Shown here: piece by piece, positions 1 to 52,014 of the stretch | Layout of the letters: the number at the start of each line of letters is the position of its first letter | How positions within the stretch are numbered: position 1 is the stretch's first letter | Source: an uncultured Gammaproteobacteria bacterium | GTDB taxonomy: Bacteria > Patescibacteriota > Patescibacteriia > Magasanikbacterales > GWA2-37-8 | Direction: 5' to 3' | Assembly (NCBI GenBank): GCA_964403325.1 | Contig: CAYOFO010000002.1 | Span: 1 to 52,014 of the forward strand | DNA: 52,014 bases | Made by a program: the position numbers and the translations under genes | The notes under the pieces: generated by a model | Seen by the model: only the letters and a program-made list of their open reading frames with translations | What the model was told of the DNA's origin: nothing | Database searches by the model: none

Positions 1-281
1 GTCCTAACCAATCAGCCATTTGACCCAGGTTCCATTTTTTAAGGAGATAATTTATTTTGTAGCCAACATAAGCCACAAAATAAAAAACTTTCCGTAGCGG
101 CCACCCCGCTAGAGAAGCCGTTTTTTTGCCTAACCACCAAAAAAATCGCTTAACATATACCAAAACCCGCAAAAATTGTAATAAAAAGCCATACTTCATA
201 TCTTGACTGCTTGGCTATCCTAGCATAGAATAACGGACAAATCAATCTTTTTATTCTTAAAAAATATTTAATTTTTTGTTT

Positions 282-2273
282 ATGAACCTGATTATTTGGG
301 GCGCGATTATACCAGCCTTGGTGGCTGTGGTCTACGGTTTTTGGCTTATCCACTGGGTAATAAAACAACCTTCTGGCGACGAACGCATGCAGTTTATTGC
401 GCGCGCCATTCAAGAAGGAGCCAGCGCCTACTTATGGCGACAATACAAAACCGTGGCTTTGGTGGCCGTCGTCGTTTTTTTCCTCATCGGAATCGGTATG
501 GGCAGTTGGCTCACTGCCATCGGTTTCTTCATTGGCGCCACACTTTCCTGTACAGCCGGTGTTATTGGTATGAACATTTCCGTTAAAGCCAACGTACGTA
601 CCGCTGAGGCCGCCAAAAAAGGTTTTGTTCCGGCTCTCAATCTGGCTGTTCGCGGTGGATCTGTCACCGGCTTACTGGTAGCTGGTTTAGGTCTCCTTGG
701 GGTTGCTGGTTTTTATTTGCTCACCCAAGATTTAAACGCTCTCATTGGCCTCGGGTTTGGTGGCAGCTTGGTTTCGGTTTTTGCTCGTATTGGTGGCGGC
801 ATCTTTACCAAGGCCGCCGATGTTGGAGCTGATCTGGTAGGAAAAGTAGAAAAGGGCATCCCAGAGGACAGCCCAAAAAATCCAGCGGTTATTGCCGATA
901 ATGTAGGTGATAACGTAGGTGATTGTGCTGGTATGGCCGCGGATCTATTTGAAACTTACGCTGTTACCACTATTGCTGCCATGATTTTAGGTGATTTGCT
1001 TTTGCCCGGTCGCGAACAGGTTATTATTTTCCCACTCGTCTTAGGCGGCGTATCCATGATTGCTTCAGTAATCGCCACTTTCTTCATTCGTCTTGGTAAA
1101 ACCCAAAACGTCATGAACGCTCTCTATAAAGGTCTTTTTGCCGCCGGCATTCTTTCTCTCATCGCTTTTTACCCAGTCACCAACTGGCTCATGGGTGGGT
1201 TTGAAGCTTTTTCCGTACTACAACTTTATCTTTGTGCACTCATCGGCTTAGCGCTCACCGTGGCTATGGTTCTTCTCACCGACTACTACACTTCTACCAA
1301 CTACAACCCCGTAAAACACATTGCCAAAGCCAGTACTACCGGACACGGCACCAACATTATCGCTGGTCTCGCTGTGAGTATGCAATCCACCGCTCTACCG
1401 GTAATTTTCATTGTCGCGGCCATGCTCGGAGCCCATAGTCTGGCCGGTCTCTATGGTGTTGCTATCGCTGCCGTGAGCATGTTGTCCATGACCGGTATTA
1501 TTGTTACTATTGACGCCTACGGACCTATTACCGATAACGCTGGCGGTATTGCCGAAATGAGCGAACTCCCAGAAAATGTTCGCGCTGTAACCGATCCGCT
1601 TGACGCTGTGGGCAACACTACCAAAGCCGTTACTAAAGGTTATGCTATTGCGAGTGCCGCTCTTGCTTCCCTCGTGCTTTTTGCCGATTTCACTCACAAA
1701 ATTCCTTCCTCCATCCAATTTGTCATTAACGATCCCAAGGTTCTGGCCGGTCTCTTTATCGGCGGACTCCTGCCATATCTTTTCGCTTCCATGCTCATGG
1801 AATCGGTTGGAAAAGTTGCCGGGCAAGTCGTAGAAGAAGTTCGTCGCCAATTCCGAGAAATTTCTGGCATTATGGACGGCAGCGCCAAACCAGACTACGC
1901 TCGTGCCGTTGATATTGTTACCAAAGGAGCCATTGGTCAAATGATTGTTCCGGCCCTGCTGCCCGTAGCTGCCCCCATTCTCGTTGGTATTATTTTCGGC
2001 GTACAAGGGCTCGGTGGTTTGCTCGTTGGCACCATTATCACCGGTCTTTTCCTGGCCATTTCCATGACCACCGGTGGTGCGGCTTGGGACAATGCCAAGA
2101 AATTCATCGAGAAAGGCAACTACGGCGGCAAAGGTTCTTTCGCACACCAAGCCGCTGTTACCGGTGACACGGTTGGCGATCCTTACAAAGACACGGCTGG
2201 CCCTTCTATTAATCCAATGATTAAGGTGGCCAACATAGTAGCTCTTCTTATTGTCGGACTTCTTCTCAAATAA
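282..2273 (+). CDS. hppA: K+-independent H+-translocating membrane pyrophosphatase
   Basis: The 665-aa multi-TM ORF carries hallmark M-PPase motifs ([53 protein letters not shown]). Lys in GNTTKA is the K+-independent signature. The ORF track starts at TTG 276; ATG 282 seems more likely. Confidence 0.95.
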
Positions 2274-2522
2274 TTGCAATCTATGTCAGCTGAAACTTCT
2301 TTTGAGAAGGATCCACGGGTGGGGAAAAGGGTAAAAATTAAAGATACACCAAATGTTCGCGCAACTGACGAAAACCTTATTAATGGCAGGGGTAGGATTG
2401 AACGGATTAACGGAGATACTGCTGTAATTTGTCTAACTCATCGCGAGATGTTTGGAATGGAAATGCGGGAACCCTCTGGGCCCTATACTTTAAAGTTTGA
2501 TGATTTGGAAATAACCGGTTAA
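2274..2522 (+). CDS. hypothetical small protein (82 aa)
   Basis: The ORF begins right after the hppA stop (TTG 2274 or ATG 2283) and is followed by a terminator hairpin. I recognise no family. Confidence 0.4.
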   Translation: MQSMSAETSFEKDPRVGKRVKIKDTPNVRATDENLINGRGRIERINGDTAVICLTHREMFGMEMREPSGPYTLKFDDLEITG

Positions 2523-2537
2523 CAAACGAACTTTTTT

Positions 2538-2572
2538 TAAAACACATGATACCAACATGTGTTTTATATTTG
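2538..2572 (+). terminator. rho-independent terminator
   Basis: AACACATG-ataccaa-CATGTGTT forms an 8-bp core stem, extendable by A/T pairs, followed by a T-rich tail. Confidence 0.6.
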
Positions 2573-2723
2573 CTTTCATTGTATAAATGCATGAAACAGA
2601 ATGTATTACAAATTCGAAAAAATTTCCTCGATTTTTCAAGCAGAGTGCGTGAAACCTGGTTGTTTAAACGAAAACATAAGTCGACTCATTAACTTTTTTA
2701 AAGAAAAAAAAGAACAAAGGGGT

Positions 2724-2752
2724 TTGACACTCCTGGTTTTTACCAGTAAAAT
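2724..2752 (+). promoter_or_regulatory. sigma70-like promoter upstream of tig
   Basis: TTGACA (2724-2729), a 17-nt spacer, then TAAAAT (2747-2752), about 60 nt upstream of the tig ATG. Confidence 0.5.
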
Positions 2753-2811
2753 GAGGATCACGGTTTAACAAACCAAAACTACATTACTTACCTTTTAAAC
2801 AAGCCTAGTGT

Positions 2812-4089
2812 ATGAAACACGAACTCAAAAAACTGAACGCCAGTGAAGTAGAATTTACTCTTACTGTTGCCCCCAACGAGTACCAATCGAACCTAGACGC
2901 TGCCGCTCAGCGCTTATCCGAACGAGCCGCTATTAAAGGTTTTCGTCCCGGCAAAGCTCCTTACGACATAGTCAAACAACAGCTCGGCGAGGTGCGTATT
3001 CTCGAAGAAGCCATGCAAAGTATTGTGGAACACAACTTCTTTCTTGCTGTTAAAGCTGAAAGTCTTGAAACCATTGGTATGCCGCAAATTACCTTGCAAA
3101 AATTTGCTCCTGGCAACGACCTGGTTTTTACCGCACAAGTTGCCTTGTTACCCAAAGTAAAACTCGCTGACCTTAAAAAAATTAAGGCTGTAAAAAAAGC
3201 TGTTAAAATTACCGACGAACGCCTGGCTGAAACACTCGAAAGTCTGCGCAAAATGCGCCCTCAAGAAACTCTCAAAGAAGGATCGAGCACCAAAGAAGAC
3301 AAGCTCGTGGTTGATCTCAACATGTTTATTGACAAAGTCGCTATTGAAGGTGGTTTTGCCAAAAATCACCAAGTTTACCTCAGTGAACCACATTATATTC
3401 CAGGACTGGCCGAAGAACTCGTCGGGCTTAAAGCCGGAGAAGAAAAAAAATTCACTCTCAAATTTCCCGCTGAACACTACCAAAAAATGCTGGCTGGAAA
3501 AGACGTCGACTTTGAAGTTAAGGTGGGTCAAGTCTTTTCACTTGAATATGCCGCTCTCAACGACGAATTTGCCAAAACATTGGGTCAAGAAAGCATCGAA
3601 AAGTTAAAAACTCTGCTTATGGCCAACCTGCAAAAAGAAGATGAGCGCAAAGAAGAACAACGCTTTGAAGCAGAAATTTTAGAAGCCCTTATCGAGCAAA
3701 GCGAGTTTGAGACTTTACCACAAGTCCTCATCGACGCCGAGAAACGCAAAATGTTTTATGAACTAAAAGGCAACCTTGAAAATCAAGGTATTTCCATGGA
3801 ACAATACTTGCTCGATCTTAAAAAAACCGAAGCAGAAATTTTCAATGATTTTGCCACGCAAGCTGAAAAACGCGCTAAAGCCGCCCTTATTTCTCGGCAA
3901 ATTGCCATTGAGCAGGGGATTAAAGTGGAAAAATCCGACCTAGATTCCGAAATTGAGTTGATCAAACAAAACTACCAAAATGATCCTAAAATTCTCGAAA
4001 ATCTTAAACGCCCTGAAGTCGTTGATACCATTGCCTCTACCATCCAAAACCGTAAAGTGGTAGAATGGCTCAAAACACAACTACCATAA
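2812..4089 (+). CDS. tig: trigger factor
   Basis: The 425-aa ORF has the ribosome-binding signature GFRPGKAP near its N-terminus and a typical TF domain layout and length. Confidence 0.93.
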   Translation: MKHELKKLNASEVEFTLTVAPNEYQSNLDAAAQRLSERAAIKGFRPGKAPYDIVKQQLGEVRILEEAMQSIVEHNFFLAVKAESLETIGMPQITLQKFAPGNDLVFTAQVALLPKVKLADLKKIKAVKKAVKITDERLAETLESLRKMRPQETLKEGSSTKEDKLVVDLNMFIDKVAIEGGFAKNHQVYLSEPHYIPGLAEELVGLKAGEEKKFTLKFPAEHYQKMLAGKDVDFEVKVGQVFSLEYAALNDEFAKTLGQESIEKLKTLLMANLQKEDERKEEQRFEAEILEALIEQSEFETLPQVLIDAEKRKMFYELKGNLENQGISMEQYLLDLKKTEAEIFNDFATQAEKRAKAALISRQIAIEQGIKVEKSDLDSEIELIKQNYQNDPKILENLKRPEVVDTIASTIQNRKVVEWLKTQLP

Positions 4090-4111
4090 TTTTTTCATTA
4101 ACTCAATTTGT

Positions 4112-4447
4112 ATGAACACAGAATCTAAAGCAGGTTTTCCTAAAGTAGAGATGGCTTCAAACCCAGAAGTTGCGTCTTTTTTTAAAAGTCTTCACTTAGA
4201 GCTCGGTGATACTATTCTCTTTAACAACACAGCAATTGATGAATCAACGGGCCAGCCGGCAGGTGAGTGGGAACAAATGGAAATTGTTGGGATGAACTTT
4301 GCCATGAAAGCAGATGAGACTCTCGATCTTTCTCAGCCTCTTCTCTCTTGTCAAAGACAAGGCCGCTTTGTTCAAATCGATACAAAAGACTTTAAGCACG
4401 GCTGTGTAAAAAGAGCTGACGGATCGCTTGTTTCCCTCCCAAACTAA
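4112..4447 (+). CDS. hypothetical protein (111 aa)
   Basis: Clean ORF co-oriented with tig. No recognisable motif. Confidence 0.45.
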   Translation: MNTESKAGFPKVEMASNPEVASFFKSLHLELGDTILFNNTAIDESTGQPAGEWEQMEIVGMNFAMKADETLDLSQPLLSCQRQGRFVQIDTKDFKHGCVKRADGSLVSLPN

Positions 4448-4564
4448 TTTTCCAGCTTTTGGCACACATGTCTGTTTCGCCGACGGTCATTCCAACTGCT
4501 TTTATTAAAGCCCTACAATATCGCTGCACAAGGTTGGACAACCATCAAACAACTTTGCACCAAC

Positions 4565-4596
4565 AAAAAACACCTTATTTGATTAAGGTGTTTTTT
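4565..4596. terminator. bidirectional rho-independent terminator
   Basis: AAAAAACACCTTA-tttgat-TAAGGTGTTTTTT is a perfect 13-bp stem flanked by an A-run and a T-run. Confidence 0.65.
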
Positions 4597-4611
4597 ATAA
4601 AATAAAAACTT

Positions 4612-4833
4612 ATGCTGTTCCGCATCAAGGTAACACCCAACGCATCGCTTAATAACTTACAAAAACTCTCTGATGGCAGTTTTCGAGCTCGTCTGACAGC
4701 CTCACCAACGGATGGAAAAGCGAACGCTGCGCTTATTAGCTTGCTCAGCCAAGAATGGGGCATAGCCAAAAGCAATATTTCTATTAAACAAGGTTTTTCG
4801 AGCAGGAATAAGCTTGTTGAGATTTCTGAATAA
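4612..4833 (+). CDS. DUF167 (YggU-like) family protein
   Basis: The 73-aa ORF has the pattern IKVTPNAS...ASPTDGKANAALISLLS...I..G.SSR.K.V.I, typical of YggU/DUF167. Confidence 0.75.
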   Translation: MLFRIKVTPNASLNNLQKLSDGSFRARLTASPTDGKANAALISLLSQEWGIAKSNISIKQGFSSRNKLVEISE

Positions 4834-5071
4834 ACTTGTATTTTGCTTGTTCTTAGCCTCAATTTACTCTTATTTTAAACCGTTCACACCTTACCGCAAA
4901 GCTACCAGGATATAGGACAATACCTTATTTATCGGCAGGGCGACTCCGCTCATAAAACCCTCTAAATACCCAGCGGTCGCCGTTAACAACACCCAGGTTT
5001 ATAATAAAACCTTTTATCCAAAGTTTTAAACTAAAGCCACTGGCTTTTTTTAGTAAATACTTGAAATTTTT

Positions 5072-5347
5072 TTAAGGTAAATCCACCCCACCAGAACTCC
5101 AAGGGTTGCAGCGCAAAATGCGTGCGATAACTCTTGGTATTCCTTTGACTAAGCCTTTTTTCTTAATTATCACGGTGGCGTATTCACTACAGGTCGGGTA
5201 AAACCGACAACACCCAGCCGGAAAAAACCGTTTTATAAATCCATGATCTGGTGAGAGTGTTTTTTGATATATCCAAATGAGCCCAAGCAACCCTCTTCTT
5301 GGGAATAAAAACAACCGTTGCCAAAAATTAATACTTATCTTTCTCAC
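5072..5347 (-). CDS. yidD: membrane protein insertion efficiency factor YidD
   Basis: Motifs YQKTLSP, CRFYPTCSEYA and RCNPW, plus a position downstream of rnpA. Confidence 0.9.
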   Translation of the reverse strand: MRKISINFWQRLFLFPRRGLLGLIWIYQKTLSPDHGFIKRFFPAGCCRFYPTCSEYATVIIKKKGLVKGIPRVIARILRCNPWSSGGVDLP

Positions 5348-5387
5348 ATCTTAGCCATTAAATAGGTTTATATCTGAATAAACATTT

Positions 5388-5816
5388 TCACCCCGCTACC
5401 CCAGAACTTTGTGCTGGAATTCCCGTTCCTGGCAAAACTTTACTTGTTATAAGAAGTTGCTCCACATCCTTTTTAAGCTCCCTGTAATCCTGTCCAATAA
5501 TCCCTTTTTTTGCGATAAATAAAACAAAAAAACCATTTTTTAAACTCTTGTTTTTTAACAACAGTCGTACCACTTCTCGCATCTGGCGCCGCAAACGATT
5601 ACGAACAGTGGCTTTTTTTGAAATTTTAAGCCCAACCGTAAAGGCAAATTGTAGCGGCATCTGCTCGACAAACTTCTGGTCAACCGATAATGATGGTGTA
5701 GGCTGAGGTAATGACAAAATTTTTGCATCCAAATATCGTGCTTTAAAATACCAACCATTTTTCATCAATGCATTAAAATCATGCATTTTTTTTAATCGAT
5801 TTTTTGCAACCAACAT
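5388..5816 (-). CDS. rnpA: ribonuclease P protein component
   Basis: The RnpA RNR-like motif (VRNRLRRQMREVVR) and classical rpmH-rnpA-yidD synteny. Confidence 0.9.
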   Translation of the reverse strand: MLVAKNRLKKMHDFNALMKNGWYFKARYLDAKILSLPQPTPSLSVDQKFVEQMPLQFAFTVGLKISKKATVRNRLRRQMREVVRLLLKNKSLKNGFFVLFIAKKGIIGQDYRELKKDVEQLLITSKVLPGTGIPAQSSGVAG

Positions 5817-5837
5817 ACTCTAAACTGTTTTACAAAT

Positions 5838-5872
5838 AAAACAAACCGCTTTACAAAAAAAGCGGTTTGTTT
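5838..5872 (-). terminator. hairpin (attenuator/terminator) between rpmH and rnpA
   Basis: AAACAAACCGCTTT-acaaaa-AAAGCGGTTTGTTT is a perfect 14-bp stem. On the minus strand it is followed by UAUUUGU. Confidence 0.5.
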
Positions 5873-5887
5873 AAGGGGGTTTTATAA

Positions 5888-6061
5888 TTATTTTCGAGTC
5901 AATTTCCCTTTAATTTCGTCACTGACCGTTAATTTCTTGCGCCCTTTGGCTCGACGACGACTCAAAACTCCACGTCCGCCTTTAGTGGACATTCTTTCTA
6001 AGAAACCGTGGGCTTTCGCTCGTTTTCTTTTTTTCGGTTGGTAAGTTCGTTTTGTAGACAT
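5888..6061 (-). CDS. rpmH: 50S ribosomal protein L34
   Basis: [44 protein letters not shown] is canonical L34. I trimmed the ORF-track start from 6172 to the internal ATG at 6061. About 11 extra Lys-rich residues follow the usual C-terminus. Confidence 0.95.
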
Positions 6062-6334
6062 AAATTGAAAATGTAAACGAATTATACTGGAACATTCTGG
6101 GCTTGTCAAGAACAGCCCCGGGTCATGCAACGGCAGCCAACCCCATATTTTATTCCCAAACACCTGGTGCATTTAGAGCAGACCACTCAAACGAACTGCG
6201 ATCCTTTGAGCGCGCGGGTAAAATTTATAAAAATCATTCCTTCTTTATTTCCTTGAGAGGAAACATACAGTACATTTTTATAGTGATAATTTCTTAAACT
6301 TTGGTGATTCATTGATCTATTTTAAAAATACTTT

Positions 6335-6462
6335 TTATCCGACTTCTTTTTAATGTGTGTTCTTTTATCCACAGATCGAATGCTGATTTTATATAAATTT
6401 TTTATTCCTTTTGTGGAAAAGTTATCCACTTTATCCACAAGTTATCCCCAATGTTATCCTAC
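6335..6462. promoter_or_regulatory. DnaA-box cluster 1 (rpmH-dnaA intergenic; oriC/dnaA promoter region)
   Basis: Two perfect TTATCCACA boxes lie at 6365-6373 and 6431-6439. Near-consensus boxes are at 6335 (TTATCCGAC), 6412-6420 (reverse, TTTTCCACA), 6422 (TTATCCACT), 6442 (TTATCCCCA) and 6454 (TTATCCTAC). An A/T-rich stretch spans 6381-6410. Confidence 0.85.
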
Positions 6463-6542
6463 TTTTACACACTTCTGAATTTGCCCCCCCAAGTAATTAT
6501 GATAGTATGACAGCTACTTAATCACCTTTTCTTGGTATTTTT

Positions 6543-7925
6543 ATGACAAACAATGAAATTTGGCAGGCCGTCCTGGCAGAGATGGAGCTCAACATATCCA
6601 AACCAAATTTTATGACTTGGTTTAAAAATACAGCTATCCTTAGTTTGCAAGATAGCCAAGCCGTCATATGTGTTCCCAATATTTTTACCAAAGGTTGGTT
6701 GGCAGACAAGTACCACACCCTTATTATTAAATCGCTCGAACGGGTCACTGGAAAACCCCTCAAAAAACTTGAATACAAAATCGAAAACATTAAAAACATT
6801 TCTGAACCTTCTTTAACCTCTCCAATTCCAATCACTGCTCAACCGGAAACTGGCTTTACACCGTTTAAAAACACTTCTCCCGGTCCCAACAACAGTTTTT
6901 CTTTAAACCCAAAATACAATTTTGAAAGCTTTGTGGTTGGGGGTGGAAGTGAGCTCGCTTATGCGGCCGCCCAAGCAGTGGTGTCTCGTCCGGGCGAGTC
7001 TTACAACCCTCTTTTTATCTACGGCGGCGTTGGACTCGGTAAAACCCATTTGTTGCAAGCCATCGGCAATGAGCTGACCCGACGTAACCCGCGCGTCCAA
7101 ATCATGTACGTAAGCGCAGAAAAATTTTCCAATGATTTTATCGCTTCTATTAAAGAAGGTGGCGCCAAAGAGTTTCAAAATCGTTATCGCCACATCGATC
7201 TCTTACTTATTGATGATATCCAGTTTATTGCCGGCAAAGATCGCACCCAAGAATCCTTCTTTCACACGTTTAATGAACTGCATCAACAAAATAAACAGGT
7301 GGTTTTGACGTCTGACCGCCCACCCAAAGCCATTCCGGCCCTGGAAGACCGTCTCAAATCTCGTTTTGAATGGGGAATGATTGTGGATATTTCTCCCCCA
7401 GACTTTGAAACGCGTGCGGCGATTTTGGAAAAAAAGTGTGCTGAGAAAAATTTTCCCCTTGATAGCAAAACTCTGCAAACCATCGCCAGTCTCGTGCAAA
7501 GCAACATTCGAGAACTGGAAGGTGCCCTCAATAAAATCATTGTTTTTCATCAACTCAAAAACATCGAACCAACCGCTGAATCTGTTAAATCTTTGTTATC
7601 AACCCTACAAGTTTCTTCTTCGCGACGCTCCATTACTCCCAGCCAACTCCTGGAAACCGTCAGCCAGATTTACAACATTTCTATGCCGGATATCTTGGGC
7701 AAGAGTCGGGAAAAGAAAATTTCCGAACCCAGACAAATCATTATGTATTTACTGCGCGAAGAAATGAAAATGTCTTACCCCTCTATTGGTGATGAGTTGG
7801 GTGGACGCGATCACACTACCGCCATGCATGCGCATGAAAAAATTAAAAACGAGCTTGAAAACAATCTTAAGCTGCGCCAAGAAATTGACGCTCTCAAGCA
7901 ACGGCTTTACATTAACAATATTTAA
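6543..7925 (+). CDS. dnaA: chromosomal replication initiator protein DnaA
   Basis: Walker A GGVGLGKTHL, Walker B LLIDDIQF, sensor and box VII regions, and the C-terminal DNA-binding motif GGRDHTT. 460 aa. Confidence 0.98.
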   Translation: MTNNEIWQAVLAEMELNISKPNFMTWFKNTAILSLQDSQAVICVPNIFTKGWLADKYHTLIIKSLERVTGKPLKKLEYKIENIKNISEPSLTSPIPITAQPETGFTPFKNTSPGPNNSFSLNPKYNFESFVVGGGSELAYAAAQAVVSRPGESYNPLFIYGGVGLGKTHLLQAIGNELTRRNPRVQIMYVSAEKFSNDFIASIKEGGAKEFQNRYRHIDLLLIDDIQFIAGKDRTQESFFHTFNELHQQNKQVVLTSDRPPKAIPALEDRLKSRFEWGMIVDISPPDFETRAAILEKKCAEKNFPLDSKTLQTIASLVQSNIRELEGALNKIIVFHQLKNIEPTAESVKSLLSTLQVSSSRRSITPSQLLETVSQIYNISMPDILGKSREKKISEPRQIIMYLLREEMKMSYPSIGDELGGRDHTTAMHAHEKIKNELENNLKLRQEIDALKQRLYINNI

Positions 7926-8004
7926 ATAATTGCGTTTGTCCTGTTAACAAACTGTAAATAAGATCTTTTATTTGGTGCGCAAACCTGTGTACAGAAGAAA
8001 AAAG

Positions 8005-8158
8005 TTATCCCGTTTTTCCCTGCGTTATCCCCACCGTCAATTTCCCAGGTCAAAAGTTATCCTTTTTTCTCCCTGATTTATCCCCGTTACAACTTCATAA
8101 ATAATCAGGTTTAATGGCTTATTTAAAATAAAAAATAAAGTTTTCCCGGTTATCCACT
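8005..8158. promoter_or_regulatory. DnaA-box cluster 2 (dnaA-dnaN intergenic)
   Basis: Same-orientation TTATCC-core boxes at 8005 (TTATCCCGT), 8025 (TTATCCCCA), 8057 (TTATCCTTT), 8078 (TTATCCCCG) and 8150 (TTATCCACT). A very A/T-rich tract lies at about 8095-8140. Confidence 0.7.
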
Positions 8159-8213
8159 CCCTTATTACAATTATTAGTTATTTATACATACTTTATTACT
8201 ATATTGAACTCCT

Positions 8214-9326
8214 ATGAAATTTTCGTGTACGCAAGAAAATATTTCCCGAGCGATCGGGCTCACAAGCTCAATTGCCGGCAAGAATCCTAACCTGCCAATT
8301 TTAAACAACGTACTCATTCGCGCTAACGACCAAACCGTTGAAGTTATTAGTACTAATTTAGACGTAGCTATTACAACGAGTTTTTCTTCGCTTATTGAAA
8401 CCCCTGGTTCGTTTACGGTACCTGCAAAAACACTAAACGACTTTATTAGTCTTTTATCGGATGATAAAATTGAAATTGAGCTTAAGAATAACGAAATTGG
8501 ACTTTATTCCGGCTCATCTTCCACTAAAATAAAAGGTCTGTCTTCTGATGAATTTCCTATAATCCCAACGATTGATGGCGGCCAAGTATTTGTGGTAAAG
8601 GCTGAAGATTTACGCAATAGCTTGTCGCAGGTGTTGGTGGCCGTGGCTCGCAACGACATTCGGCCAGAGTTATCCGGGGTTTTTATGGGTTTTAATAAAA
8701 CAGAAAAACAACTTACTTTAGCGGCTACAGACAGTTATCGTTTAGCTGAAAAAAGTCTTCCTCTTCTTGAGGGGGGTGCAGAAATTCGAGCTATTTTGCC
8801 TGGTAAGACGGCTCAAGAAATAGTACGTATTTTGTCTTCTGAACGTGAAAGCGGCATGAAAGAGGTAAAGATCACCATTAACGACAATCAATTGGGAATT
8901 TTATATAACCACATCCAACTTACATCGCGCCTTATAGCAGGGGATTATCCCGATTATACGCAGATAATTCCTCGTGAATGCACCACTGCAGCAAGTTTTT
9001 CGGTGGAACAATTAAAAAAAGAAATTCGAGCCGCCGGCTTATTTACGAGCACAGGGGGTGCGGTAGAGGTAAAAATTTCGCCTGAGAAGGGGGCGCTAGA
9101 GCTTTTGGCCACCTCTCCAGCGGGAGAATATAGTTCCCAGGTCACGAGCGAGATCACAGGGGCAGATTTAAAGGTTTTCCTCAGTCACCGCTACCTGCTC
9201 GATGGGTTGAATAATATTTCTGCTAACCAAGCAGTGTTGAAGACAGTGAATGCCGACAGTCCATGTGTACTGACGGCAGACGCAGATAAAAGTTTTGTCT
9301 ACATTGTCATGCCGATTCGTCAGTAA
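8214..9326 (+). CDS. dnaN: DNA polymerase III beta sliding clamp
   Basis: The 370-aa ORF sits downstream of dnaA. It has the typical DnaN N-terminus (MKFSC..E.....I..........NLPIL.NVLI), ATDSYRLA, and the C-terminal MPIR. Confidence 0.95.
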   Translation: MKFSCTQENISRAIGLTSSIAGKNPNLPILNNVLIRANDQTVEVISTNLDVAITTSFSSLIETPGSFTVPAKTLNDFISLLSDDKIEIELKNNEIGLYSGSSSTKIKGLSSDEFPIIPTIDGGQVFVVKAEDLRNSLSQVLVAVARNDIRPELSGVFMGFNKTEKQLTLAATDSYRLAEKSLPLLEGGAEIRAILPGKTAQEIVRILSSERESGMKEVKITINDNQLGILYNHIQLTSRLIAGDYPDYTQIIPRECTTAASFSVEQLKKEIRAAGLFTSTGGAVEVKISPEKGALELLATSPAGEYSSQVTSEITGADLKVFLSHRYLLDGLNNISANQAVLKTVNADSPCVLTADADKSFVYIVMPIRQ

Positions 9327-9395
9327 TCGTCTTTCAACAGCAGCGAGGAGCATGTTTTGACGAGGTAACACAGGAAGGGTTGTGAGGTGGAAAAA

Positions 9396-9605
9396 CTATC
9401 CCCAAGCTTTGAGGTAGGAAAATTTGTGGGGATAACACTGTGGATAAAATACGGAAAGTGTGCATAATGTAATTAGCATTTTTTCCTAACTTTAGCCAAA
9501 AGACAAGATTAATAACAAGAGATTTGGCTAACTTGCTACAAAATTCGTCGGATAATTTAATCTTAGCCAAATTTTTAAAAAAGTTATCCACTCTTTTTAT
9601 CCACT
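9396..9605. promoter_or_regulatory. DnaA-box cluster 3 (downstream of dnaN)
   Basis: Boxes at 9427-9435 (reverse TTATCCCCA), 9439-9447 (reverse perfect TTATCCACA), 9547-9555 (reverse TTATCCGAC), 9584-9592 and 9597-9605 (TTATCCACT), plus a weak box at 9396. The last box abuts a TTGACA at 9605-9610. Confidence 0.7.
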
Positions 9606-9639
9606 TGACACCTCTTGGGGAAAAGAATACCATAAATCT

Positions 9640-9966
9640 GTAATCGCGATTAAAAGCTCTTTGACACTAAAACAAAAGGTGTTAAAAAACCAAAGCTCAA
9701 AAAGCTTGTAGCAGACTTACCGCTGGTTTTGACTTGGAGATAGCTGTCCAGGTACAAAAGCAAGGACAAGTCTAATACACTTTTTGCCGTGTACCTTCAC
9801 GCTATGCCCGTTACGTTTACGTAATTGGTTGTGAAGTGCTACCAGCAAACGGTTTTTAGGACTCCGCCTATGGTGTCAGAGAGTTTTCAATTCTCTCGCC
9901 TAGGCAATTTGGGCGAGAATCGTTATATTAATTTATTAATTGCGATTTTTTCGCCCATTTTTTATT
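9640..9966 (+). ncRNA. candidate orphan non-coding transcript (family unknown)
   Basis: No ORF of 60 aa or more on either strand. Promoter-like TTGACA-N17-TACCAT (9605-9633) and TTGACA-N16-TAAAAA (9661-9688) lie upstream. A strong terminator follows: GGGCGAgaatcg...cgattttttTCGCCC plus ATTTTTTATTT (9911-9966). Internal hairpins include TTACG-ttta-CGTAA and TCTCGCC-N11-GGCGAGA. Confidence 0.3.
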
Positions 9967-10063
9967 TCAACAATTTTTAATAAAAAGCATTGACGTCAAA
10001 AGAGTTAGGACCTAGTATAAGCTCAATACCTGACGTTCAGGACAAAAAAACTTTTTCAAAAAT

Positions 10064-10444
10064 ATGAGTACTTCCCACTTTTCTCCAGCATTTTTACAAC
10101 AGGTGCAAAAAAAATTAGAGCAGGAGTTTGTGCGTCTCACGAGCGAGCTGCAAAAGTTAAATGAAAGCGAAAACACCACTGAAATTTTAGAAATGGCTGA
10201 AACAGACAATAAAGAAGATGATAATGCTCTCAAAACAGCCGAGTTGGCCACAACACTCTCACTTAAAGAGAGTTTGGTAAGAAGTTGGCGCGATACTAAA
10301 AATGCCCTCGACAGACTCCAAACAGGTAGTGATTATGGTGTGTGTAAGTATTGTCAAAAACCAATCGATATCAAGCGACTTGAAGCCCGTCCGACATCGG
10401 CCTCATGCGTGGAATGTAAACAGCTTGTAAGTCAAAAAATTTAA
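10064..10444 (+). CDS. DksA/TraR-family C4 zinc-finger protein
   Basis: C-terminal CKYCQKPI...SCVECK (CxxC-N17-CxxC) preceded by a coiled-coil-like acidic region. Its own promoter is TTGACG-N17-TAGTAT at 9990-10018. Confidence 0.7.
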   Translation: MSTSHFSPAFLQQVQKKLEQEFVRLTSELQKLNESENTTEILEMAETDNKEDDNALKTAELATTLSLKESLVRSWRDTKNALDRLQTGSDYGVCKYCQKPIDIKRLEARPTSASCVECKQLVSQKI

Positions 10445-10449
10445 AAGGC

Positions 10450-10902
10450 TTGGTGTTTGTGAAAAAACCCTTTTTTTGGTCGGCAGTCACTCTGTCTGGG
10501 GTGCTGTTTTTAATTGATCAAACCTTAAAATTTTTTGCTTTAAACACTTCGGCTAAACTGTTCGGGGCAAATTTTGGTTGGCGCCCATTTCTTAATACTG
10601 GGATTGCTTTTGGAATACCTGTGCCAATATGGCTCGTGATAATTTTTACCCTGCCCGTACTTATCTATCTGGTGTGGTATATACAAAAAAATATTTTTTC
10701 TCCAGCTCACGCTTCCCTGGTTTTGGTGGTAGTCGGAGCTTTGTCAAACTTGTTCGATCGGGTGGTTTGGCAAGGAACGGTAGATTATTTTTTGGTTTAT
10801 ACGAGCATTTTTAATGTGGCGGATATTTTAATAGTGGTTGGGATAGTTGGTTTTTTATGGCTGTGGCGGGCAGAAAATTCAGGAGCGGTATTGAAAAAGT
10901 AA
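10450..10902 (+). CDS. lspA: lipoprotein signal peptidase II
   Basis: Four TM segments with LspA motifs NTGIAFG and DYF...FNVADI. The start is uncertain (TTG 10450, GTG 10453 or GTG 10459). Confidence 0.85.
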   Translation: MVFVKKPFFWSAVTLSGVLFLIDQTLKFFALNTSAKLFGANFGWRPFLNTGIAFGIPVPIWLVIIFTLPVLIYLVWYIQKNIFSPAHASLVLVVVGALSNLFDRVVWQGTVDYFLVYTSIFNVADILIVVGIVGFLWLWRAENSGAVLKK

Positions 10903-10998
10903 AAGTAAAAATCAGTTGATGTTATCCCCAAAAACCCGTGAGGGTTTTATTTTTATTTTATGGGTGGGGTGACATTATAGGACAAGATATTTTTATCT

Positions 10999-12513
10999 AT
11001 GTTTTTTACCATAAAATCAGGGGCGGTGATGGGGCTTGAGTGCTTGCCGATTGAAATTGAAGTAGATATTTGTAAAGGTCAAACCAATTTTAGTATCGTG
11101 GGTTTGGCAGACACCTCTATAAAGGAGGCAAAAGATCGGATACACTCAGCACTCAAAAATTCTGGATTTACGTATCCATTTAATTTTCGTATTTTGGTCA
11201 ATTTGGCGCCGGCTGATTTCAATAAAGAGGGGCCAAGCTATGATTTGCCCATGGCTATGGGTATTGTAATGCTGAGTAACGAAATAGAGCATGATCTGAC
11301 CGATGCCCTGGTGGTGGGTGAACTTTCGCTCGATGGAAAAGTTCGCCATGTAAATGGTGTGCTACCGTTGGCTCTGTTTGCCAAAGAGCGGGGCATGAAG
11401 CGATTGTTTGTACCGTTTGTAGATGCGGGTGAGGCGGCTTTGGTCAGCGGCCTTGTTATTTATCCGGTAAAAAGTTTGAAAGAAATGGTGCTCCATCTTA
11501 TGGGTGCGGAGAAAATCACACCCTTTATAAAAGATAAAAATTACGTCATTGAACAAGAATTGAATTATGAAATGGACATGGCGCACATTAAAGGCCAAGA
11601 GTTTGCTAAACGAGCCCTCGAAATTGCAGCCAGCGGGAGCCATAATATTCTCATGAGCGGCCCGCCAGGAAGTGGGAAAACCTTGTTGGCACGTACCCTC
11701 CCATCCATTTTGCCCCGTTTGAGCGAAGACGAAACACTTGAGGTGACGAAAATTTATTCGGTTGCCGGGCTGCTACGTTCAAATGTAATCATACATCGTC
11801 CTTTTCGTACCCCGCACCACACTTCATCGGGTACAGCTTTGGTGGGGGGAGGGCGAATACCCAAACCAGGTGAAATTTCTTTGGCTCATCGCGGCGTGTT
11901 GTTTCTCGACGAATTTCCCGAATTTCCCAGGTTTGTAATTGAAAATTTGCGCCAGCCATTAGAAGATGGGACTATTACTATTTCTCGTGCGCAGGGTACG
12001 GTTTCGTTTCCAGCGCGGTTTCTCTTGGTTGCCAGTCAAAATCCCTGCCCATGCGGTTATGCGAGCGACCCGGAACAGCGCTGCAGTTGCTCTGCTTTGC
12101 AAATAATGCGGTATCAAAAAAAGATCAGTGGCCCGTTGCTCGATCGGATTGACCTGCATATTGAAGTGCCGCGTGTAAAGTTCGATAAACTGTCTTCCAT
12201 TGAACTTGCCGAGGCATCAGTTTTGATTCGTGAGCGGGTGGAGCGAGCGCGGGCTATTCAGGCAAAACGCTTTAAAGGCAAAAGTATTCATACGAATAGT
12301 GAGATGAAAAATGCGGAGATTCGAGAGTTTTGTAAACTTGATGAAGCGAGTGCGAACCTTTTAAAAGCGGCCGTAACGCAGATGCGGCTCTCGGCCAGAG
12401 CCTACAATCGTATTTTAAAACTCAGCCGGACGATCGCGGATTTATCACAGTACGAGCAAATAAAAATGGAGCACCTGGCTGAGGCGCTCCAATATCGTCC
12501 GAAGATGGATTAG
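10999..12513 (+). CDS. comM: YifB/ComM-family Mg-chelatase-like AAA+ protein
   Basis: N-terminal Lon-protease-like domain, Walker A GPPGSGKT, Walker B LFLDEFPEF, a Cys cluster (CPCGY...CSC) and RAYNRILKLSRTIADL. Confidence 0.9.
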   Translation: MFFTIKSGAVMGLECLPIEIEVDICKGQTNFSIVGLADTSIKEAKDRIHSALKNSGFTYPFNFRILVNLAPADFNKEGPSYDLPMAMGIVMLSNEIEHDLTDALVVGELSLDGKVRHVNGVLPLALFAKERGMKRLFVPFVDAGEAALVSGLVIYPVKSLKEMVLHLMGAEKITPFIKDKNYVIEQELNYEMDMAHIKGQEFAKRALEIAASGSHNILMSGPPGSGKTLLARTLPSILPRLSEDETLEVTKIYSVAGLLRSNVIIHRPFRTPHHTSSGTALVGGGRIPKPGEISLAHRGVLFLDEFPEFPRFVIENLRQPLEDGTITISRAQGTVSFPARFLLVASQNPCPCGYASDPEQRCSCSALQIMRYQKKISGPLLDRIDLHIEVPRVKFDKLSSIELAEASVLIRERVERARAIQAKRFKGKSIHTNSEMKNAEIREFCKLDEASANLLKAAVTQMRLSARAYNRILKLSRTIADLSQYEQIKMEHLAEALQYRPKMD

Positions 12514-12560
12514 TTTGTTTAAGAAATTTCTTCGTGGTTGTCCTAAAGTAGAAAACCTGC

Positions 12561-13409
12561 CTACTCTGATTTTTCAAAAAGTTTGGCTTCCTTCATTAAA
12601 TCTTGCCACTGAGTTAGTTGGTCAAAAGTTAATTTATTTTGAATTGAGACATTAGCTTCAAGTCGTTGTATGCGGCTTAAAAAATCAACCAACCGGTTGA
12701 GTATTGGTTTGGCTTCCACAAACAACCTTTTGACGTTTATCATATCAGCATCCTCTAAGCTAGAGGCTTCTTTATTCATTTCAACACGCATCTCTTGGAT
12801 TAAGGAAGCAAGCTTTGTCAGCTCGGGTGCAAAGTTGTTTTCAACAAGAGTTAGCGCATCTTGTGTCTGGATTATCACGTCTGAATTTTTATCATCTTTC
12901 TTATTATGACCAAACCAAACAACACTAGTATGTTCGTAAGGATCACGAATTTGGCGATCGTTAAAATTTGTACGATCTACAGTTTGTTTATATCTGTATA
13001 TTCTGTCATTAAATTCGGATAAAATAAAACCAAGGTTACGTAAAAATTTTTTTATTTCTTTTTTATTTACCGGCTGTTCCTGACCAGGGATTGGTTCGTT
13101 AGCCGACAAGGATAAACCCTTTTCTAAACCTGTGACTGAATCACCAATTCTGTCAATTAAGTAGGCGCGCACTGTACGCTCCCTTTCCGTTGAAAGTAAT
13201 TGATAAGTATCTACAGAAGTAGGTTTTTGATGATCGCGGTAACGGTAAGCAGCGTTTACTCTGTCCGCTTCCTCTCTAAAAAAGGAGGTTCGCATGCTGG
13301 CTCGTTGTGATAATTCACTTTCTGCACAGCCCTCTTGGGTTATTCCACCTCCAAACAAAACTGTCATGAGAGCAAGTTCTTTTAAACCAGGTAAGCCGGG
13401 TTTCTTCAT
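12561..13409 (-). CDS. hypothetical protein (282 aa), N-terminal hydrophobic segment
   Basis: Clean ORF with no recognised domain. It is followed on the same strand by the 3D-domain gene. Confidence 0.5.
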   Translation of the reverse strand: MKKPGLPGLKELALMTVLFGGGITQEGCAESELSQRASMRTSFFREEADRVNAAYRYRDHQKPTSVDTYQLLSTERERTVRAYLIDRIGDSVTGLEKGLSLSANEPIPGQEQPVNKKEIKKFLRNLGFILSEFNDRIYRYKQTVDRTNFNDRQIRDPYEHTSVVWFGHNKKDDKNSDVIIQTQDALTLVENNFAPELTKLASLIQEMRVEMNKEASSLEDADMINVKRLFVEAKPILNRLVDFLSRIQRLEANVSIQNKLTFDQLTQWQDLMKEAKLFEKSE

Positions 13410-13453
13410 AAGAAAGAAATTAAAGTAAAAACCGTTAAAATTGTATGTTACAC

Positions 13454-14017
13454 TTAGTTCTTCGCCAATTTTTCTGCCTTACTTTTGCTATAAATTTCAA
13501 TAGTAATATTTCGTTTTACGCCAAATTTTCGAGCCTCAGCTTTCGAAGTATCCATCCAGATATCCATGCGATTTTGGCCGTTAAAACGTGGGTTCATGCG
13601 GTCATGGACTTCAAATACCTTGTCACCAAATAAAGCCGGGATTTTTATGAGCGTACCAAATGGCAACCAGTTGGCGGCCACGGTTGGGTTTTTGCTCACA
13701 CACACATTCGTGCCGTCCGCAGTGGTGCAAGGGTCGCCGTCAGTTTGGTCTGGAGTGCTGGTATAGGCCGTAAGCACAGTTAACACTTGTCGGTCTGGGC
13801 TAACAATCTCGACCGAGCGATGGAGCATTTCACCTTCCGCAGAGGTTTCAAGAGTGAGGCGAAGCGCCGAAAAGTCCTCTAATGAGGCTTTTTGAGCCGT
13901 TTCCACTACCTCGGCACGCACCGTTATAGGGTGGATCATGTGCACAAAAAAGGCTAAGATTGCCCACAAATTCATACAAGTGTGGAGAATGTCGCTTTTG
14001 GTCATTTGGTGTTTCAT
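13454..14017 (-). CDS. 3D-domain (MltA/RlpA-like barrel) secreted protein
   Basis: Signal or TM segment, then TAYTSTPDQTDGDPCTTADG...VAAN.LPFGT...V.DRM..R......DIWM, characteristic of 3D-domain cell-wall proteins. Confidence 0.75.
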   Translation of the reverse strand: MKHQMTKSDILHTCMNLWAILAFFVHMIHPITVRAEVVETAQKASLEDFSALRLTLETSAEGEMLHRSVEIVSPDRQVLTVLTAYTSTPDQTDGDPCTTADGTNVCVSKNPTVAANWLPFGTLIKIPALFGDKVFEVHDRMNPRFNGQNRMDIWMDTSKAEARKFGVKRNITIEIYSKSKAEKLAKN

Positions 14018-14130
14018 AAGGTTTCAACTAAAAAGATACCTTATTTAGGGTATCTGCTTGGTTAACGTCACAGTGTACCATAAAATTCGGGTTTTGTCAA
14101 CCCGGCGAGATAGGTTATAATAAGAAAACT

Positions 14131-16992
14131 ATGAATTCACCTTTACCACCTACCCGACCCATTCGTGATTACGGAAGTATAAAAAATACCACTTCAACCC
14201 CCCGTTCGGGGCACCAGGCCAGAAAAAAAAGGCAGGCCAACCTGGAACGATTGAAATGGTGGCTTTTAGTTCTAGGAACGACCACGGCCGGTTTATTTAT
14301 AATCGCCGCGGCAGTGCTTGGTATCATCAGTTTGGGGCTCGACCCAAACAAATTGCAAAATCGAGTGGTGACGGAAAGCACGAAAATATATGATCGTACC
14401 GGAGAGCATGTTCTCTACGAAATTTTTAACGACCAAAAACGAACCAATGTTAAATTGACCGATATTGCTCCGCTTTTACCAAAAGCAGTAATTGCAGTGG
14501 AGGATAAATATTTTTATGAACATAGCGGTATACGTATCGTGAGTATTTTGCGTGCCGGATTCAATAATCTGATTGGCCGGCGAACCGGTTCGGGAGGAGC
14601 CTCTACCCTTACACAGCAGCTGATTAAAAAAACTATTGTGGGCGATGAGCGCCGGGGATTTGCTGGGTATTTTAGAAAGATAAAAGAAGCGCTGTTGGCT
14701 AAAAAAATTGAAAAAAAATATACCAAAGACGAAATTTTAGCGCTTTATCTTAATGAGATTCCACTGGGTTCGACCAATTATGGCGTAGAGTCAGCGGCGC
14801 AGGCGTATTTTCAGAAAAGCGCCAAAGATTTGGATTTGGCGGAGTCGGCCACAATTGCGGGTATGATCCAAGCGCCGAGCCGGTATCTGAATGATCTTAA
14901 GTCGTTGCAAGATCGACGTGATTTGGTACTGCGCCTGATGTATGATCAGAAATATATTACTCAGGATGAAGAAAAAGCAGCTCAAGCCATACCACTCAAT
15001 TTTCATGCTGGGCGCGGGTTGTCGGTGGCGCCTCATTTTGTGCAATATGTAAAAGCCTTGCTGGCCGATAAGTTTGGTGAAAGTAATATTGATAGCCAAG
15101 GCTATAAAGTTATCACTACACTCGACTACGAAATGCAAACCAGAGCGGAAAAAATTGTGACCGACCTGGGGAATAAATTTTCTAAAGAATACGATGCTAA
15201 CAACGCGGCGCTAGTGGCCATCGATCCTAAAAATCAACAAATTTTAGCCATGGTTGGTTCGCGTGATTATAATAATATAGAAATTGGAGGCACAACCAAT
15301 CATGTTATACAAGATCCGCGCCAACCCGGTTCATCACTCAAGCCGTTTATCTACGCCGCGGCTTTTGAAAAGGGTTTTACGCCAGAGACTGTAGTATATG
15401 ATGTTACTACTGATTTTAATCAGTATGCGCCTAAAAATGCTGATGGTAAAGAATATGGTTTGGTGACGATGCGTAAAGCTTTGCAGGGTTCGCTTAATAT
15501 TCCAGCCATTAAAGCCCTCTATTTAGTTGGCATCAAAAACATGCTTAGTTTTGCCAAACGGTTCGGCTATACCAGTTTGGGTGAAGACGCGGGGTTAAGT
15601 TTGGCGATTGGGGGCAACGAAGTGGTGATGCTCGAACATGTCAATGCCTATGCCACTCTCGCGAACGGCGGCACGTATCGCCCCCCAACGAGTATTTTGC
15701 AAGTAACAAAACCAAGCGGTGAAAAAGTATTTGAGTGGCAGGATACCCAAAAACAAACAGCGGTAACGCCAGAGTTGGCCGCTACAATTGCTAATGTTTT
15801 AACGGATAATGCTTCGCGCACGTATATTTTTGGAGCCAATAATTCCATGGTTTTGCCAGGTGGGCGACCGGTAGCTGCCAAAACCGGTACGACGAATGAG
15901 GATAAAGATGCTTGGACCATTGGGTATACGCCATCACTCGTAGCCGGGGTATGGGTGGGCAATTCACCACGGCGAACACCAATGAAGTTTGGGGGGAATA
16001 AATTGGCGGGTAGTATTTGGAATGAGTTTATGAAACAAACCCTCGACAAAACACCAATCGAAAAATTTCCGACCCCGCCGTCAAACGATGCGCAAAAAGC
16101 GGTTTTACGCGGCAGTGATAATGGAATAAAAATTCCGGTGAATATTATTACCGGGAAAATCGCCGCATCTTCGACACCGTTGAATTTGGTGCGCGAGGAA
16201 ACATTTTTGCCGCCGCACGATATTTTGTTTTATGTCAACAAAGATGATCCGCGCGGACCGGTGCCAGACCACCCAGAATCAGACCCGCAGTATCAAGGTT
16301 GGGAAAATGCTTTGCAAAGCTGGGCCACCCGAATGGCCGCCGCCGGTAAAGCTGTAAATTTTTCTTCGCCACCGACTGAGGTTGATACGCCGCAATCACT
16401 CGAATTGGTGCCAGAGCTTGAAATTGTCTCGCCTGCGGCCAGCTCCACTCTGACCAATCGCAACATTGTATTGAGTGTTAAAACTTCTTCACCGCGCGGA
16501 GTGGTGCGGGTAACGTATCAGATAGACGGTTTCACAGTAAATACTGCCACCAATCCTCCGTTTGAGCACACCTTCTATGCCCAGCAACTAAGTCCGGGTA
16601 TTCACACTCTCAAAGTAATTGCCAGCGATGATCAAGGAAATTTTGCCCAAAAAGACAACATGTTTACTTTAGATGCACCGTTTGATCCGCCGGATATTAG
16701 TTGGGTGGATGCTTCGCCCCTCAGTCTTAAACTGAATGTATTTCCTCGAGTTTTCTTTTTAAACCCATTTCGGTATGAAGAAATGAAAGAAATACAAGTT
16801 TATCTATCTTCCCAAACTGATCCGCAGAGAAAACTTATTTTTACCTTTAATAAAAACGATGAACTGTTTAATCGCCAACTATTTTTTACTTGGAAAAATT
16901 CAACTGGAGTCGGTACGTACACACTTTATGTGGTTATGACAGACAAAGCTGGACGGACCGTAGAAAAAACCTTGGAAGTGAATGTTGAATAA
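14131..16992 (+). CDS. class A penicillin-binding protein (glycosyltransferase + transpeptidase) with long C-terminal extension
   Basis: GT51 motifs EDKYFYEHSGI and GGSTLTQQL. Transpeptidase motifs SSLKP (SxxK) and KTGTT. About 300 extra C-terminal residues look like beta-rich Ig-like modules. Confidence 0.92.
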   Translation: MNSPLPPTRPIRDYGSIKNTTSTPRSGHQARKKRQANLERLKWWLLVLGTTTAGLFIIAAAVLGIISLGLDPNKLQNRVVTESTKIYDRTGEHVLYEIFNDQKRTNVKLTDIAPLLPKAVIAVEDKYFYEHSGIRIVSILRAGFNNLIGRRTGSGGASTLTQQLIKKTIVGDERRGFAGYFRKIKEALLAKKIEKKYTKDEILALYLNEIPLGSTNYGVESAAQAYFQKSAKDLDLAESATIAGMIQAPSRYLNDLKSLQDRRDLVLRLMYDQKYITQDEEKAAQAIPLNFHAGRGLSVAPHFVQYVKALLADKFGESNIDSQGYKVITTLDYEMQTRAEKIVTDLGNKFSKEYDANNAALVAIDPKNQQILAMVGSRDYNNIEIGGTTNHVIQDPRQPGSSLKPFIYAAAFEKGFTPETVVYDVTTDFNQYAPKNADGKEYGLVTMRKALQGSLNIPAIKALYLVGIKNMLSFAKRFGYTSLGEDAGLSLAIGGNEVVMLEHVNAYATLANGGTYRPPTSILQVTKPSGEKVFEWQDTQKQTAVTPELAATIANVLTDNASRTYIFGANNSMVLPGGRPVAAKTGTTNEDKDAWTIGYTPSLVAGVWVGNSPRRTPMKFGGNKLAGSIWNEFMKQTLDKTPIEKFPTPPSNDAQKAVLRGSDNGIKIPVNIITGKIAASSTPLNLVREETFLPPHDILFYVNKDDPRGPVPDHPESDPQYQGWENALQSWATRMAAAGKAVNFSSPPTEVDTPQSLELVPELEIVSPAASSTLTNRNIVLSVKTSSPRGVVRVTYQIDGFTVNTATNPPFEHTFYAQQLSPGIHTLKVIASDDQGNFAQKDNMFTLDAPFDPPDISWVDASPLSLKLNVFPRVFFLNPFRYEEMKEIQVYLSSQTDPQRKLIFTFNKNDELFNRQLFFTWKNSTGVGTYTLYVVMTDKAGRTVEKTLEVNVE

Positions 16993-17012
16993 ATTTTTGA
17001 ATAAAGGGAAGG

Positions 17013-17040
17013 AAAAATCGGCTGCCAGGCCGATTTTTTG
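17013..17040 (+). terminator. rho-independent terminator after the PBP gene
   Basis: AAAATCGGC-tgccag-GCCGATTTTTT. Confidence 0.7.
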
Positions 17041-17109
17041 TCTGCGTATTTTTATAAGTATTTTATCTGTCTTCGGGTATGCTGGGAAGGTAATTTTTTA
17101 TAGAACATT

Positions 17110-20100
17110 ATGCCAAAAAGAAAATTTTTATTTGCCATTTTTGTATGTTTTAGTTGCTTGTTATGTTTGGTGCAAATTTTGCAGGCAGCACCCAGTGACA
17201 TTATTATTAACGAAATTGGCGGCTATCCTACCAGCACCCATGAATGGGTAGAAATTTGGAATCGCAGTAGTGCTGCAGTAGATATAAAAGACTGGAAATT
17301 TTGGGAAAATAATACCAATCATACTTTGGCAGCAGTTGGTAGGTCTTCCGCCACAATAAACGCTGGTGAGTACGGAGCTATTTGCCAAGACGCCGATCGT
17401 TTTTTACTCGATCACCCGGACTTTAGCGGCGTGGTCCTAGATTCAGCTTGGATCAGTCTGAGTGAACAGGGAGAAGAAATCGGCCTTAAAGATAGTGCAG
17501 GAAACTTTGTAGAAAAACTTGTTTATATTCCCTGGAGCAAAGCTGCACTGGAGCGCAAGGATCCATATCTGGATGATTATACGGCCAACAATTGGCAAGA
17601 GCGACAGAGTGGAGATACGGTTGGTTTTGTTAATAGTAATGTAAAAATAGTGGTGGCTTCCACCACACCCTTTCCTTCCGTTACCTCAACATTAGAAACA
17701 GTAACACCAACCACGAGTTATGAAATAGTTTTACCAACCAGCACACCTATTCTTACCACCTCCACACCATCGCCCACCTCAACCATAAGTATTTCTCCCA
17801 TTGATCCGCCATCAGTCTTGCCAGCAGAAGTTACCAGCACAGTGAGTATTGCCACCACCTCACCAAACTGGCAACAGATCAAAATAAATGAATTTGTTTC
17901 TTATGTGGATACTGGCCAGGAAGAATGGGTGGAGCTATTTAACACAGCCACTACTTCAATTACGTTGAACGGTTTAGTTTTGTGTGATGGTCGTGAAGGA
18001 AGTTGTGCTATAGCAACTCCAACCGGAACCATGGCCGCAGGGTCTTGGCAGACTGTTGTGCTAAGTGGTAACCACCTTAACAATGATGCTGATACGATTC
18101 TTCTCAAAGATCCACTCGGTACTATTTTGGATTCAGTGAGTTATGCCAACAAAACTGCACCCGCTAAAGGCAATAGTTTGGCGCGCATAAGTGATGGTGT
18201 GGATACGGACAAAGATACTGACTGGGCAATTACGACCACTGCTACACCAGGGGAAAATAATCGTATTACTACGCCGGTAGTAGCGCCACCTTTTAGTCGT
18301 GAGATTAATCGGTCGAGCGAGATTGTTGGGGCGGTTATCAAAACCAACCCGGTCGCGGTAAACACAGGAGTTATCTTGAATGAAATTTTTCCTAATCCGG
18401 CTGCGGTCGCTGACACCGAATACATTGAAATAAAAAATACGAGTACAGTGGCCGTGGATATTTCCGGTTGGAAAATTCAAGATGAGGGTGCGAGCTATGT
18501 GTTGGATGGAAGTTTATTGCCCGGACAGTATGCTGTTTTTTATCGCGCGCAAACCAAAATTGCTCTTAATAATACCGTAGCTGAAAAAGTGCAATTATTC
18601 ACCAAGACAGGAGAAGTAAGCAGTGAGGTAAGTTATGCTAGCGCCAAGAAAAATCAAAGCTATAGTTACGACGGGGTGCAATGGCACTGGACCAATACGA
18701 TTACTCCTGGGCAAGAGAATATTTTTGTTGAGCCAGTTCCGTTGGTAAAAGTTGAAAATCAATCAATTTTAAAGATTCAGAATCCGACATTTACAGAAGT
18801 GGGAGAAAAAATTACTTTGAGTGCGGTGGGGTCAGCGGATCGGTATGGGAAAGTTCCGCAGATAGAGTGGTATGTAGACAATAAAATTCTAAAGGGAGCG
18901 CAAGCGCATTATGTTTTTACCCAGCCGGGCATATATCAAGCGCGGGTCATCTTGACCCTGCAAACAGGAGAAAAACAAGAAAAATTTTTTACTATTGTGG
19001 TAGGCGAAGCAGCTTTGCTTAAAAATAAAAAAATATCTTTAGCTGAAGTATATCCCAACCCGGTTGGAAGTGATATGGATGAATTTATTGAGCTTTTCAA
19101 TAATACTACCACCACACTCGACATTTCCGGCTGGAAGCTTAAAAATAAGCACACCTTTGTTTTTGCAACAGGTACGGTGGCCAACGCCGGAGAAAGGCTA
19201 GTGTTTTATCGTTCGATTACCAAATTAGCCTTAAGTAATACCAACGAATTGGTAGAGTTGGTAAACAGCGAAGGTCAAACAATTGATGTTCTGCGTTATA
19301 CAAAAGCTCCCGAAGGAAAAAGTTTTAATAGTATGGCTGTAAGCAAGGAATGGGGTGAACCATCACCAGGCGAAGATTTTATAGAATCTGTAGACGAGAA
19401 CGCCCAAGACGAAACAACAAGCGGGTCAGCTGCGTCCGAGAAAGCAAAAAAAGTATCTGCCGGTAAGAAAAATATTCCCATAGCCATGACTGTTGAGCAG
19501 GCGCGTGAACAGGATAAAGATACGATGGTAAAAATTGAAGGGCAGGTAACAGTCTTGCCCGGAATTTTTGGCTCACAGTATTTTTATATTCAAAGCGCCA
19601 GTTCGGGTTTACAGATTTACCAGAGTGCTAAAAAATTTCCCAACCTAAAAATAGGTGATAGAGTTGAGGTGGTGGGAAAAATAAGCGAAGCAAGTGGTGT
19701 GAAGCGAGTATCAGTAAAAAATAAAGAAGGTATTGTAGTATTATCGTTGCAAGGAGCACTTGCTCCTCAGTCCATTTTAGCAACAGAAATAGGGGAAGAA
19801 AGAGCGGGGCAATTAGTAACCCTGAGTGCGGATATAACAGAAGTAAAAACCAGTATGGTGTATATAGATGATGGCGAAGCTGAGGGTGTGGTTGTGTTTA
19901 AAAAAGGTGCACAGATAAATAAAAAACTCTTAAAAGAAGGAGAAAAAGTTCAAGTAATCGGTGTGGTCGAGCACTCGGGTGCAGGTTGGCAAATCTGGCC
20001 ACGTAGCCAAGCAGATATGGTGGTAAAAAACGAGATCGTAAAAAAAGACAAAGAGGGTGTATTGGTTACAGGGTCTGTTCCCACAGCCGATAGTAAAGCA

Positions 20101-20238
20101 GCGAGAGTGATAGTAATTTTTGGGGTAGGAGCACTTTTAGTTGCTTGGATAGTACGGTTTCGCGGTGCTCTTGTTCAAGAGTGGTTTAAAAGAATCTTTA
20201 AAAGATCGGGAGAGATTATTGGTCGTGGTCGGGGTTAA
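17110..20238 (+). CDS. large surface protein: 4x lamin-tail domain, Thr/Ser/Pro linker, PKD-like module, OB-fold-like domain, C-terminal TM anchor
   Basis: Signal peptide, then four repeats of the LTD signature (IIINEIG...EWVEIWN; IKINEFV...EWVELFN; VILNEIFPNP...EYIEIKN; ISLAEVYPNP...EFIELFN). A T/S/P-rich tract spans about 17650-17870. A C-terminal hydrophobic helix is followed by basic residues. Confidence 0.75.
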   Translation: MPKRKFLFAIFVCFSCLLCLVQILQAAPSDIIINEIGGYPTSTHEWVEIWNRSSAAVDIKDWKFWENNTNHTLAAVGRSSATINAGEYGAICQDADRFLLDHPDFSGVVLDSAWISLSEQGEEIGLKDSAGNFVEKLVYIPWSKAALERKDPYLDDYTANNWQERQSGDTVGFVNSNVKIVVASTTPFPSVTSTLETVTPTTSYEIVLPTSTPILTTSTPSPTSTISISPIDPPSVLPAEVTSTVSIATTSPNWQQIKINEFVSYVDTGQEEWVELFNTATTSITLNGLVLCDGREGSCAIATPTGTMAAGSWQTVVLSGNHLNNDADTILLKDPLGTILDSVSYANKTAPAKGNSLARISDGVDTDKDTDWAITTTATPGENNRITTPVVAPPFSREINRSSEIVGAVIKTNPVAVNTGVILNEIFPNPAAVADTEYIEIKNTSTVAVDISGWKIQDEGASYVLDGSLLPGQYAVFYRAQTKIALNNTVAEKVQLFTKTGEVSSEVSYASAKKNQSYSYDGVQWHWTNTITPGQENIFVEPVPLVKVENQSILKIQNPTFTEVGEKITLSAVGSADRYGKVPQIEWYVDNKILKGAQAHYVFTQPGIYQARVILTLQTGEKQEKFFTIVVGEAALLKNKKISLAEVYPNPVGSDMDEFIELFNNTTTTLDISGWKLKNKHTFVFATGTVANAGERLVFYRSITKLALSNTNELVELVNSEGQTIDVLRYTKAPEGKSFNSMAVSKEWGEPSPGEDFIESVDENAQDETTSGSAASEKAKKVSAGKKNIPIAMTVEQAREQDKDTMVKIEGQVTVLPGIFGSQYFYIQSASSGLQIYQSAKKFPNLKIGDRVEVVGKISEASGVKRVSVKNKEGIVVLSLQGALAPQSILATEIGEERAGQLVTLSADITEVKTSMVYIDDGEAEGVVVFKKGAQINKKLLKEGEKVQVIGVVEHSGAGWQIWPRSQADMVVKNEIVKKDKEGVLVTGSVPTADSKAARVIVIFGVGALLVAWIVRFRGALVQEWFKRIFKRSGEIIGRGRG

Positions 20239-20297
20239 GGCTTGCTTTATGGTTTATTTTATGATATTTTATTTGGGTAAATAAACATATTCACCCA

Positions 20298-20385
20298 GGA
20301 AGGGTGGCCGAGTGGTTTAAGGCAACAGTCTTGAAAACTGTCGTGTCGCAAGGCACCGTGGGTTCGAATCCCACCTCTTCCGCCA
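20298..20385 (+). tRNA. tRNA-Ser (anticodon UGA), CCA encoded
   Basis: Cloverleaf read by hand: acceptor GGAAGGG/CTCTTCC, anticodon stem ACAGT/ACTGT with loop CU-UGA-AA, long variable arm, T-arm GTGGGTTCGAATCCCAC, then G-CCA. Confidence 0.93.
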
Positions 20386-20654
20386 GTATTAAAATAAGCG
20401 CATTCACAGCGCCTATTTTTTTAAATGGTAGGTAAAAATAAATTTATGAAATTTGTTTTTGGGATAAATCCGTCGCAAGAGATAAGAAAGAGAATTGTGG
20501 TGTTGCAAAAAATTTTAAACAATTTCAAATTACTTTTGAAACAGTAGAAAGTTTTGGATAAGTCGTTGTTTTTGGTATAAGTTTCTTATTTTATTCTTTG
20601 CTCGTTTCATCGTTGATTTTTAAAACTGAAGCAAACTAAATACATTTAATAAAT

Positions 20655-21847
20655 CTAATTTAATTGCAATTCTTTCATGAAAAATGTAAGTCTTGTTCTA
20701 GCTTCTTCTAAACTCATTCGATCGTTTAAGTTACAGGTAAGCAAGTTTGCGATATCAAAAATTTTTTTAAAAATATCCTCAAACTTTTCTTTTGGCAGTT
20801 GTTTTGGATTGCTAAGCTCTGTCCATTCACCCCTTCTATTTACCAGAGCATGTTTTAGTGCCGTGCCAATTTCATAATTCATCCGACTGGCAGCCATAGT
20901 ATTATCCACTTGATGCGGATCGTTATAAGAAGGCCGGTTAGGCATAAGTAAATTTCCTTTGTTTAAGACTACGTTCGCTCGCTCACCAATAATATAAATT
21001 CCATCAAGATCAAATAATAATGCCCGATAGGTACCCGAAGCGGTTTTTACTACGCCAATATTATCAAGACTTAAGTCTTGAATCATCAAACCGTTTTTCT
21101 GCAAAAATTCACATACTGCGATAACATCCATCATAACGGATAAAAGATCAGACAAAGACCAAGGAAGATCGAAGGTTAATCCATCCAGTTTTGTTTCTAT
21201 GGTTTCTAGGTCCGGGTAATGTTTTACGCATAGAGTATCCCTATCTGGAAAGTACTCAAAAATTTCAACAATATTGTCATGAGGCAAAATTTTACATAAA
21301 TGTTGCATGGCTCGTCGATGAATGCGTCGATTGTGTAAGTCGATAAATTTTTTTCCATCATCTCGATAAACAACAGTTGCACCAGAAAAGTTTTCGCCAT
21401 ATGCAACTACATTCTTGGTACGAGAATTTTCGTAACTTCCATTGAACCATTTTTTAGGATAAATAACCGTTTCATTTCTTCCGTAGTAAGTTCGCCGCTT
21501 AAACGGTGTTTTATTTCAGTGTCGAGCGCTTTTTGCAAATAAAAAATTGCCATATCGAAATGCCTTAGATCATGGCCATCCAAAGGCATGTTTTGGCTAT
21601 TCATGTGCTCTCGCAAACGATAGAGTAAATGTTCGGTTTCTAAGCCTTGAGCGATCACCATTTCATCAGTACTTCTGTCCAGTCGTAAAAATTCATCGGT
21701 AATAGCTTGGACGAACTCTTTAAAAACATCGGGAGAAATGGGGGATTCATCGGTCGTAAGACGATTATAAAAAGCTTCAAGATGCGGGTTGTCAATAATA
21801 TGGACCATAAGAATTTTCAGTATAACAAAGTCTAAAATTGGCGGCAA
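20655..21847 (-). pseudogene. eukaryotic-like Ser/Thr protein-kinase-like gene split by a frameshift
   Basis: The 146-aa ORF (21847-21407) and the 217-aa ORF (21308-20655) are in different frames. The downstream frame stays open back to 21515 and reads ...KNVVAYGENFSGATVVY...HDNIVEIFEYF (G-loop/N-lobe), continuous with MIQDLSLDN (catalytic loop) and LFDLDG (DFG-like), but it has no start codon. The frames overlap at 21410-21515, which contains an A6 run (21450-21455). Confidence 0.55.
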
Positions 21848-21905
21848 GGAGAAAAATATAGTATTCTTCTATCAATTCCTATGCTTATAGTTAACGATAA
21901 ATCCT

Positions 21906-22550
21906 ATGTCCCCATCCGAAATAAACGAACTCGCGCAAATTATTTGGGATTATCACCATCTTAACCACGGGCTTAAAAAAACCGAAGCCATTTTGGTTTT
22001 GGGTAGTCACGATGTGCGAGTGGCGGAGTACGCAAGCGATTTGTATTTGGCTGGCTACGCACCACTCCTTATTTTCTCCGGTGGATTTGGCCACCTTACC
22101 CAAGGCGTCTTTGCAAAACCTGAAGCTGAACTGTTTGCGGAAATCGCCGTTCGTAGAGGTGTGCCGCGCGCGAGCATTTTAAAGGAAAACCGTTCTACGA
22201 ATACGGGAGAAAATATTGTGATGGTTCGCACGCTTCTTCAGGAAAAAGGTTTAAACACTCAATCTTTTATTGTGGTACAAAAACCGTATATGGAACGGCG
22301 CAGCTATGCCACATTTAAAAAAGTATGGCCCGAGCCGGAAATAATAGTCACTTCGCCACCAATTTTATTCGCCGATTATCCAATCCCGGGTATAACACGC
22401 GAGCAAGTGATAAATATAATGGTAGGGGATTTGCAGCGCATAAAAATCTACCCAGACAAAGGTTTTCAAATTCCGCAGGCAATTCCGCAAAATGTTTGGA
22501 GTGCCTACGAAAAACTCGTGGCCGTGGGGTTTACGAACGAACTAGTTTAG
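21906..22550 (+). CDS. YdcF/DUF218-family protein
   Basis: ILVLGSHD...FSGG.G...EA......A...GVP...I..E..STNTGEN pattern typical of DUF218. Confidence 0.75.
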   Translation: MSPSEINELAQIIWDYHHLNHGLKKTEAILVLGSHDVRVAEYASDLYLAGYAPLLIFSGGFGHLTQGVFAKPEAELFAEIAVRRGVPRASILKENRSTNTGENIVMVRTLLQEKGLNTQSFIVVQKPYMERRSYATFKKVWPEPEIIVTSPPILFADYPIPGITREQVINIMVGDLQRIKIYPDKGFQIPQAIPQNVWSAYEKLVAVGFTNELV

Positions 22551-22598
22551 GTTTGTAATTTTTATGTTAAGGAGTAAAATAAAAATGTTTATTTTTCG

Positions 22599-23327
22599 AT
22601 GAGTCACCGTAGAGTTATGAGTAACAATTATTTTTTGAAACAAAAAGAAAGTGTCCAAGAGCTGGAAAACTCTTTTGCTAACGGGGTTGGTAGGTCAACA
22701 GTAGTTGAAATGCAAAAAAATTATGCCGATGATGATCAAATATGTCTAACCTCGGTAGTTTTTATCCCCCAAGACATTTCTCAAAAGATTGTGGTGAGTA
22801 TTATTGAAAAATTAAAACAAATTGATCCGGGTCATTATTTTTATTCACCAGAATCAATGCATTTAACCATTAAAAATGTAAGAACAATAAATAAGCCGCC
22901 TTTATTTTCTGAAATAGACATCAATAAAGTAAACCGGTTATTGTGCGAGATGGTTCCACAGTTCCCGGTGTTTGAATTGAGCGTTGAGGATGTTCTTTTG
23001 TTTCCCACGAGTTTATCAGTTATGGCTTACTCAAACGAAACTTTGCAAAAATTAGTTTTGGCTTTAGATAAGGGTTTGCAAGAAATTGGTGTACCGGACA
23101 ATAAAAAATATTTTTCAAATTCTATATTCTGGGGGAACATAACCATTTGCCGGTTCACGCAACCTCCATCACCTGATTTTATTGATGAGGTCAAAAGGAT
23201 GAGAAATGTAAAAATTGGAAAATTTAAAGTTAAAAAAGTAAACTTGGTTACTTCTAATGCAGTGTGTTTTCCAGCATCGAGAAATATAATTGGAGAATAC
23301 GAGTTAAGAAAAGATTTGGTACTCTAA
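22599..23327 (+). CDS. 2H-phosphoesterase (LigT-like) superfamily protein, second catalytic motif degenerate
   Basis: The first HxT motif is present (ESMHLTIKNV). The position expected for the second reads FWGNITICRF (Asn in place of His). The assignment is tentative. Confidence 0.4.
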   Translation: MSHRRVMSNNYFLKQKESVQELENSFANGVGRSTVVEMQKNYADDDQICLTSVVFIPQDISQKIVVSIIEKLKQIDPGHYFYSPESMHLTIKNVRTINKPPLFSEIDINKVNRLLCEMVPQFPVFELSVEDVLLFPTSLSVMAYSNETLQKLVLALDKGLQEIGVPDNKKYFSNSIFWGNITICRFTQPPSPDFIDEVKRMRNVKIGKFKVKKVNLVTSNAVCFPASRNIIGEYELRKDLVL

Positions 23328-23471
23328 AAAAAATCTGTAATATTCCTGTTTGGAAGATGAGCCTCTTCTTCTAAGGGCTTTATAGTTATAAAATAACCGT
23401 AGGGCCTTGAAATAATGACAAAAATGGGTATAATGCCCCTACCCAACAGTAGTATACAATAAAAAAATCAT

Positions 23472-23558
23472 GGAGAGGTGTCTGAGTGGTTGAAAGTACC
23501 GCTCTCGAAAAGCGGAGTCCCCGAAAGGGGACCGAGGGTTCGAATCCCTCCCTCTCCG
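23472..23558 (+). tRNA. tRNA-Ser (anticodon CGA), CCA not encoded
   Basis: Acceptor GGAGAGG/CCTCTCC, anticodon stem CCGCT/AGCGG with loop CU-CGA-AA, long variable arm GTCCCCgaaaGGGGAC, T-arm GAGGGTTCGAATCCCTC, discriminator G. Confidence 0.93.
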
Positions 23559-23586
23559 CAACATCGTGCTGGTATAAAATAGTTTA

Positions 23587-23616
23587 AAATAGGGCTTTTT
23601 TGCTCTATTTTTGTTT
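23587..23616 (+). terminator. rho-independent terminator after tRNA-Ser(CGA)
   Basis: AAATAGGGC-tttttt-GCTCTATTT (9 bp including one G-U) followed by TTGTTT. Confidence 0.6.
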
Positions 23617-23691
23617 ACAAAAACTCATATTTTTAGTAGTCTTGTAGGTAACAAGGCTTATTAAAAAAAATCACGATAAAATAAAGAAATT

Positions 23692-25731
23692 ATGAAAGAG
23701 AAGCAAATCGCGCAACTGGTAAAATCGGATGGCAAATATGATCTTACGATTTTTTCACCAGAAAGTATTGATAGAATCGAAAGCAGTATCTTTGAAAAGG
23801 GGGGTAAGTTTTTTTTAAAGTGTTTTAAAAGAAATAAAGATATTCAAGTAAAACCGGAAGAAATAGTTCGGCAGTTGATGCTGGATAAACTTATCAGCGA
23901 ATATGGTTATTCGGTTGATTTGCTGGATGTGGAATATACGGTGAATTTCGGTAGAGAGAAAAAATTTGCCGATATTGTCATTCTTAATAAGGCCGACAAA
24001 ACCAGTGTTTATTGCGTTTTAGAAATTAAAAAACACAACGCCAAAGACGGCAAAGACCAACTTAAAAGCTATACCAACGCAACGGGTGCTCCATTGGCCG
24101 TATGGACAAACGGTGTTGAGATTAATTACTACGAACGCCTCGACCCAAATTATTTTGAACCGCTTTCAAGCATTCCTAAAGCCACTGAAACGATTGATGA
24201 CGTAAAAAATGAGCGATTTACCTATCTGGAATTGATGCTCAAAGATAGGCTTACTGAAGAAAGAAAATCACTCAAAGATTTAATTCAAGAAATGGAAGAT
24301 GAGGTTTTGGCCGGTGCCGGCGTTGATGTGTTTGAAGAAGTTTTTAAACTGATTTTCACGAAATTGTACGATGAGATGGAAAGTGCCGATGATCGGGTGG
24401 AAATAGAAACACAATGCAAGCTCTTAAAAAAGAAAAATCCGGAATTAACCGACAAGCAAATTTTTGAACAAATAAATAACGATGATTTTAGAAAACTGGA
24501 GTTTCGAAGCCGTGGTGACGCTCACCATACCAAAGAAGTGATCAACGAGCTCTATAAAAAAGCCAAAACCAAATGGCAAGGTATTTTTGAACAAGGCGAA
24601 CCGCTGCGCATTACCGATGAAAACCATCTGCAAATTTGCGTTGGTTTTTTGCAAAATGTAAAGCTATTTAATTCCAATTTGCAGGTTATAGACGAGGCTT
24701 TTGAATACTTGGTCAACAAATCTGCCAAAGGGGAAAAGGGACAATATTTCACGCCCAGAAACGTGATTGACATGTGCGTGTACATGATGAATCCGCAGCC
24801 GCACGAATATATGATTGATACGGCGTGTGGCAGTTGTGGATTTACGGTGCACACCCTTTTTAACGTGTGGCAAAAATTGGTGAACCAGGGAAAAGCGCGA
24901 TTTGCCAATTTCTCAAACCAAAAACTGACCAGCGACCAAAAAGAATATGTTAACAAAGTTTTTGGTATAGATTTTGATGAAAAATCCGTTCGTGTGGCCC
25001 GCACGCTCAACATGATTGCGGGAGACGGAAAAACCAATGTATTGCATTTAAATACTTTGGATTACACCCGGTGGGAAGAAAAATTAAAAGATAGCTCATG
25101 GGCAAAAACATATTTAGACGGATATTACAGGCTGCTTGATTTGGCAAAAAATCGCCAAATTCCGAAAGAATTTAATTTTGATATCGTGATGGCTAACCCG
25201 CCGTTTGCGGGAGATATAAAAGATAGTCGACTCATTTCCAATTATGAGGTGGCCTTTGACGGTAAAGGCAAAAAAGCCAATAAAGTTTCGCGCGATGTGT
25301 TGTTTATCGAAAGAAATTTGGATTTCCTCAAACCGGGTGGAAGAATGGCGATTGTGCTTCCGCAAGGCAGGTTTAACAACACCAGCGATGAAAAGATTCG
25401 AAGTTTTGTAATGGAAAAAGCCAGGCTAGTGGCGGTGGTTGGGCTGGACGGCAATACTTTTAAACCGCACACGGGCACAAAAACTTCCGTTTTGTTTATC
25501 CAAAAATGGGACGATGTGATAAATCCGAAAGTTGATGATTACGAAATTTTTATGGCTGTTTCGGAATGTTCGGGCAAAGACAATTCTGGTCTGGAGATGT
25601 ATGAGAAAGATGAAACGGGGGAAAGAAAGCTCGATGAGCATAATCACCTAATCCAAAAACACGATCTCAAAGAAATTGCCGAGGCTTTTGAAAAATGGGC
25701 GAGAGGGCAGAAACTCAGTTTTTGGAAATAG
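23692..25731 (+). CDS. N6-adenine DNA methyltransferase with N-terminal HsdR_N/PD-(D/E)xK-like domain (Type IIB/IIG-like or Type I M subunit)
   Basis: Catalytic NPPF (MANPPFAG) and a SAM-binding region (IDTACGSCGF). The N-terminal ~170 aa contain FADIVI...(17 aa)...LEIKK, a D...ExK arrangement as in restriction-endonuclease folds. Confidence 0.88.
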   Translation: MKEKQIAQLVKSDGKYDLTIFSPESIDRIESSIFEKGGKFFLKCFKRNKDIQVKPEEIVRQLMLDKLISEYGYSVDLLDVEYTVNFGREKKFADIVILNKADKTSVYCVLEIKKHNAKDGKDQLKSYTNATGAPLAVWTNGVEINYYERLDPNYFEPLSSIPKATETIDDVKNERFTYLELMLKDRLTEERKSLKDLIQEMEDEVLAGAGVDVFEEVFKLIFTKLYDEMESADDRVEIETQCKLLKKKNPELTDKQIFEQINNDDFRKLEFRSRGDAHHTKEVINELYKKAKTKWQGIFEQGEPLRITDENHLQICVGFLQNVKLFNSNLQVIDEAFEYLVNKSAKGEKGQYFTPRNVIDMCVYMMNPQPHEYMIDTACGSCGFTVHTLFNVWQKLVNQGKARFANFSNQKLTSDQKEYVNKVFGIDFDEKSVRVARTLNMIAGDGKTNVLHLNTLDYTRWEEKLKDSSWAKTYLDGYYRLLDLAKNRQIPKEFNFDIVMANPPFAGDIKDSRLISNYEVAFDGKGKKANKVSRDVLFIERNLDFLKPGGRMAIVLPQGRFNNTSDEKIRSFVMEKARLVAVVGLDGNTFKPHTGTKTSVLFIQKWDDVINPKVDDYEIFMAVSECSGKDNSGLEMYEKDETGERKLDEHNHLIQKHDLKEIAEAFEKWARGQKLSFWK

Positions 25732-25734
25732 ATT

Positions 25735-26667
25735 ATGGTGCAGTATAAAAAATTATTCAATAAATCAGAAATTGAATACATTACACCATTTTTGAAATTA
25801 TGGATGTCTTTTAACAATTGGTATAAGCAAGATTTGTTGAGTGTTTTGGTGAAAGTTATTGATCAGGACGGAAATGTCAAAAAAAACATAGACGGCACTG
25901 ATAAAGAAAAAAAACTTACGACAGACGGTGAGGCAATAAACTTTTACAAAACTGGTGGATCAGTAAAAACAGAATTTTTAAGATTACTGCAAGGCAGATC
26001 AAACGCCGACGAAAAGTTTCAGGACGCCCTGGCTCGCTTTGTCAAAAATGTCGCGGACTGCAATTATGATGGTTTTGAGTATCCCAGCGATTTGTTTGCA
26101 AGAAATCCAAGCGAGAGAGCTATTCATAGTAAATCATTAGTATTTATCTCTGCCCATACTAAAGAGTTTTATTTCACGTCTGGAGATGAAAACAGATTGT
26201 TTGAAACCACACTGGAGTTGATTTATCAGATTAGGTGCAAGTTGGTGCATGGAGATTTTGATATTGAAGACGAAATTTTTTTAGATTTTGTTGAAAAATC
26301 GTATCGCATACTATACCCAATTATGGAAAAGATATTTGAAACTCAAGCTAACGGAGAGTTTTACTTAAAAAGTATAACGAATAATGTGGAAGCTCAGGGG
26401 GTGTTTAACGAGGGTAAAATGTATGTGCTAGCAGGATCTAAGGTTAGAAAAGAAACGGTGCCTTCATATAGCAATGCTAATGAAAGAAATGTTATTTTGA
26501 GCGAGAAAGCAATTGAAGAAAAAAATTGTTATATGATAAAGGAAAGAATAGAGTTTTCGAGCCCGAGTGCCGCATCCTCGTTTTGTTTGGGGAACAGCTC
26601 TAATGGTTGGGAAGACTGGAAGACGAGGTCGGGGAAAACAATGAATGATGTTTTGAGACAAAATTAA
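25735..26667 (+). CDS. HEPN-like (Rx4H) N-terminal domain fused to C-terminal DUF4357-like domain
   Basis: YQIRCKLVHG (R167-x4-H172, nt 26233-26250) sits in a predicted helical region. The C-terminal ~100 aa read ...MYVLAGSKV...ERIEFSSPSAASSFCLGNSSNGWEDWK, matching the DUF4357 signature as I remember it. The start lies 3 nt after the M stop, and the stop lies 1 nt before the S start. Confidence 0.6.
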   Translation: MVQYKKLFNKSEIEYITPFLKLWMSFNNWYKQDLLSVLVKVIDQDGNVKKNIDGTDKEKKLTTDGEAINFYKTGGSVKTEFLRLLQGRSNADEKFQDALARFVKNVADCNYDGFEYPSDLFARNPSERAIHSKSLVFISAHTKEFYFTSGDENRLFETTLELIYQIRCKLVHGDFDIEDEIFLDFVEKSYRILYPIMEKIFETQANGEFYLKSITNNVEAQGVFNEGKMYVLAGSKVRKETVPSYSNANERNVILSEKAIEEKNCYMIKERIEFSSPSAASSFCLGNSSNGWEDWKTRSGKTMNDVLRQN

Positions 26668-26668
26668 T

Positions 26669-28021
26669 ATGGCAAAAATAAGTTATATAAAATACGTTGA
26701 TATTCTTGAAGCTCGCAGATATGATGCGGAGTATTTTAAGCCTGAGTACTTGAGTTTAGTAAAAAAGTCGTCTAATAAAAAAAGATTCAAAGAATTTCGC
26801 GATCTTAACTTAACTGTTGATGCCAGTGCTTTTTATCCATCAATAGAACCTCTATATAATACTGGAAATTTACCTTTTTTAAGAGTGGCAAATGTTGATA
26901 AGCAGATTGATTACAATTCAGCGGTTACTATTCCAGAAGAAATTTTGAATGACTTTAAAACTATAAAAAAAGCGAATTACGGTGATATTGTTATTACTAA
27001 AGGTGGAAGTGTTGCACGATTAGGGTTTGTGGATAAAGAAAGTGCATTAAGCAGAGATTTAATCGTTATAAATTCATCAAGATTAAGCCCTGGTGATTCT
27101 AAGTATTTGTATTTTTATCTGTTATCAGACTTCTCGAATAGTCTTTTTTTGAGAAGTTCATCTTTGACAGCACAACCTCATTTAACCATTTTTCAAGTAA
27201 GAGAATTGCCTCTATTTTACCCGGAAGAATCATTTAGAAAAGAGGTCGCAGATTTATTTGACCGGTCTGTCCAAAAACAAACGGAGTCCAAACAACTCTA
27301 CCGTGAAGCCGAAGTGTTGCTTTTGCACGAGCTCGGGCTATTGAATTATAAAGTTAAACACTCGCTTTGGTTTACCGCCACCAAACAACAAGTTAAAGCA
27401 GCAAAAAGATATGACAGCGAATATTTCCAACCGAAATACGCGGAGATTATAAAGAAAATCGAAAATTATGAGGGTGGGTGGGATTTTGTAAAAAATCAAT
27501 TCAACCAAAACACTAAACTCTCAAAAAAAGAATGGAACTACTGCAATTACATTGAAATCAGTGATGTAAACACTTCAAATGGAGAAATTACGCCAAATAG
27601 AGTTGAAACAAAAGATATTCCAGCAAATGGGAAAAGAAAATTGTTTAAAAATGACCTGTTGATTTCTAAAGTTAGACCATATCGTGGAGCTGTTTCGTTT
27701 ATTGATTTTGAAGTTGAAAATTTGATTGGAAGTGGGGCATTTACAGTTTTGCAAGAAAAGACGGATTTTAAAAAAGAAGTTTTGATGATATTTTTAAAAA
27801 CACAATTTATAAAAGATTTGCTTTTACGTTATAATTGCGGAACTTCTTACCCTGTAATTAAAGATGAAGATATTTTGAATCTTAAAATTCCTCTCATCAA
27901 ACCACAAATCCAAAAACAAATCGCCGAAAAAATCCAAGAAAGCCACAGGCTAAGAAAGGAAGGCAAAGAGTTGCTCGAAGAAGCCAAAAGAAAGGTGGAA
28001 AAAGAGATAGAAAATGGGTAG
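26669..28021 (+). CDS. restriction-modification specificity (HsdS-like) subunit with two target-recognition domains
   Basis: Internal duplication: RYDAEYFKPEY near the N-terminus and RYDSEYFQPKY at about aa 246. Each is followed by a variable TRD and a conserved helical spacer (…QIAEKIQESHRLRKEGKELLEEAK). Confidence 0.85.
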   Translation: MAKISYIKYVDILEARRYDAEYFKPEYLSLVKKSSNKKRFKEFRDLNLTVDASAFYPSIEPLYNTGNLPFLRVANVDKQIDYNSAVTIPEEILNDFKTIKKANYGDIVITKGGSVARLGFVDKESALSRDLIVINSSRLSPGDSKYLYFYLLSDFSNSLFLRSSSLTAQPHLTIFQVRELPLFYPEESFRKEVADLFDRSVQKQTESKQLYREAEVLLLHELGLLNYKVKHSLWFTATKQQVKAAKRYDSEYFQPKYAEIIKKIENYEGGWDFVKNQFNQNTKLSKKEWNYCNYIEISDVNTSNGEITPNRVETKDIPANGKRKLFKNDLLISKVRPYRGAVSFIDFEVENLIGSGAFTVLQEKTDFKKEVLMIFLKTQFIKDLLLRYNCGTSYPVIKDEDILNLKIPLIKPQIQKQIAEKIQESHRLRKEGKELLEEAKRKVEKEIENG

Positions 28022-28097
28022 CAAAAAGACATTATAGAAATAAATCCCCATCTTGCCGAAATAGTTTTTTCAATTAACCATTTTGACACTAAACACC

Positions 28098-28895
28098 ATG
28101 CGCATCATTTCTTGGAACATCAATGGAATTCGAGCGGTACACAAAAAAGGTTTGTTCGTGCCTTTTGTTGAAAAGTATAAACCGGATATTTTGTGTTTGC
28201 AGGAAACCAAGGCGAAGCAAGACCAGAGCGAAGTCGATTTGCCCGGCTACGAAGAATATTGGAATTCCGCGGTGCGGCCAGGCTACAGTGGCACAGCTAT
28301 TTTTACCAAGCTAAAACCACTTTCCGTAACGCTCGATATTCCCAAAAATATTGCCGAGAAGCATGGTCTTGTGAGCGATGCATATGGCGACCCGAACGCC
28401 GAGGGCAGGGTTACGGCTTTAGAATTTACAGATTACTACGTTGTTACCGTGTATACACCAAACGCTAAAGACGATCTGTCCCGCATTCCTTTGCGCCACA
28501 AGCAGTGGGATCCGGCATTTCTTGATTATGTGTGTCAGCTTGAAAAAAAGAAACCAGTTATATTTTGTGGCGATTTGAATGTGGCACACAGCGAAGACGA
28601 TCTGGCGCGTCCTAAAGAAAATGTGGGTAATAAAGGGTTTACCTATGAAGAGCGCGAGGGGATCGATAACATGGTGAAGCAGAATTTCGTAGACACTTTT
28701 AGAATATTTACCAAAGGCAACGGCCACTACACTTGGTGGAGCCATTTTGGTGGTGCCCGTGCTCGCAATGTTGGTTGGAGAATTGATTATATTTTTGTGA
28801 GTCAGAAATTAGCACCAAAAGTTTCGCAAGCCACCATTCATGCTGATGTTTTAGGATCAGATCATTGTCCAGTAGTGGTTGAAATAGATCTTTAA
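28098..28895 (+). CDS. xth: exodeoxyribonuclease III
   Basis: MRIISWNINGIRA, LCLQETK, GDLNVAH and SDHCPV are canonical ExoIII/APE motifs. The start is trimmed to ATG 28098. Confidence 0.92.
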   Translation: MRIISWNINGIRAVHKKGLFVPFVEKYKPDILCLQETKAKQDQSEVDLPGYEEYWNSAVRPGYSGTAIFTKLKPLSVTLDIPKNIAEKHGLVSDAYGDPNAEGRVTALEFTDYYVVTVYTPNAKDDLSRIPLRHKQWDPAFLDYVCQLEKKKPVIFCGDLNVAHSEDDLARPKENVGNKGFTYEEREGIDNMVKQNFVDTFRIFTKGNGHYTWWSHFGGARARNVGWRIDYIFVSQKLAPKVSQATIHADVLGSDHCPVVVEIDL

Positions 28896-29027
28896 GACAC
28901 ACAAAACTTTCTGTATTTTTTGATATAAATTTCTATTTTTCTGCTCCTACACTCTACATAATGAAAGGTTTATCCCGGAATCAAAAAATCAAGATGAGGG
29001 GGTAAAAGACTGAAACGAAGATAAAAC

Positions 29028-29076
29028 TTGACGTTTAAAATAAAAGAGCGTATATTTATATTTGCAACTTAGTTGC
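29028..29076 (+). promoter_or_regulatory. promoter plus palindromic operator upstream of the metal ABC operon
   Basis: TTGACG (29028-29033), 17-nt spacer, TATATT (29051-29056), then the perfect palindrome GCAACT-T-AGTTGC (29064-29076) around the expected transcription start. Confidence 0.45.
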
Positions 29077-29120
29077 TTTAAGTTTTATAAAATGCTTTTT
29101 CGCAAGAGCGTTATTACTAT

Positions 29121-30044
29121 ATGAAAATAAAAAATCGGTTTATTTTTTTGGTGCTGGCGGGAGTGCTTGCTGTCTTAACTTTTTTTTTAGCACATTTAGG
29201 TGGTGGGTCGTTAGTAACGAAAAATAATCATTCTTCAGGCAAAATTAAAGTCGTGGCGGTCGAAAATTTTTATGGGGATGTAGCTCGGCAGTTGGGTGCG
29301 GACCACATAGAACTAACGAGTATTTTGGTGGGAGCTGATATTGATCCGCATGAGTATGAGCCGACAGTGCAAGATGCGGTAGCGATAAGCGAGGCGCAAA
29401 TAGTAATAATGAACGGTTTGGGGTATGATAGTTGGGTTGAAAAGCTGCTCAAAGCTTCGCCAAAAACAGAGCGGATAGTTATTGTGGCCGGAGAGGTGGC
29501 GCCGCGGCAGTTGCCGAACAACCCGCATGTTTGGTATGGTGTAGATAACATGGCGGTAATAGCGCAGCAAATAGCCCAAGCTTTAGGAACGAGTGATCCT
29601 GTGAGCAGAGTATTTTTTAATGATCGGTTGACTGTTTTTTTAGATTCACTCACACCGCTTGAGCAGGCGATGAGTGCGATCAAAACACGCTATAATGGTA
29701 CGCCCATTGGCCTGACCGAAACGATTTTTTTGTATCAAACAGGGGTGATGGGTTTGGTGGTCAAAACTCCGACTGCCTTTGCTCAAGCTATTGCTGCCGG
29801 AAACGATCCTTCGGTCGACAGTGTGCGCGCCGCCAACAATCAAATAGAACAAAAGCAGATAAAAATTTTAGTGTTGAACGGACAAACCGCCACTCCCATT
29901 ACCAATAATCTAAGACAACAGGCAATGCAAAAGAATATTCCAGTTGTGGCTGTGACGGAAACAATGCCGGCGCAGGCTTCGTATCAAAGCTGGATGATGG
30001 GTCAGCTGCAAGCGTTAGACACCGCTTTACAACAAGCAAATTAA
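29121..30044 (+). CDS. metal (Zn/Mn/Fe) ABC transporter substrate-binding protein, TroA/ZnuA cluster-9 family
   Basis: Signal or anchor segment, then DPHEYEP and NPHVWY motifs typical of cluster A-I metal SBPs. Confidence 0.85.
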   Translation: MKIKNRFIFLVLAGVLAVLTFFLAHLGGGSLVTKNNHSSGKIKVVAVENFYGDVARQLGADHIELTSILVGADIDPHEYEPTVQDAVAISEAQIVIMNGLGYDSWVEKLLKASPKTERIVIVAGEVAPRQLPNNPHVWYGVDNMAVIAQQIAQALGTSDPVSRVFFNDRLTVFLDSLTPLEQAMSAIKTRYNGTPIGLTETIFLYQTGVMGLVVKTPTAFAQAIAAGNDPSVDSVRAANNQIEQKQIKILVLNGQTATPITNNLRQQAMQKNIPVVAVTETMPAQASYQSWMMGQLQALDTALQQAN

Positions 30045-30052
30045 TTTCTCCC

Positions 30053-30820
30053 ATGAAAACACCGCTTATTTTTTTTCGTGATGTGGCCGTACATTTAGGT
30101 GGCCGCACCATTTTTCAGAATCTTAATTTGGCCATTACGGCCGGCGAGTTTGTTGGCATACTTGGACCCAACGGAGCTGGAAAAAGTACACTTCTTAAAC
30201 TATTGCTGGGTCTTATTAAACCAGTCGCCGGAGAGATTTTAGTGCTGGGTGTACCGCCTCGGCAAGGAAATGTGCACATTGGATATGCGCCCCAGCATCG
30301 GGTGCTCGAAACAGACTTGGCGTTGCGCGCTCGCGACGTCGTGGGGTTTGGTATTGATGGGCACAAATGGGGGATAGGTTGGCCGAGCCAAGCGCGCACC
30401 GAACGCATCAACCGTGCTTTGGCGGAAGTAGACGCACTGCATTTGAGCGACGCACCGATTGGTCAACTCTCTGGTGGAGAGCAACAACGTCTCCTCATTG
30501 CTCAAGCGCTTATTACCAACCCATCGGTTTTGCTGCTCGATGAGCCTTTGTCCAATTTAGACATTGCCCACGCGCAGGAAATCATGGCTCTTCTTATGAA
30601 ATTGGCTCGAGAACGCTCGGTAACAATATTATTAGTGTCCCATGATATAAATCCATTGTTGCCGGCGGTAAATAAAGTGGTGTTTGTGGCCAATGGACAT
30701 GCGGCCATTGGACCACCCGACGAAGTAATTACGAGTCAAACTCTTTCGGAGCTTTATGGTTCATCAGTTGAAGTCTTGCGGGCGCTGAATCGGGTATTTG
30801 TGGTGGGAGCCGAAACATAA
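30053..30820 (+). CDS. metal ABC transporter ATP-binding protein
   Basis: Walker A GPNGAGKST, signature LSGGEQQR, Walker B LLLDEP. Confidence 0.9.
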   Translation: MKTPLIFFRDVAVHLGGRTIFQNLNLAITAGEFVGILGPNGAGKSTLLKLLLGLIKPVAGEILVLGVPPRQGNVHIGYAPQHRVLETDLALRARDVVGFGIDGHKWGIGWPSQARTERINRALAEVDALHLSDAPIGQLSGGEQQRLLIAQALITNPSVLLLDEPLSNLDIAHAQEIMALLMKLARERSVTILLVSHDINPLLPAVNKVVFVANGHAAIGPPDEVITSQTLSELYGSSVEVLRALNRVFVVGAET

Positions 30821-30824
30821 CCAT

Positions 30825-31643
30825 ATGTGGCAGCTTCTGCAGTATTCTTTTGTACAGCACGCTTTTTTGGCCGGCACATGTGTAGCTATTATCGCTCCAA
30901 TTGTCGGTTATTTTTTACTTATTCGTGGGCTCACGTTTGCCGGCCATGCCCTTTCCCACATTGGTTTTGCCGGCGCTGCCGGCGCTTTGGTAGTGGGAAT
31001 AGACCCGGTGGTTGGGTTGCTTATTTTTACCTCAAGCGCTGCTTTGGGGATTGGATTTTTTGGCAAACAATTGCGTGAGCGAGATATCACCATTGGAGTT
31101 ATCATGACTTTTATGCTTGGTTTGGGCGCCTTGTTTATATCCCTCTATAGCGGCAATGCTGAACATGCCTACAGTGTTTTATTCGGGACTGTTCTTGGTA
31201 TTAGTACGGCCGATGTTTATATAACACTGGGATTTAGTTTGGCTGTGCTGCTCGGGGTGGTGGTAATTTTTCGACCTCTCTTGTTTAGTTCGTTTGATCC
31301 GGAAGTAGCTGCCGCTCGCGGCGTCTCGGTGCGCTCGCTCGCCATTATTTTTTTGCTTCTGGTGGCTATCACGGTTTCTATGTCGGTGCAGGTGGTGGGC
31401 GTGCTCTTAATTTTTACATTGCTGGTTGGTCCAACTGCCACCGCCAGCCGCCTGGTAAATAAACCGGCACAGACCATTGGCCTTGGGGTGTTGCTGAGTC
31501 TTAGTTATACGTGGATCGGATTGTGGCTCGCGGTGAGCGGTCATTGGCCGGTAACATTTTATATTGCAGCCTTATCCTTTGGCGTGTATGTACCGGTGCG
31601 TTGGCTGGCCACCCCGTTGTCACAAGAAAACAAGTATGTTTGA
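30825..31643 (+). CDS. metal ABC transporter permease (TroC/ZnuB-like)
   Basis: Multi-TM ABC-3 family pattern (FVQHAFLAG..., HIGFAGAAGA, FDPEVAAARGV). Start trimmed to ATG 30825. Confidence 0.88.
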   Translation: MWQLLQYSFVQHAFLAGTCVAIIAPIVGYFLLIRGLTFAGHALSHIGFAGAAGALVVGIDPVVGLLIFTSSAALGIGFFGKQLRERDITIGVIMTFMLGLGALFISLYSGNAEHAYSVLFGTVLGISTADVYITLGFSLAVLLGVVVIFRPLLFSSFDPEVAAARGVSVRSLAIIFLLLVAITVSMSVQVVGVLLIFTLLVGPTATASRLVNKPAQTIGLGVLLSLSYTWIGLWLAVSGHWPVTFYIAALSFGVYVPVRWLATPLSQENKYV

Positions 31644-32484
31644 TATTTTGCACGAAACATTTATACAACACGCTTTTTTGGCCGGCACGTTCATTGCCGT
31701 GGTGACGGCCGTAGTGGGGTATTTTGTAGTGTTGCGGTCCCAGGCATTTGCGGCCCACGCCCTTTCCCACATTGGTTTTGCCGGCGCTGCCGGCGCAGCC
31801 TTCTTCGGGGTAAGTTCTTTGGTAGGAATGTTAACACTCACTATGGCCGCAGCTTTGGGAATAGGACTTATGGAAAAGCGCCTACAAGGCCGGGATATAG
31901 AAATAGGAATGGTGCTCTCGTTTGCTTTGGGCTTAGGTGTTCTTTTTTTACAACTGTATACCCGTGGGGCGAGTCAAACTTTGGGTGTGCTGTTTGGTTC
32001 TCTTTTGAGTGCTTCTTATTTTGATGTATATTTGTCAGCGGGTTTAGCAGTATTTGTTTTGGTGGTGATGGGGGTCTTGTTTCGACCGTTACTCTTTGTG
32101 TCAATTGATCCGGAAGTGGCCGCGGCTCGCGGCGTCCCGGTACGCCTTATCTCGTTGGTTTTTATGTTGGTTTTGGGAATAAGTGTGACTGAAGCTGTGC
32201 AAGTGGTAGGTATTCTCTTGGTATTTGCGCTCTTGGTAGCTCCAGCCGCCGCCGCCCAACATATTACACGCCGCCCAGCTTCGGGTCTTATTTTGACGGT
32301 TGGTTTTGGGTTGTTGTTTACCTGGGGCGGACTCTTTTTAGCTGTCGTGGGGCGTTTTCCGGTGAGTTTTTATATTGCTTCCCTCGCCACAATTACTTAT
32401 TTTATTTGTGTCAGCATTGGACACGTGCTGGTACCCCATCGTTTTGCCGAGCCGGATCATCCGCACAAAGAAGTGCGGGTATAA
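31636..32484 (+). CDS. metal ABC transporter permease (TroD-like paralogue)
   Basis: Paralogue of the preceding permease with the same motifs. ATG 31636 overlaps the upstream stop by 8 nt. Confidence 0.88.
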   Translation: MFDILHETFIQHAFLAGTFIAVVTAVVGYFVVLRSQAFAAHALSHIGFAGAAGAAFFGVSSLVGMLTLTMAAALGIGLMEKRLQGRDIEIGMVLSFALGLGVLFLQLYTRGASQTLGVLFGSLLSASYFDVYLSAGLAVFVLVVMGVLFRPLLFVSIDPEVAAARGVPVRLISLVFMLVLGISVTEAVQVVGILLVFALLVAPAAAAQHITRRPASGLILTVGFGLLFTWGGLFLAVVGRFPVSFYIASLATITYFICVSIGHVLVPHRFAEPDHPHKEVRV

Positions 32485-32567
32485 AATTTTGTTGGGTTGA
32501 ATTGATGATCAAGGGGGTTGAGGTAAGTTCAGCGATGCTTGACTGCCGGGTGGATAAATTTTTGTGT

Positions 32568-32867
32568 ATGGAACATTTTCATTGGCAATTAGCGTCGGTT
32601 GTTTGGTTGTATCCCGGTAAAGCCGGGTGGCATTTTGTGAGTGTGCCAAAAAAAGAATCAAAAGAGATAAAAGAGCGGTGCGGGAAAAAGAAAAAGGGTT
32701 GGGGATCAGTTCCGGTTTTTGCAACCATTGGTAAAACGACTTGGCAAACCTCTCTTTTTCCTGATAAAAAATCGGATGGGTATTTAATGCCCATTAACGC
32801 TGAAGTAAGAAAAAAAGAAAAAATTGTGGCACAGACGATGATTGTATGGGAAATACAATTGTGTTAG
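32568..32867 (+). CDS. DUF1905-family protein
   Basis: ...GKAGWHFVSVPKKESKEIK......GWGSVPVFATIGKTTWQTSLFPDK..GYLMPI pattern. Start uncertain (32505, 32535 or 32568). Confidence 0.6.
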   Translation: MEHFHWQLASVVWLYPGKAGWHFVSVPKKESKEIKERCGKKKKGWGSVPVFATIGKTTWQTSLFPDKKSDGYLMPINAEVRKKEKIVAQTMIVWEIQLC

Positions 32868-32894
32868 AGTGTTTTTGTTATTTCTTTCATTTTT

Positions 32895-34067
32895 ATGAAA
32901 ACTAAGTGTATAGTTGGAGTTGGAGTAGTGGTAATTTTTGCCATCAGTTTGGCGGCTTATCATCTTTATCCCGGAGCCATGCCGATAAACGTAGAAGCGG
33001 CTACGAGCACAGAAATATCCATGCCGAAAGCTCTTACCAACAAGGAATTATTAGCACTGGCCGATAATAAATATGCCGACGGGAACGTGCCATTAAGTGA
33101 TAATAATTATATCACTACCGGAGCCAAAAAAGGCTATGTGTATTTGTGCAACGCCCATCAGGATAACCCGGGTTCTGCGGTCAACGGTCCTTGGATTCAA
33201 GGGAAAAAATGGAATTTTTTAAAAAAAGTATCAATTTCCGGCAGTATCAAGTGGGCGCAGGCCGTATTTAAAAATTCAGTAGCAAAAACCACGCGTACGC
33301 TTACCGGTAATGGTTTGCCGACCACGCATACCACCGGAGTATTTCCCGTCGCAACAACTGATGCGGCCCATCAGTATGACGCCAACCCCAACACAATTTC
33401 CGCCCAAACTTTACAGAAAGATTTACCTTTGAATCCAACTTACTCCAAAACGCCGTATTGCATGGGTGGGGAAGTGGGCATTATGTTAACCGGCGTGCCT
33501 TTATTTAATGCATTTGACGCTGGTTTACGCGATGCTCCAGCCCATGAATTACAAGACAGTTGTGATGGTCATCCCCAAGGATCTGGTGAATATCACTATC
33601 ACAGTCTTAGCGCCTGCTTTAAAAATATTGGTGTATCGACAGTGCTCGGCTATGCGCTTGACGGGTTCCCTATTACCGGCCCGATGGTTGCCAAAGATAA
33701 ATATCTTACCACCGAAGATTTGGACGAGTGCCATGGCATAGTGAGCGAGGTGGTGATAGACGGAAAAAAGAAAAATACTTATCACTATGTCATGACACGT
33801 GATTTCCCCTATTCGGCAGGATGTTTCCGGGGTAAGCCAGTTAGTCTCATGGTTATTCAAAACGGAGGCGGAAAACCAACTCAATCCGGAAACTCAGCTC
33901 AACCCACGGGCATGGGCAATGCACAACCACCAGCTGCCGCCACTTCTGTTTGTAGTGGTAAAACTCGTGGCACTCATTGTACCTTTGCCACCCCACAAGG
34001 AAGTGTGAATGGTCATTGTGATGAGCCGCCGAACATGCAGAGCCTCGTGTGTGTACCAGCTCGGTAA
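32895..34067 (+). CDS. secreted/anchored YHYH-domain protein with Cys-rich C-terminus
   Basis: N-terminal hydrophobic anchor. DGHPQGSGEYHYHS and LDECHG motifs typical of the YHYH family. Four Cys residues lie in the last 45 aa. Confidence 0.7.
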   Translation: MKTKCIVGVGVVVIFAISLAAYHLYPGAMPINVEAATSTEISMPKALTNKELLALADNKYADGNVPLSDNNYITTGAKKGYVYLCNAHQDNPGSAVNGPWIQGKKWNFLKKVSISGSIKWAQAVFKNSVAKTTRTLTGNGLPTTHTTGVFPVATTDAAHQYDANPNTISAQTLQKDLPLNPTYSKTPYCMGGEVGIMLTGVPLFNAFDAGLRDAPAHELQDSCDGHPQGSGEYHYHSLSACFKNIGVSTVLGYALDGFPITGPMVAKDKYLTTEDLDECHGIVSEVVIDGKKKNTYHYVMTRDFPYSAGCFRGKPVSLMVIQNGGGKPTQSGNSAQPTGMGNAQPPAAATSVCSGKTRGTHCTFATPQGSVNGHCDEPPNMQSLVCVPAR

Positions 34068-34317
34068 TAAGATACAAATTTCAGATAGAAAAATACAACT
34101 CTACAAGAACAAGAAAACATAAAAGCATTAGAATACCACTCTCTGCAATCAATTTCTCCACCTGGGCGAAGTAGGGGTAGGTCAAAAATATAAAAACAAT
34201 TTTCATTCTCATTGAGAGTCTGAATTAAGGAGGAGGTGCGAAGACAAACAGTTTTTGGTAAGAGGGTGGTTAGTGTGGTAAAATGGATACACTTTTTATT
34301 TTAAAGTACAAATTTTT

Positions 34318-35013
34318 ATGCTGAAAAAATACACTATTGGTGTGGGGGTGCTTTTAACGGCTGCTTTTTGTTCACAACAAGTTTTAGCGGCCAATTTATT
34401 ACCACAAGATTTTATTGATCTTAATGCCGATCCGGTTATTGCCCAGTGTGGTTTTGAAAATGGGGTACAAAATATGGAAAAAGCTTTAGCGGCTGCCCAG
34501 CTTGAAAATATGGAAAAAACTGGTCGCAAGTCCATTGTGTTGCCTCTCAGCACAAAAGGAACTTTTAGTGTAGAGATACCCTATTCTTCGACTTGGAAAG
34601 CGCGGGGTAAACAGGTGCTGCCGTACACTAAATTTGAGAATGGTTACGGAGTGGGTAGAATTGTCTTAATTGATGAAACAGTCCAGGACACGGCGTGTGA
34701 GCTGGGGAGAAGTTACGTAATTCATACTAAGAAAGGCACTCTGCAGCAGTTGGTCAAAGATACCCAAGCCCAATGGGTATCAAATGAGCAGGAGCGAGAG
34801 GGTGAAACTTTACCCGCCATTTTTATGACACTCGGTGGTAAGAAAGCAGCAGTGTTGCCCGCAGTATTGGTCAATTCGGGTGGAAAAACAATGTATTATA
34901 GTGCTCTGGGAGTAGAGGTGCGGGGTAATGTAGTTATTATCGAAGATCCGAGTTCATACTTATCAGCTCACATTAATGCTGACATGCTGCGTATGGCGGC
35001 GAGCATCAAGTAA
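34318..35013 (+). CDS. hypothetical secreted protein (231 aa)
   Basis: Clear signal peptide (…AAFCSQQVLA). Upstream promoter TTGGTA-N18-(TGg)TAAAAT at 34255-34284. Confidence 0.55.
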   Translation: MLKKYTIGVGVLLTAAFCSQQVLAANLLPQDFIDLNADPVIAQCGFENGVQNMEKALAAAQLENMEKTGRKSIVLPLSTKGTFSVEIPYSSTWKARGKQVLPYTKFENGYGVGRIVLIDETVQDTACELGRSYVIHTKKGTLQQLVKDTQAQWVSNEQEREGETLPAIFMTLGGKKAAVLPAVLVNSGGKTMYYSALGVEVRGNVVIIEDPSSYLSAHINADMLRMAASIK

Positions 35014-35150
35014 GTCCACATTCTTTTTTTCTGGACAATAAGCCAAAAACACCGTAAACTGAAAAGTATTGTTTGCGATTTTTAGAAGTATTTAAAAAAA
35101 TTCTTCATTTTGAGTTAAAGTTTGTTGGAAGTGAAATTTTTGTTAATAGT

Positions 35151-36452
35151 ATGAAATTTTTTGTTGCTTTGCGTCAAGAGTGGAGTCAGTCATTGCGTGT
35201 AGGTTGGTTCTTGGCGTTGCGCCAAGTTCGTCGGGTGGGGCGAGGCACCACCGCGCTCATTATTTTTATAATGGTGTTAACATTTTTAAATTTGGTTGTA
35301 GTATCGGGTTTGTTGGTGGGGCTCATCAGTGGTTCGTTCAAACAATTTAAAGAAAATTATTCGAGCGATATTATTGTTACGGCTGCACCCGGACGGAGTT
35401 ATGTAGAAAATTCTCCGACTCTCATCAGTTTTTTAACCACTGAGCCGCAGGTAAAAAAGTTTTCGGCGCGTTATGGAGCCGGCGTTACTGTCTTAGGCAC
35501 ACCCACTCGTCCGGTACCAAAAAATGAAAAACCCAACCAGGTCAGTGCGCGTTTGTCGGGTATTGACCCGCTGCAGGAGGAGCAACTGACTCGTTTTTCG
35601 CGGTTTGTAATTCAAGGTCAGCCGCTCGAAAACGAAGGAGATAGCAACTCTATCCTCATTGGAGCGAGTCTGATTAAAAAATATTCTTCTTTTGCTGATG
35701 CCAATCTGCCGGGCATTGATTTGCTCACAGATGTAGAAGTGGGTGATCGGGTGAAAGTCAGTTTGCCGCAAACCGATGGCACGAGTGTGGTCAAGGAATT
35801 TATTGTCAAAGGCATAGTCAAAAGTAAGGTTGATGAAATTTCGACGCGTATGTTTATTACCGACCAGGAATTAAAAAGACTGTTGCCGGTCAATAAAGAT
35901 CAGGTGCAAGAAGTGGCAATCGCTGTCCAGAGCGGTCGTGTTAATGAAGTTTTGGCAGCCATTAAGCAAGTCATGCTCGGGTCAGCGGCGCGTATTCAAA
36001 CTTCAGAAGAAGCGGTGCCTTCGTTTTTGCGTGATATAGAAGCAACCATGTCAATTTTGGGCAATGCTTTGTCATCGTTTGCTTTGGTGGTAGCGTCCAT
36101 TACGGTTTTTATTGTTATTTATATCAACGCCGTCACCAAGCGTAAGTTTATTGGTATTATGAAAGGTATTGGCATTAGTCCGCTCGCGATTCAAGCTTCG
36201 TATTTTTTTCAAGCATTTTTTTACGGCGTTTCCGGTTCGGCTATCGGCCTCGCCTTGACGTTTGGTTTTTTAAAACCCTATTTTGACCAAAATCCCATTA
36301 ATTTTCCTTTTTCGGATGGTATTTTAGATGTGACTGTATCGGGTGCATTTATCCGAGTGGCGATTCTCTTATTCATAACAATGGTAGCTGGGTATATTCC
36401 AGCTAAGCTGATTGTAAGAAAAAATACTTTGGATTCCATTCTTGGCCGTTAA
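35151..36452 (+). CDS. ABC transporter permease, FtsX/MacB-type
   Basis: N-terminal TM, large extracytoplasmic domain, then three C-terminal TMs with an FtsX-like motif (RKFIGIMKGIGIS). Start trimmed to ATG 35151. Confidence 0.8.
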   Translation: MKFFVALRQEWSQSLRVGWFLALRQVRRVGRGTTALIIFIMVLTFLNLVVVSGLLVGLISGSFKQFKENYSSDIIVTAAPGRSYVENSPTLISFLTTEPQVKKFSARYGAGVTVLGTPTRPVPKNEKPNQVSARLSGIDPLQEEQLTRFSRFVIQGQPLENEGDSNSILIGASLIKKYSSFADANLPGIDLLTDVEVGDRVKVSLPQTDGTSVVKEFIVKGIVKSKVDEISTRMFITDQELKRLLPVNKDQVQEVAIAVQSGRVNEVLAAIKQVMLGSAARIQTSEEAVPSFLRDIEATMSILGNALSSFALVVASITVFIVIYINAVTKRKFIGIMKGIGISPLAIQASYFFQAFFYGVSGSAIGLALTFGFLKPYFDQNPINFPFSDGILDVTVSGAFIRVAILLFITMVAGYIPAKLIVRKNTLDSILGR

Positions 36453-36457
36453 CCTTT

Positions 36458-37135
36458 ATGATTTCTGGAAAAAATATAGTAAAAACGTATGGAAAAGGTG
36501 ATTTGTCACTGACTGTTCTTAAAAATATCAGCGTCGATATTGACGATGGTGATTTTGTGGCGATTATCGGCTCCTCCGGAGCCGGAAAATCAACCCTGCT
36601 GTATCAACTTTCTTTGCTCGACGAACCTACGTCTGGTGAGGTTATTATTGACGGCATTGCTACCAGCGGTTTGTCGCAGCGAGAAAAAACAGCACTGCGT
36701 CTTGCCAAACTTGGGTATGTCTTTCAAGATTACGCCCTCCTTCCCGAGTTGACTGCTGTGGAAAATGCGATGCTACCCATGCTCATGCAAGGTAATAGTA
36801 TAAAAGCGGCCACTGCTAAAGCCAGCGCTGCGCTGCGGCGGGTTGGTTTGGAGGAAAAAATGTACAATTTACCCAGTCAGCTCTCGGGTGGGCAACAGCA
36901 GCGTGTGTCTATAGCTCGAGCCATTGCGCATCATCCGCATATTTTGTTTGCCGATGAGCCGACAGCCAATTTGGATTTGGCGAGTGCTACGCTGGTAATG
37001 CAAGCATTTTTAGATCTCAATCATGAGGGGCAAACTATTATTATGATTACTCACGAAGATGAGTATGCTAAACAAGCCAAGCGCGTCATCGCGCTTAAAG
37101 ATGGACGGGTTGTCTCGGATACAAGATTGAGATAG
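36458..37135 (+). CDS. ABC transporter ATP-binding protein (MacB/LolD-like)
   Basis: GSSGAGKST, LSGGQQQRVSIARA, LFADEPT. Confidence 0.9.
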   Translation: MISGKNIVKTYGKGDLSLTVLKNISVDIDDGDFVAIIGSSGAGKSTLLYQLSLLDEPTSGEVIIDGIATSGLSQREKTALRLAKLGYVFQDYALLPELTAVENAMLPMLMQGNSIKAATAKASAALRRVGLEEKMYNLPSQLSGGQQQRVSIARAIAHHPHILFADEPTANLDLASATLVMQAFLDLNHEGQTIIMITHEDEYAKQAKRVIALKDGRVVSDTRLR

Positions 37136-37162
37136 AGATTTTTGTTCTATATCAAGACTGTT

Positions 37163-37741
37163 ATGAGCAAAGACCGGCCATATGTAGTTTTGGTACACGG
37201 ATTTTTGCGAACCAAAAAATCTTGGAAAAAAATGGCACATTTTTTGCGTACACAAGATTATGAAGTGGTGGATTTTACCTATCCGGCAAAATACCTTGGT
37301 GTTAGGCAAATCGTAGAAAAATATTTGCTACCTTGTGTAGCTACTCTTGATCCAGAGCGAACAGTACATTTTGTTACCCATTCTTTAGGGGGAATCTTGG
37401 TACGCTATTTTTTAGTGTGTCAGGCAGTTCTCAATATTGGTCGAGTGGTAGCGCTTGCCCCACCGTATCAGGGGAGTAAGCTCGCTTCTTTTTTGGCTAA
37501 AAATACTTTTTTAGCCCGCAACTTTCCGTGCCTTAAAGATTTGAGTCCGGGGAGTTTTGTCCTCACTCATTTAGGAGTGGCCAAGCCCTATTTTGCCACG
37601 ATTGCCGGCACCAAAGATAAAAAGGTAACACCAGCTCAAGCGTGGTATAGCGAGCAAGAAGCGTTTATAACCGTGTCGCGCACCCACAGTTTTATTATGA
37701 ACGCACCGGAAGTGCATAAGTTAACAGGGAGTTTTTTATAA
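37163..37741 (+). CDS. alpha/beta-hydrolase (lipase/esterase-like)
   Basis: VLVHGF near the N-terminus and the nucleophile elbow THSLGG. Start trimmed to ATG 37163. Confidence 0.7.
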   Translation: MSKDRPYVVLVHGFLRTKKSWKKMAHFLRTQDYEVVDFTYPAKYLGVRQIVEKYLLPCVATLDPERTVHFVTHSLGGILVRYFLVCQAVLNIGRVVALAPPYQGSKLASFLAKNTFLARNFPCLKDLSPGSFVLTHLGVAKPYFATIAGTKDKKVTPAQAWYSEQEAFITVSRTHSFIMNAPEVHKLTGSFL

Positions 37742-37943
37742 ATTGGGAATTTTTTCCCCAAGACAACAGGTATAGGTGTTTTAAAGTAGTCAATTTCGGA
37801 TTTCGATGTGAACAAAAAATGCTGGAAAATCGCATATTTCCATGTTGCAGAGGAATTATTTTGATAAATCCAAGATCTTCAATTATAATAAACCAACTCA
37901 CCGTAAGCAAGCGGTCGGTTTCAATCATCAACAGTATTTTTTT

Positions 37944-38483
37944 ATGAAAGAAGTTGAAGTTAAAGCTCAGGTAAAAAATTTGTCAGCCATTAAGGAGGCG
38001 TGTCAAAAATTGGGTGCGCGCTGGTCGTTGTCGTGTCTGCAACAGGATGTTCTTTTTTTGCACTCAGAGTTAGAGTTTAAAGATATTCAAAAAGACACTC
38101 CAGTCCTGCGTATTCGTACTCAAGGGGAACGGGTATACCTGACGTTAAAAAAGCGCTCAGGCACGGCTTTGGTTAAGATTGAGGAGGAAATGGTAGTAAG
38201 TGACGCTATGACGGCGGAGCGCATACTAACTCATATGGGGTATCATGAAGTTTTGCGTCTCAGTAAAAAACGTGAAGAAGGTGTTTTAGGAGACATAACC
38301 ATTTGTCTTGATGAGGTGGAAGGGTTGGGTGCGTTTATTGAAGTTGAAAAATTGATAGCCGAAGATGCGGACAGCGTTGCTCCTCAGCAAGAATTATGGA
38401 ATTTTTTGCAGAGCTTAGGTCTGAGTGAAGCCGATCGGGTGTTTCAGGGGTATGATACGTTGGTATACCAAAAATCACAGTAG
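37944..38483 (+). CDS. CYTH-domain protein (class IV adenylate cyclase / triphosphatase-like)
   Basis: N-terminal EVEVK (ExExK), LRIR, LTLK and LDEVEGLGAFIEVE motifs. Start trimmed to ATG 37944. Confidence 0.8.
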   Translation: MKEVEVKAQVKNLSAIKEACQKLGARWSLSCLQQDVLFLHSELEFKDIQKDTPVLRIRTQGERVYLTLKKRSGTALVKIEEEMVVSDAMTAERILTHMGYHEVLRLSKKREEGVLGDITICLDEVEGLGAFIEVEKLIAEDADSVAPQQELWNFLQSLGLSEADRVFQGYDTLVYQKSQ

Positions 38484-38560
38484 ATGCTGTCTTTGTTCGG
38501 GTATTAGTTGGGAAAAGAATAGGATGCAATCCTTTAGATTGAAGTAACCATTTTTCATGT

Positions 38561-39298
38561 ATGTATACATTTGGCGACAAAGATTTTGTGTTGGATGAAT
38601 CAGGCGTAGGCCAGCAGAAAAAGTATATCCTGAAGATTAAGGATATGCCGGAGTCGGATAAACCGCGAGAAAAACTTCGTAAATTTGGGCCGCAAGATCT
38701 GTTGGTGGCCGAGCTTATTGCCATAGTGCTTAGTACCGGTACCAAAAAAGAAGACCTAATGACCATGGCCGCGCGAGTAGTTAAAGATTATGGGGAACGC
38801 TCTTTGGTAAATCAAACCAATGCCGAAAAAATGGCTCAAGATCTAGAAATTCCTCTTAACAAAGCCATGCAAATCGTGGCCTGTGCCGAACTGGGGCGTC
38901 GTTTTTTTCAGAAAAAGAACGGCTCGCTATCGGTTATTCATACCGCTAAAGACGTTTTTGCCTATTTGCACGATATGCAAAATCTGCCCAAAGAACATCT
39001 GCGAGGCATTTATCTCAATACCCATCATCGCATTATTCATGACGAAGTAATTTCCATTGGTACGATAAATACCAACCTGATTCATCCGCGTGAAGTATTC
39101 AAGCCAGCCATTGAGTATGGCGCCGCTGGCATTATTCTGGCGCACAACCATCCTTCCGGTGTGGTTAAAGCCAGTACTCCAGATATCGAGATAACCAACC
39201 AGCTCATTGCCGCCGGTAATCTCATAGGTATTCCTCTGCTCGACCATATTATTATCGGTAAAAATAAATTTACGAGTATTGAAGCAAATTATAATTAA
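38561..39298 (+). CDS. radC: RadC-family JAB/MPN domain protein
   Basis: N-terminal HhH-like region (PREKL...ELIAIVLSTG) and the JAMM motif HNHPSG. Confidence 0.88.
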   Translation: MYTFGDKDFVLDESGVGQQKKYILKIKDMPESDKPREKLRKFGPQDLLVAELIAIVLSTGTKKEDLMTMAARVVKDYGERSLVNQTNAEKMAQDLEIPLNKAMQIVACAELGRRFFQKKNGSLSVIHTAKDVFAYLHDMQNLPKEHLRGIYLNTHHRIIHDEVISIGTINTNLIHPREVFKPAIEYGAAGIILAHNHPSGVVKASTPDIEITNQLIAAGNLIGIPLLDHIIIGKNKFTSIEANYN

Positions 39299-39303
39299 TT
39301 TCT

Positions 39304-39585
39304 ATGTTTCGATCGTACACTCTTGTTCAACAACCGTTTATCTTTACACATAGTACGTTGCCGGTACCGTATTATACGGTGCGGGATCAAAAAACCGGGG
39401 TAAATGTACCAGTTATTGATAGTCAAAAGTTAATTCTAGAAAAGTATTTTAATGATTTGTTTCAGGTGTTTTTGGTTCAGTTTTCAGCCTTGCCCATTAA
39501 AAATGCGCTAACCAAAAAAGAAAAAGATAATCTTTTTTCTCTGCTTGAGGAGATTGTTAATGTAAAAAATTTACTTGAAAAGTAA
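39304..39585 (+). CDS. hypothetical protein (93 aa)
   Basis: ORF 5 nt after radC, followed by a strong terminator. Confidence 0.45.
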   Translation: MFRSYTLVQQPFIFTHSTLPVPYYTVRDQKTGVNVPVIDSQKLILEKYFNDLFQVFLVQFSALPIKNALTKKEKDNLFSLLEEIVNVKNLLEK

Positions 39586-39593
39586 ATTAAAAA

Positions 39594-39617
39594 GGCGTAT
39601 AGTAAATACGCCTTTTT
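39594..39617. terminator. rho-independent terminator
   Basis: GGCGTAT-agtaa-ATACGCC followed by TTTTT, with an A-run upstream. Confidence 0.75.
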
Positions 39618-39632
39618 AATTTGATTTTTTAT

Positions 39633-40730
39633 ATGGAAAAGAAAAAAATTGCGCTTTTAGCTGGAGTGGGTGGAGCTGTCGTGATAGGGGCAGGGGTAGG
39701 TTTGGCCCTCTATTGGCGCAGTGCCTTAGTTTTATCGCCCGAAAAAGTGTTGTCGCAAATGGTAAAAAATATTGGCACGATTACTTCATATGAGGATGCT
39801 GTGCATATAACAGCCAACGTCCCAGGTGGCGAAGTCCCGTTTTCCGAGGATTTAGGTACGCCTGACACTAAAACTGCCTCGACCACCGTAAGTTCAACCC
39901 CGGTTCAGACAACTCATTTTTCCGTAGTGTTGAATGGAAAAAACGATATTGGAAATAAGCAGGAAATCAAAAGCCAAACCACCTTGCAAATGCGGGTGAC
40001 ACCACCATCCATGTCAGAAGTGGTAGTGGGAGCGGAATTGCGCATTGTAAATAAAATAGTTTATGCCCAGCTGACAGACGCTCCGGTTATCGGATTTTTT
40101 AGTCTGAAACCGTTTGAAAAACAGTGGGTAAAAATAGACCCAGAAGCAGTAGCGAAGCAGTTGGGTGACCCGGCTCTTGAAACAAAAGTTTTGGCATTGC
40201 AAAAACGGCCGGAAATTTCTCGGGAACAAAAAGAACAGCTCGAACAAGCTTTGTGGCAGGGAAAGGTAGCGGCCATTACCGCCCAGATGCCAGCGGATAA
40301 AATAAACGGGCTGAATACATACCATTATGGCTTTACAGTTTTTGCGGATAAAATACCGGCCTTTATGAAACAAGCAGTTGCCATTGTGCCGGAGTTGCAA
40401 GATCCACGGGTGGATCCGCAAATGTTAGAAGAGCAATTTGGGGTATGGCAAAATATACAGGGTGAAATTTGGATAGGAAAAAAAGATTTTTTACCGTATA
40501 AAGTGCTCCTCCACCTGAGTAGTAAACCAACAGCGAAAGAGCCCCAAATAATGAAAGCTACTATTGAAGTAAATTTGAATAAATTTAACGCACCGGTGCA
40601 AGTGGAGGTACCAAATAAAGTCCAAAAAATTGAAGATATGATCCAAAATATTTTGGGCGGCGCCATGTTTGGCACTCAGCCAGATGGCAGTATGAGTATG
40701 CCGGAAGATATGCTCCAAGCCGATAAATAA
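39633..40730 (+). CDS. hypothetical membrane-anchored protein (365 aa)
   Basis: N-terminal TM (IALLAGVGGAVVIGAGVGLALYW) followed by a soluble domain. No recognised family. Confidence 0.55.
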   Translation: MEKKKIALLAGVGGAVVIGAGVGLALYWRSALVLSPEKVLSQMVKNIGTITSYEDAVHITANVPGGEVPFSEDLGTPDTKTASTTVSSTPVQTTHFSVVLNGKNDIGNKQEIKSQTTLQMRVTPPSMSEVVVGAELRIVNKIVYAQLTDAPVIGFFSLKPFEKQWVKIDPEAVAKQLGDPALETKVLALQKRPEISREQKEQLEQALWQGKVAAITAQMPADKINGLNTYHYGFTVFADKIPAFMKQAVAIVPELQDPRVDPQMLEEQFGVWQNIQGEIWIGKKDFLPYKVLLHLSSKPTAKEPQIMKATIEVNLNKFNAPVQVEVPNKVQKIEDMIQNILGGAMFGTQPDGSMSMPEDMLQADK

Positions 40731-40738
40731 AAATCGGT

Positions 40739-41005
40739 GTGAAAAAACCATCGGGCCTAACAGTAATACCGGGCGTAGGAAAAAGCATTGCTCAAGACTT
40801 AGAACTGCTTGGTATAAAACAAGTGAGTGATCTCAAAGGTCGAGATCCGGAGCGTTTGTATACTGATTTTTGCCAAAAAGTAGGGCAAAAAGTTGATCGT
40901 TGTTTGTTGTACACTTTTCGTTGCGCGGTGTATTTTGCCTCGCATCACGAACATGATCCCGAACTCCTGAAGTGGTGGAATTGGAAAGACAAAGAGAAGG
41001 TTTAA
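40739..41005 (+). CDS. helix-hairpin-helix (Cdd1-like) small protein
   Basis: LTVIPGVGKSIAQDLELLGI is an HhH motif. GTG start. Confidence 0.55.
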   Translation: MKKPSGLTVIPGVGKSIAQDLELLGIKQVSDLKGRDPERLYTDFCQKVGQKVDRCLLYTFRCAVYFASHHEHDPELLKWWNWKDKEKV

Positions 41006-41015
41006 AAAAGCCAAC

Positions 41016-41771
41016 TTATGGAGCAATTTTTTTAGCTTCCAAATACAGGAATAAGGGAAATTCTTGCCGAGCTTTATTTTCAGCGTTGGCGCGTGGTCCG
41101 GCCGCAGTGTGCTTATGGCTTGTCCATTCTTCCATACGGCTAATGAGTAAGTGCTGTTTAGTGAGGAGTTTGATATAGTATTGGAGTGGGCGATGAAAGC
41201 TCACTGTAGACGAAGTTTGTTTTTGACCGGGGTGCATGTCGATAAACGTTTTAGATTCGCTCATGTATTCATCCAGGCGGCGAAATTGTTTTTGCTCGAC
41301 TTGATCCCATACCCACGAGCTTTGTTTGGGGATGCGAAAACAAGGGTGGTTGAGAACCAGGGAAATAGAGCCATTGTTTTTGAGTACGCGAGAACATTCT
41401 TGAAAAGTACGTGGAACATTTTCGATATTTTGGATGGCGAGAACACAAACAATATGATCGATAGAATGAGTGGGAATTTTTTCTAAGTTATCTGCCGAAC
41501 CAACATAGAAAGTAGCGTTAGGTACTTGTTTGGTCGCGAGCGCTATCAGTTCTGGTGAAATATCAATGCCGATGAGCTTGGCTTGGTTGCGTCCTAGGGC
41601 TTTGGTAAAAAAGCCTTGACCGCAGCCTAGATCCAGGATAGTCTGATGAGAGAGGGTGGGAATGAGACGTAGGATTTGCGGCAAGATAAGATCATGCTGG
41701 TAGGTGCCGGTTTGAGAAAGTAGGTCGTTATACCAGGGAGCAACTGCCCCCCAAGAAGTGGTTTTTTTCAT
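41016..41771 (-). CDS. class I SAM-dependent methyltransferase
   Basis: Motif I ILDLGCGQGFF and motif post-I LIGIDIS. 251 aa. Confidence 0.85.
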   Translation of the reverse strand: MKKTTSWGAVAPWYNDLLSQTGTYQHDLILPQILRLIPTLSHQTILDLGCGQGFFTKALGRNQAKLIGIDISPELIALATKQVPNATFYVGSADNLEKIPTHSIDHIVCVLAIQNIENVPRTFQECSRVLKNNGSISLVLNHPCFRIPKQSSWVWDQVEQKQFRRLDEYMSESKTFIDMHPGQKQTSSTVSFHRPLQYYIKLLTKQHLLISRMEEWTSHKHTAAGPRANAENKARQEFPLFLYLEAKKIAP

Positions 41772-41815
41772 ATGCAGCTAAGCATACACAACCTTTATTT
41801 GTTTGGCAATACAAT

Positions 41816-42289
41816 ATGATGCTCAAAAAAATCGCACAATCGCTTATAGTCATCGGGTTTTTACTGTTCCTCGTCGGCGGATACAACCTTTTTGTTTTGT
41901 CGGCTATTACCGGCTGGCTCAGCTTTCCCAAATGGCTTTGGTTCGAAATAGGGCTCGATATGCTGTTCGTCGGTGGTTTTTTATACATTCGTAGTCAGCA
42001 GGAAGAGCGATTGCGTCAACTCCTCACCACTGGTTTGCCACTTGTTGGCACGTATATGCAAACTGTTGAAGTAGCCGCCCCGAGAAATAGTATAAACAAC
42101 GCGTATAGTATTGAAGTTGAAGCTGCTCTGCCTGACTCCGGAGAGAAAAAGTTGTTTAAGAGTCGAACGATTTTTCAACCTCGGGCGCCACAACTCACGG
42201 CCGGGCAAGAAATAATGGTTTATATAAATCCACAGAATCCAGCCGAATATTATATAGATACCGCGGCTTTTAAAGAATTGAAATCTTAA
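41816..42289 (+). CDS. DUF3592-like membrane protein
   Basis: Two N-terminal TMs followed by a small beta-rich domain ending ...VYINPQNPAEYYID. Confidence 0.55.
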   Translation: MMLKKIAQSLIVIGFLLFLVGGYNLFVLSAITGWLSFPKWLWFEIGLDMLFVGGFLYIRSQQEERLRQLLTTGLPLVGTYMQTVEVAAPRNSINNAYSIEVEAALPDSGEKKLFKSRTIFQPRAPQLTAGQEIMVYINPQNPAEYYIDTAAFKELKS

Positions 42290-42301
42290 CAAATTCAACG
42301 C

Positions 42302-42772
42302 ATGCTTGCTTTTTTTTGTACCACCCGATCTTTTTTAGCGGCCGGCATTTTACTGGTGCTTTCAGGAGTGGTTAGTCAGATACCAGGTCTGAACTTTTTA
42401 TCGGTGCCATTCTTTATTTTGGCGGGGAGCAGTGCCACACTCACTTGGTGGTTGCGTAATATGCAAGATTTTTTTAGAGATCAAGCTGAGCTCATAACCA
42501 CCGGCTACCGGGTAGAGGCGCGGGTGGTGAGGGTACGAAAAATAGTAAATGCCGAGCATGGTATGCCAGGTCATAATCAGTATAAAATTATTGCCCAAGG
42601 TGTAGATAGTTTTGGTAAAATGTCGACGTTTGAGAGTGTGGTCTGTCCCAAAAATGAGGAAGTCGGTTTTAGTGTGGGGGATGAAGTAGATGTATATATT
42701 GATACAAAGCATCCGGCGCGCTATCATATGGATACATTCAGTAAAAATGCGGATGTTTCGTTAAAGGGTTAA
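42302..42772 (+). CDS. DUF3592-like membrane protein (paralogue)
   Basis: Same architecture as the preceding gene, ending ...VYIDTKHPARYHMD. Confidence 0.55.
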   Translation: MLAFFCTTRSFLAAGILLVLSGVVSQIPGLNFLSVPFFILAGSSATLTWWLRNMQDFFRDQAELITTGYRVEARVVRVRKIVNAEHGMPGHNQYKIIAQGVDSFGKMSTFESVVCPKNEEVGFSVGDEVDVYIDTKHPARYHMDTFSKNADVSLKG

Positions 42773-42783
42773 TTGTTCATTGT

Positions 42784-43179
42784 ATGTTGTCAACCAAAAG
42801 AGAAAAAGGGGAAATGGGGGAGAATCAAAATGGAGTAGAAAGTCGGGACATATCACAAGCATTGAGTAGACTTGATTTATCAGTCAGTGCTACCTTGCGC
42901 CATGATAAATCATTGGAGTCAGGAAAAGATGTTGAGTTAGACTATTTTCATTTTGCATCTGAGGCGGATTTACAGAGTTTTATAGCAGGATTGAAAAGAG
43001 AAATAGAGAATTTTAACTCGGCTAAAACTTCGCTTAATAATAATGAAAAAAACTATTTTAAAACAGGGGCATGGCGGATACGAGACAGAGACGCGACAGG
43101 AAAATTATTTATTCGGCAAATAAAATTTCGTTTCGGAATAAATAAGCAAGAACAAGCAGAACTTATTATTTACACATAA
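42784..43179 (+). CDS. hypothetical protein (131 aa)
   Basis: Clean ORF with no recognised motif. Start uncertain. Confidence 0.4.
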   Translation: MLSTKREKGEMGENQNGVESRDISQALSRLDLSVSATLRHDKSLESGKDVELDYFHFASEADLQSFIAGLKREIENFNSAKTSLNNNEKNYFKTGAWRIRDRDATGKLFIRQIKFRFGINKQEQAELIIYT

Positions 43180-43189
43180 TTTTTTACCT

Positions 43190-43666
43190 ATGAATAATTA
43201 TCAAGCTATTTTACACACGGATAAAGGAGAAATTGAAATTCGTTTACAAGGCGAACAAACTCCAAAAACGGTCCAAAATTTTGTGGACCTAGCGCGGAAA
43301 CATTTTTATGACAACACGGTTTTTCATCGCGTGATTAAAGATTTTATGATCCAGGGCGGTTGCCCGCAAGGTAATGGCACTGGGGGTCCAGGCTATCGCT
43401 TTGACGATGAGCCGTTTACGGGTGAATATGTGCGTGGTGCGGTGGCCATGGCTAACGCCGGGCCCAATACCAATGGCAGTCAATTTTTTATCATGCATGC
43501 GCAGGTGCCACTGCCCAAAAATTATGTTATTTTCGGGCAAGTAACCCAGGGTCTTGAAGTAGTCGATGCGATTGCCGAGAGTCCGGTTACGGGCAGTGGT
43601 TTTGGTGAAAAATCCAAACCGGTACAGCCGGTGGTAGTTAAGAGTGTAGAAATAAAAGAAGTTTAA
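43190..43666 (+). CDS. ppiB: peptidyl-prolyl cis-trans isomerase, cyclophilin type
   Basis: FHRVIKDFMIQGG, GGPGY.F.DE, MANAGPNTNGSQFFI. Confidence 0.93.
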   Translation: MNNYQAILHTDKGEIEIRLQGEQTPKTVQNFVDLARKHFYDNTVFHRVIKDFMIQGGCPQGNGTGGPGYRFDDEPFTGEYVRGAVAMANAGPNTNGSQFFIMHAQVPLPKNYVIFGQVTQGLEVVDAIAESPVTGSGFGEKSKPVQPVVVKSVEIKEV

Positions 43667-43671
43667 AGTGT

Positions 43672-44106
43672 ATGGCCGGAGGTATAGAAAATATTGCGCG
43701 TGCAGTCATTTGCCATAATGGTAAAATTTTACTCTGCCAGGCGAAAGGTAAAAGTCATTATTTTTTGCCGGGTGGGCATGTAGAAATGGGAGAAACCATA
43801 CATCAGGCTTTGCGACGTGAAATAGAGGAGGAGTTGGGAGAGCAAGTTCGTATACAACAATTTATGGGTGTGGTTGAAAATTTTTATGGGTCGAAAGTTG
43901 CGCCGCGCCATGAGATCAATTATCTCTTTGCGACTGAGCTTGAAAATATGGTGGTGGCGAGTCGCGAGAAACATTTGCATTTTGTGTGGGTCAAAGTGGA
44001 GCGATTACATGAAACACCGCTTTTACCGTTTCCTGTAAAAGAATTGCTTCTGGATTGGTGGAACAACCAAAAAATTTTTTGGTCAGCTGTAAATGACAGT
44101 GTGTAA
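43672..44106 (+). CDS. NUDIX hydrolase
   Basis: Nudix box GGHVEMGETIHQALRREIEEELG. Confidence 0.85.
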   Translation: MAGGIENIARAVICHNGKILLCQAKGKSHYFLPGGHVEMGETIHQALRREIEEELGEQVRIQQFMGVVENFYGSKVAPRHEINYLFATELENMVVASREKHLHFVWVKVERLHETPLLPFPVKELLLDWWNNQKIFWSAVNDSV

Positions 44107-44123
44107 AAGTATGTTGAAGTTAT

Positions 44124-44444
44124 ATGCCAAATCGATTAATAGAACCAGCCGAAATTTTTAGCCGTCACGAACCTTTGGTATCCGAGAGCGAAGAATACCG
44201 GGAATGGGACAAAGACCGGGGTGAAACGCGAACAGCTTGTGATGGCGAGGCTGCCGGGAAAGAAATGGGTGCACGCAGAAGTAGCACAGAGCGAGTTGAA
44301 ATAGAAGCTGTGAGTGAGGAAGATTGGCAGCACGAACATGCGCGCTCGGCAGCGGATGATAGACGGTTGCGCTCGATAGGACGTTTTTATATGCATGATT
44401 CTCCGGAAAAAGAAGGTGATTGCAGTGGAGAAAATAATAGTTAA
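44124..44444 (+). other. ambiguous: 106-aa charged ORF or structured RNA/leader
   Basis: The region is GC-richer than its flanks and stop codons are depleted in three overlapping frames (+44124-44444, -44136-44396, -44158-44457). The predicted peptide is low-complexity and highly charged (E/R/D/S-rich). Several mutually exclusive 8-9 bp helices are possible. Confidence 0.25.
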
Positions 44445-44451
44445 ACGTGGT

Positions 44452-45837
44452 ATGCATTTAATATATTTTTTGTTACCAAAAATAGAAAGCCTGGGTAATT
44501 TGGCCTATATTTTTATTGCGGTGGTGGCTTTTCTTGAATCCACGGCTTTTGTGGGCTTGGTTGTTCCAGGATCGACTATAGTGGTGGTGGCCGGGATGCT
44601 CTCGGCGCAAGGGGTGCTGCATTTTGGCAATCTGGTTTTAGCGGTAGCTATTGGTGGCATCTGTGGCGATGCGGTGGCCTTTTTTTTGGGGAGCAAATAC
44701 GGCCATGTTCTCTTTACGCAGAAGAGTAAATTTTTTAAGCCCGAATATCTTAAAAAAGGCGAAGAGTTTTTTTTAGCTCATGGGCAAAAGAGCATTATCT
44801 TCGCTCGATTTTTTGGGCCAGTGAGACCAGTGGTGCCGTTTGTAGCGGGTTTATTTAAAATGTCCAAACAGCGCTTTTTCTTTTTTAATATTGTCAGCGC
44901 TTTTTTGTCGGCACCGCTTTATTTGCTGCTCGGGTATTTTTTTGGTACCGCTTGGACGAGTATAAGCAAACTTACCGGACGAGTACAAATGTTTGCCTTG
45001 TTGCTGGCTGCTGTATTGGGAGTTTTGTATGTTTTTAAAAATTCTCTCCTTAAAATAGGCGGTGATTTTTTTGTGTATCTAAAAAATTTCTGGATTTTGA
45101 TGATAAAACAATTGGCGCTGTATACCCGGCTAGAATTTTTTTTAGCCAATCATGCCGTTGCATCGAAATATGCGCATGGTTTATGGCATGCGCTCAAAAG
45201 CCATCGGCGCTTCCCGACGCTGCTTGCGTGGTATGGAATTTTTTTTGTTATTGTGTGCTCGGGCGCCATGCGTTCGTTTTTGCAGTGGTCGTATATTCAT
45301 CAGACCGACCTGGCAGTGGAAAATTTTTTTTATGATTTCCGGCATCCGTTCTGGGCAGTGGTTTTTTTAATTATCACCTGGTTTGGCAGTTTGCAAGCCA
45401 TCGTTATGGTGTCAAGCGCAGTGGGATGCTGGTGGTATAAAAATCGGCAATTCTATTTTTTTCCTGCACTCCTATTTACGCTTATATTAAGCACCTTCAG
45501 CATGTATATAACCAAGCAATTGGTGCACCAGGTGCGACCAGACTGGGGCTTGGCTGTCTATGCGGAAAAACTTTTTTCTTTTCCGAGCGGGCATACCACG
45601 CTCGCCGTGGCGTTATATGGTTTTATTGTATTCAGCCTCTGTTATGGTGAGGTTGATTGGAACAAAAAAGTAAACCGAATATTTGCAGGTGGTATTATTA
45701 TTTTTTTTATCAGCCTAAGTCGGCTTTATTTGGGAGTGCATTATCTGAGCGATGTGCTGGGGGGGTATGCGCTGGGTTTGATTTGTCTTTTGCTCGGGGT
45801 TGAGGTGGCACGACGGATTATTTTACTCAGAAAGTAA
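44452..45837 (+). CDS. bifunctional DedA-family / PAP2-phosphatase membrane protein
   Basis: The N-terminal half carries DedA motifs (VVPGSTIVVVAGMLSAQG, FFGPVRPVVPFVAG). The C-terminal half carries the PAP2 motifs KQLVHQVRP, PSGHT and SRLYLGVHYLSDV. The start may be 44395 or ATG 44452. Confidence 0.85.
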   Translation: MHLIYFLLPKIESLGNLAYIFIAVVAFLESTAFVGLVVPGSTIVVVAGMLSAQGVLHFGNLVLAVAIGGICGDAVAFFLGSKYGHVLFTQKSKFFKPEYLKKGEEFFLAHGQKSIIFARFFGPVRPVVPFVAGLFKMSKQRFFFFNIVSAFLSAPLYLLLGYFFGTAWTSISKLTGRVQMFALLLAAVLGVLYVFKNSLLKIGGDFFVYLKNFWILMIKQLALYTRLEFFLANHAVASKYAHGLWHALKSHRRFPTLLAWYGIFFVIVCSGAMRSFLQWSYIHQTDLAVENFFYDFRHPFWAVVFLIITWFGSLQAIVMVSSAVGCWWYKNRQFYFFPALLFTLILSTFSMYITKQLVHQVRPDWGLAVYAEKLFSFPSGHTTLAVALYGFIVFSLCYGEVDWNKKVNRIFAGGIIIFFISLSRLYLGVHYLSDVLGGYALGLICLLLGVEVARRIILLRK

Positions 45838-45847
45838 ATACTATTGT

Positions 45848-46126
45848 ATGGAAAAATGGAAAACAAAAAGTTTACAAAATTTGGCCCAAGCCTTTTTAAG
45901 TTTAAAAAACGAAACAGAAATGATGAATTTTCTTCGCGATCTGTGTACGCTTGAGGAGCTTAAAGAATTTTCGCAGCGCTGGGAAATTGCCCAGCTTCTG
46001 CATACAGGTAAAACCTATCGCGAGATCGCCAAACTCACCGGTGTGAGCACGACAACGGTAACGCGTATTGCGCACTGGCTAACCAGTGGGATGGACGGGT
46101 ATAAATTAGCTTTACAGAGAAAATAG
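45848..46126 (+). CDS. YerC/YecD-family TrpR-like DNA-binding protein
   Basis: ...FLRDLCT.EEL...SQRWEIAQLL..G.TYREIA..TGVSTTTVTRI is typical of the TrpR-related YerC/YecD family. Confidence 0.8.
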   Translation: MEKWKTKSLQNLAQAFLSLKNETEMMNFLRDLCTLEELKEFSQRWEIAQLLHTGKTYREIAKLTGVSTTTVTRIAHWLTSGMDGYKLALQRK

Positions 46127-46137
46127 TAAGTGGGGAT

Positions 46138-46179
46138 TTGACAAGCTTGGAATATTGTGTTAACGTAGTAACACAATAT
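46138..46179 (+). promoter_or_regulatory. promoter with overlapping 11-bp inverted-repeat operator
   Basis: TTGACA (46138-46143), 17-nt spacer, TAACGT (46161-46166). The inverted repeat ATATTGTGTTA-acgtag-TAACACAATAT (46152-46162 / 46169-46179) overlaps the -10 element. Confidence 0.5.
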
Positions 46180-46254
46180 GAATATTTCTACTATAAAACT
46201 TCTTCACCATACTAGTGACCTCGGATGAACAGGTTTGTTTTTTGTCCGAGGTCA

Positions 46255-46278
46255 ATCGCCTAATGAGGCGATTTTTTT
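46255..46278 (+). terminator. intrinsic terminator ending 1 nt before the downstream ATG (attenuator-like)
   Basis: ATCGCCT-aatg-AGGCGAT followed by a T7 run (46272-46278). It is preceded by a 9-bp hairpin, GACCTCGGA-N19-TCCGAGGTC (46217-46253). Confidence 0.65.
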
Positions 46279-47148
46279 ATGATTTCATTTTTAAATATGA
46301 ATAAAATTTTACGACTAATTTCTCGTTTTGATACTAAAATTAATAATCCGTATCAGGTGGCTATAAAAAAAGCTGTTGATCAGTCAGTGCTCAAAAAAGA
46401 ACCGATTCAGTTTTTGTTGTTTACTTGTTCGACCATAAATGCGTCAAAGATGTTTTCGGTTACACCAACCGAGTATGTTTCTTTGGATCCATCGGGCAAT
46501 AATTTGCAGAAAGATATCCCTGCGCTTGCGGGTATGATGAGTCGGTTTAATAAAAATTTTGCCGCTAAAGTAACGATTATTATCGGAAATACCGATCCTT
46601 ACTATATTTATTTACAGCAATTAAAAAATTTTTCTCATGAAGAAAAACCGATTGTGCAACAGGGATTTATAGACCGTTGGGCTATATATCGGGAGCGTCT
46701 GGAAGCTGTTATTAAACAAAAATTTCCTCGGTTACCAGTTGAAATTTTAAGTTGGTACGATTTAGAGAAAAAGATAGAAAAAGAAAGAGGTTGTTCTTTT
46801 GAAGAAGAGTTTAATCGACTGTATGGAGAAAATAATAATTATTTTTCTCAAGCGGATTTAACATTTGAGTTGCAGCAGCTCATGAAGCAGTTTGTTCCAG
46901 GAGGTTATTTCGCTTCGCTGGAACGTCCCAGTACAGAATTGCTAAAGGATTGGGTGCTGCGGAAGTTTTCGGAGTATGCCCTGCAGGGCGAATGGCTTAA
47001 TTATAAATTTCCTAACGCTATTTTAATCCAAAACGAAAAACCAAGTGATTTGCGGTCCAAAATGTACCAACCGCTACTCCAAAAACAAACAGGTCAAATG
47101 TTGCCCGTAGTTTATTTTTTTGGTGTTGATAATAAAGGATATGTTTAG
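46279..47148 (+). CDS. hypothetical protein, paralogue A (289 aa)
   Basis: Clean ORF with no family recognised. It shares blocks with the next ORF (FLLFTCS / FVTFVCL; FPNAILIQNEKP / FPQAILLQADTP). Confidence 0.6.
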   Translation: MISFLNMNKILRLISRFDTKINNPYQVAIKKAVDQSVLKKEPIQFLLFTCSTINASKMFSVTPTEYVSLDPSGNNLQKDIPALAGMMSRFNKNFAAKVTIIIGNTDPYYIYLQQLKNFSHEEKPIVQQGFIDRWAIYRERLEAVIKQKFPRLPVEILSWYDLEKKIEKERGCSFEEEFNRLYGENNNYFSQADLTFELQQLMKQFVPGGYFASLERPSTELLKDWVLRKFSEYALQGEWLNYKFPNAILIQNEKPSDLRSKMYQPLLQKQTGQMLPVVYFFGVDNKGYV

Positions 47149-47923
47149 ATCAGAATTCTCACCTATTTTTCTACAGGATGGGTTGTGTGGTAGAGAGGTG
47201 GCAGAGCAGGCCGAAAAGGCGTTGGCAATTTTAAAAGAATATGAGAAAGGCGAAATAAATTTTACCCCAGATTTTAGAAATGCTCTTGGGGCTGAAACAA
47301 TTCAGTTTGTAACTTTTGTTTGTCTGGGGTCTGTTCCGCACAAAGAACAACTGCGCTCTGATTTAGCTAAGACAAAATTTTTTTCAAGTTATCTAAAAAC
47401 AGCAAAAGATCTATTTGAAAAATTTAAGGCACAAGGATTAAAAACCAGATTCACCCTGTTTTTGCCCGATGTTGAACCGGTGAGAACTTGGGGTTGGCAG
47501 GTAAATCAAGAAGAAATAACCACGGCTTGCCAGCGCATGGTCACCAAGTTTTCGCCGCGTTTGCCGGAAAATTGGAATCTAAAACTCTGGTCAGAAGTTG
47601 AGTTTTCTCAAGAGCCGGGCCGAGGATCGTATGGTGAATCGTTAAACTGGGTGCGACAAAATGCTCCGGAAGATATTTTAAATCCGGAAACGGAATTCTT
47701 GAGAGATTTTGGGGTGCAGTTTCCAGAAATACTCCTCAGAGGAACTCCAGAAAGCGTGGCTAAAAAACAGTTGGCAGCGTATGCTGATGAGGGTCGTGTT
47801 TTACAACAGTATTTTCCTCAAGCCATCTTGCTTCAAGCAGATACTCCAGTGAATCGAAAAGATGCTATGTTTATGCTGCTACGATCTCGGGCATTACCTA
47901 TAGCCCATCCATTTATTAGGTAA
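47141..47923 (+). CDS. hypothetical protein, paralogue B (260 aa)
   Basis: ATG 47141 overlaps the upstream stop (ATGTTTAG), which suggests translational coupling. It is distantly similar to paralogue A. Confidence 0.6.
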   Translation: MFRSEFSPIFLQDGLCGREVAEQAEKALAILKEYEKGEINFTPDFRNALGAETIQFVTFVCLGSVPHKEQLRSDLAKTKFFSSYLKTAKDLFEKFKAQGLKTRFTLFLPDVEPVRTWGWQVNQEEITTACQRMVTKFSPRLPENWNLKLWSEVEFSQEPGRGSYGESLNWVRQNAPEDILNPETEFLRDFGVQFPEILLRGTPESVAKKQLAAYADEGRVLQQYFPQAILLQADTPVNRKDAMFMLLRSRALPIAHPFIR

Positions 47924-47982
47924 ATGCAGGAAAAATTCTTAGAAAATTGAGTTAAAGCAGAGTCGCTGAAAAAAGTATGCAA

Positions 47983-48345
47983 TTATTGAAATTTTTTAAA
48001 ATTCGCTATATCCTGCTCAATCTGTTTTTTCAATTCTTCTTTGTCCTTAAAGTGAATTTCTCCGCGCAAAAAATCTTTTACCGTGACAGTAATTTTTTGG
48101 CCGTACAAATCACCGGAAAAATTCATTAAATGTACTTCCAGGCAATCAGCTTTTGATAACGAATTATGTCCGTAGTATAGGAGTCCGGTATAATTTTTAG
48201 TATCAATCATTGTTTGGCAAACATATAAACCTCGAGCCATTTTTTGCGACTCAGCAAGATGAATATCTAAATTCGCGGTTGGTGCACCCAAGTTTTTGCC
48301 TTGGTTTAAACCGTGGTGAACAGTACCGGTAATAATAGTCGACAT
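47983..48345 (-). CDS. monofunctional riboflavin kinase
   Basis: GTVHHGLNQGKNLGAPTANL and the C-terminal F.DKEEL..QI..D are typical of the RibF C-terminal kinase domain. At 120 aa there is no FAD-synthetase domain. Confidence 0.8.
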   Translation of the reverse strand: MSTIITGTVHHGLNQGKNLGAPTANLDIHLAESQKMARGLYVCQTMIDTKNYTGLLYYGHNSLSKADCLEVHLMNFSGDLYGQKITVTVKDFLRGEIHFKDKEELKKQIEQDIANFKKFQ

Positions 48346-48504
48346 ACAGAGATATTTTACATCAAAAAATGAAATGTGGTTGAGAAATAGTTTTGGTTGG
48401 GTTAAGTTGATTGGCGATGATTGGTTGGAGTTAGTCGGGTGGAGTAGTTAAATGGACAAAACAGGGGTTTTTTGTTATCGTTCAGACGTTTATGTCTATC
48501 TTTT

Positions 48505-49449
48505 ATGTCCATTCTCATTTCAAGTTCGCTCGCGTACGATAATGTGATGACGTTTCCGGGCAGTTTTAAAGATTATCTCCTGGCCGACCAGCAGCATATT
48601 TTAAGCGTTTCCTTCTCGGTTGACCGTTTAAAGCGTAGTTTTGGCGGCGTAGGCGGAAACATTGCCTATACAACCAAACTCTTGGGAGCAGACCCTCTTT
48701 TGGTTTCGGTGCTGGGAAAAGATGGCGATGATTATTTGCAGTATCTTAAGAAATTGGGTATTAACACAGAATATATTACCAAAGATACAGAGAGATTTAC
48801 GGCTACAGCCTATATTACTACGGACCGGGATGCCAATCAAATTACGGCTTTTTACAATGGGCCGCTCGATTTGGGCAAAGACTTTAGTATGCAAAATATT
48901 AAAACTAACGTTGCTGTCGCCCTAGTTACGGTAAATGAACGAGCTACGATGATAAAACATATTGCCGAATGTAAACAGCTCGGCATGAAAACCATATTTG
49001 ATCCAGGCCAACAGTTATCAGCGCTTACGGCAGAGGAATTGCAACAAATGATACAATGCGCGGATTTTGTGGTTGGAAATGATTACGAAATGAAACTGAT
49101 TCAAGAAAGAACAGGTTGGAGCGAAAGCAAAATTTTGGATCAATGTGAAGTCATGATTACGACTCTGGGCGAACGTGGTTCGCTTATAGAGCAAAAAGGA
49201 AAAGAAAAAATGCTGGTCGACGCCTGCAAACCGAGCAAGATTGATGACCCTACAGGCGCCGGCGACGCGTACCGAGCGGGATTTTTTGTGGGTTATGAAA
49301 AAGGGTTTGATTTAAAGACCTGCGCCCAAATGGGCAGCACGGCCGCGAGTTATGTGGTCGAAAAAACCGGAACACAAGAACATTATTTTACTGTGCAGGA
49401 ATTTTGTGAGCGTTACGAAAAATCGTATCAAGAGAATCTGGCTTTGTAA
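48505..49449 (+). CDS. PfkB-family carbohydrate/nucleoside kinase
   Basis: N-terminal ILISSSLAYD, GG.GGNIAY and the C-terminal DPTGAGDAYRAGF (anion hole/catalytic Asp). Start trimmed to ATG 48505. Confidence 0.85.
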   Translation: MSILISSSLAYDNVMTFPGSFKDYLLADQQHILSVSFSVDRLKRSFGGVGGNIAYTTKLLGADPLLVSVLGKDGDDYLQYLKKLGINTEYITKDTERFTATAYITTDRDANQITAFYNGPLDLGKDFSMQNIKTNVAVALVTVNERATMIKHIAECKQLGMKTIFDPGQQLSALTAEELQQMIQCADFVVGNDYEMKLIQERTGWSESKILDQCEVMITTLGERGSLIEQKGKEKMLVDACKPSKIDDPTGAGDAYRAGFFVGYEKGFDLKTCAQMGSTAASYVVEKTGTQEHYFTVQEFCERYEKSYQENLAL

Positions 49450-49587
49450 AAAATAGAAAGCTTGGAGAAAGCGCTCTCTGGGCAAGTGGGCTGGCTGCAG
49501 GATTGGGGGTAAAAGATTAAGCCTTGATAGACCTGCACTTTTAAATATGAATTTACTCCTGCGCACGGGAGGGTATAATCTTTTTTT

Positions 49588-50043
49588 ATGAAACCAGGCA
49601 TTGATTATATTGGACTGACGGTTGTTTTTTGTTGCTATGACGGCAAAGGAAAATTTCTTTTGCAGCAGCGTGGTGTAAAGTGTCGGGATGAACAGGGTTT
49701 TTGGGAATTTGGCGGTGGCCAGATTGAGTTTGGGGAAACAGTTGAGGCAGCAGTGTTGCGGGAAATGAGGGAGGAAATAGGGGTTTCCGGGTCTGTTATA
49801 GAAGCTTTGCCACCACTTAGCCTTTTGCGTGAAGATAAGGGTATAAAAAAACACTGGCTACTTTTTCCGTTTATTATTTTAGTGGATCCTAAAGATGTGG
49901 TCGTTAATGAACCGCCAGAAAAAATTGCAGCCGTGGATTGGTTTAGGTGGGAAGATTTTCCACAACCATTGCATCCAGGGGATGTTTTATTGTTGGAAAA
50001 GTACAAATGGTATTTTGAGAAATTAGTGAAAAACAATATATGA
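49588..50043 (+). CDS. NUDIX hydrolase (tandem copy 1)
   Basis: Nudix box GGGQIEFGETVEAAVLREMREEIG. Confidence 0.85.
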   Translation: MKPGIDYIGLTVVFCCYDGKGKFLLQQRGVKCRDEQGFWEFGGGQIEFGETVEAAVLREMREEIGVSGSVIEALPPLSLLREDKGIKKHWLLFPFIILVDPKDVVVNEPPEKIAAVDWFRWEDFPQPLHPGDVLLLEKYKWYFEKLVKNNI

Positions 50044-50489
50044 AACCGGGAGTAGATTATATCGGTCTTAGCGTGGTATTTTGCTGTTATGATGGCAATG
50101 GTAAATTTTTCTTGCAGAAACGGGGGCAGAAATGCCGCGATGAGCAGGGTAAATGGGAGTTTGGCGGCGGGCAAATTGAGTTTGGGGAAACGATTGAAGC
50201 AGCTGTAATACGCGAAATGAAAGAAGAAAATGATGCGACTGGAAAGATTTTGGAAACTTTACCGCCACAGGCCTTGTTTCGAGAAAGTAATGGGGTAAAA
50301 ACTCATTGGATGCTATTTCCATTTATCCTATTGGTTAATCCTGAGGAAATAAAACTTAACGAACCGGAAAAATTTGACGGGAGCGGCTGGTTTGAAATTA
50401 GGAATTTCCCTATCCCACTTCACCCGGGTGTAGTACAATTATTAAAAGTTTATGAATCGTATTTTTTTAAGTACAAGCTTCATGAGTAA
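50040..50489 (+). CDS. NUDIX hydrolase (tandem copy 2)
   Basis: Nudix box GGGQIEFGETIEAAVIREMKEE. ATGA overlap with copy 1. The N-terminal 65 aa are nearly identical to copy 1. Confidence 0.85.
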   Translation: MKPGVDYIGLSVVFCCYDGNGKFFLQKRGQKCRDEQGKWEFGGGQIEFGETIEAAVIREMKEENDATGKILETLPPQALFRESNGVKTHWMLFPFILLVNPEEIKLNEPEKFDGSGWFEIRNFPIPLHPGVVQLLKVYESYFFKYKLHE

Positions 50490-50540
50490 TAGTATTTTTA
50501 CTTGTTTATCATAATAAGCACATTTTTAAAACTAAATTAT

Positions 50541-51257
50541 ATGAAAAAATTTTTCGTTTTTGTTTTGAGTCTTGTCCTGCTTGTTCCAATGCTGGCACAA
50601 GCTGATAGTATGCCTGACGGCTATCATCCAATAGATAATTATTTTATTTTGCAAAACGCTCAAAAATATCCTGAATATAACTTTTATATAACAGGAGATT
50701 TTCATGGTCGAGTTAGAAGTGAGTTGTTAACAACTACCTCAACTCAATTTTCGGATGTTACAGGCGGAAACTTTATTGCTGTAAAAAAGACAGATGTAAA
50801 TAAGCTTGCATCTGGAGCTGTAAAAAATTGTGATGAGTGTGGCGATAATTGGTTTGAACTACCAACGAATGCTAAATACATCCTTAACTCCAACATGATT
50901 TTTATTTTTGAAGGTAGTGTCTCTGGTGAAAACCAAACCACCAGTCGAACATATACGGTAGCGATCGATGGAATTGCTGGAAATACCTTAAAGGCTCACT
51001 TGGTAGATCAAACTTCTCAGAATGCTGAGCAAAAACCCTCGATAGATATAGTAAAAATTCCTACTACTTCATTAAATCAGCCAACTACATCTAATTCAAT
51101 AAATCCAATTCCTAGTTCAGGAACTGTGGCTACTACTTCCGAGGTTATACATTTTTCCATACCAAAATCTTCTTTAAATTCTATTTTGGTTAGTTTGGTG
51201 GTTATGTTTTTGGGAGCTGTGGGAATTGTGGTTATTTCAAGAACATGGAAGAAATAA
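50541..51257 (+). CDS. hypothetical secreted protein with C-terminal TM anchor
   Basis: Signal peptide MKKFFVFVLSLVLLVPMLAQA, a T/S/P-rich stalk and a C-terminal hydrophobic helix followed by RTWKK. Confidence 0.55.
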   Translation: MKKFFVFVLSLVLLVPMLAQADSMPDGYHPIDNYFILQNAQKYPEYNFYITGDFHGRVRSELLTTTSTQFSDVTGGNFIAVKKTDVNKLASGAVKNCDECGDNWFELPTNAKYILNSNMIFIFEGSVSGENQTTSRTYTVAIDGIAGNTLKAHLVDQTSQNAEQKPSIDIVKIPTTSLNQPTTSNSINPIPSSGTVATTSEVIHFSIPKSSLNSILVSLVVMFLGAVGIVVISRTWKK

Positions 51258-51544
51258 AATATCTTGTTTTTACACTTCTCACAGAAGTATCGCTGGCTGT
51301 TTGTTTGCTGCGATCTTTCAATTGGAAACAAGTGTTTTTGATTACGGTTTTGGTAAACATGGTTTCGCATCCGATAGCTTGGTTTCTTATTTTTTACGGC
51401 TGGAGTTGGTGGTGGCTGGAGTTAGGGGTAGCTTTATTTGAAGGATTGCTCTTTGTAATTATTTTTCCATCAAACAGAATTCGCGCTGGTTTGGTGGCAA
51501 TTTTTATGAATATAGTGAGCGCAGTTTTAGGGTTGCTTATTTAG
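51245..51544 (+). CDS. small integral membrane protein (99 aa)
   Basis: Three predicted hydrophobic helices. Overlaps the upstream gene by 13 nt. Confidence 0.45.
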   Translation: MEEIKYLVFTLLTEVSLAVCLLRSFNWKQVFLITVLVNMVSHPIAWFLIFYGWSWWWLELGVALFEGLLFVIIFPSNRIRAGLVAIFMNIVSAVLGLLI

Positions 51545-51563
51545 AATTAATGATCGTGCAAAT

Positions 51564-52014
51564 ATGCTAACAGTATTTCTCGTTATTTATTTTTCCCTGC
51601 TCTTGTTTTTTGCAGTAAAAAATTTTAAAGCAGCTCTAGGAATTTTTATTCTTTCTCTGCCTACTTACTTAGTCCGTTTTCATATTGGAGGGTTTCCTTC
51701 TACCATGCTCGAGGTTGGGTTTGCGGCGCTCGCCTTGGGTTGGGTTGGGCGTTACGCCAAAATTGATTATAAAAATATTGCGGAGGTTGCGAAAAAGTAT
51801 CCGCTATTTTTTGTACTGCTTACTATTTTTTTTCTGTCGTCGGTCGTGGGAGTTATGATAAGTGGAGAAGTTGTGCCGGCTCTGGGTATTTGGCGAGCCT
51901 ATTTTTTGGAGCCAATGGTTTTCTTTTTGATTTTGCTTGGTCGGCGTGAGAGCTTTACCAAAGACGATATTATTTGGATGCTGGGATTATCAACACTATC
52001 TATTACGTATTACA
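51564..52014 (+). CDS. polytopic membrane protein, 3'-truncated by window end (possibly O-antigen-ligase-like)
   Basis: ATG 51564 opens a frame that runs to the window end: MLTVFLVIYFSLLLFF...LPTYLVRFHIGGFPSTMLEV... It is not in the ORF track because it has no stop. The family call is tentative. Confidence 0.4.
   Translation, partial: MLTVFLVIYFSLLLFFAVKNFKAALGIFILSLPTYLVRFHIGGFPSTMLEVGFAALALGWVGRYAKIDYKNIAEVAKKYPLFFVLLTIFFLSSVVGVMISGEVVPALGIWRAYFLEPMVFFLILLGRRESFTKDDIIWMLGLSTLSITYY

Follow-up and report, generated by a model that had tools for sequence, protein, structure and literature searches.

Described systems and the locus

The Type IIB enzyme BsaXI consists of an RM and an S protein, for which cryo-EM structures are available (8W0P/8W2P/8W2Q), and the substitutions E73A, D90A, E105A and K107A each abolish its cleavage; the four residues are, according to the authors, absolutely conserved across Type IIB enzymes (PMC11997821). 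BcgI, the archetype of Type IIB, is made of an A subunit combining nuclease and methylase and a B subunit for specificity; its methylase folds like M.EcoKI and ends in a lone C-terminal helix (PMC11997821). Type I enzymes such as EcoKI and EcoR124I are in contrast HsdR2M2S1 assemblies with HsdR as the motor subunit. Payne et al. 2024 (bioRxiv 10.1101/2024.01.29.577857) described embedded defence genes for systems of the Hma, BREX, DISARM and Type I kinds.

The locus described here comprises genes A, X and S (Table 1) and lies in a 52-kb window, by which we mean the whole stretch of DNA that was analysed. As the initial annotation had it, the three ORFs form a packed operon, with gaps of 3 nt (A/X) and 1 nt (X/S). 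All are on the plus strand, and the operon is bordered by a tRNA gene on one side (tRNA-Ser(CGA), 132 nt upstream of A) and by xthA on the other. Its statement that the window holds no ORF for HsdR or an SF2 helicase also stands after a Pfam scan of the large ORFs: only two exceed 700 aa, one encoding a PBP1A-type and the other a lamin-tail-domain protein, and the rest of those scanned either belong to housekeeping genes or match nothing in Pfam.

Table 1. Positions of the genes, domains and motifs of the A-X-S operon in the window
Feature	Position (nt)	Residues (aa)	Strand	Remark
tRNA-Ser(CGA)	23472..23559		+	ARAGORN; context only, as upstream neighbour of the operon
Gene A	23692-25731		+	679 aa ORF
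A nuclease domain	23854..24177	55-162	+	Pfam HSDR_N_2, E = 1.4e-24
A predicted catalytic E81	23932-23934	81	+	alignment to BsaXI
A predicted catalytic D94	23971-23973	94	+	alignment to BsaXI
A predicted catalytic E111-I-K113	24022-24030	111-113	+	alignment to BsaXI
A RecB-type QxxxY motif, Q123-Y127	24058-24072	123-127	+	
A methyltransferase domain	24685..25698	332-669	+	Pfam N6_Mtase, E = 1.4e-34
A motif I, DTACGSCGF	24817-24843	376-384	+	N-terminal to NPPF
A motif IV, NPPF	25195-25206	502-505	+	
A C-terminal helical tail	25639-25728		+	conserved
Gene X	25735-26667		+	310 aa ORF, between A and S
X XN domain	25735-26355	1-207	+	
X motif IYQIRCKLVHG (R167-x4-H172)	26221..26253		+	HEPN-type Rx4H signature
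X DUF4357/RAMA-like domain	26488-26643	252-303	+	Pfam DUF4357 E = 7e-16, RAMA E = 0.002
Gene S	26669-28021		+	450 aa ORF
S motif RYDAEYFKPEY	26717-26749	17-27	+	first conserved repeat
S motif RYDSEYFQPKY	27407-27439	247-257	+	second conserved repeat

The nuclease-methyltransferase protein A

Protein A is an HsdR-type PD-(D/E)XK nuclease domain fused to a gamma-class N6-adenine methyltransferase (Pfam HSDR_N_2, N6_Mtase and Eco57I). The methyltransferase class, first proposed from NPPF, is confirmed by the motif I preceding it and by the N6_Mtase match. The nuclease fold suspected from an FADIVI...LEIKK arrangement is real, but its spacer was misjudged: 12 residues, not 17, separate the two motifs, the 17 positions being those from D94 to E111. 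The motif set is present in full, E81 / D94 / E111-x-K113 with Q123-x3-Y127, and its acidic and lysine residues prove to be kept in a conservation set of 56 relatives at 33-59% identity. Among 58 aligned sequences D94 is found in 58, position 81 is E in 53 and D in 3, E111 is kept in at least 90%, and K113, Q123 and Y127 occur in 51, 53 and 52 respectively; the whole E-D-ExK set plus QxxxY is retained in the A of the window and in about 90% of the diverse relatives. The E/K residues are lost in a few distant relatives (P0257, P0324, P0373, P0364 and P0263), and so the nuclease domain is not universally catalytic.

Homologues of A number more than 8000, with the same three domains in all matches listed. 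PADLOC files the family under 'Type I methyltransferase' (PDLC03034, 863 bits), a label that reflects naming and not a test. The source annotations likewise name it 'type I restriction enzyme M protein'. We read it as a BcgI/BsaXI-like Type IIB system that goes by the name "Type I M" or "N-6 DNA methylase" in databases.

Relation to BsaXI, BcgI, Type I enzymes and MADS

The best PDB sequence match of A is the RM protein of Type IIB BsaXI (8w0p, E = 2e-25), aligned over both the nuclease and the methylase parts, and a family profile built from 23 diverse relatives aligns with it in a single segment (E = 1.2e-73; profile 32-562, BsaXI 22-631), so taking in nuclease, connector and methylase. We regard A as the counterpart of this RM subunit. 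Type I HsdM structures match the same profile at E of about 1e-32 and align only from position 204 on, and hence are without the nuclease part. E81, D94, E111 and K113 of A align with E73/E75, D90, E105 and K107 of BsaXI, of which E73, D90, E105 and K107 are essential for its cleavage. The domain order is also that of BsaXI, with an N-terminal PD-(D/E)XK nuclease, a helical connector and a gamma-class N6-adenine methylase, and the specificity subunit is again a separate two-TRD S protein. Modelled with AF2 from a shallow alignment, A reached a pLDDT of only 56.6; this poor model has BsaXI as its top Foldseek match, which at a low TM-score carries little weight.

There are differences too. A has 679 aa against 916 in BsaXI, to which it is only remotely similar (roughly 17-30% identity), and has no counterpart of its C-terminal knob and double-helix paddle, the latter also contributing to BsaXI cleavage. 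It ends instead in a single conserved helix, as do other RM + S Type IIB enzymes (PMC11997821), with tail residues invariant across close homologues. The likeness to BcgI is taken from descriptions of that enzyme and lies in the two-gene logic, the domain order and the helicase-free design, with A the counterpart of the BcgI A subunit. BcgI B, of about 340 aa, is shorter than the 450-aa S.

With Type I enzymes the locus shares a homologous methylase core, a two-TRD S subunit and an S that varies on a constant catalytic partner; it differs in having no HsdR motor subunit, the HsdR-type nuclease being fused to the methylase N-terminus in A. A is also homologous to MAD2 (E = 1e-88) and S to MAD5 (E = 1e-29). 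The locus differs from MADS in that A scores 298 bits against an equivalog cut-off of 720 and S 103 against 400, both far too low, and a three-gene operon between a tRNA gene and xthA leaves no room for other mad genes.

Specificity subunit S and its linkage to A

S is an HsdS-like specificity subunit with two different TRDs, as had been proposed from its duplicated motifs, and both motifs and two separate Pfam Methylase_S stretches bear this out; the two halves share one 22-aa stretch only. PADLOC reports it as Specificity_I and mad5-like. Across related loci identity is 31-55% between the S proteins but 77-92% between their A partners, and such diversification of S under a constant A is the pattern expected with defence-type selection on the system.

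Linkage was surveyed in 74 species-level loci with an A homologue from genomes of other species. S lies downstream on the same strand in 59 and is fused in 3. In the other 12, where no S was detected, the contig ends less than 2.6 kb beyond A; wherever the contig is long enough, S is present in one of these two arrangements. HsdR was found within 10 kb of A-S in none of the 74, and of the 58 ORFs with 600 aa or more that the A-type loci and the window contain, not one combines Walker A with DExH motifs. Among the ten large ORFs closest to A-S are those of a KAP NTPase, a TPR protein, a NACHT protein and an SbcC-like protein. Relatives of about 50-58% identity carry a fused Methylase_S (P0243, of 1210 aa, P0244 and P0382), and a single-chain A homologue of 1179 aa is encoded on plasmid pAQ6 of Picosynechococcus PCC 7002. 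A single-chain RMS layout is known from other Type IIB enzymes.

A probable mechanism and its alternatives

Overall A+S is likely to be a helicase-independent RM enzyme of the Type IIB kind, BcgI/BsaXI-like and of the 'RM + S' subgroup, an option the initial annotation had raised and which gains support from the homology to BsaXI, the retained cleavage-essential residues and the linkage of A to S and never to HsdR in related loci. By analogy with (RM)2S BsaXI and A2B BcgI, two A subunits would bind one S through the A C-terminal helix and conserved regions of S, and the bipartite target read by the two dissimilar TRDs would be asymmetric. Using AdoMet, the methylase domains would place an N6-methyl group on one adenine per half-site of host DNA, and unmethylated DNA would be cut by the N-terminal PD-(D/E)XK domains (E81, D94, E111, K113), at a fixed distance from the site and probably to either side of it, with neither HsdR nor ATP-driven translocation needed.

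An ordinary split Type I system, in which A+S is the methylase core, the A N-terminal domain is accessory and DNA is cut by a cognate HsdR whose gene lies elsewhere in the genome, would fit the homology of the methylase part to HsdM (EcoKI, StySJI, EcoR124I), the typical HsdS character of S, the database name of the A family and the 52 kb of genome visible here. It seems most unlikely, given the lack of HsdR within 10 kb of A-S in all 74 related loci and in the window, an HsdR-type nuclease with conserved catalytic residues already in A, the fused RMS relatives, and a best characterised homologue that is Type IIB and not Type I. An orphan M+S pair that only methylates, with the PD-(D/E)XK domain serving DNA binding, regulation or assembly, is unlikely: non-catalytic PD-(D/E)XK domains are many, distant relatives have lost E/K and cleavage by A is a prediction from sequence, but the complete motif set persists in the window and in most relatives, S diversifies as under defence-type selection, and defence genes are attracted to the slot between A and S.

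Very unlikely, too, is that X is the real effector, acting by restriction or abortive infection while A+S mark self DNA and give specificity. Its translational packing between A and S, the restriction of its XN family to the neighbourhood of S in A-type loci and its invariant Rx4H motif speak for such a role, and PrrC, embedded in EcoprrI and nested inside an RM system as X is, offers a precedent. Against it, XN is detected in only about 15 of the 74 species-level loci, the slot of close relatives is empty (L020, L029, L074) or filled with unrelated cargo, A keeps an intact nuclease of its own, and no HEPN or nuclease structure matches the modelled fold of X. This was the second option of the initial annotation, put there as an M+S module with the embedded middle gene in place of its restriction function, and it is not supported, given the same conserved nuclease residues; X as a substitute for restriction is rejected because the slot is empty (gap below 300 nt) in 22 loci and holds unrelated cargo (300 nt or more) in 37.

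Gene X and the cargo slot

X fuses an N-terminal domain, XN, to a DUF4357/RAMA-like C-terminal domain. Credible Pfam matches to XN are lacking, and neither a PDB sequence search nor Foldseek against PDB and BFVD gave a match, despite an AF2 model of pLDDT 91.5. Y164, R167, L170 and H172 are invariant in 26 of 26 homologues, distant members share [ILV]Y..R[CNS]..[VMF]H, the canonical LRNALFH included, and HEPN_RiboL-PSP matches only weakly (E = 0.049); R167-x4-H172 is the candidate active site of XN. The family was found only beside S genes of A-type loci: four of four blind look-ups landed there, as did 14 ORFs of the A-type loci and the window, which represent 12 distinct loci. With its invariant Rx4H and its constant place next to S, XN makes up a family that is undescribed and absent from Pfam; it seems to be particular to the A-type RM family.

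The distance from A to S ranges from -43 to 5955 nt, the borders of the slot are sharply conserved (the A tail ...KLSFWK* is kept), and the cargo falls into about 40 unrelated clusters with AAA_15/OLD-like ATPase, Fic, Schlafen, GmrSD_N and DUF6119 domains, 13 of 63 cargo ORFs matching OLD/AriA/GajA models. As the slot is empty in close relatives and elsewhere holds dozens of unrelated genes, X is one of many interchangeable defence-type cargo genes outside the A+S core. It probably adds a second defence layer, independent or RM-coupled, and may act via its Rx4H domain (possibly a HEPN-like RNase) fused to a DUF4357 domain that we take as a nucleic-acid reader. For BsaXI we know of no gene embedded between RM and S. 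X resembles the embedded genes of Payne et al. 2024 in its nesting between two RM genes and in its C-terminal part (aa 192-307 only), which matches PDC-S14, a PADLOC 'PDC' candidate, and sister loci carry cargo of the kinds in that study: OLD-like ABC ATPases, GmrSD-like proteins and HEPN proteins. In contrast to the Hma, BREX, DISARM and Type I systems it covered, the host of X is Type IIB-like, with a sharply bordered A-to-S slot.

Horizontal transfer

The adjoining tRNA gene and a low G+C content had been taken as signs of acquisition. The former did not hold up, as no second copy of the tRNA-Ser(CGA) 3' end was found anywhere in the window with up to 3 mismatches allowed. The operon is indeed lower in G+C (0.367; A 0.397, X 0.356, S 0.332) than the window (0.416), but the tro/znu operon, supposed to exceed one half, is at 0.483, and the dip is mild, the 3 kb upstream (20386-23471) being as A/T-rich at 0.363. 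Horizontal acquisition of the operon is nevertheless probable, and rests on comparisons of A, not on tRNA or G+C: its protein identity between bacterial phyla is 77-92%, the match in an Aenigmatarchaeota MAG reaches 79%, and DPANN archaea are among the carriers of close homologues (79-92% identity across phyla and DPANN).

The operon and its fused nuclease-methylase

The three genes A, X and S are packed on one strand with gaps of 3 nt between A and X and of 1 nt between X and S, and they are the only genes between tRNA-Ser and xthA, with a ZnuA/TroA-type ABC transporter operon following the latter. A scan for operon promoters and terminators gave counts no higher than those in shuffled sequence, and a consensus promoter was not found in the tRNA-A spacer. 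A joins the domains of both activities in one chain, a PD-(D/E)XK nuclease domain (Pfam HSDR_N_2, aa 55-162, E = 1.4e-24) and then an N6-adenine methyltransferase (N6_Mtase, aa 332-669, E = 1.4e-34), in which motif I, DTACGSCGF (aa 376-384), lies N-terminal to NPPF (aa 502-505), the gamma-class order. S holds two Methylase_S stretches (Pfam) and two TRDs, with a motif duplicated at aa 17-27 and aa 247-257 in halves that are otherwise dissimilar. The arrangement described in the initial annotation, a fused nuclease-methylase, a middle gene and a two-TRD S closely packed on the plus strand of a window lacking HsdR, is real.

Coordinates of the operon, its surroundings and related loci from other genomes (L numbers)
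Feature	Sequence	Coordinates	Strand	Remarks
A	window	23692-25731	+	679 aa
X	window	25735-26667	+	310 aa
S	window	26669-28021	+	450 aa
tRNA-Ser(CGA)	window	23472-23559		132 nt 5' of A
xthA	window	28083-28895		exonuclease III-type gene, 3' of S
dnaA	window	6543-7925
dnaN	window	8214-9326
Lamin-tail protein	window	17110-20238		1042 aa
ORF 5' of tRNA-Ser(CGA)	window	22599-23327		242 aa
XN	window	25735-26355
XN	L001	12061-12654
XN	L013	12026-12904
XN	L014	13108-14085
XN	L073	13421-14158
XN	L084	13625-14362
XN	L089	11398-12189
XN	L170-L173
A homologue	L026	408-2447		Aenigmatarchaeota (archaeon) MAG, 79% identity
A homologue	L034	6716-8770		Woesearchaeota (archaeon) MAG, 66% identity
Single-chain A homologue	L088	7998-11537		plasmid pAQ6, NC_010480.1
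Klebsiella plasmid locus	L089	7974-15928		NZ_LR890357.1
First A-type/S-type pair	L042	9998-14687		Patescibacteria contig
Second A-type/S-type pair	L042	18705-21891		Patescibacteria contig
Filled A-S slot	L004, L006, L008-L011, L015, L017, L018, L023-L028, L031, L033, L034, L036, L037
Filled A-S slot	L039-L042, L044, L047-L049, L051, L053, L056, L058, L059, L081

Kinship of A with BsaXI

Searched as a single sequence against all PDB sequences, A has as its best match the RM subunit of BsaXI, a characterised Type IIB enzyme (E = 2e-25), with A 34-126 aligned to BsaXI 24-121 and the methylase part aligned as well; a comparison with PDB had been proposed in the initial annotation. A family profile derived from 23 relatives that are 30-58% identical to A matches BsaXI at E = 1.2e-73 in one colinear stretch (profile 32-562 to BsaXI 22-631) that takes in the R, connector and M regions, whereas Type I HsdM structures score about 1e-32 in alignments that start no earlier than profile position 204, and so are without the nuclease part. 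AF2 yielded a poor model of A (pLDDT 56.6, from an alignment limited to 78-90% identical sequences), and the first rank of BsaXI obtained with it in Foldseek, at a low TM-score, was given no independent weight.

By alignment E81, D94, E111 and K113 of A pair with E73/75, D90, E105 and K107 of BsaXI. In a set of 58 sequences, made up of 56 cluster representatives with a nuclease domain (33-59% identical to A), A itself and BsaXI, D94 is conserved throughout (58/58), E81 appears as E in 53 and as D in 3, E111 is kept in at least 90% and K113 in 51, the E/K being lost in a handful of the most distant relatives; as a set the four, which include the D...ExK arrangement noted at the outset, are conserved across the 56 diverse relatives. 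The spacing first given for them needs amending, FADIVI and LEIKK being 12 residues apart and not 17, although 17 positions do separate D94 from E111. Q123 (53/58) and Y127 (52/58) make up a QxxxY motif, a feature of RecB-family and HsdR nucleases. In BsaXI the substitutions E73A, D90A, E105A and K107A each abolish cleavage, and E73, D90, E105 and K107 are conserved across Type IIB enzymes (PMC11997821).

A stops where the knob and paddle of BsaXI begin and ends in a conserved helix, and in this it is like BcgI and other Type IIB enzymes of the ‘RM + S’ group, for which a lone C-terminal helix has been described (PMC11997821). Relatives of 907-1210 aa, about 50-58% identical to A, carry Methylase_S in the same chain, which is the second known Type IIB layout. 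One such single-chain homologue, of 1179 aa and 54% identical over aa 5-679 of A, lies on the Picosynechococcus PCC 7002 plasmid pAQ6, where it is annotated just as ‘N-6 DNA methylase’. The PCC 7002 methylome of 2025 contains a bipartite m6A motif, GGA(N5)CTTC, with its enzyme unassigned (PMC12362590), and the homologue and the motif might belong together.

Linkage of A to S and the search for HsdR

A scan with each species represented by a single genome gave 80 loci. In 59 of the 74 loci whose A ORF exceeds 400 aa, S follows downstream on the same strand as A; three more encode a fused RMS protein, and the 12 in which S was not detected all have less than 2.6 kb of contig remaining after A. 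S is 31-55% identical to its counterparts where the partner A is 77-92% identical, as is usual where specificities are swapped while the catalytic subunit stays constant. A Patescibacteria contig (L042) has two A-type/S-type pairs, with about 6.7 kb separating them (from where the first ends to where the second starts); at 591 aa the A-like ORF of the second pair is the shorter one, and it overlaps the S gene of that pair.

What A and S have in common with Type I restriction-modification is an HsdM-type gamma N6-adenine methyltransferase and a two-TRD HsdS; what sets them apart is HsdR, the SF2 translocase and nuclease, which ORF and Pfam scans did not find in the 52-kb window. The two window ORFs of more than 700 aa encode a PBP1A-type and a lamin-tail-domain protein, and the remaining large ones are housekeeping genes or are without a Pfam match. 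Walker A and DExH motifs occur together in 0 of 58 ORFs of at least 600 aa from A-type loci and the window. Nor was HsdR seen within 10 kb of A-S in the 74 related loci, judged by the motif check and by the ten large ORFs closest to A-S, which encode KAP NTPase, TPR, NACHT, SbcC-like, HATPase and metabolic proteins. A Pfam scan of 36 further large flanking ORFs, considered for the best 25 of 112 families, does not by itself exclude HsdR; absence near related loci thus comes from the motif check and the ten nearest ORFs, and for the source genome it covers the 52-kb window only. MADS was also considered and rejected, the NCBIfam equivalog cut-offs for Mad2/Mad5 being missed (scores of 298 and 103 bits where 720 and 400 bits, respectively, are required) and other mad genes being absent from the three-gene interval.

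The reading best supported, and one that we consider probable on homology and residue conservation, is that A and S form a Type IIB enzyme of the BcgI/BsaXI kind for which cleavage is predicted. Type IIB enzymes cut to either side of a bipartite site and free a short fragment, with AdoMet required or stimulating. If A and S work as BsaXI and BcgI do, an A2S complex would methylate a bipartite site that is asymmetric, and unmethylated DNA would be cut, presumably on both sides, by the nuclease domains of A itself without HsdR, with X as an optional add-on effector. Architecture, homology, residue conservation, linkage and the variable slot are seen directly in the sequences, whereas the subunit numbers, the type of target, the cutting on both sides and the activity of X come from the analogy with these two enzymes. 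On this reading A-S belongs to a known kind of enzyme, as a member family so far uncharacterised and mis-labelled, and is not a new kind of system, and current understanding is not overturned by it. More than 8000 proteins match A at E ≤ 1e-10, all 120 listed sharing its three Pfam domains, and there are 7077 cluster representatives at E ≤ 0.001; this very large family goes in databases under the name of ‘N-6 DNA methylase’ or ‘type I restriction enzyme M protein’. If A-family proteins are indeed self-contained Type IIB enzymes, present counts are too low for the restriction repertoire of organisms that are ultra-small and uncultured. The many S variants could yield new bipartite specificities such as 2b-RAD-type methods exploit. 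Literature on the function of the A/X family was not found under HSDR_N_2, DUF4357 or PDC-S14.

A cargo slot between A and S

The distance from A to S runs from -43 to 5955 nt, with 37 loci at 300 nt or more and 22 below that, and the slot so defined is sharply bounded by a conserved end of A (...KLSFWK*) and a conserved start of S (MxQISYIKYxDVLEARRYDA). It holds 0-7 genes per locus from about 40 unrelated families, many of defence type, and among its 63 co-oriented ORFs (X of the window included) three clusters recur, besides 38 singletons. In the ORFs taken as representatives, AAA_15/AAA_21 ATPase domains are present in 12 loci and Fic/DOC in 4, others having OLD-like ATPase-TOPRIM, Schlafen AlbA_2 with HATPase_c_4, GmrSD_N or DUF6119; KwaB-like, DUF6978, DUF1828, HEPN_LA2681 and Bro-N cargo is also found. 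With PADLOC, 13 of the 63 match OLD/AriA/GajA/PtuA models, OLD/Gabija-like ATPases being among the cargo types, and 7 match PDC-S05. The slot is empty in the close relatives L020, L029 and L074 (77-86% identity). Such cargo agrees with the published nesting of defence genes inside Hma, BREX, DISARM and Type I RM loci (bioRxiv 10.1101/2024.01.29.577857), and the slot offers a clean natural system for studying defence-gene exchange inside an immune operon.

Gene X and the XN domain

In X, Pfam recognises DUF4357 at the C-terminus (aa 252-303) and, weakly, RAMA, and nothing else. All that is known of DUF4357 is its fusion to GIY-YIG, GmrSD and McrB-type proteins (PMC4619093, PMC11090510), and from these partners we infer that in X it may act as a nucleic-acid reader. 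The PADLOC phage-defence-candidate family PDC-S14 matches aa 192-307 of X only, the DUF4357 part (E = 5e-24); X lies nested in an RM operon, and its N-terminal domain differs. What the homologues of X share is the first 205 or so residues (XN), a domain that occurs by itself (182-236 aa) or joined to either DUF4357 or RhuM. The family has an invariant N-terminal helix, EYITPFLKLWMSFNxWY, and Y164, R167, L170 and H172 are invariant in 26 homologues within IYQIRCxLVHG, in keeping with the Rx4-6H motif of the HEPN superfamily, with distant members keeping [ILV]Y..R[CNS]..[VMF]H, some as the canonical HEPN LRNALFH / RNxxxH. An AF2 model of X is confident (pLDDT 91.5) and mostly helical over aa 1-207; Foldseek gave no match at E < 0.001 in PDB or BFVD, no PDB sequence match to a family profile was found, and in 26 + 10 family members Pfam left the N-terminal domain blank save for one weak HEPN_RiboL-PSP match (E = 0.049) in the family protein P0176.

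XN genes always adjoin S. In the clade of the window XN lies just upstream of S (window, L001, L013 and L014, the contig of L016 ending before the S gene), and it lies just downstream in the 51-54% clade and on the Klebsiella plasmid; four further homologues, picked for long contigs only, all have an HSDR_N_2 + N6_Mtase gene on one side and an S gene on the other. XN is an undescribed domain family of about 200 aa with an invariant Rx4H motif, possibly HEPN-like, and no more is claimed for it. As a candidate RM-coupled effector it is directly testable, and together with the cargo slot it is the part worth following up. A bolder reading would have A-S as a mobile chassis, crossing phyla and domains, whose docking slot swaps defence genes by recombination, with XN as a new effector family of no known fold relative, coupled to S or A2S and released or activated when a phage disables restriction, a guard in the manner of PrrC; as a whole we hold this to be rather unlikely.

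Spread and mobility

The best matches of A, at 78-93% identity, come from several Patescibacteria lineages, Endomicrobiaceae, Bacteroidales and Alphaproteobacteria, and homologues occur also in Saccharibacteria (84-89%), Ignavibacteria (87%), Cloacimonadales (77%) and SAR324 (75%), with a clade of 51-57% identity in Clostridia, Sulfurimonas, Gammaproteobacteria and others. The family is common in Patescibacteria and extends to DPANN archaea, Clostridia, Campylobacterota, a Klebsiella IncF plasmid, a cyanobacterial plasmid and two IMG/VR contigs. Identities of 77-92% across bacterial phyla and of 79% and 66% in DPANN MAGs point to recent cross-phylum and cross-domain transfer, or to binning errors, and these identities with the plasmid locations make it very likely that the A system is mobile. 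The Klebsiella locus, on the conjugative IncF plasmid 2 of K. pneumoniae INF231, has the order A (49% identical), S, an XN-like 263-aa gene (IYAMRNALLHGE) and two DUF262 genes, and provides a culturable, clinically relevant host for the system.

The case for horizontal acquisition first made from the tRNA gene and base composition is weak. The 3' end of tRNA-Ser is not repeated anywhere in the window with up to 3 mismatches, which goes against the tRNA as a sign of integration, and the borders of the operon show no notable repeats, whether direct or inverted, nor was an integrase found. The operon is A/T-richer than the window, as had been said (G+C 0.367 against 0.416), but the dip is mild and the 3 kb upstream equally A/T-rich, and the tro operon, put at more than half G+C, measures 0.483. 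In 80 metagenome loci with xthA relatives (67-85% identity), the tRNA, the genes upstream of it, troA, A and S are all missing, and so no empty site was found among them.

Other features of the contig

dnaA and dnaN lie at the minimum of cumulative GC skew at ~8-9 kb (window about 6500-9400), and so the contig probably spans a replication origin, with the RM operon ~15 kb away on the leading strand. The 242-aa ORF just 5' of tRNA-Ser(CGA) is without a Pfam match and, at a G+C of 0.337, is as A/T-rich as the S gene; it might be another acquired gene. The 1042-aa protein combines four lamin-tail domains with one PKD domain, matches an OB-fold weakly, and adjoins the 953-aa PBP1A-type protein with Ig-like domains, the two looking like large surface proteins.
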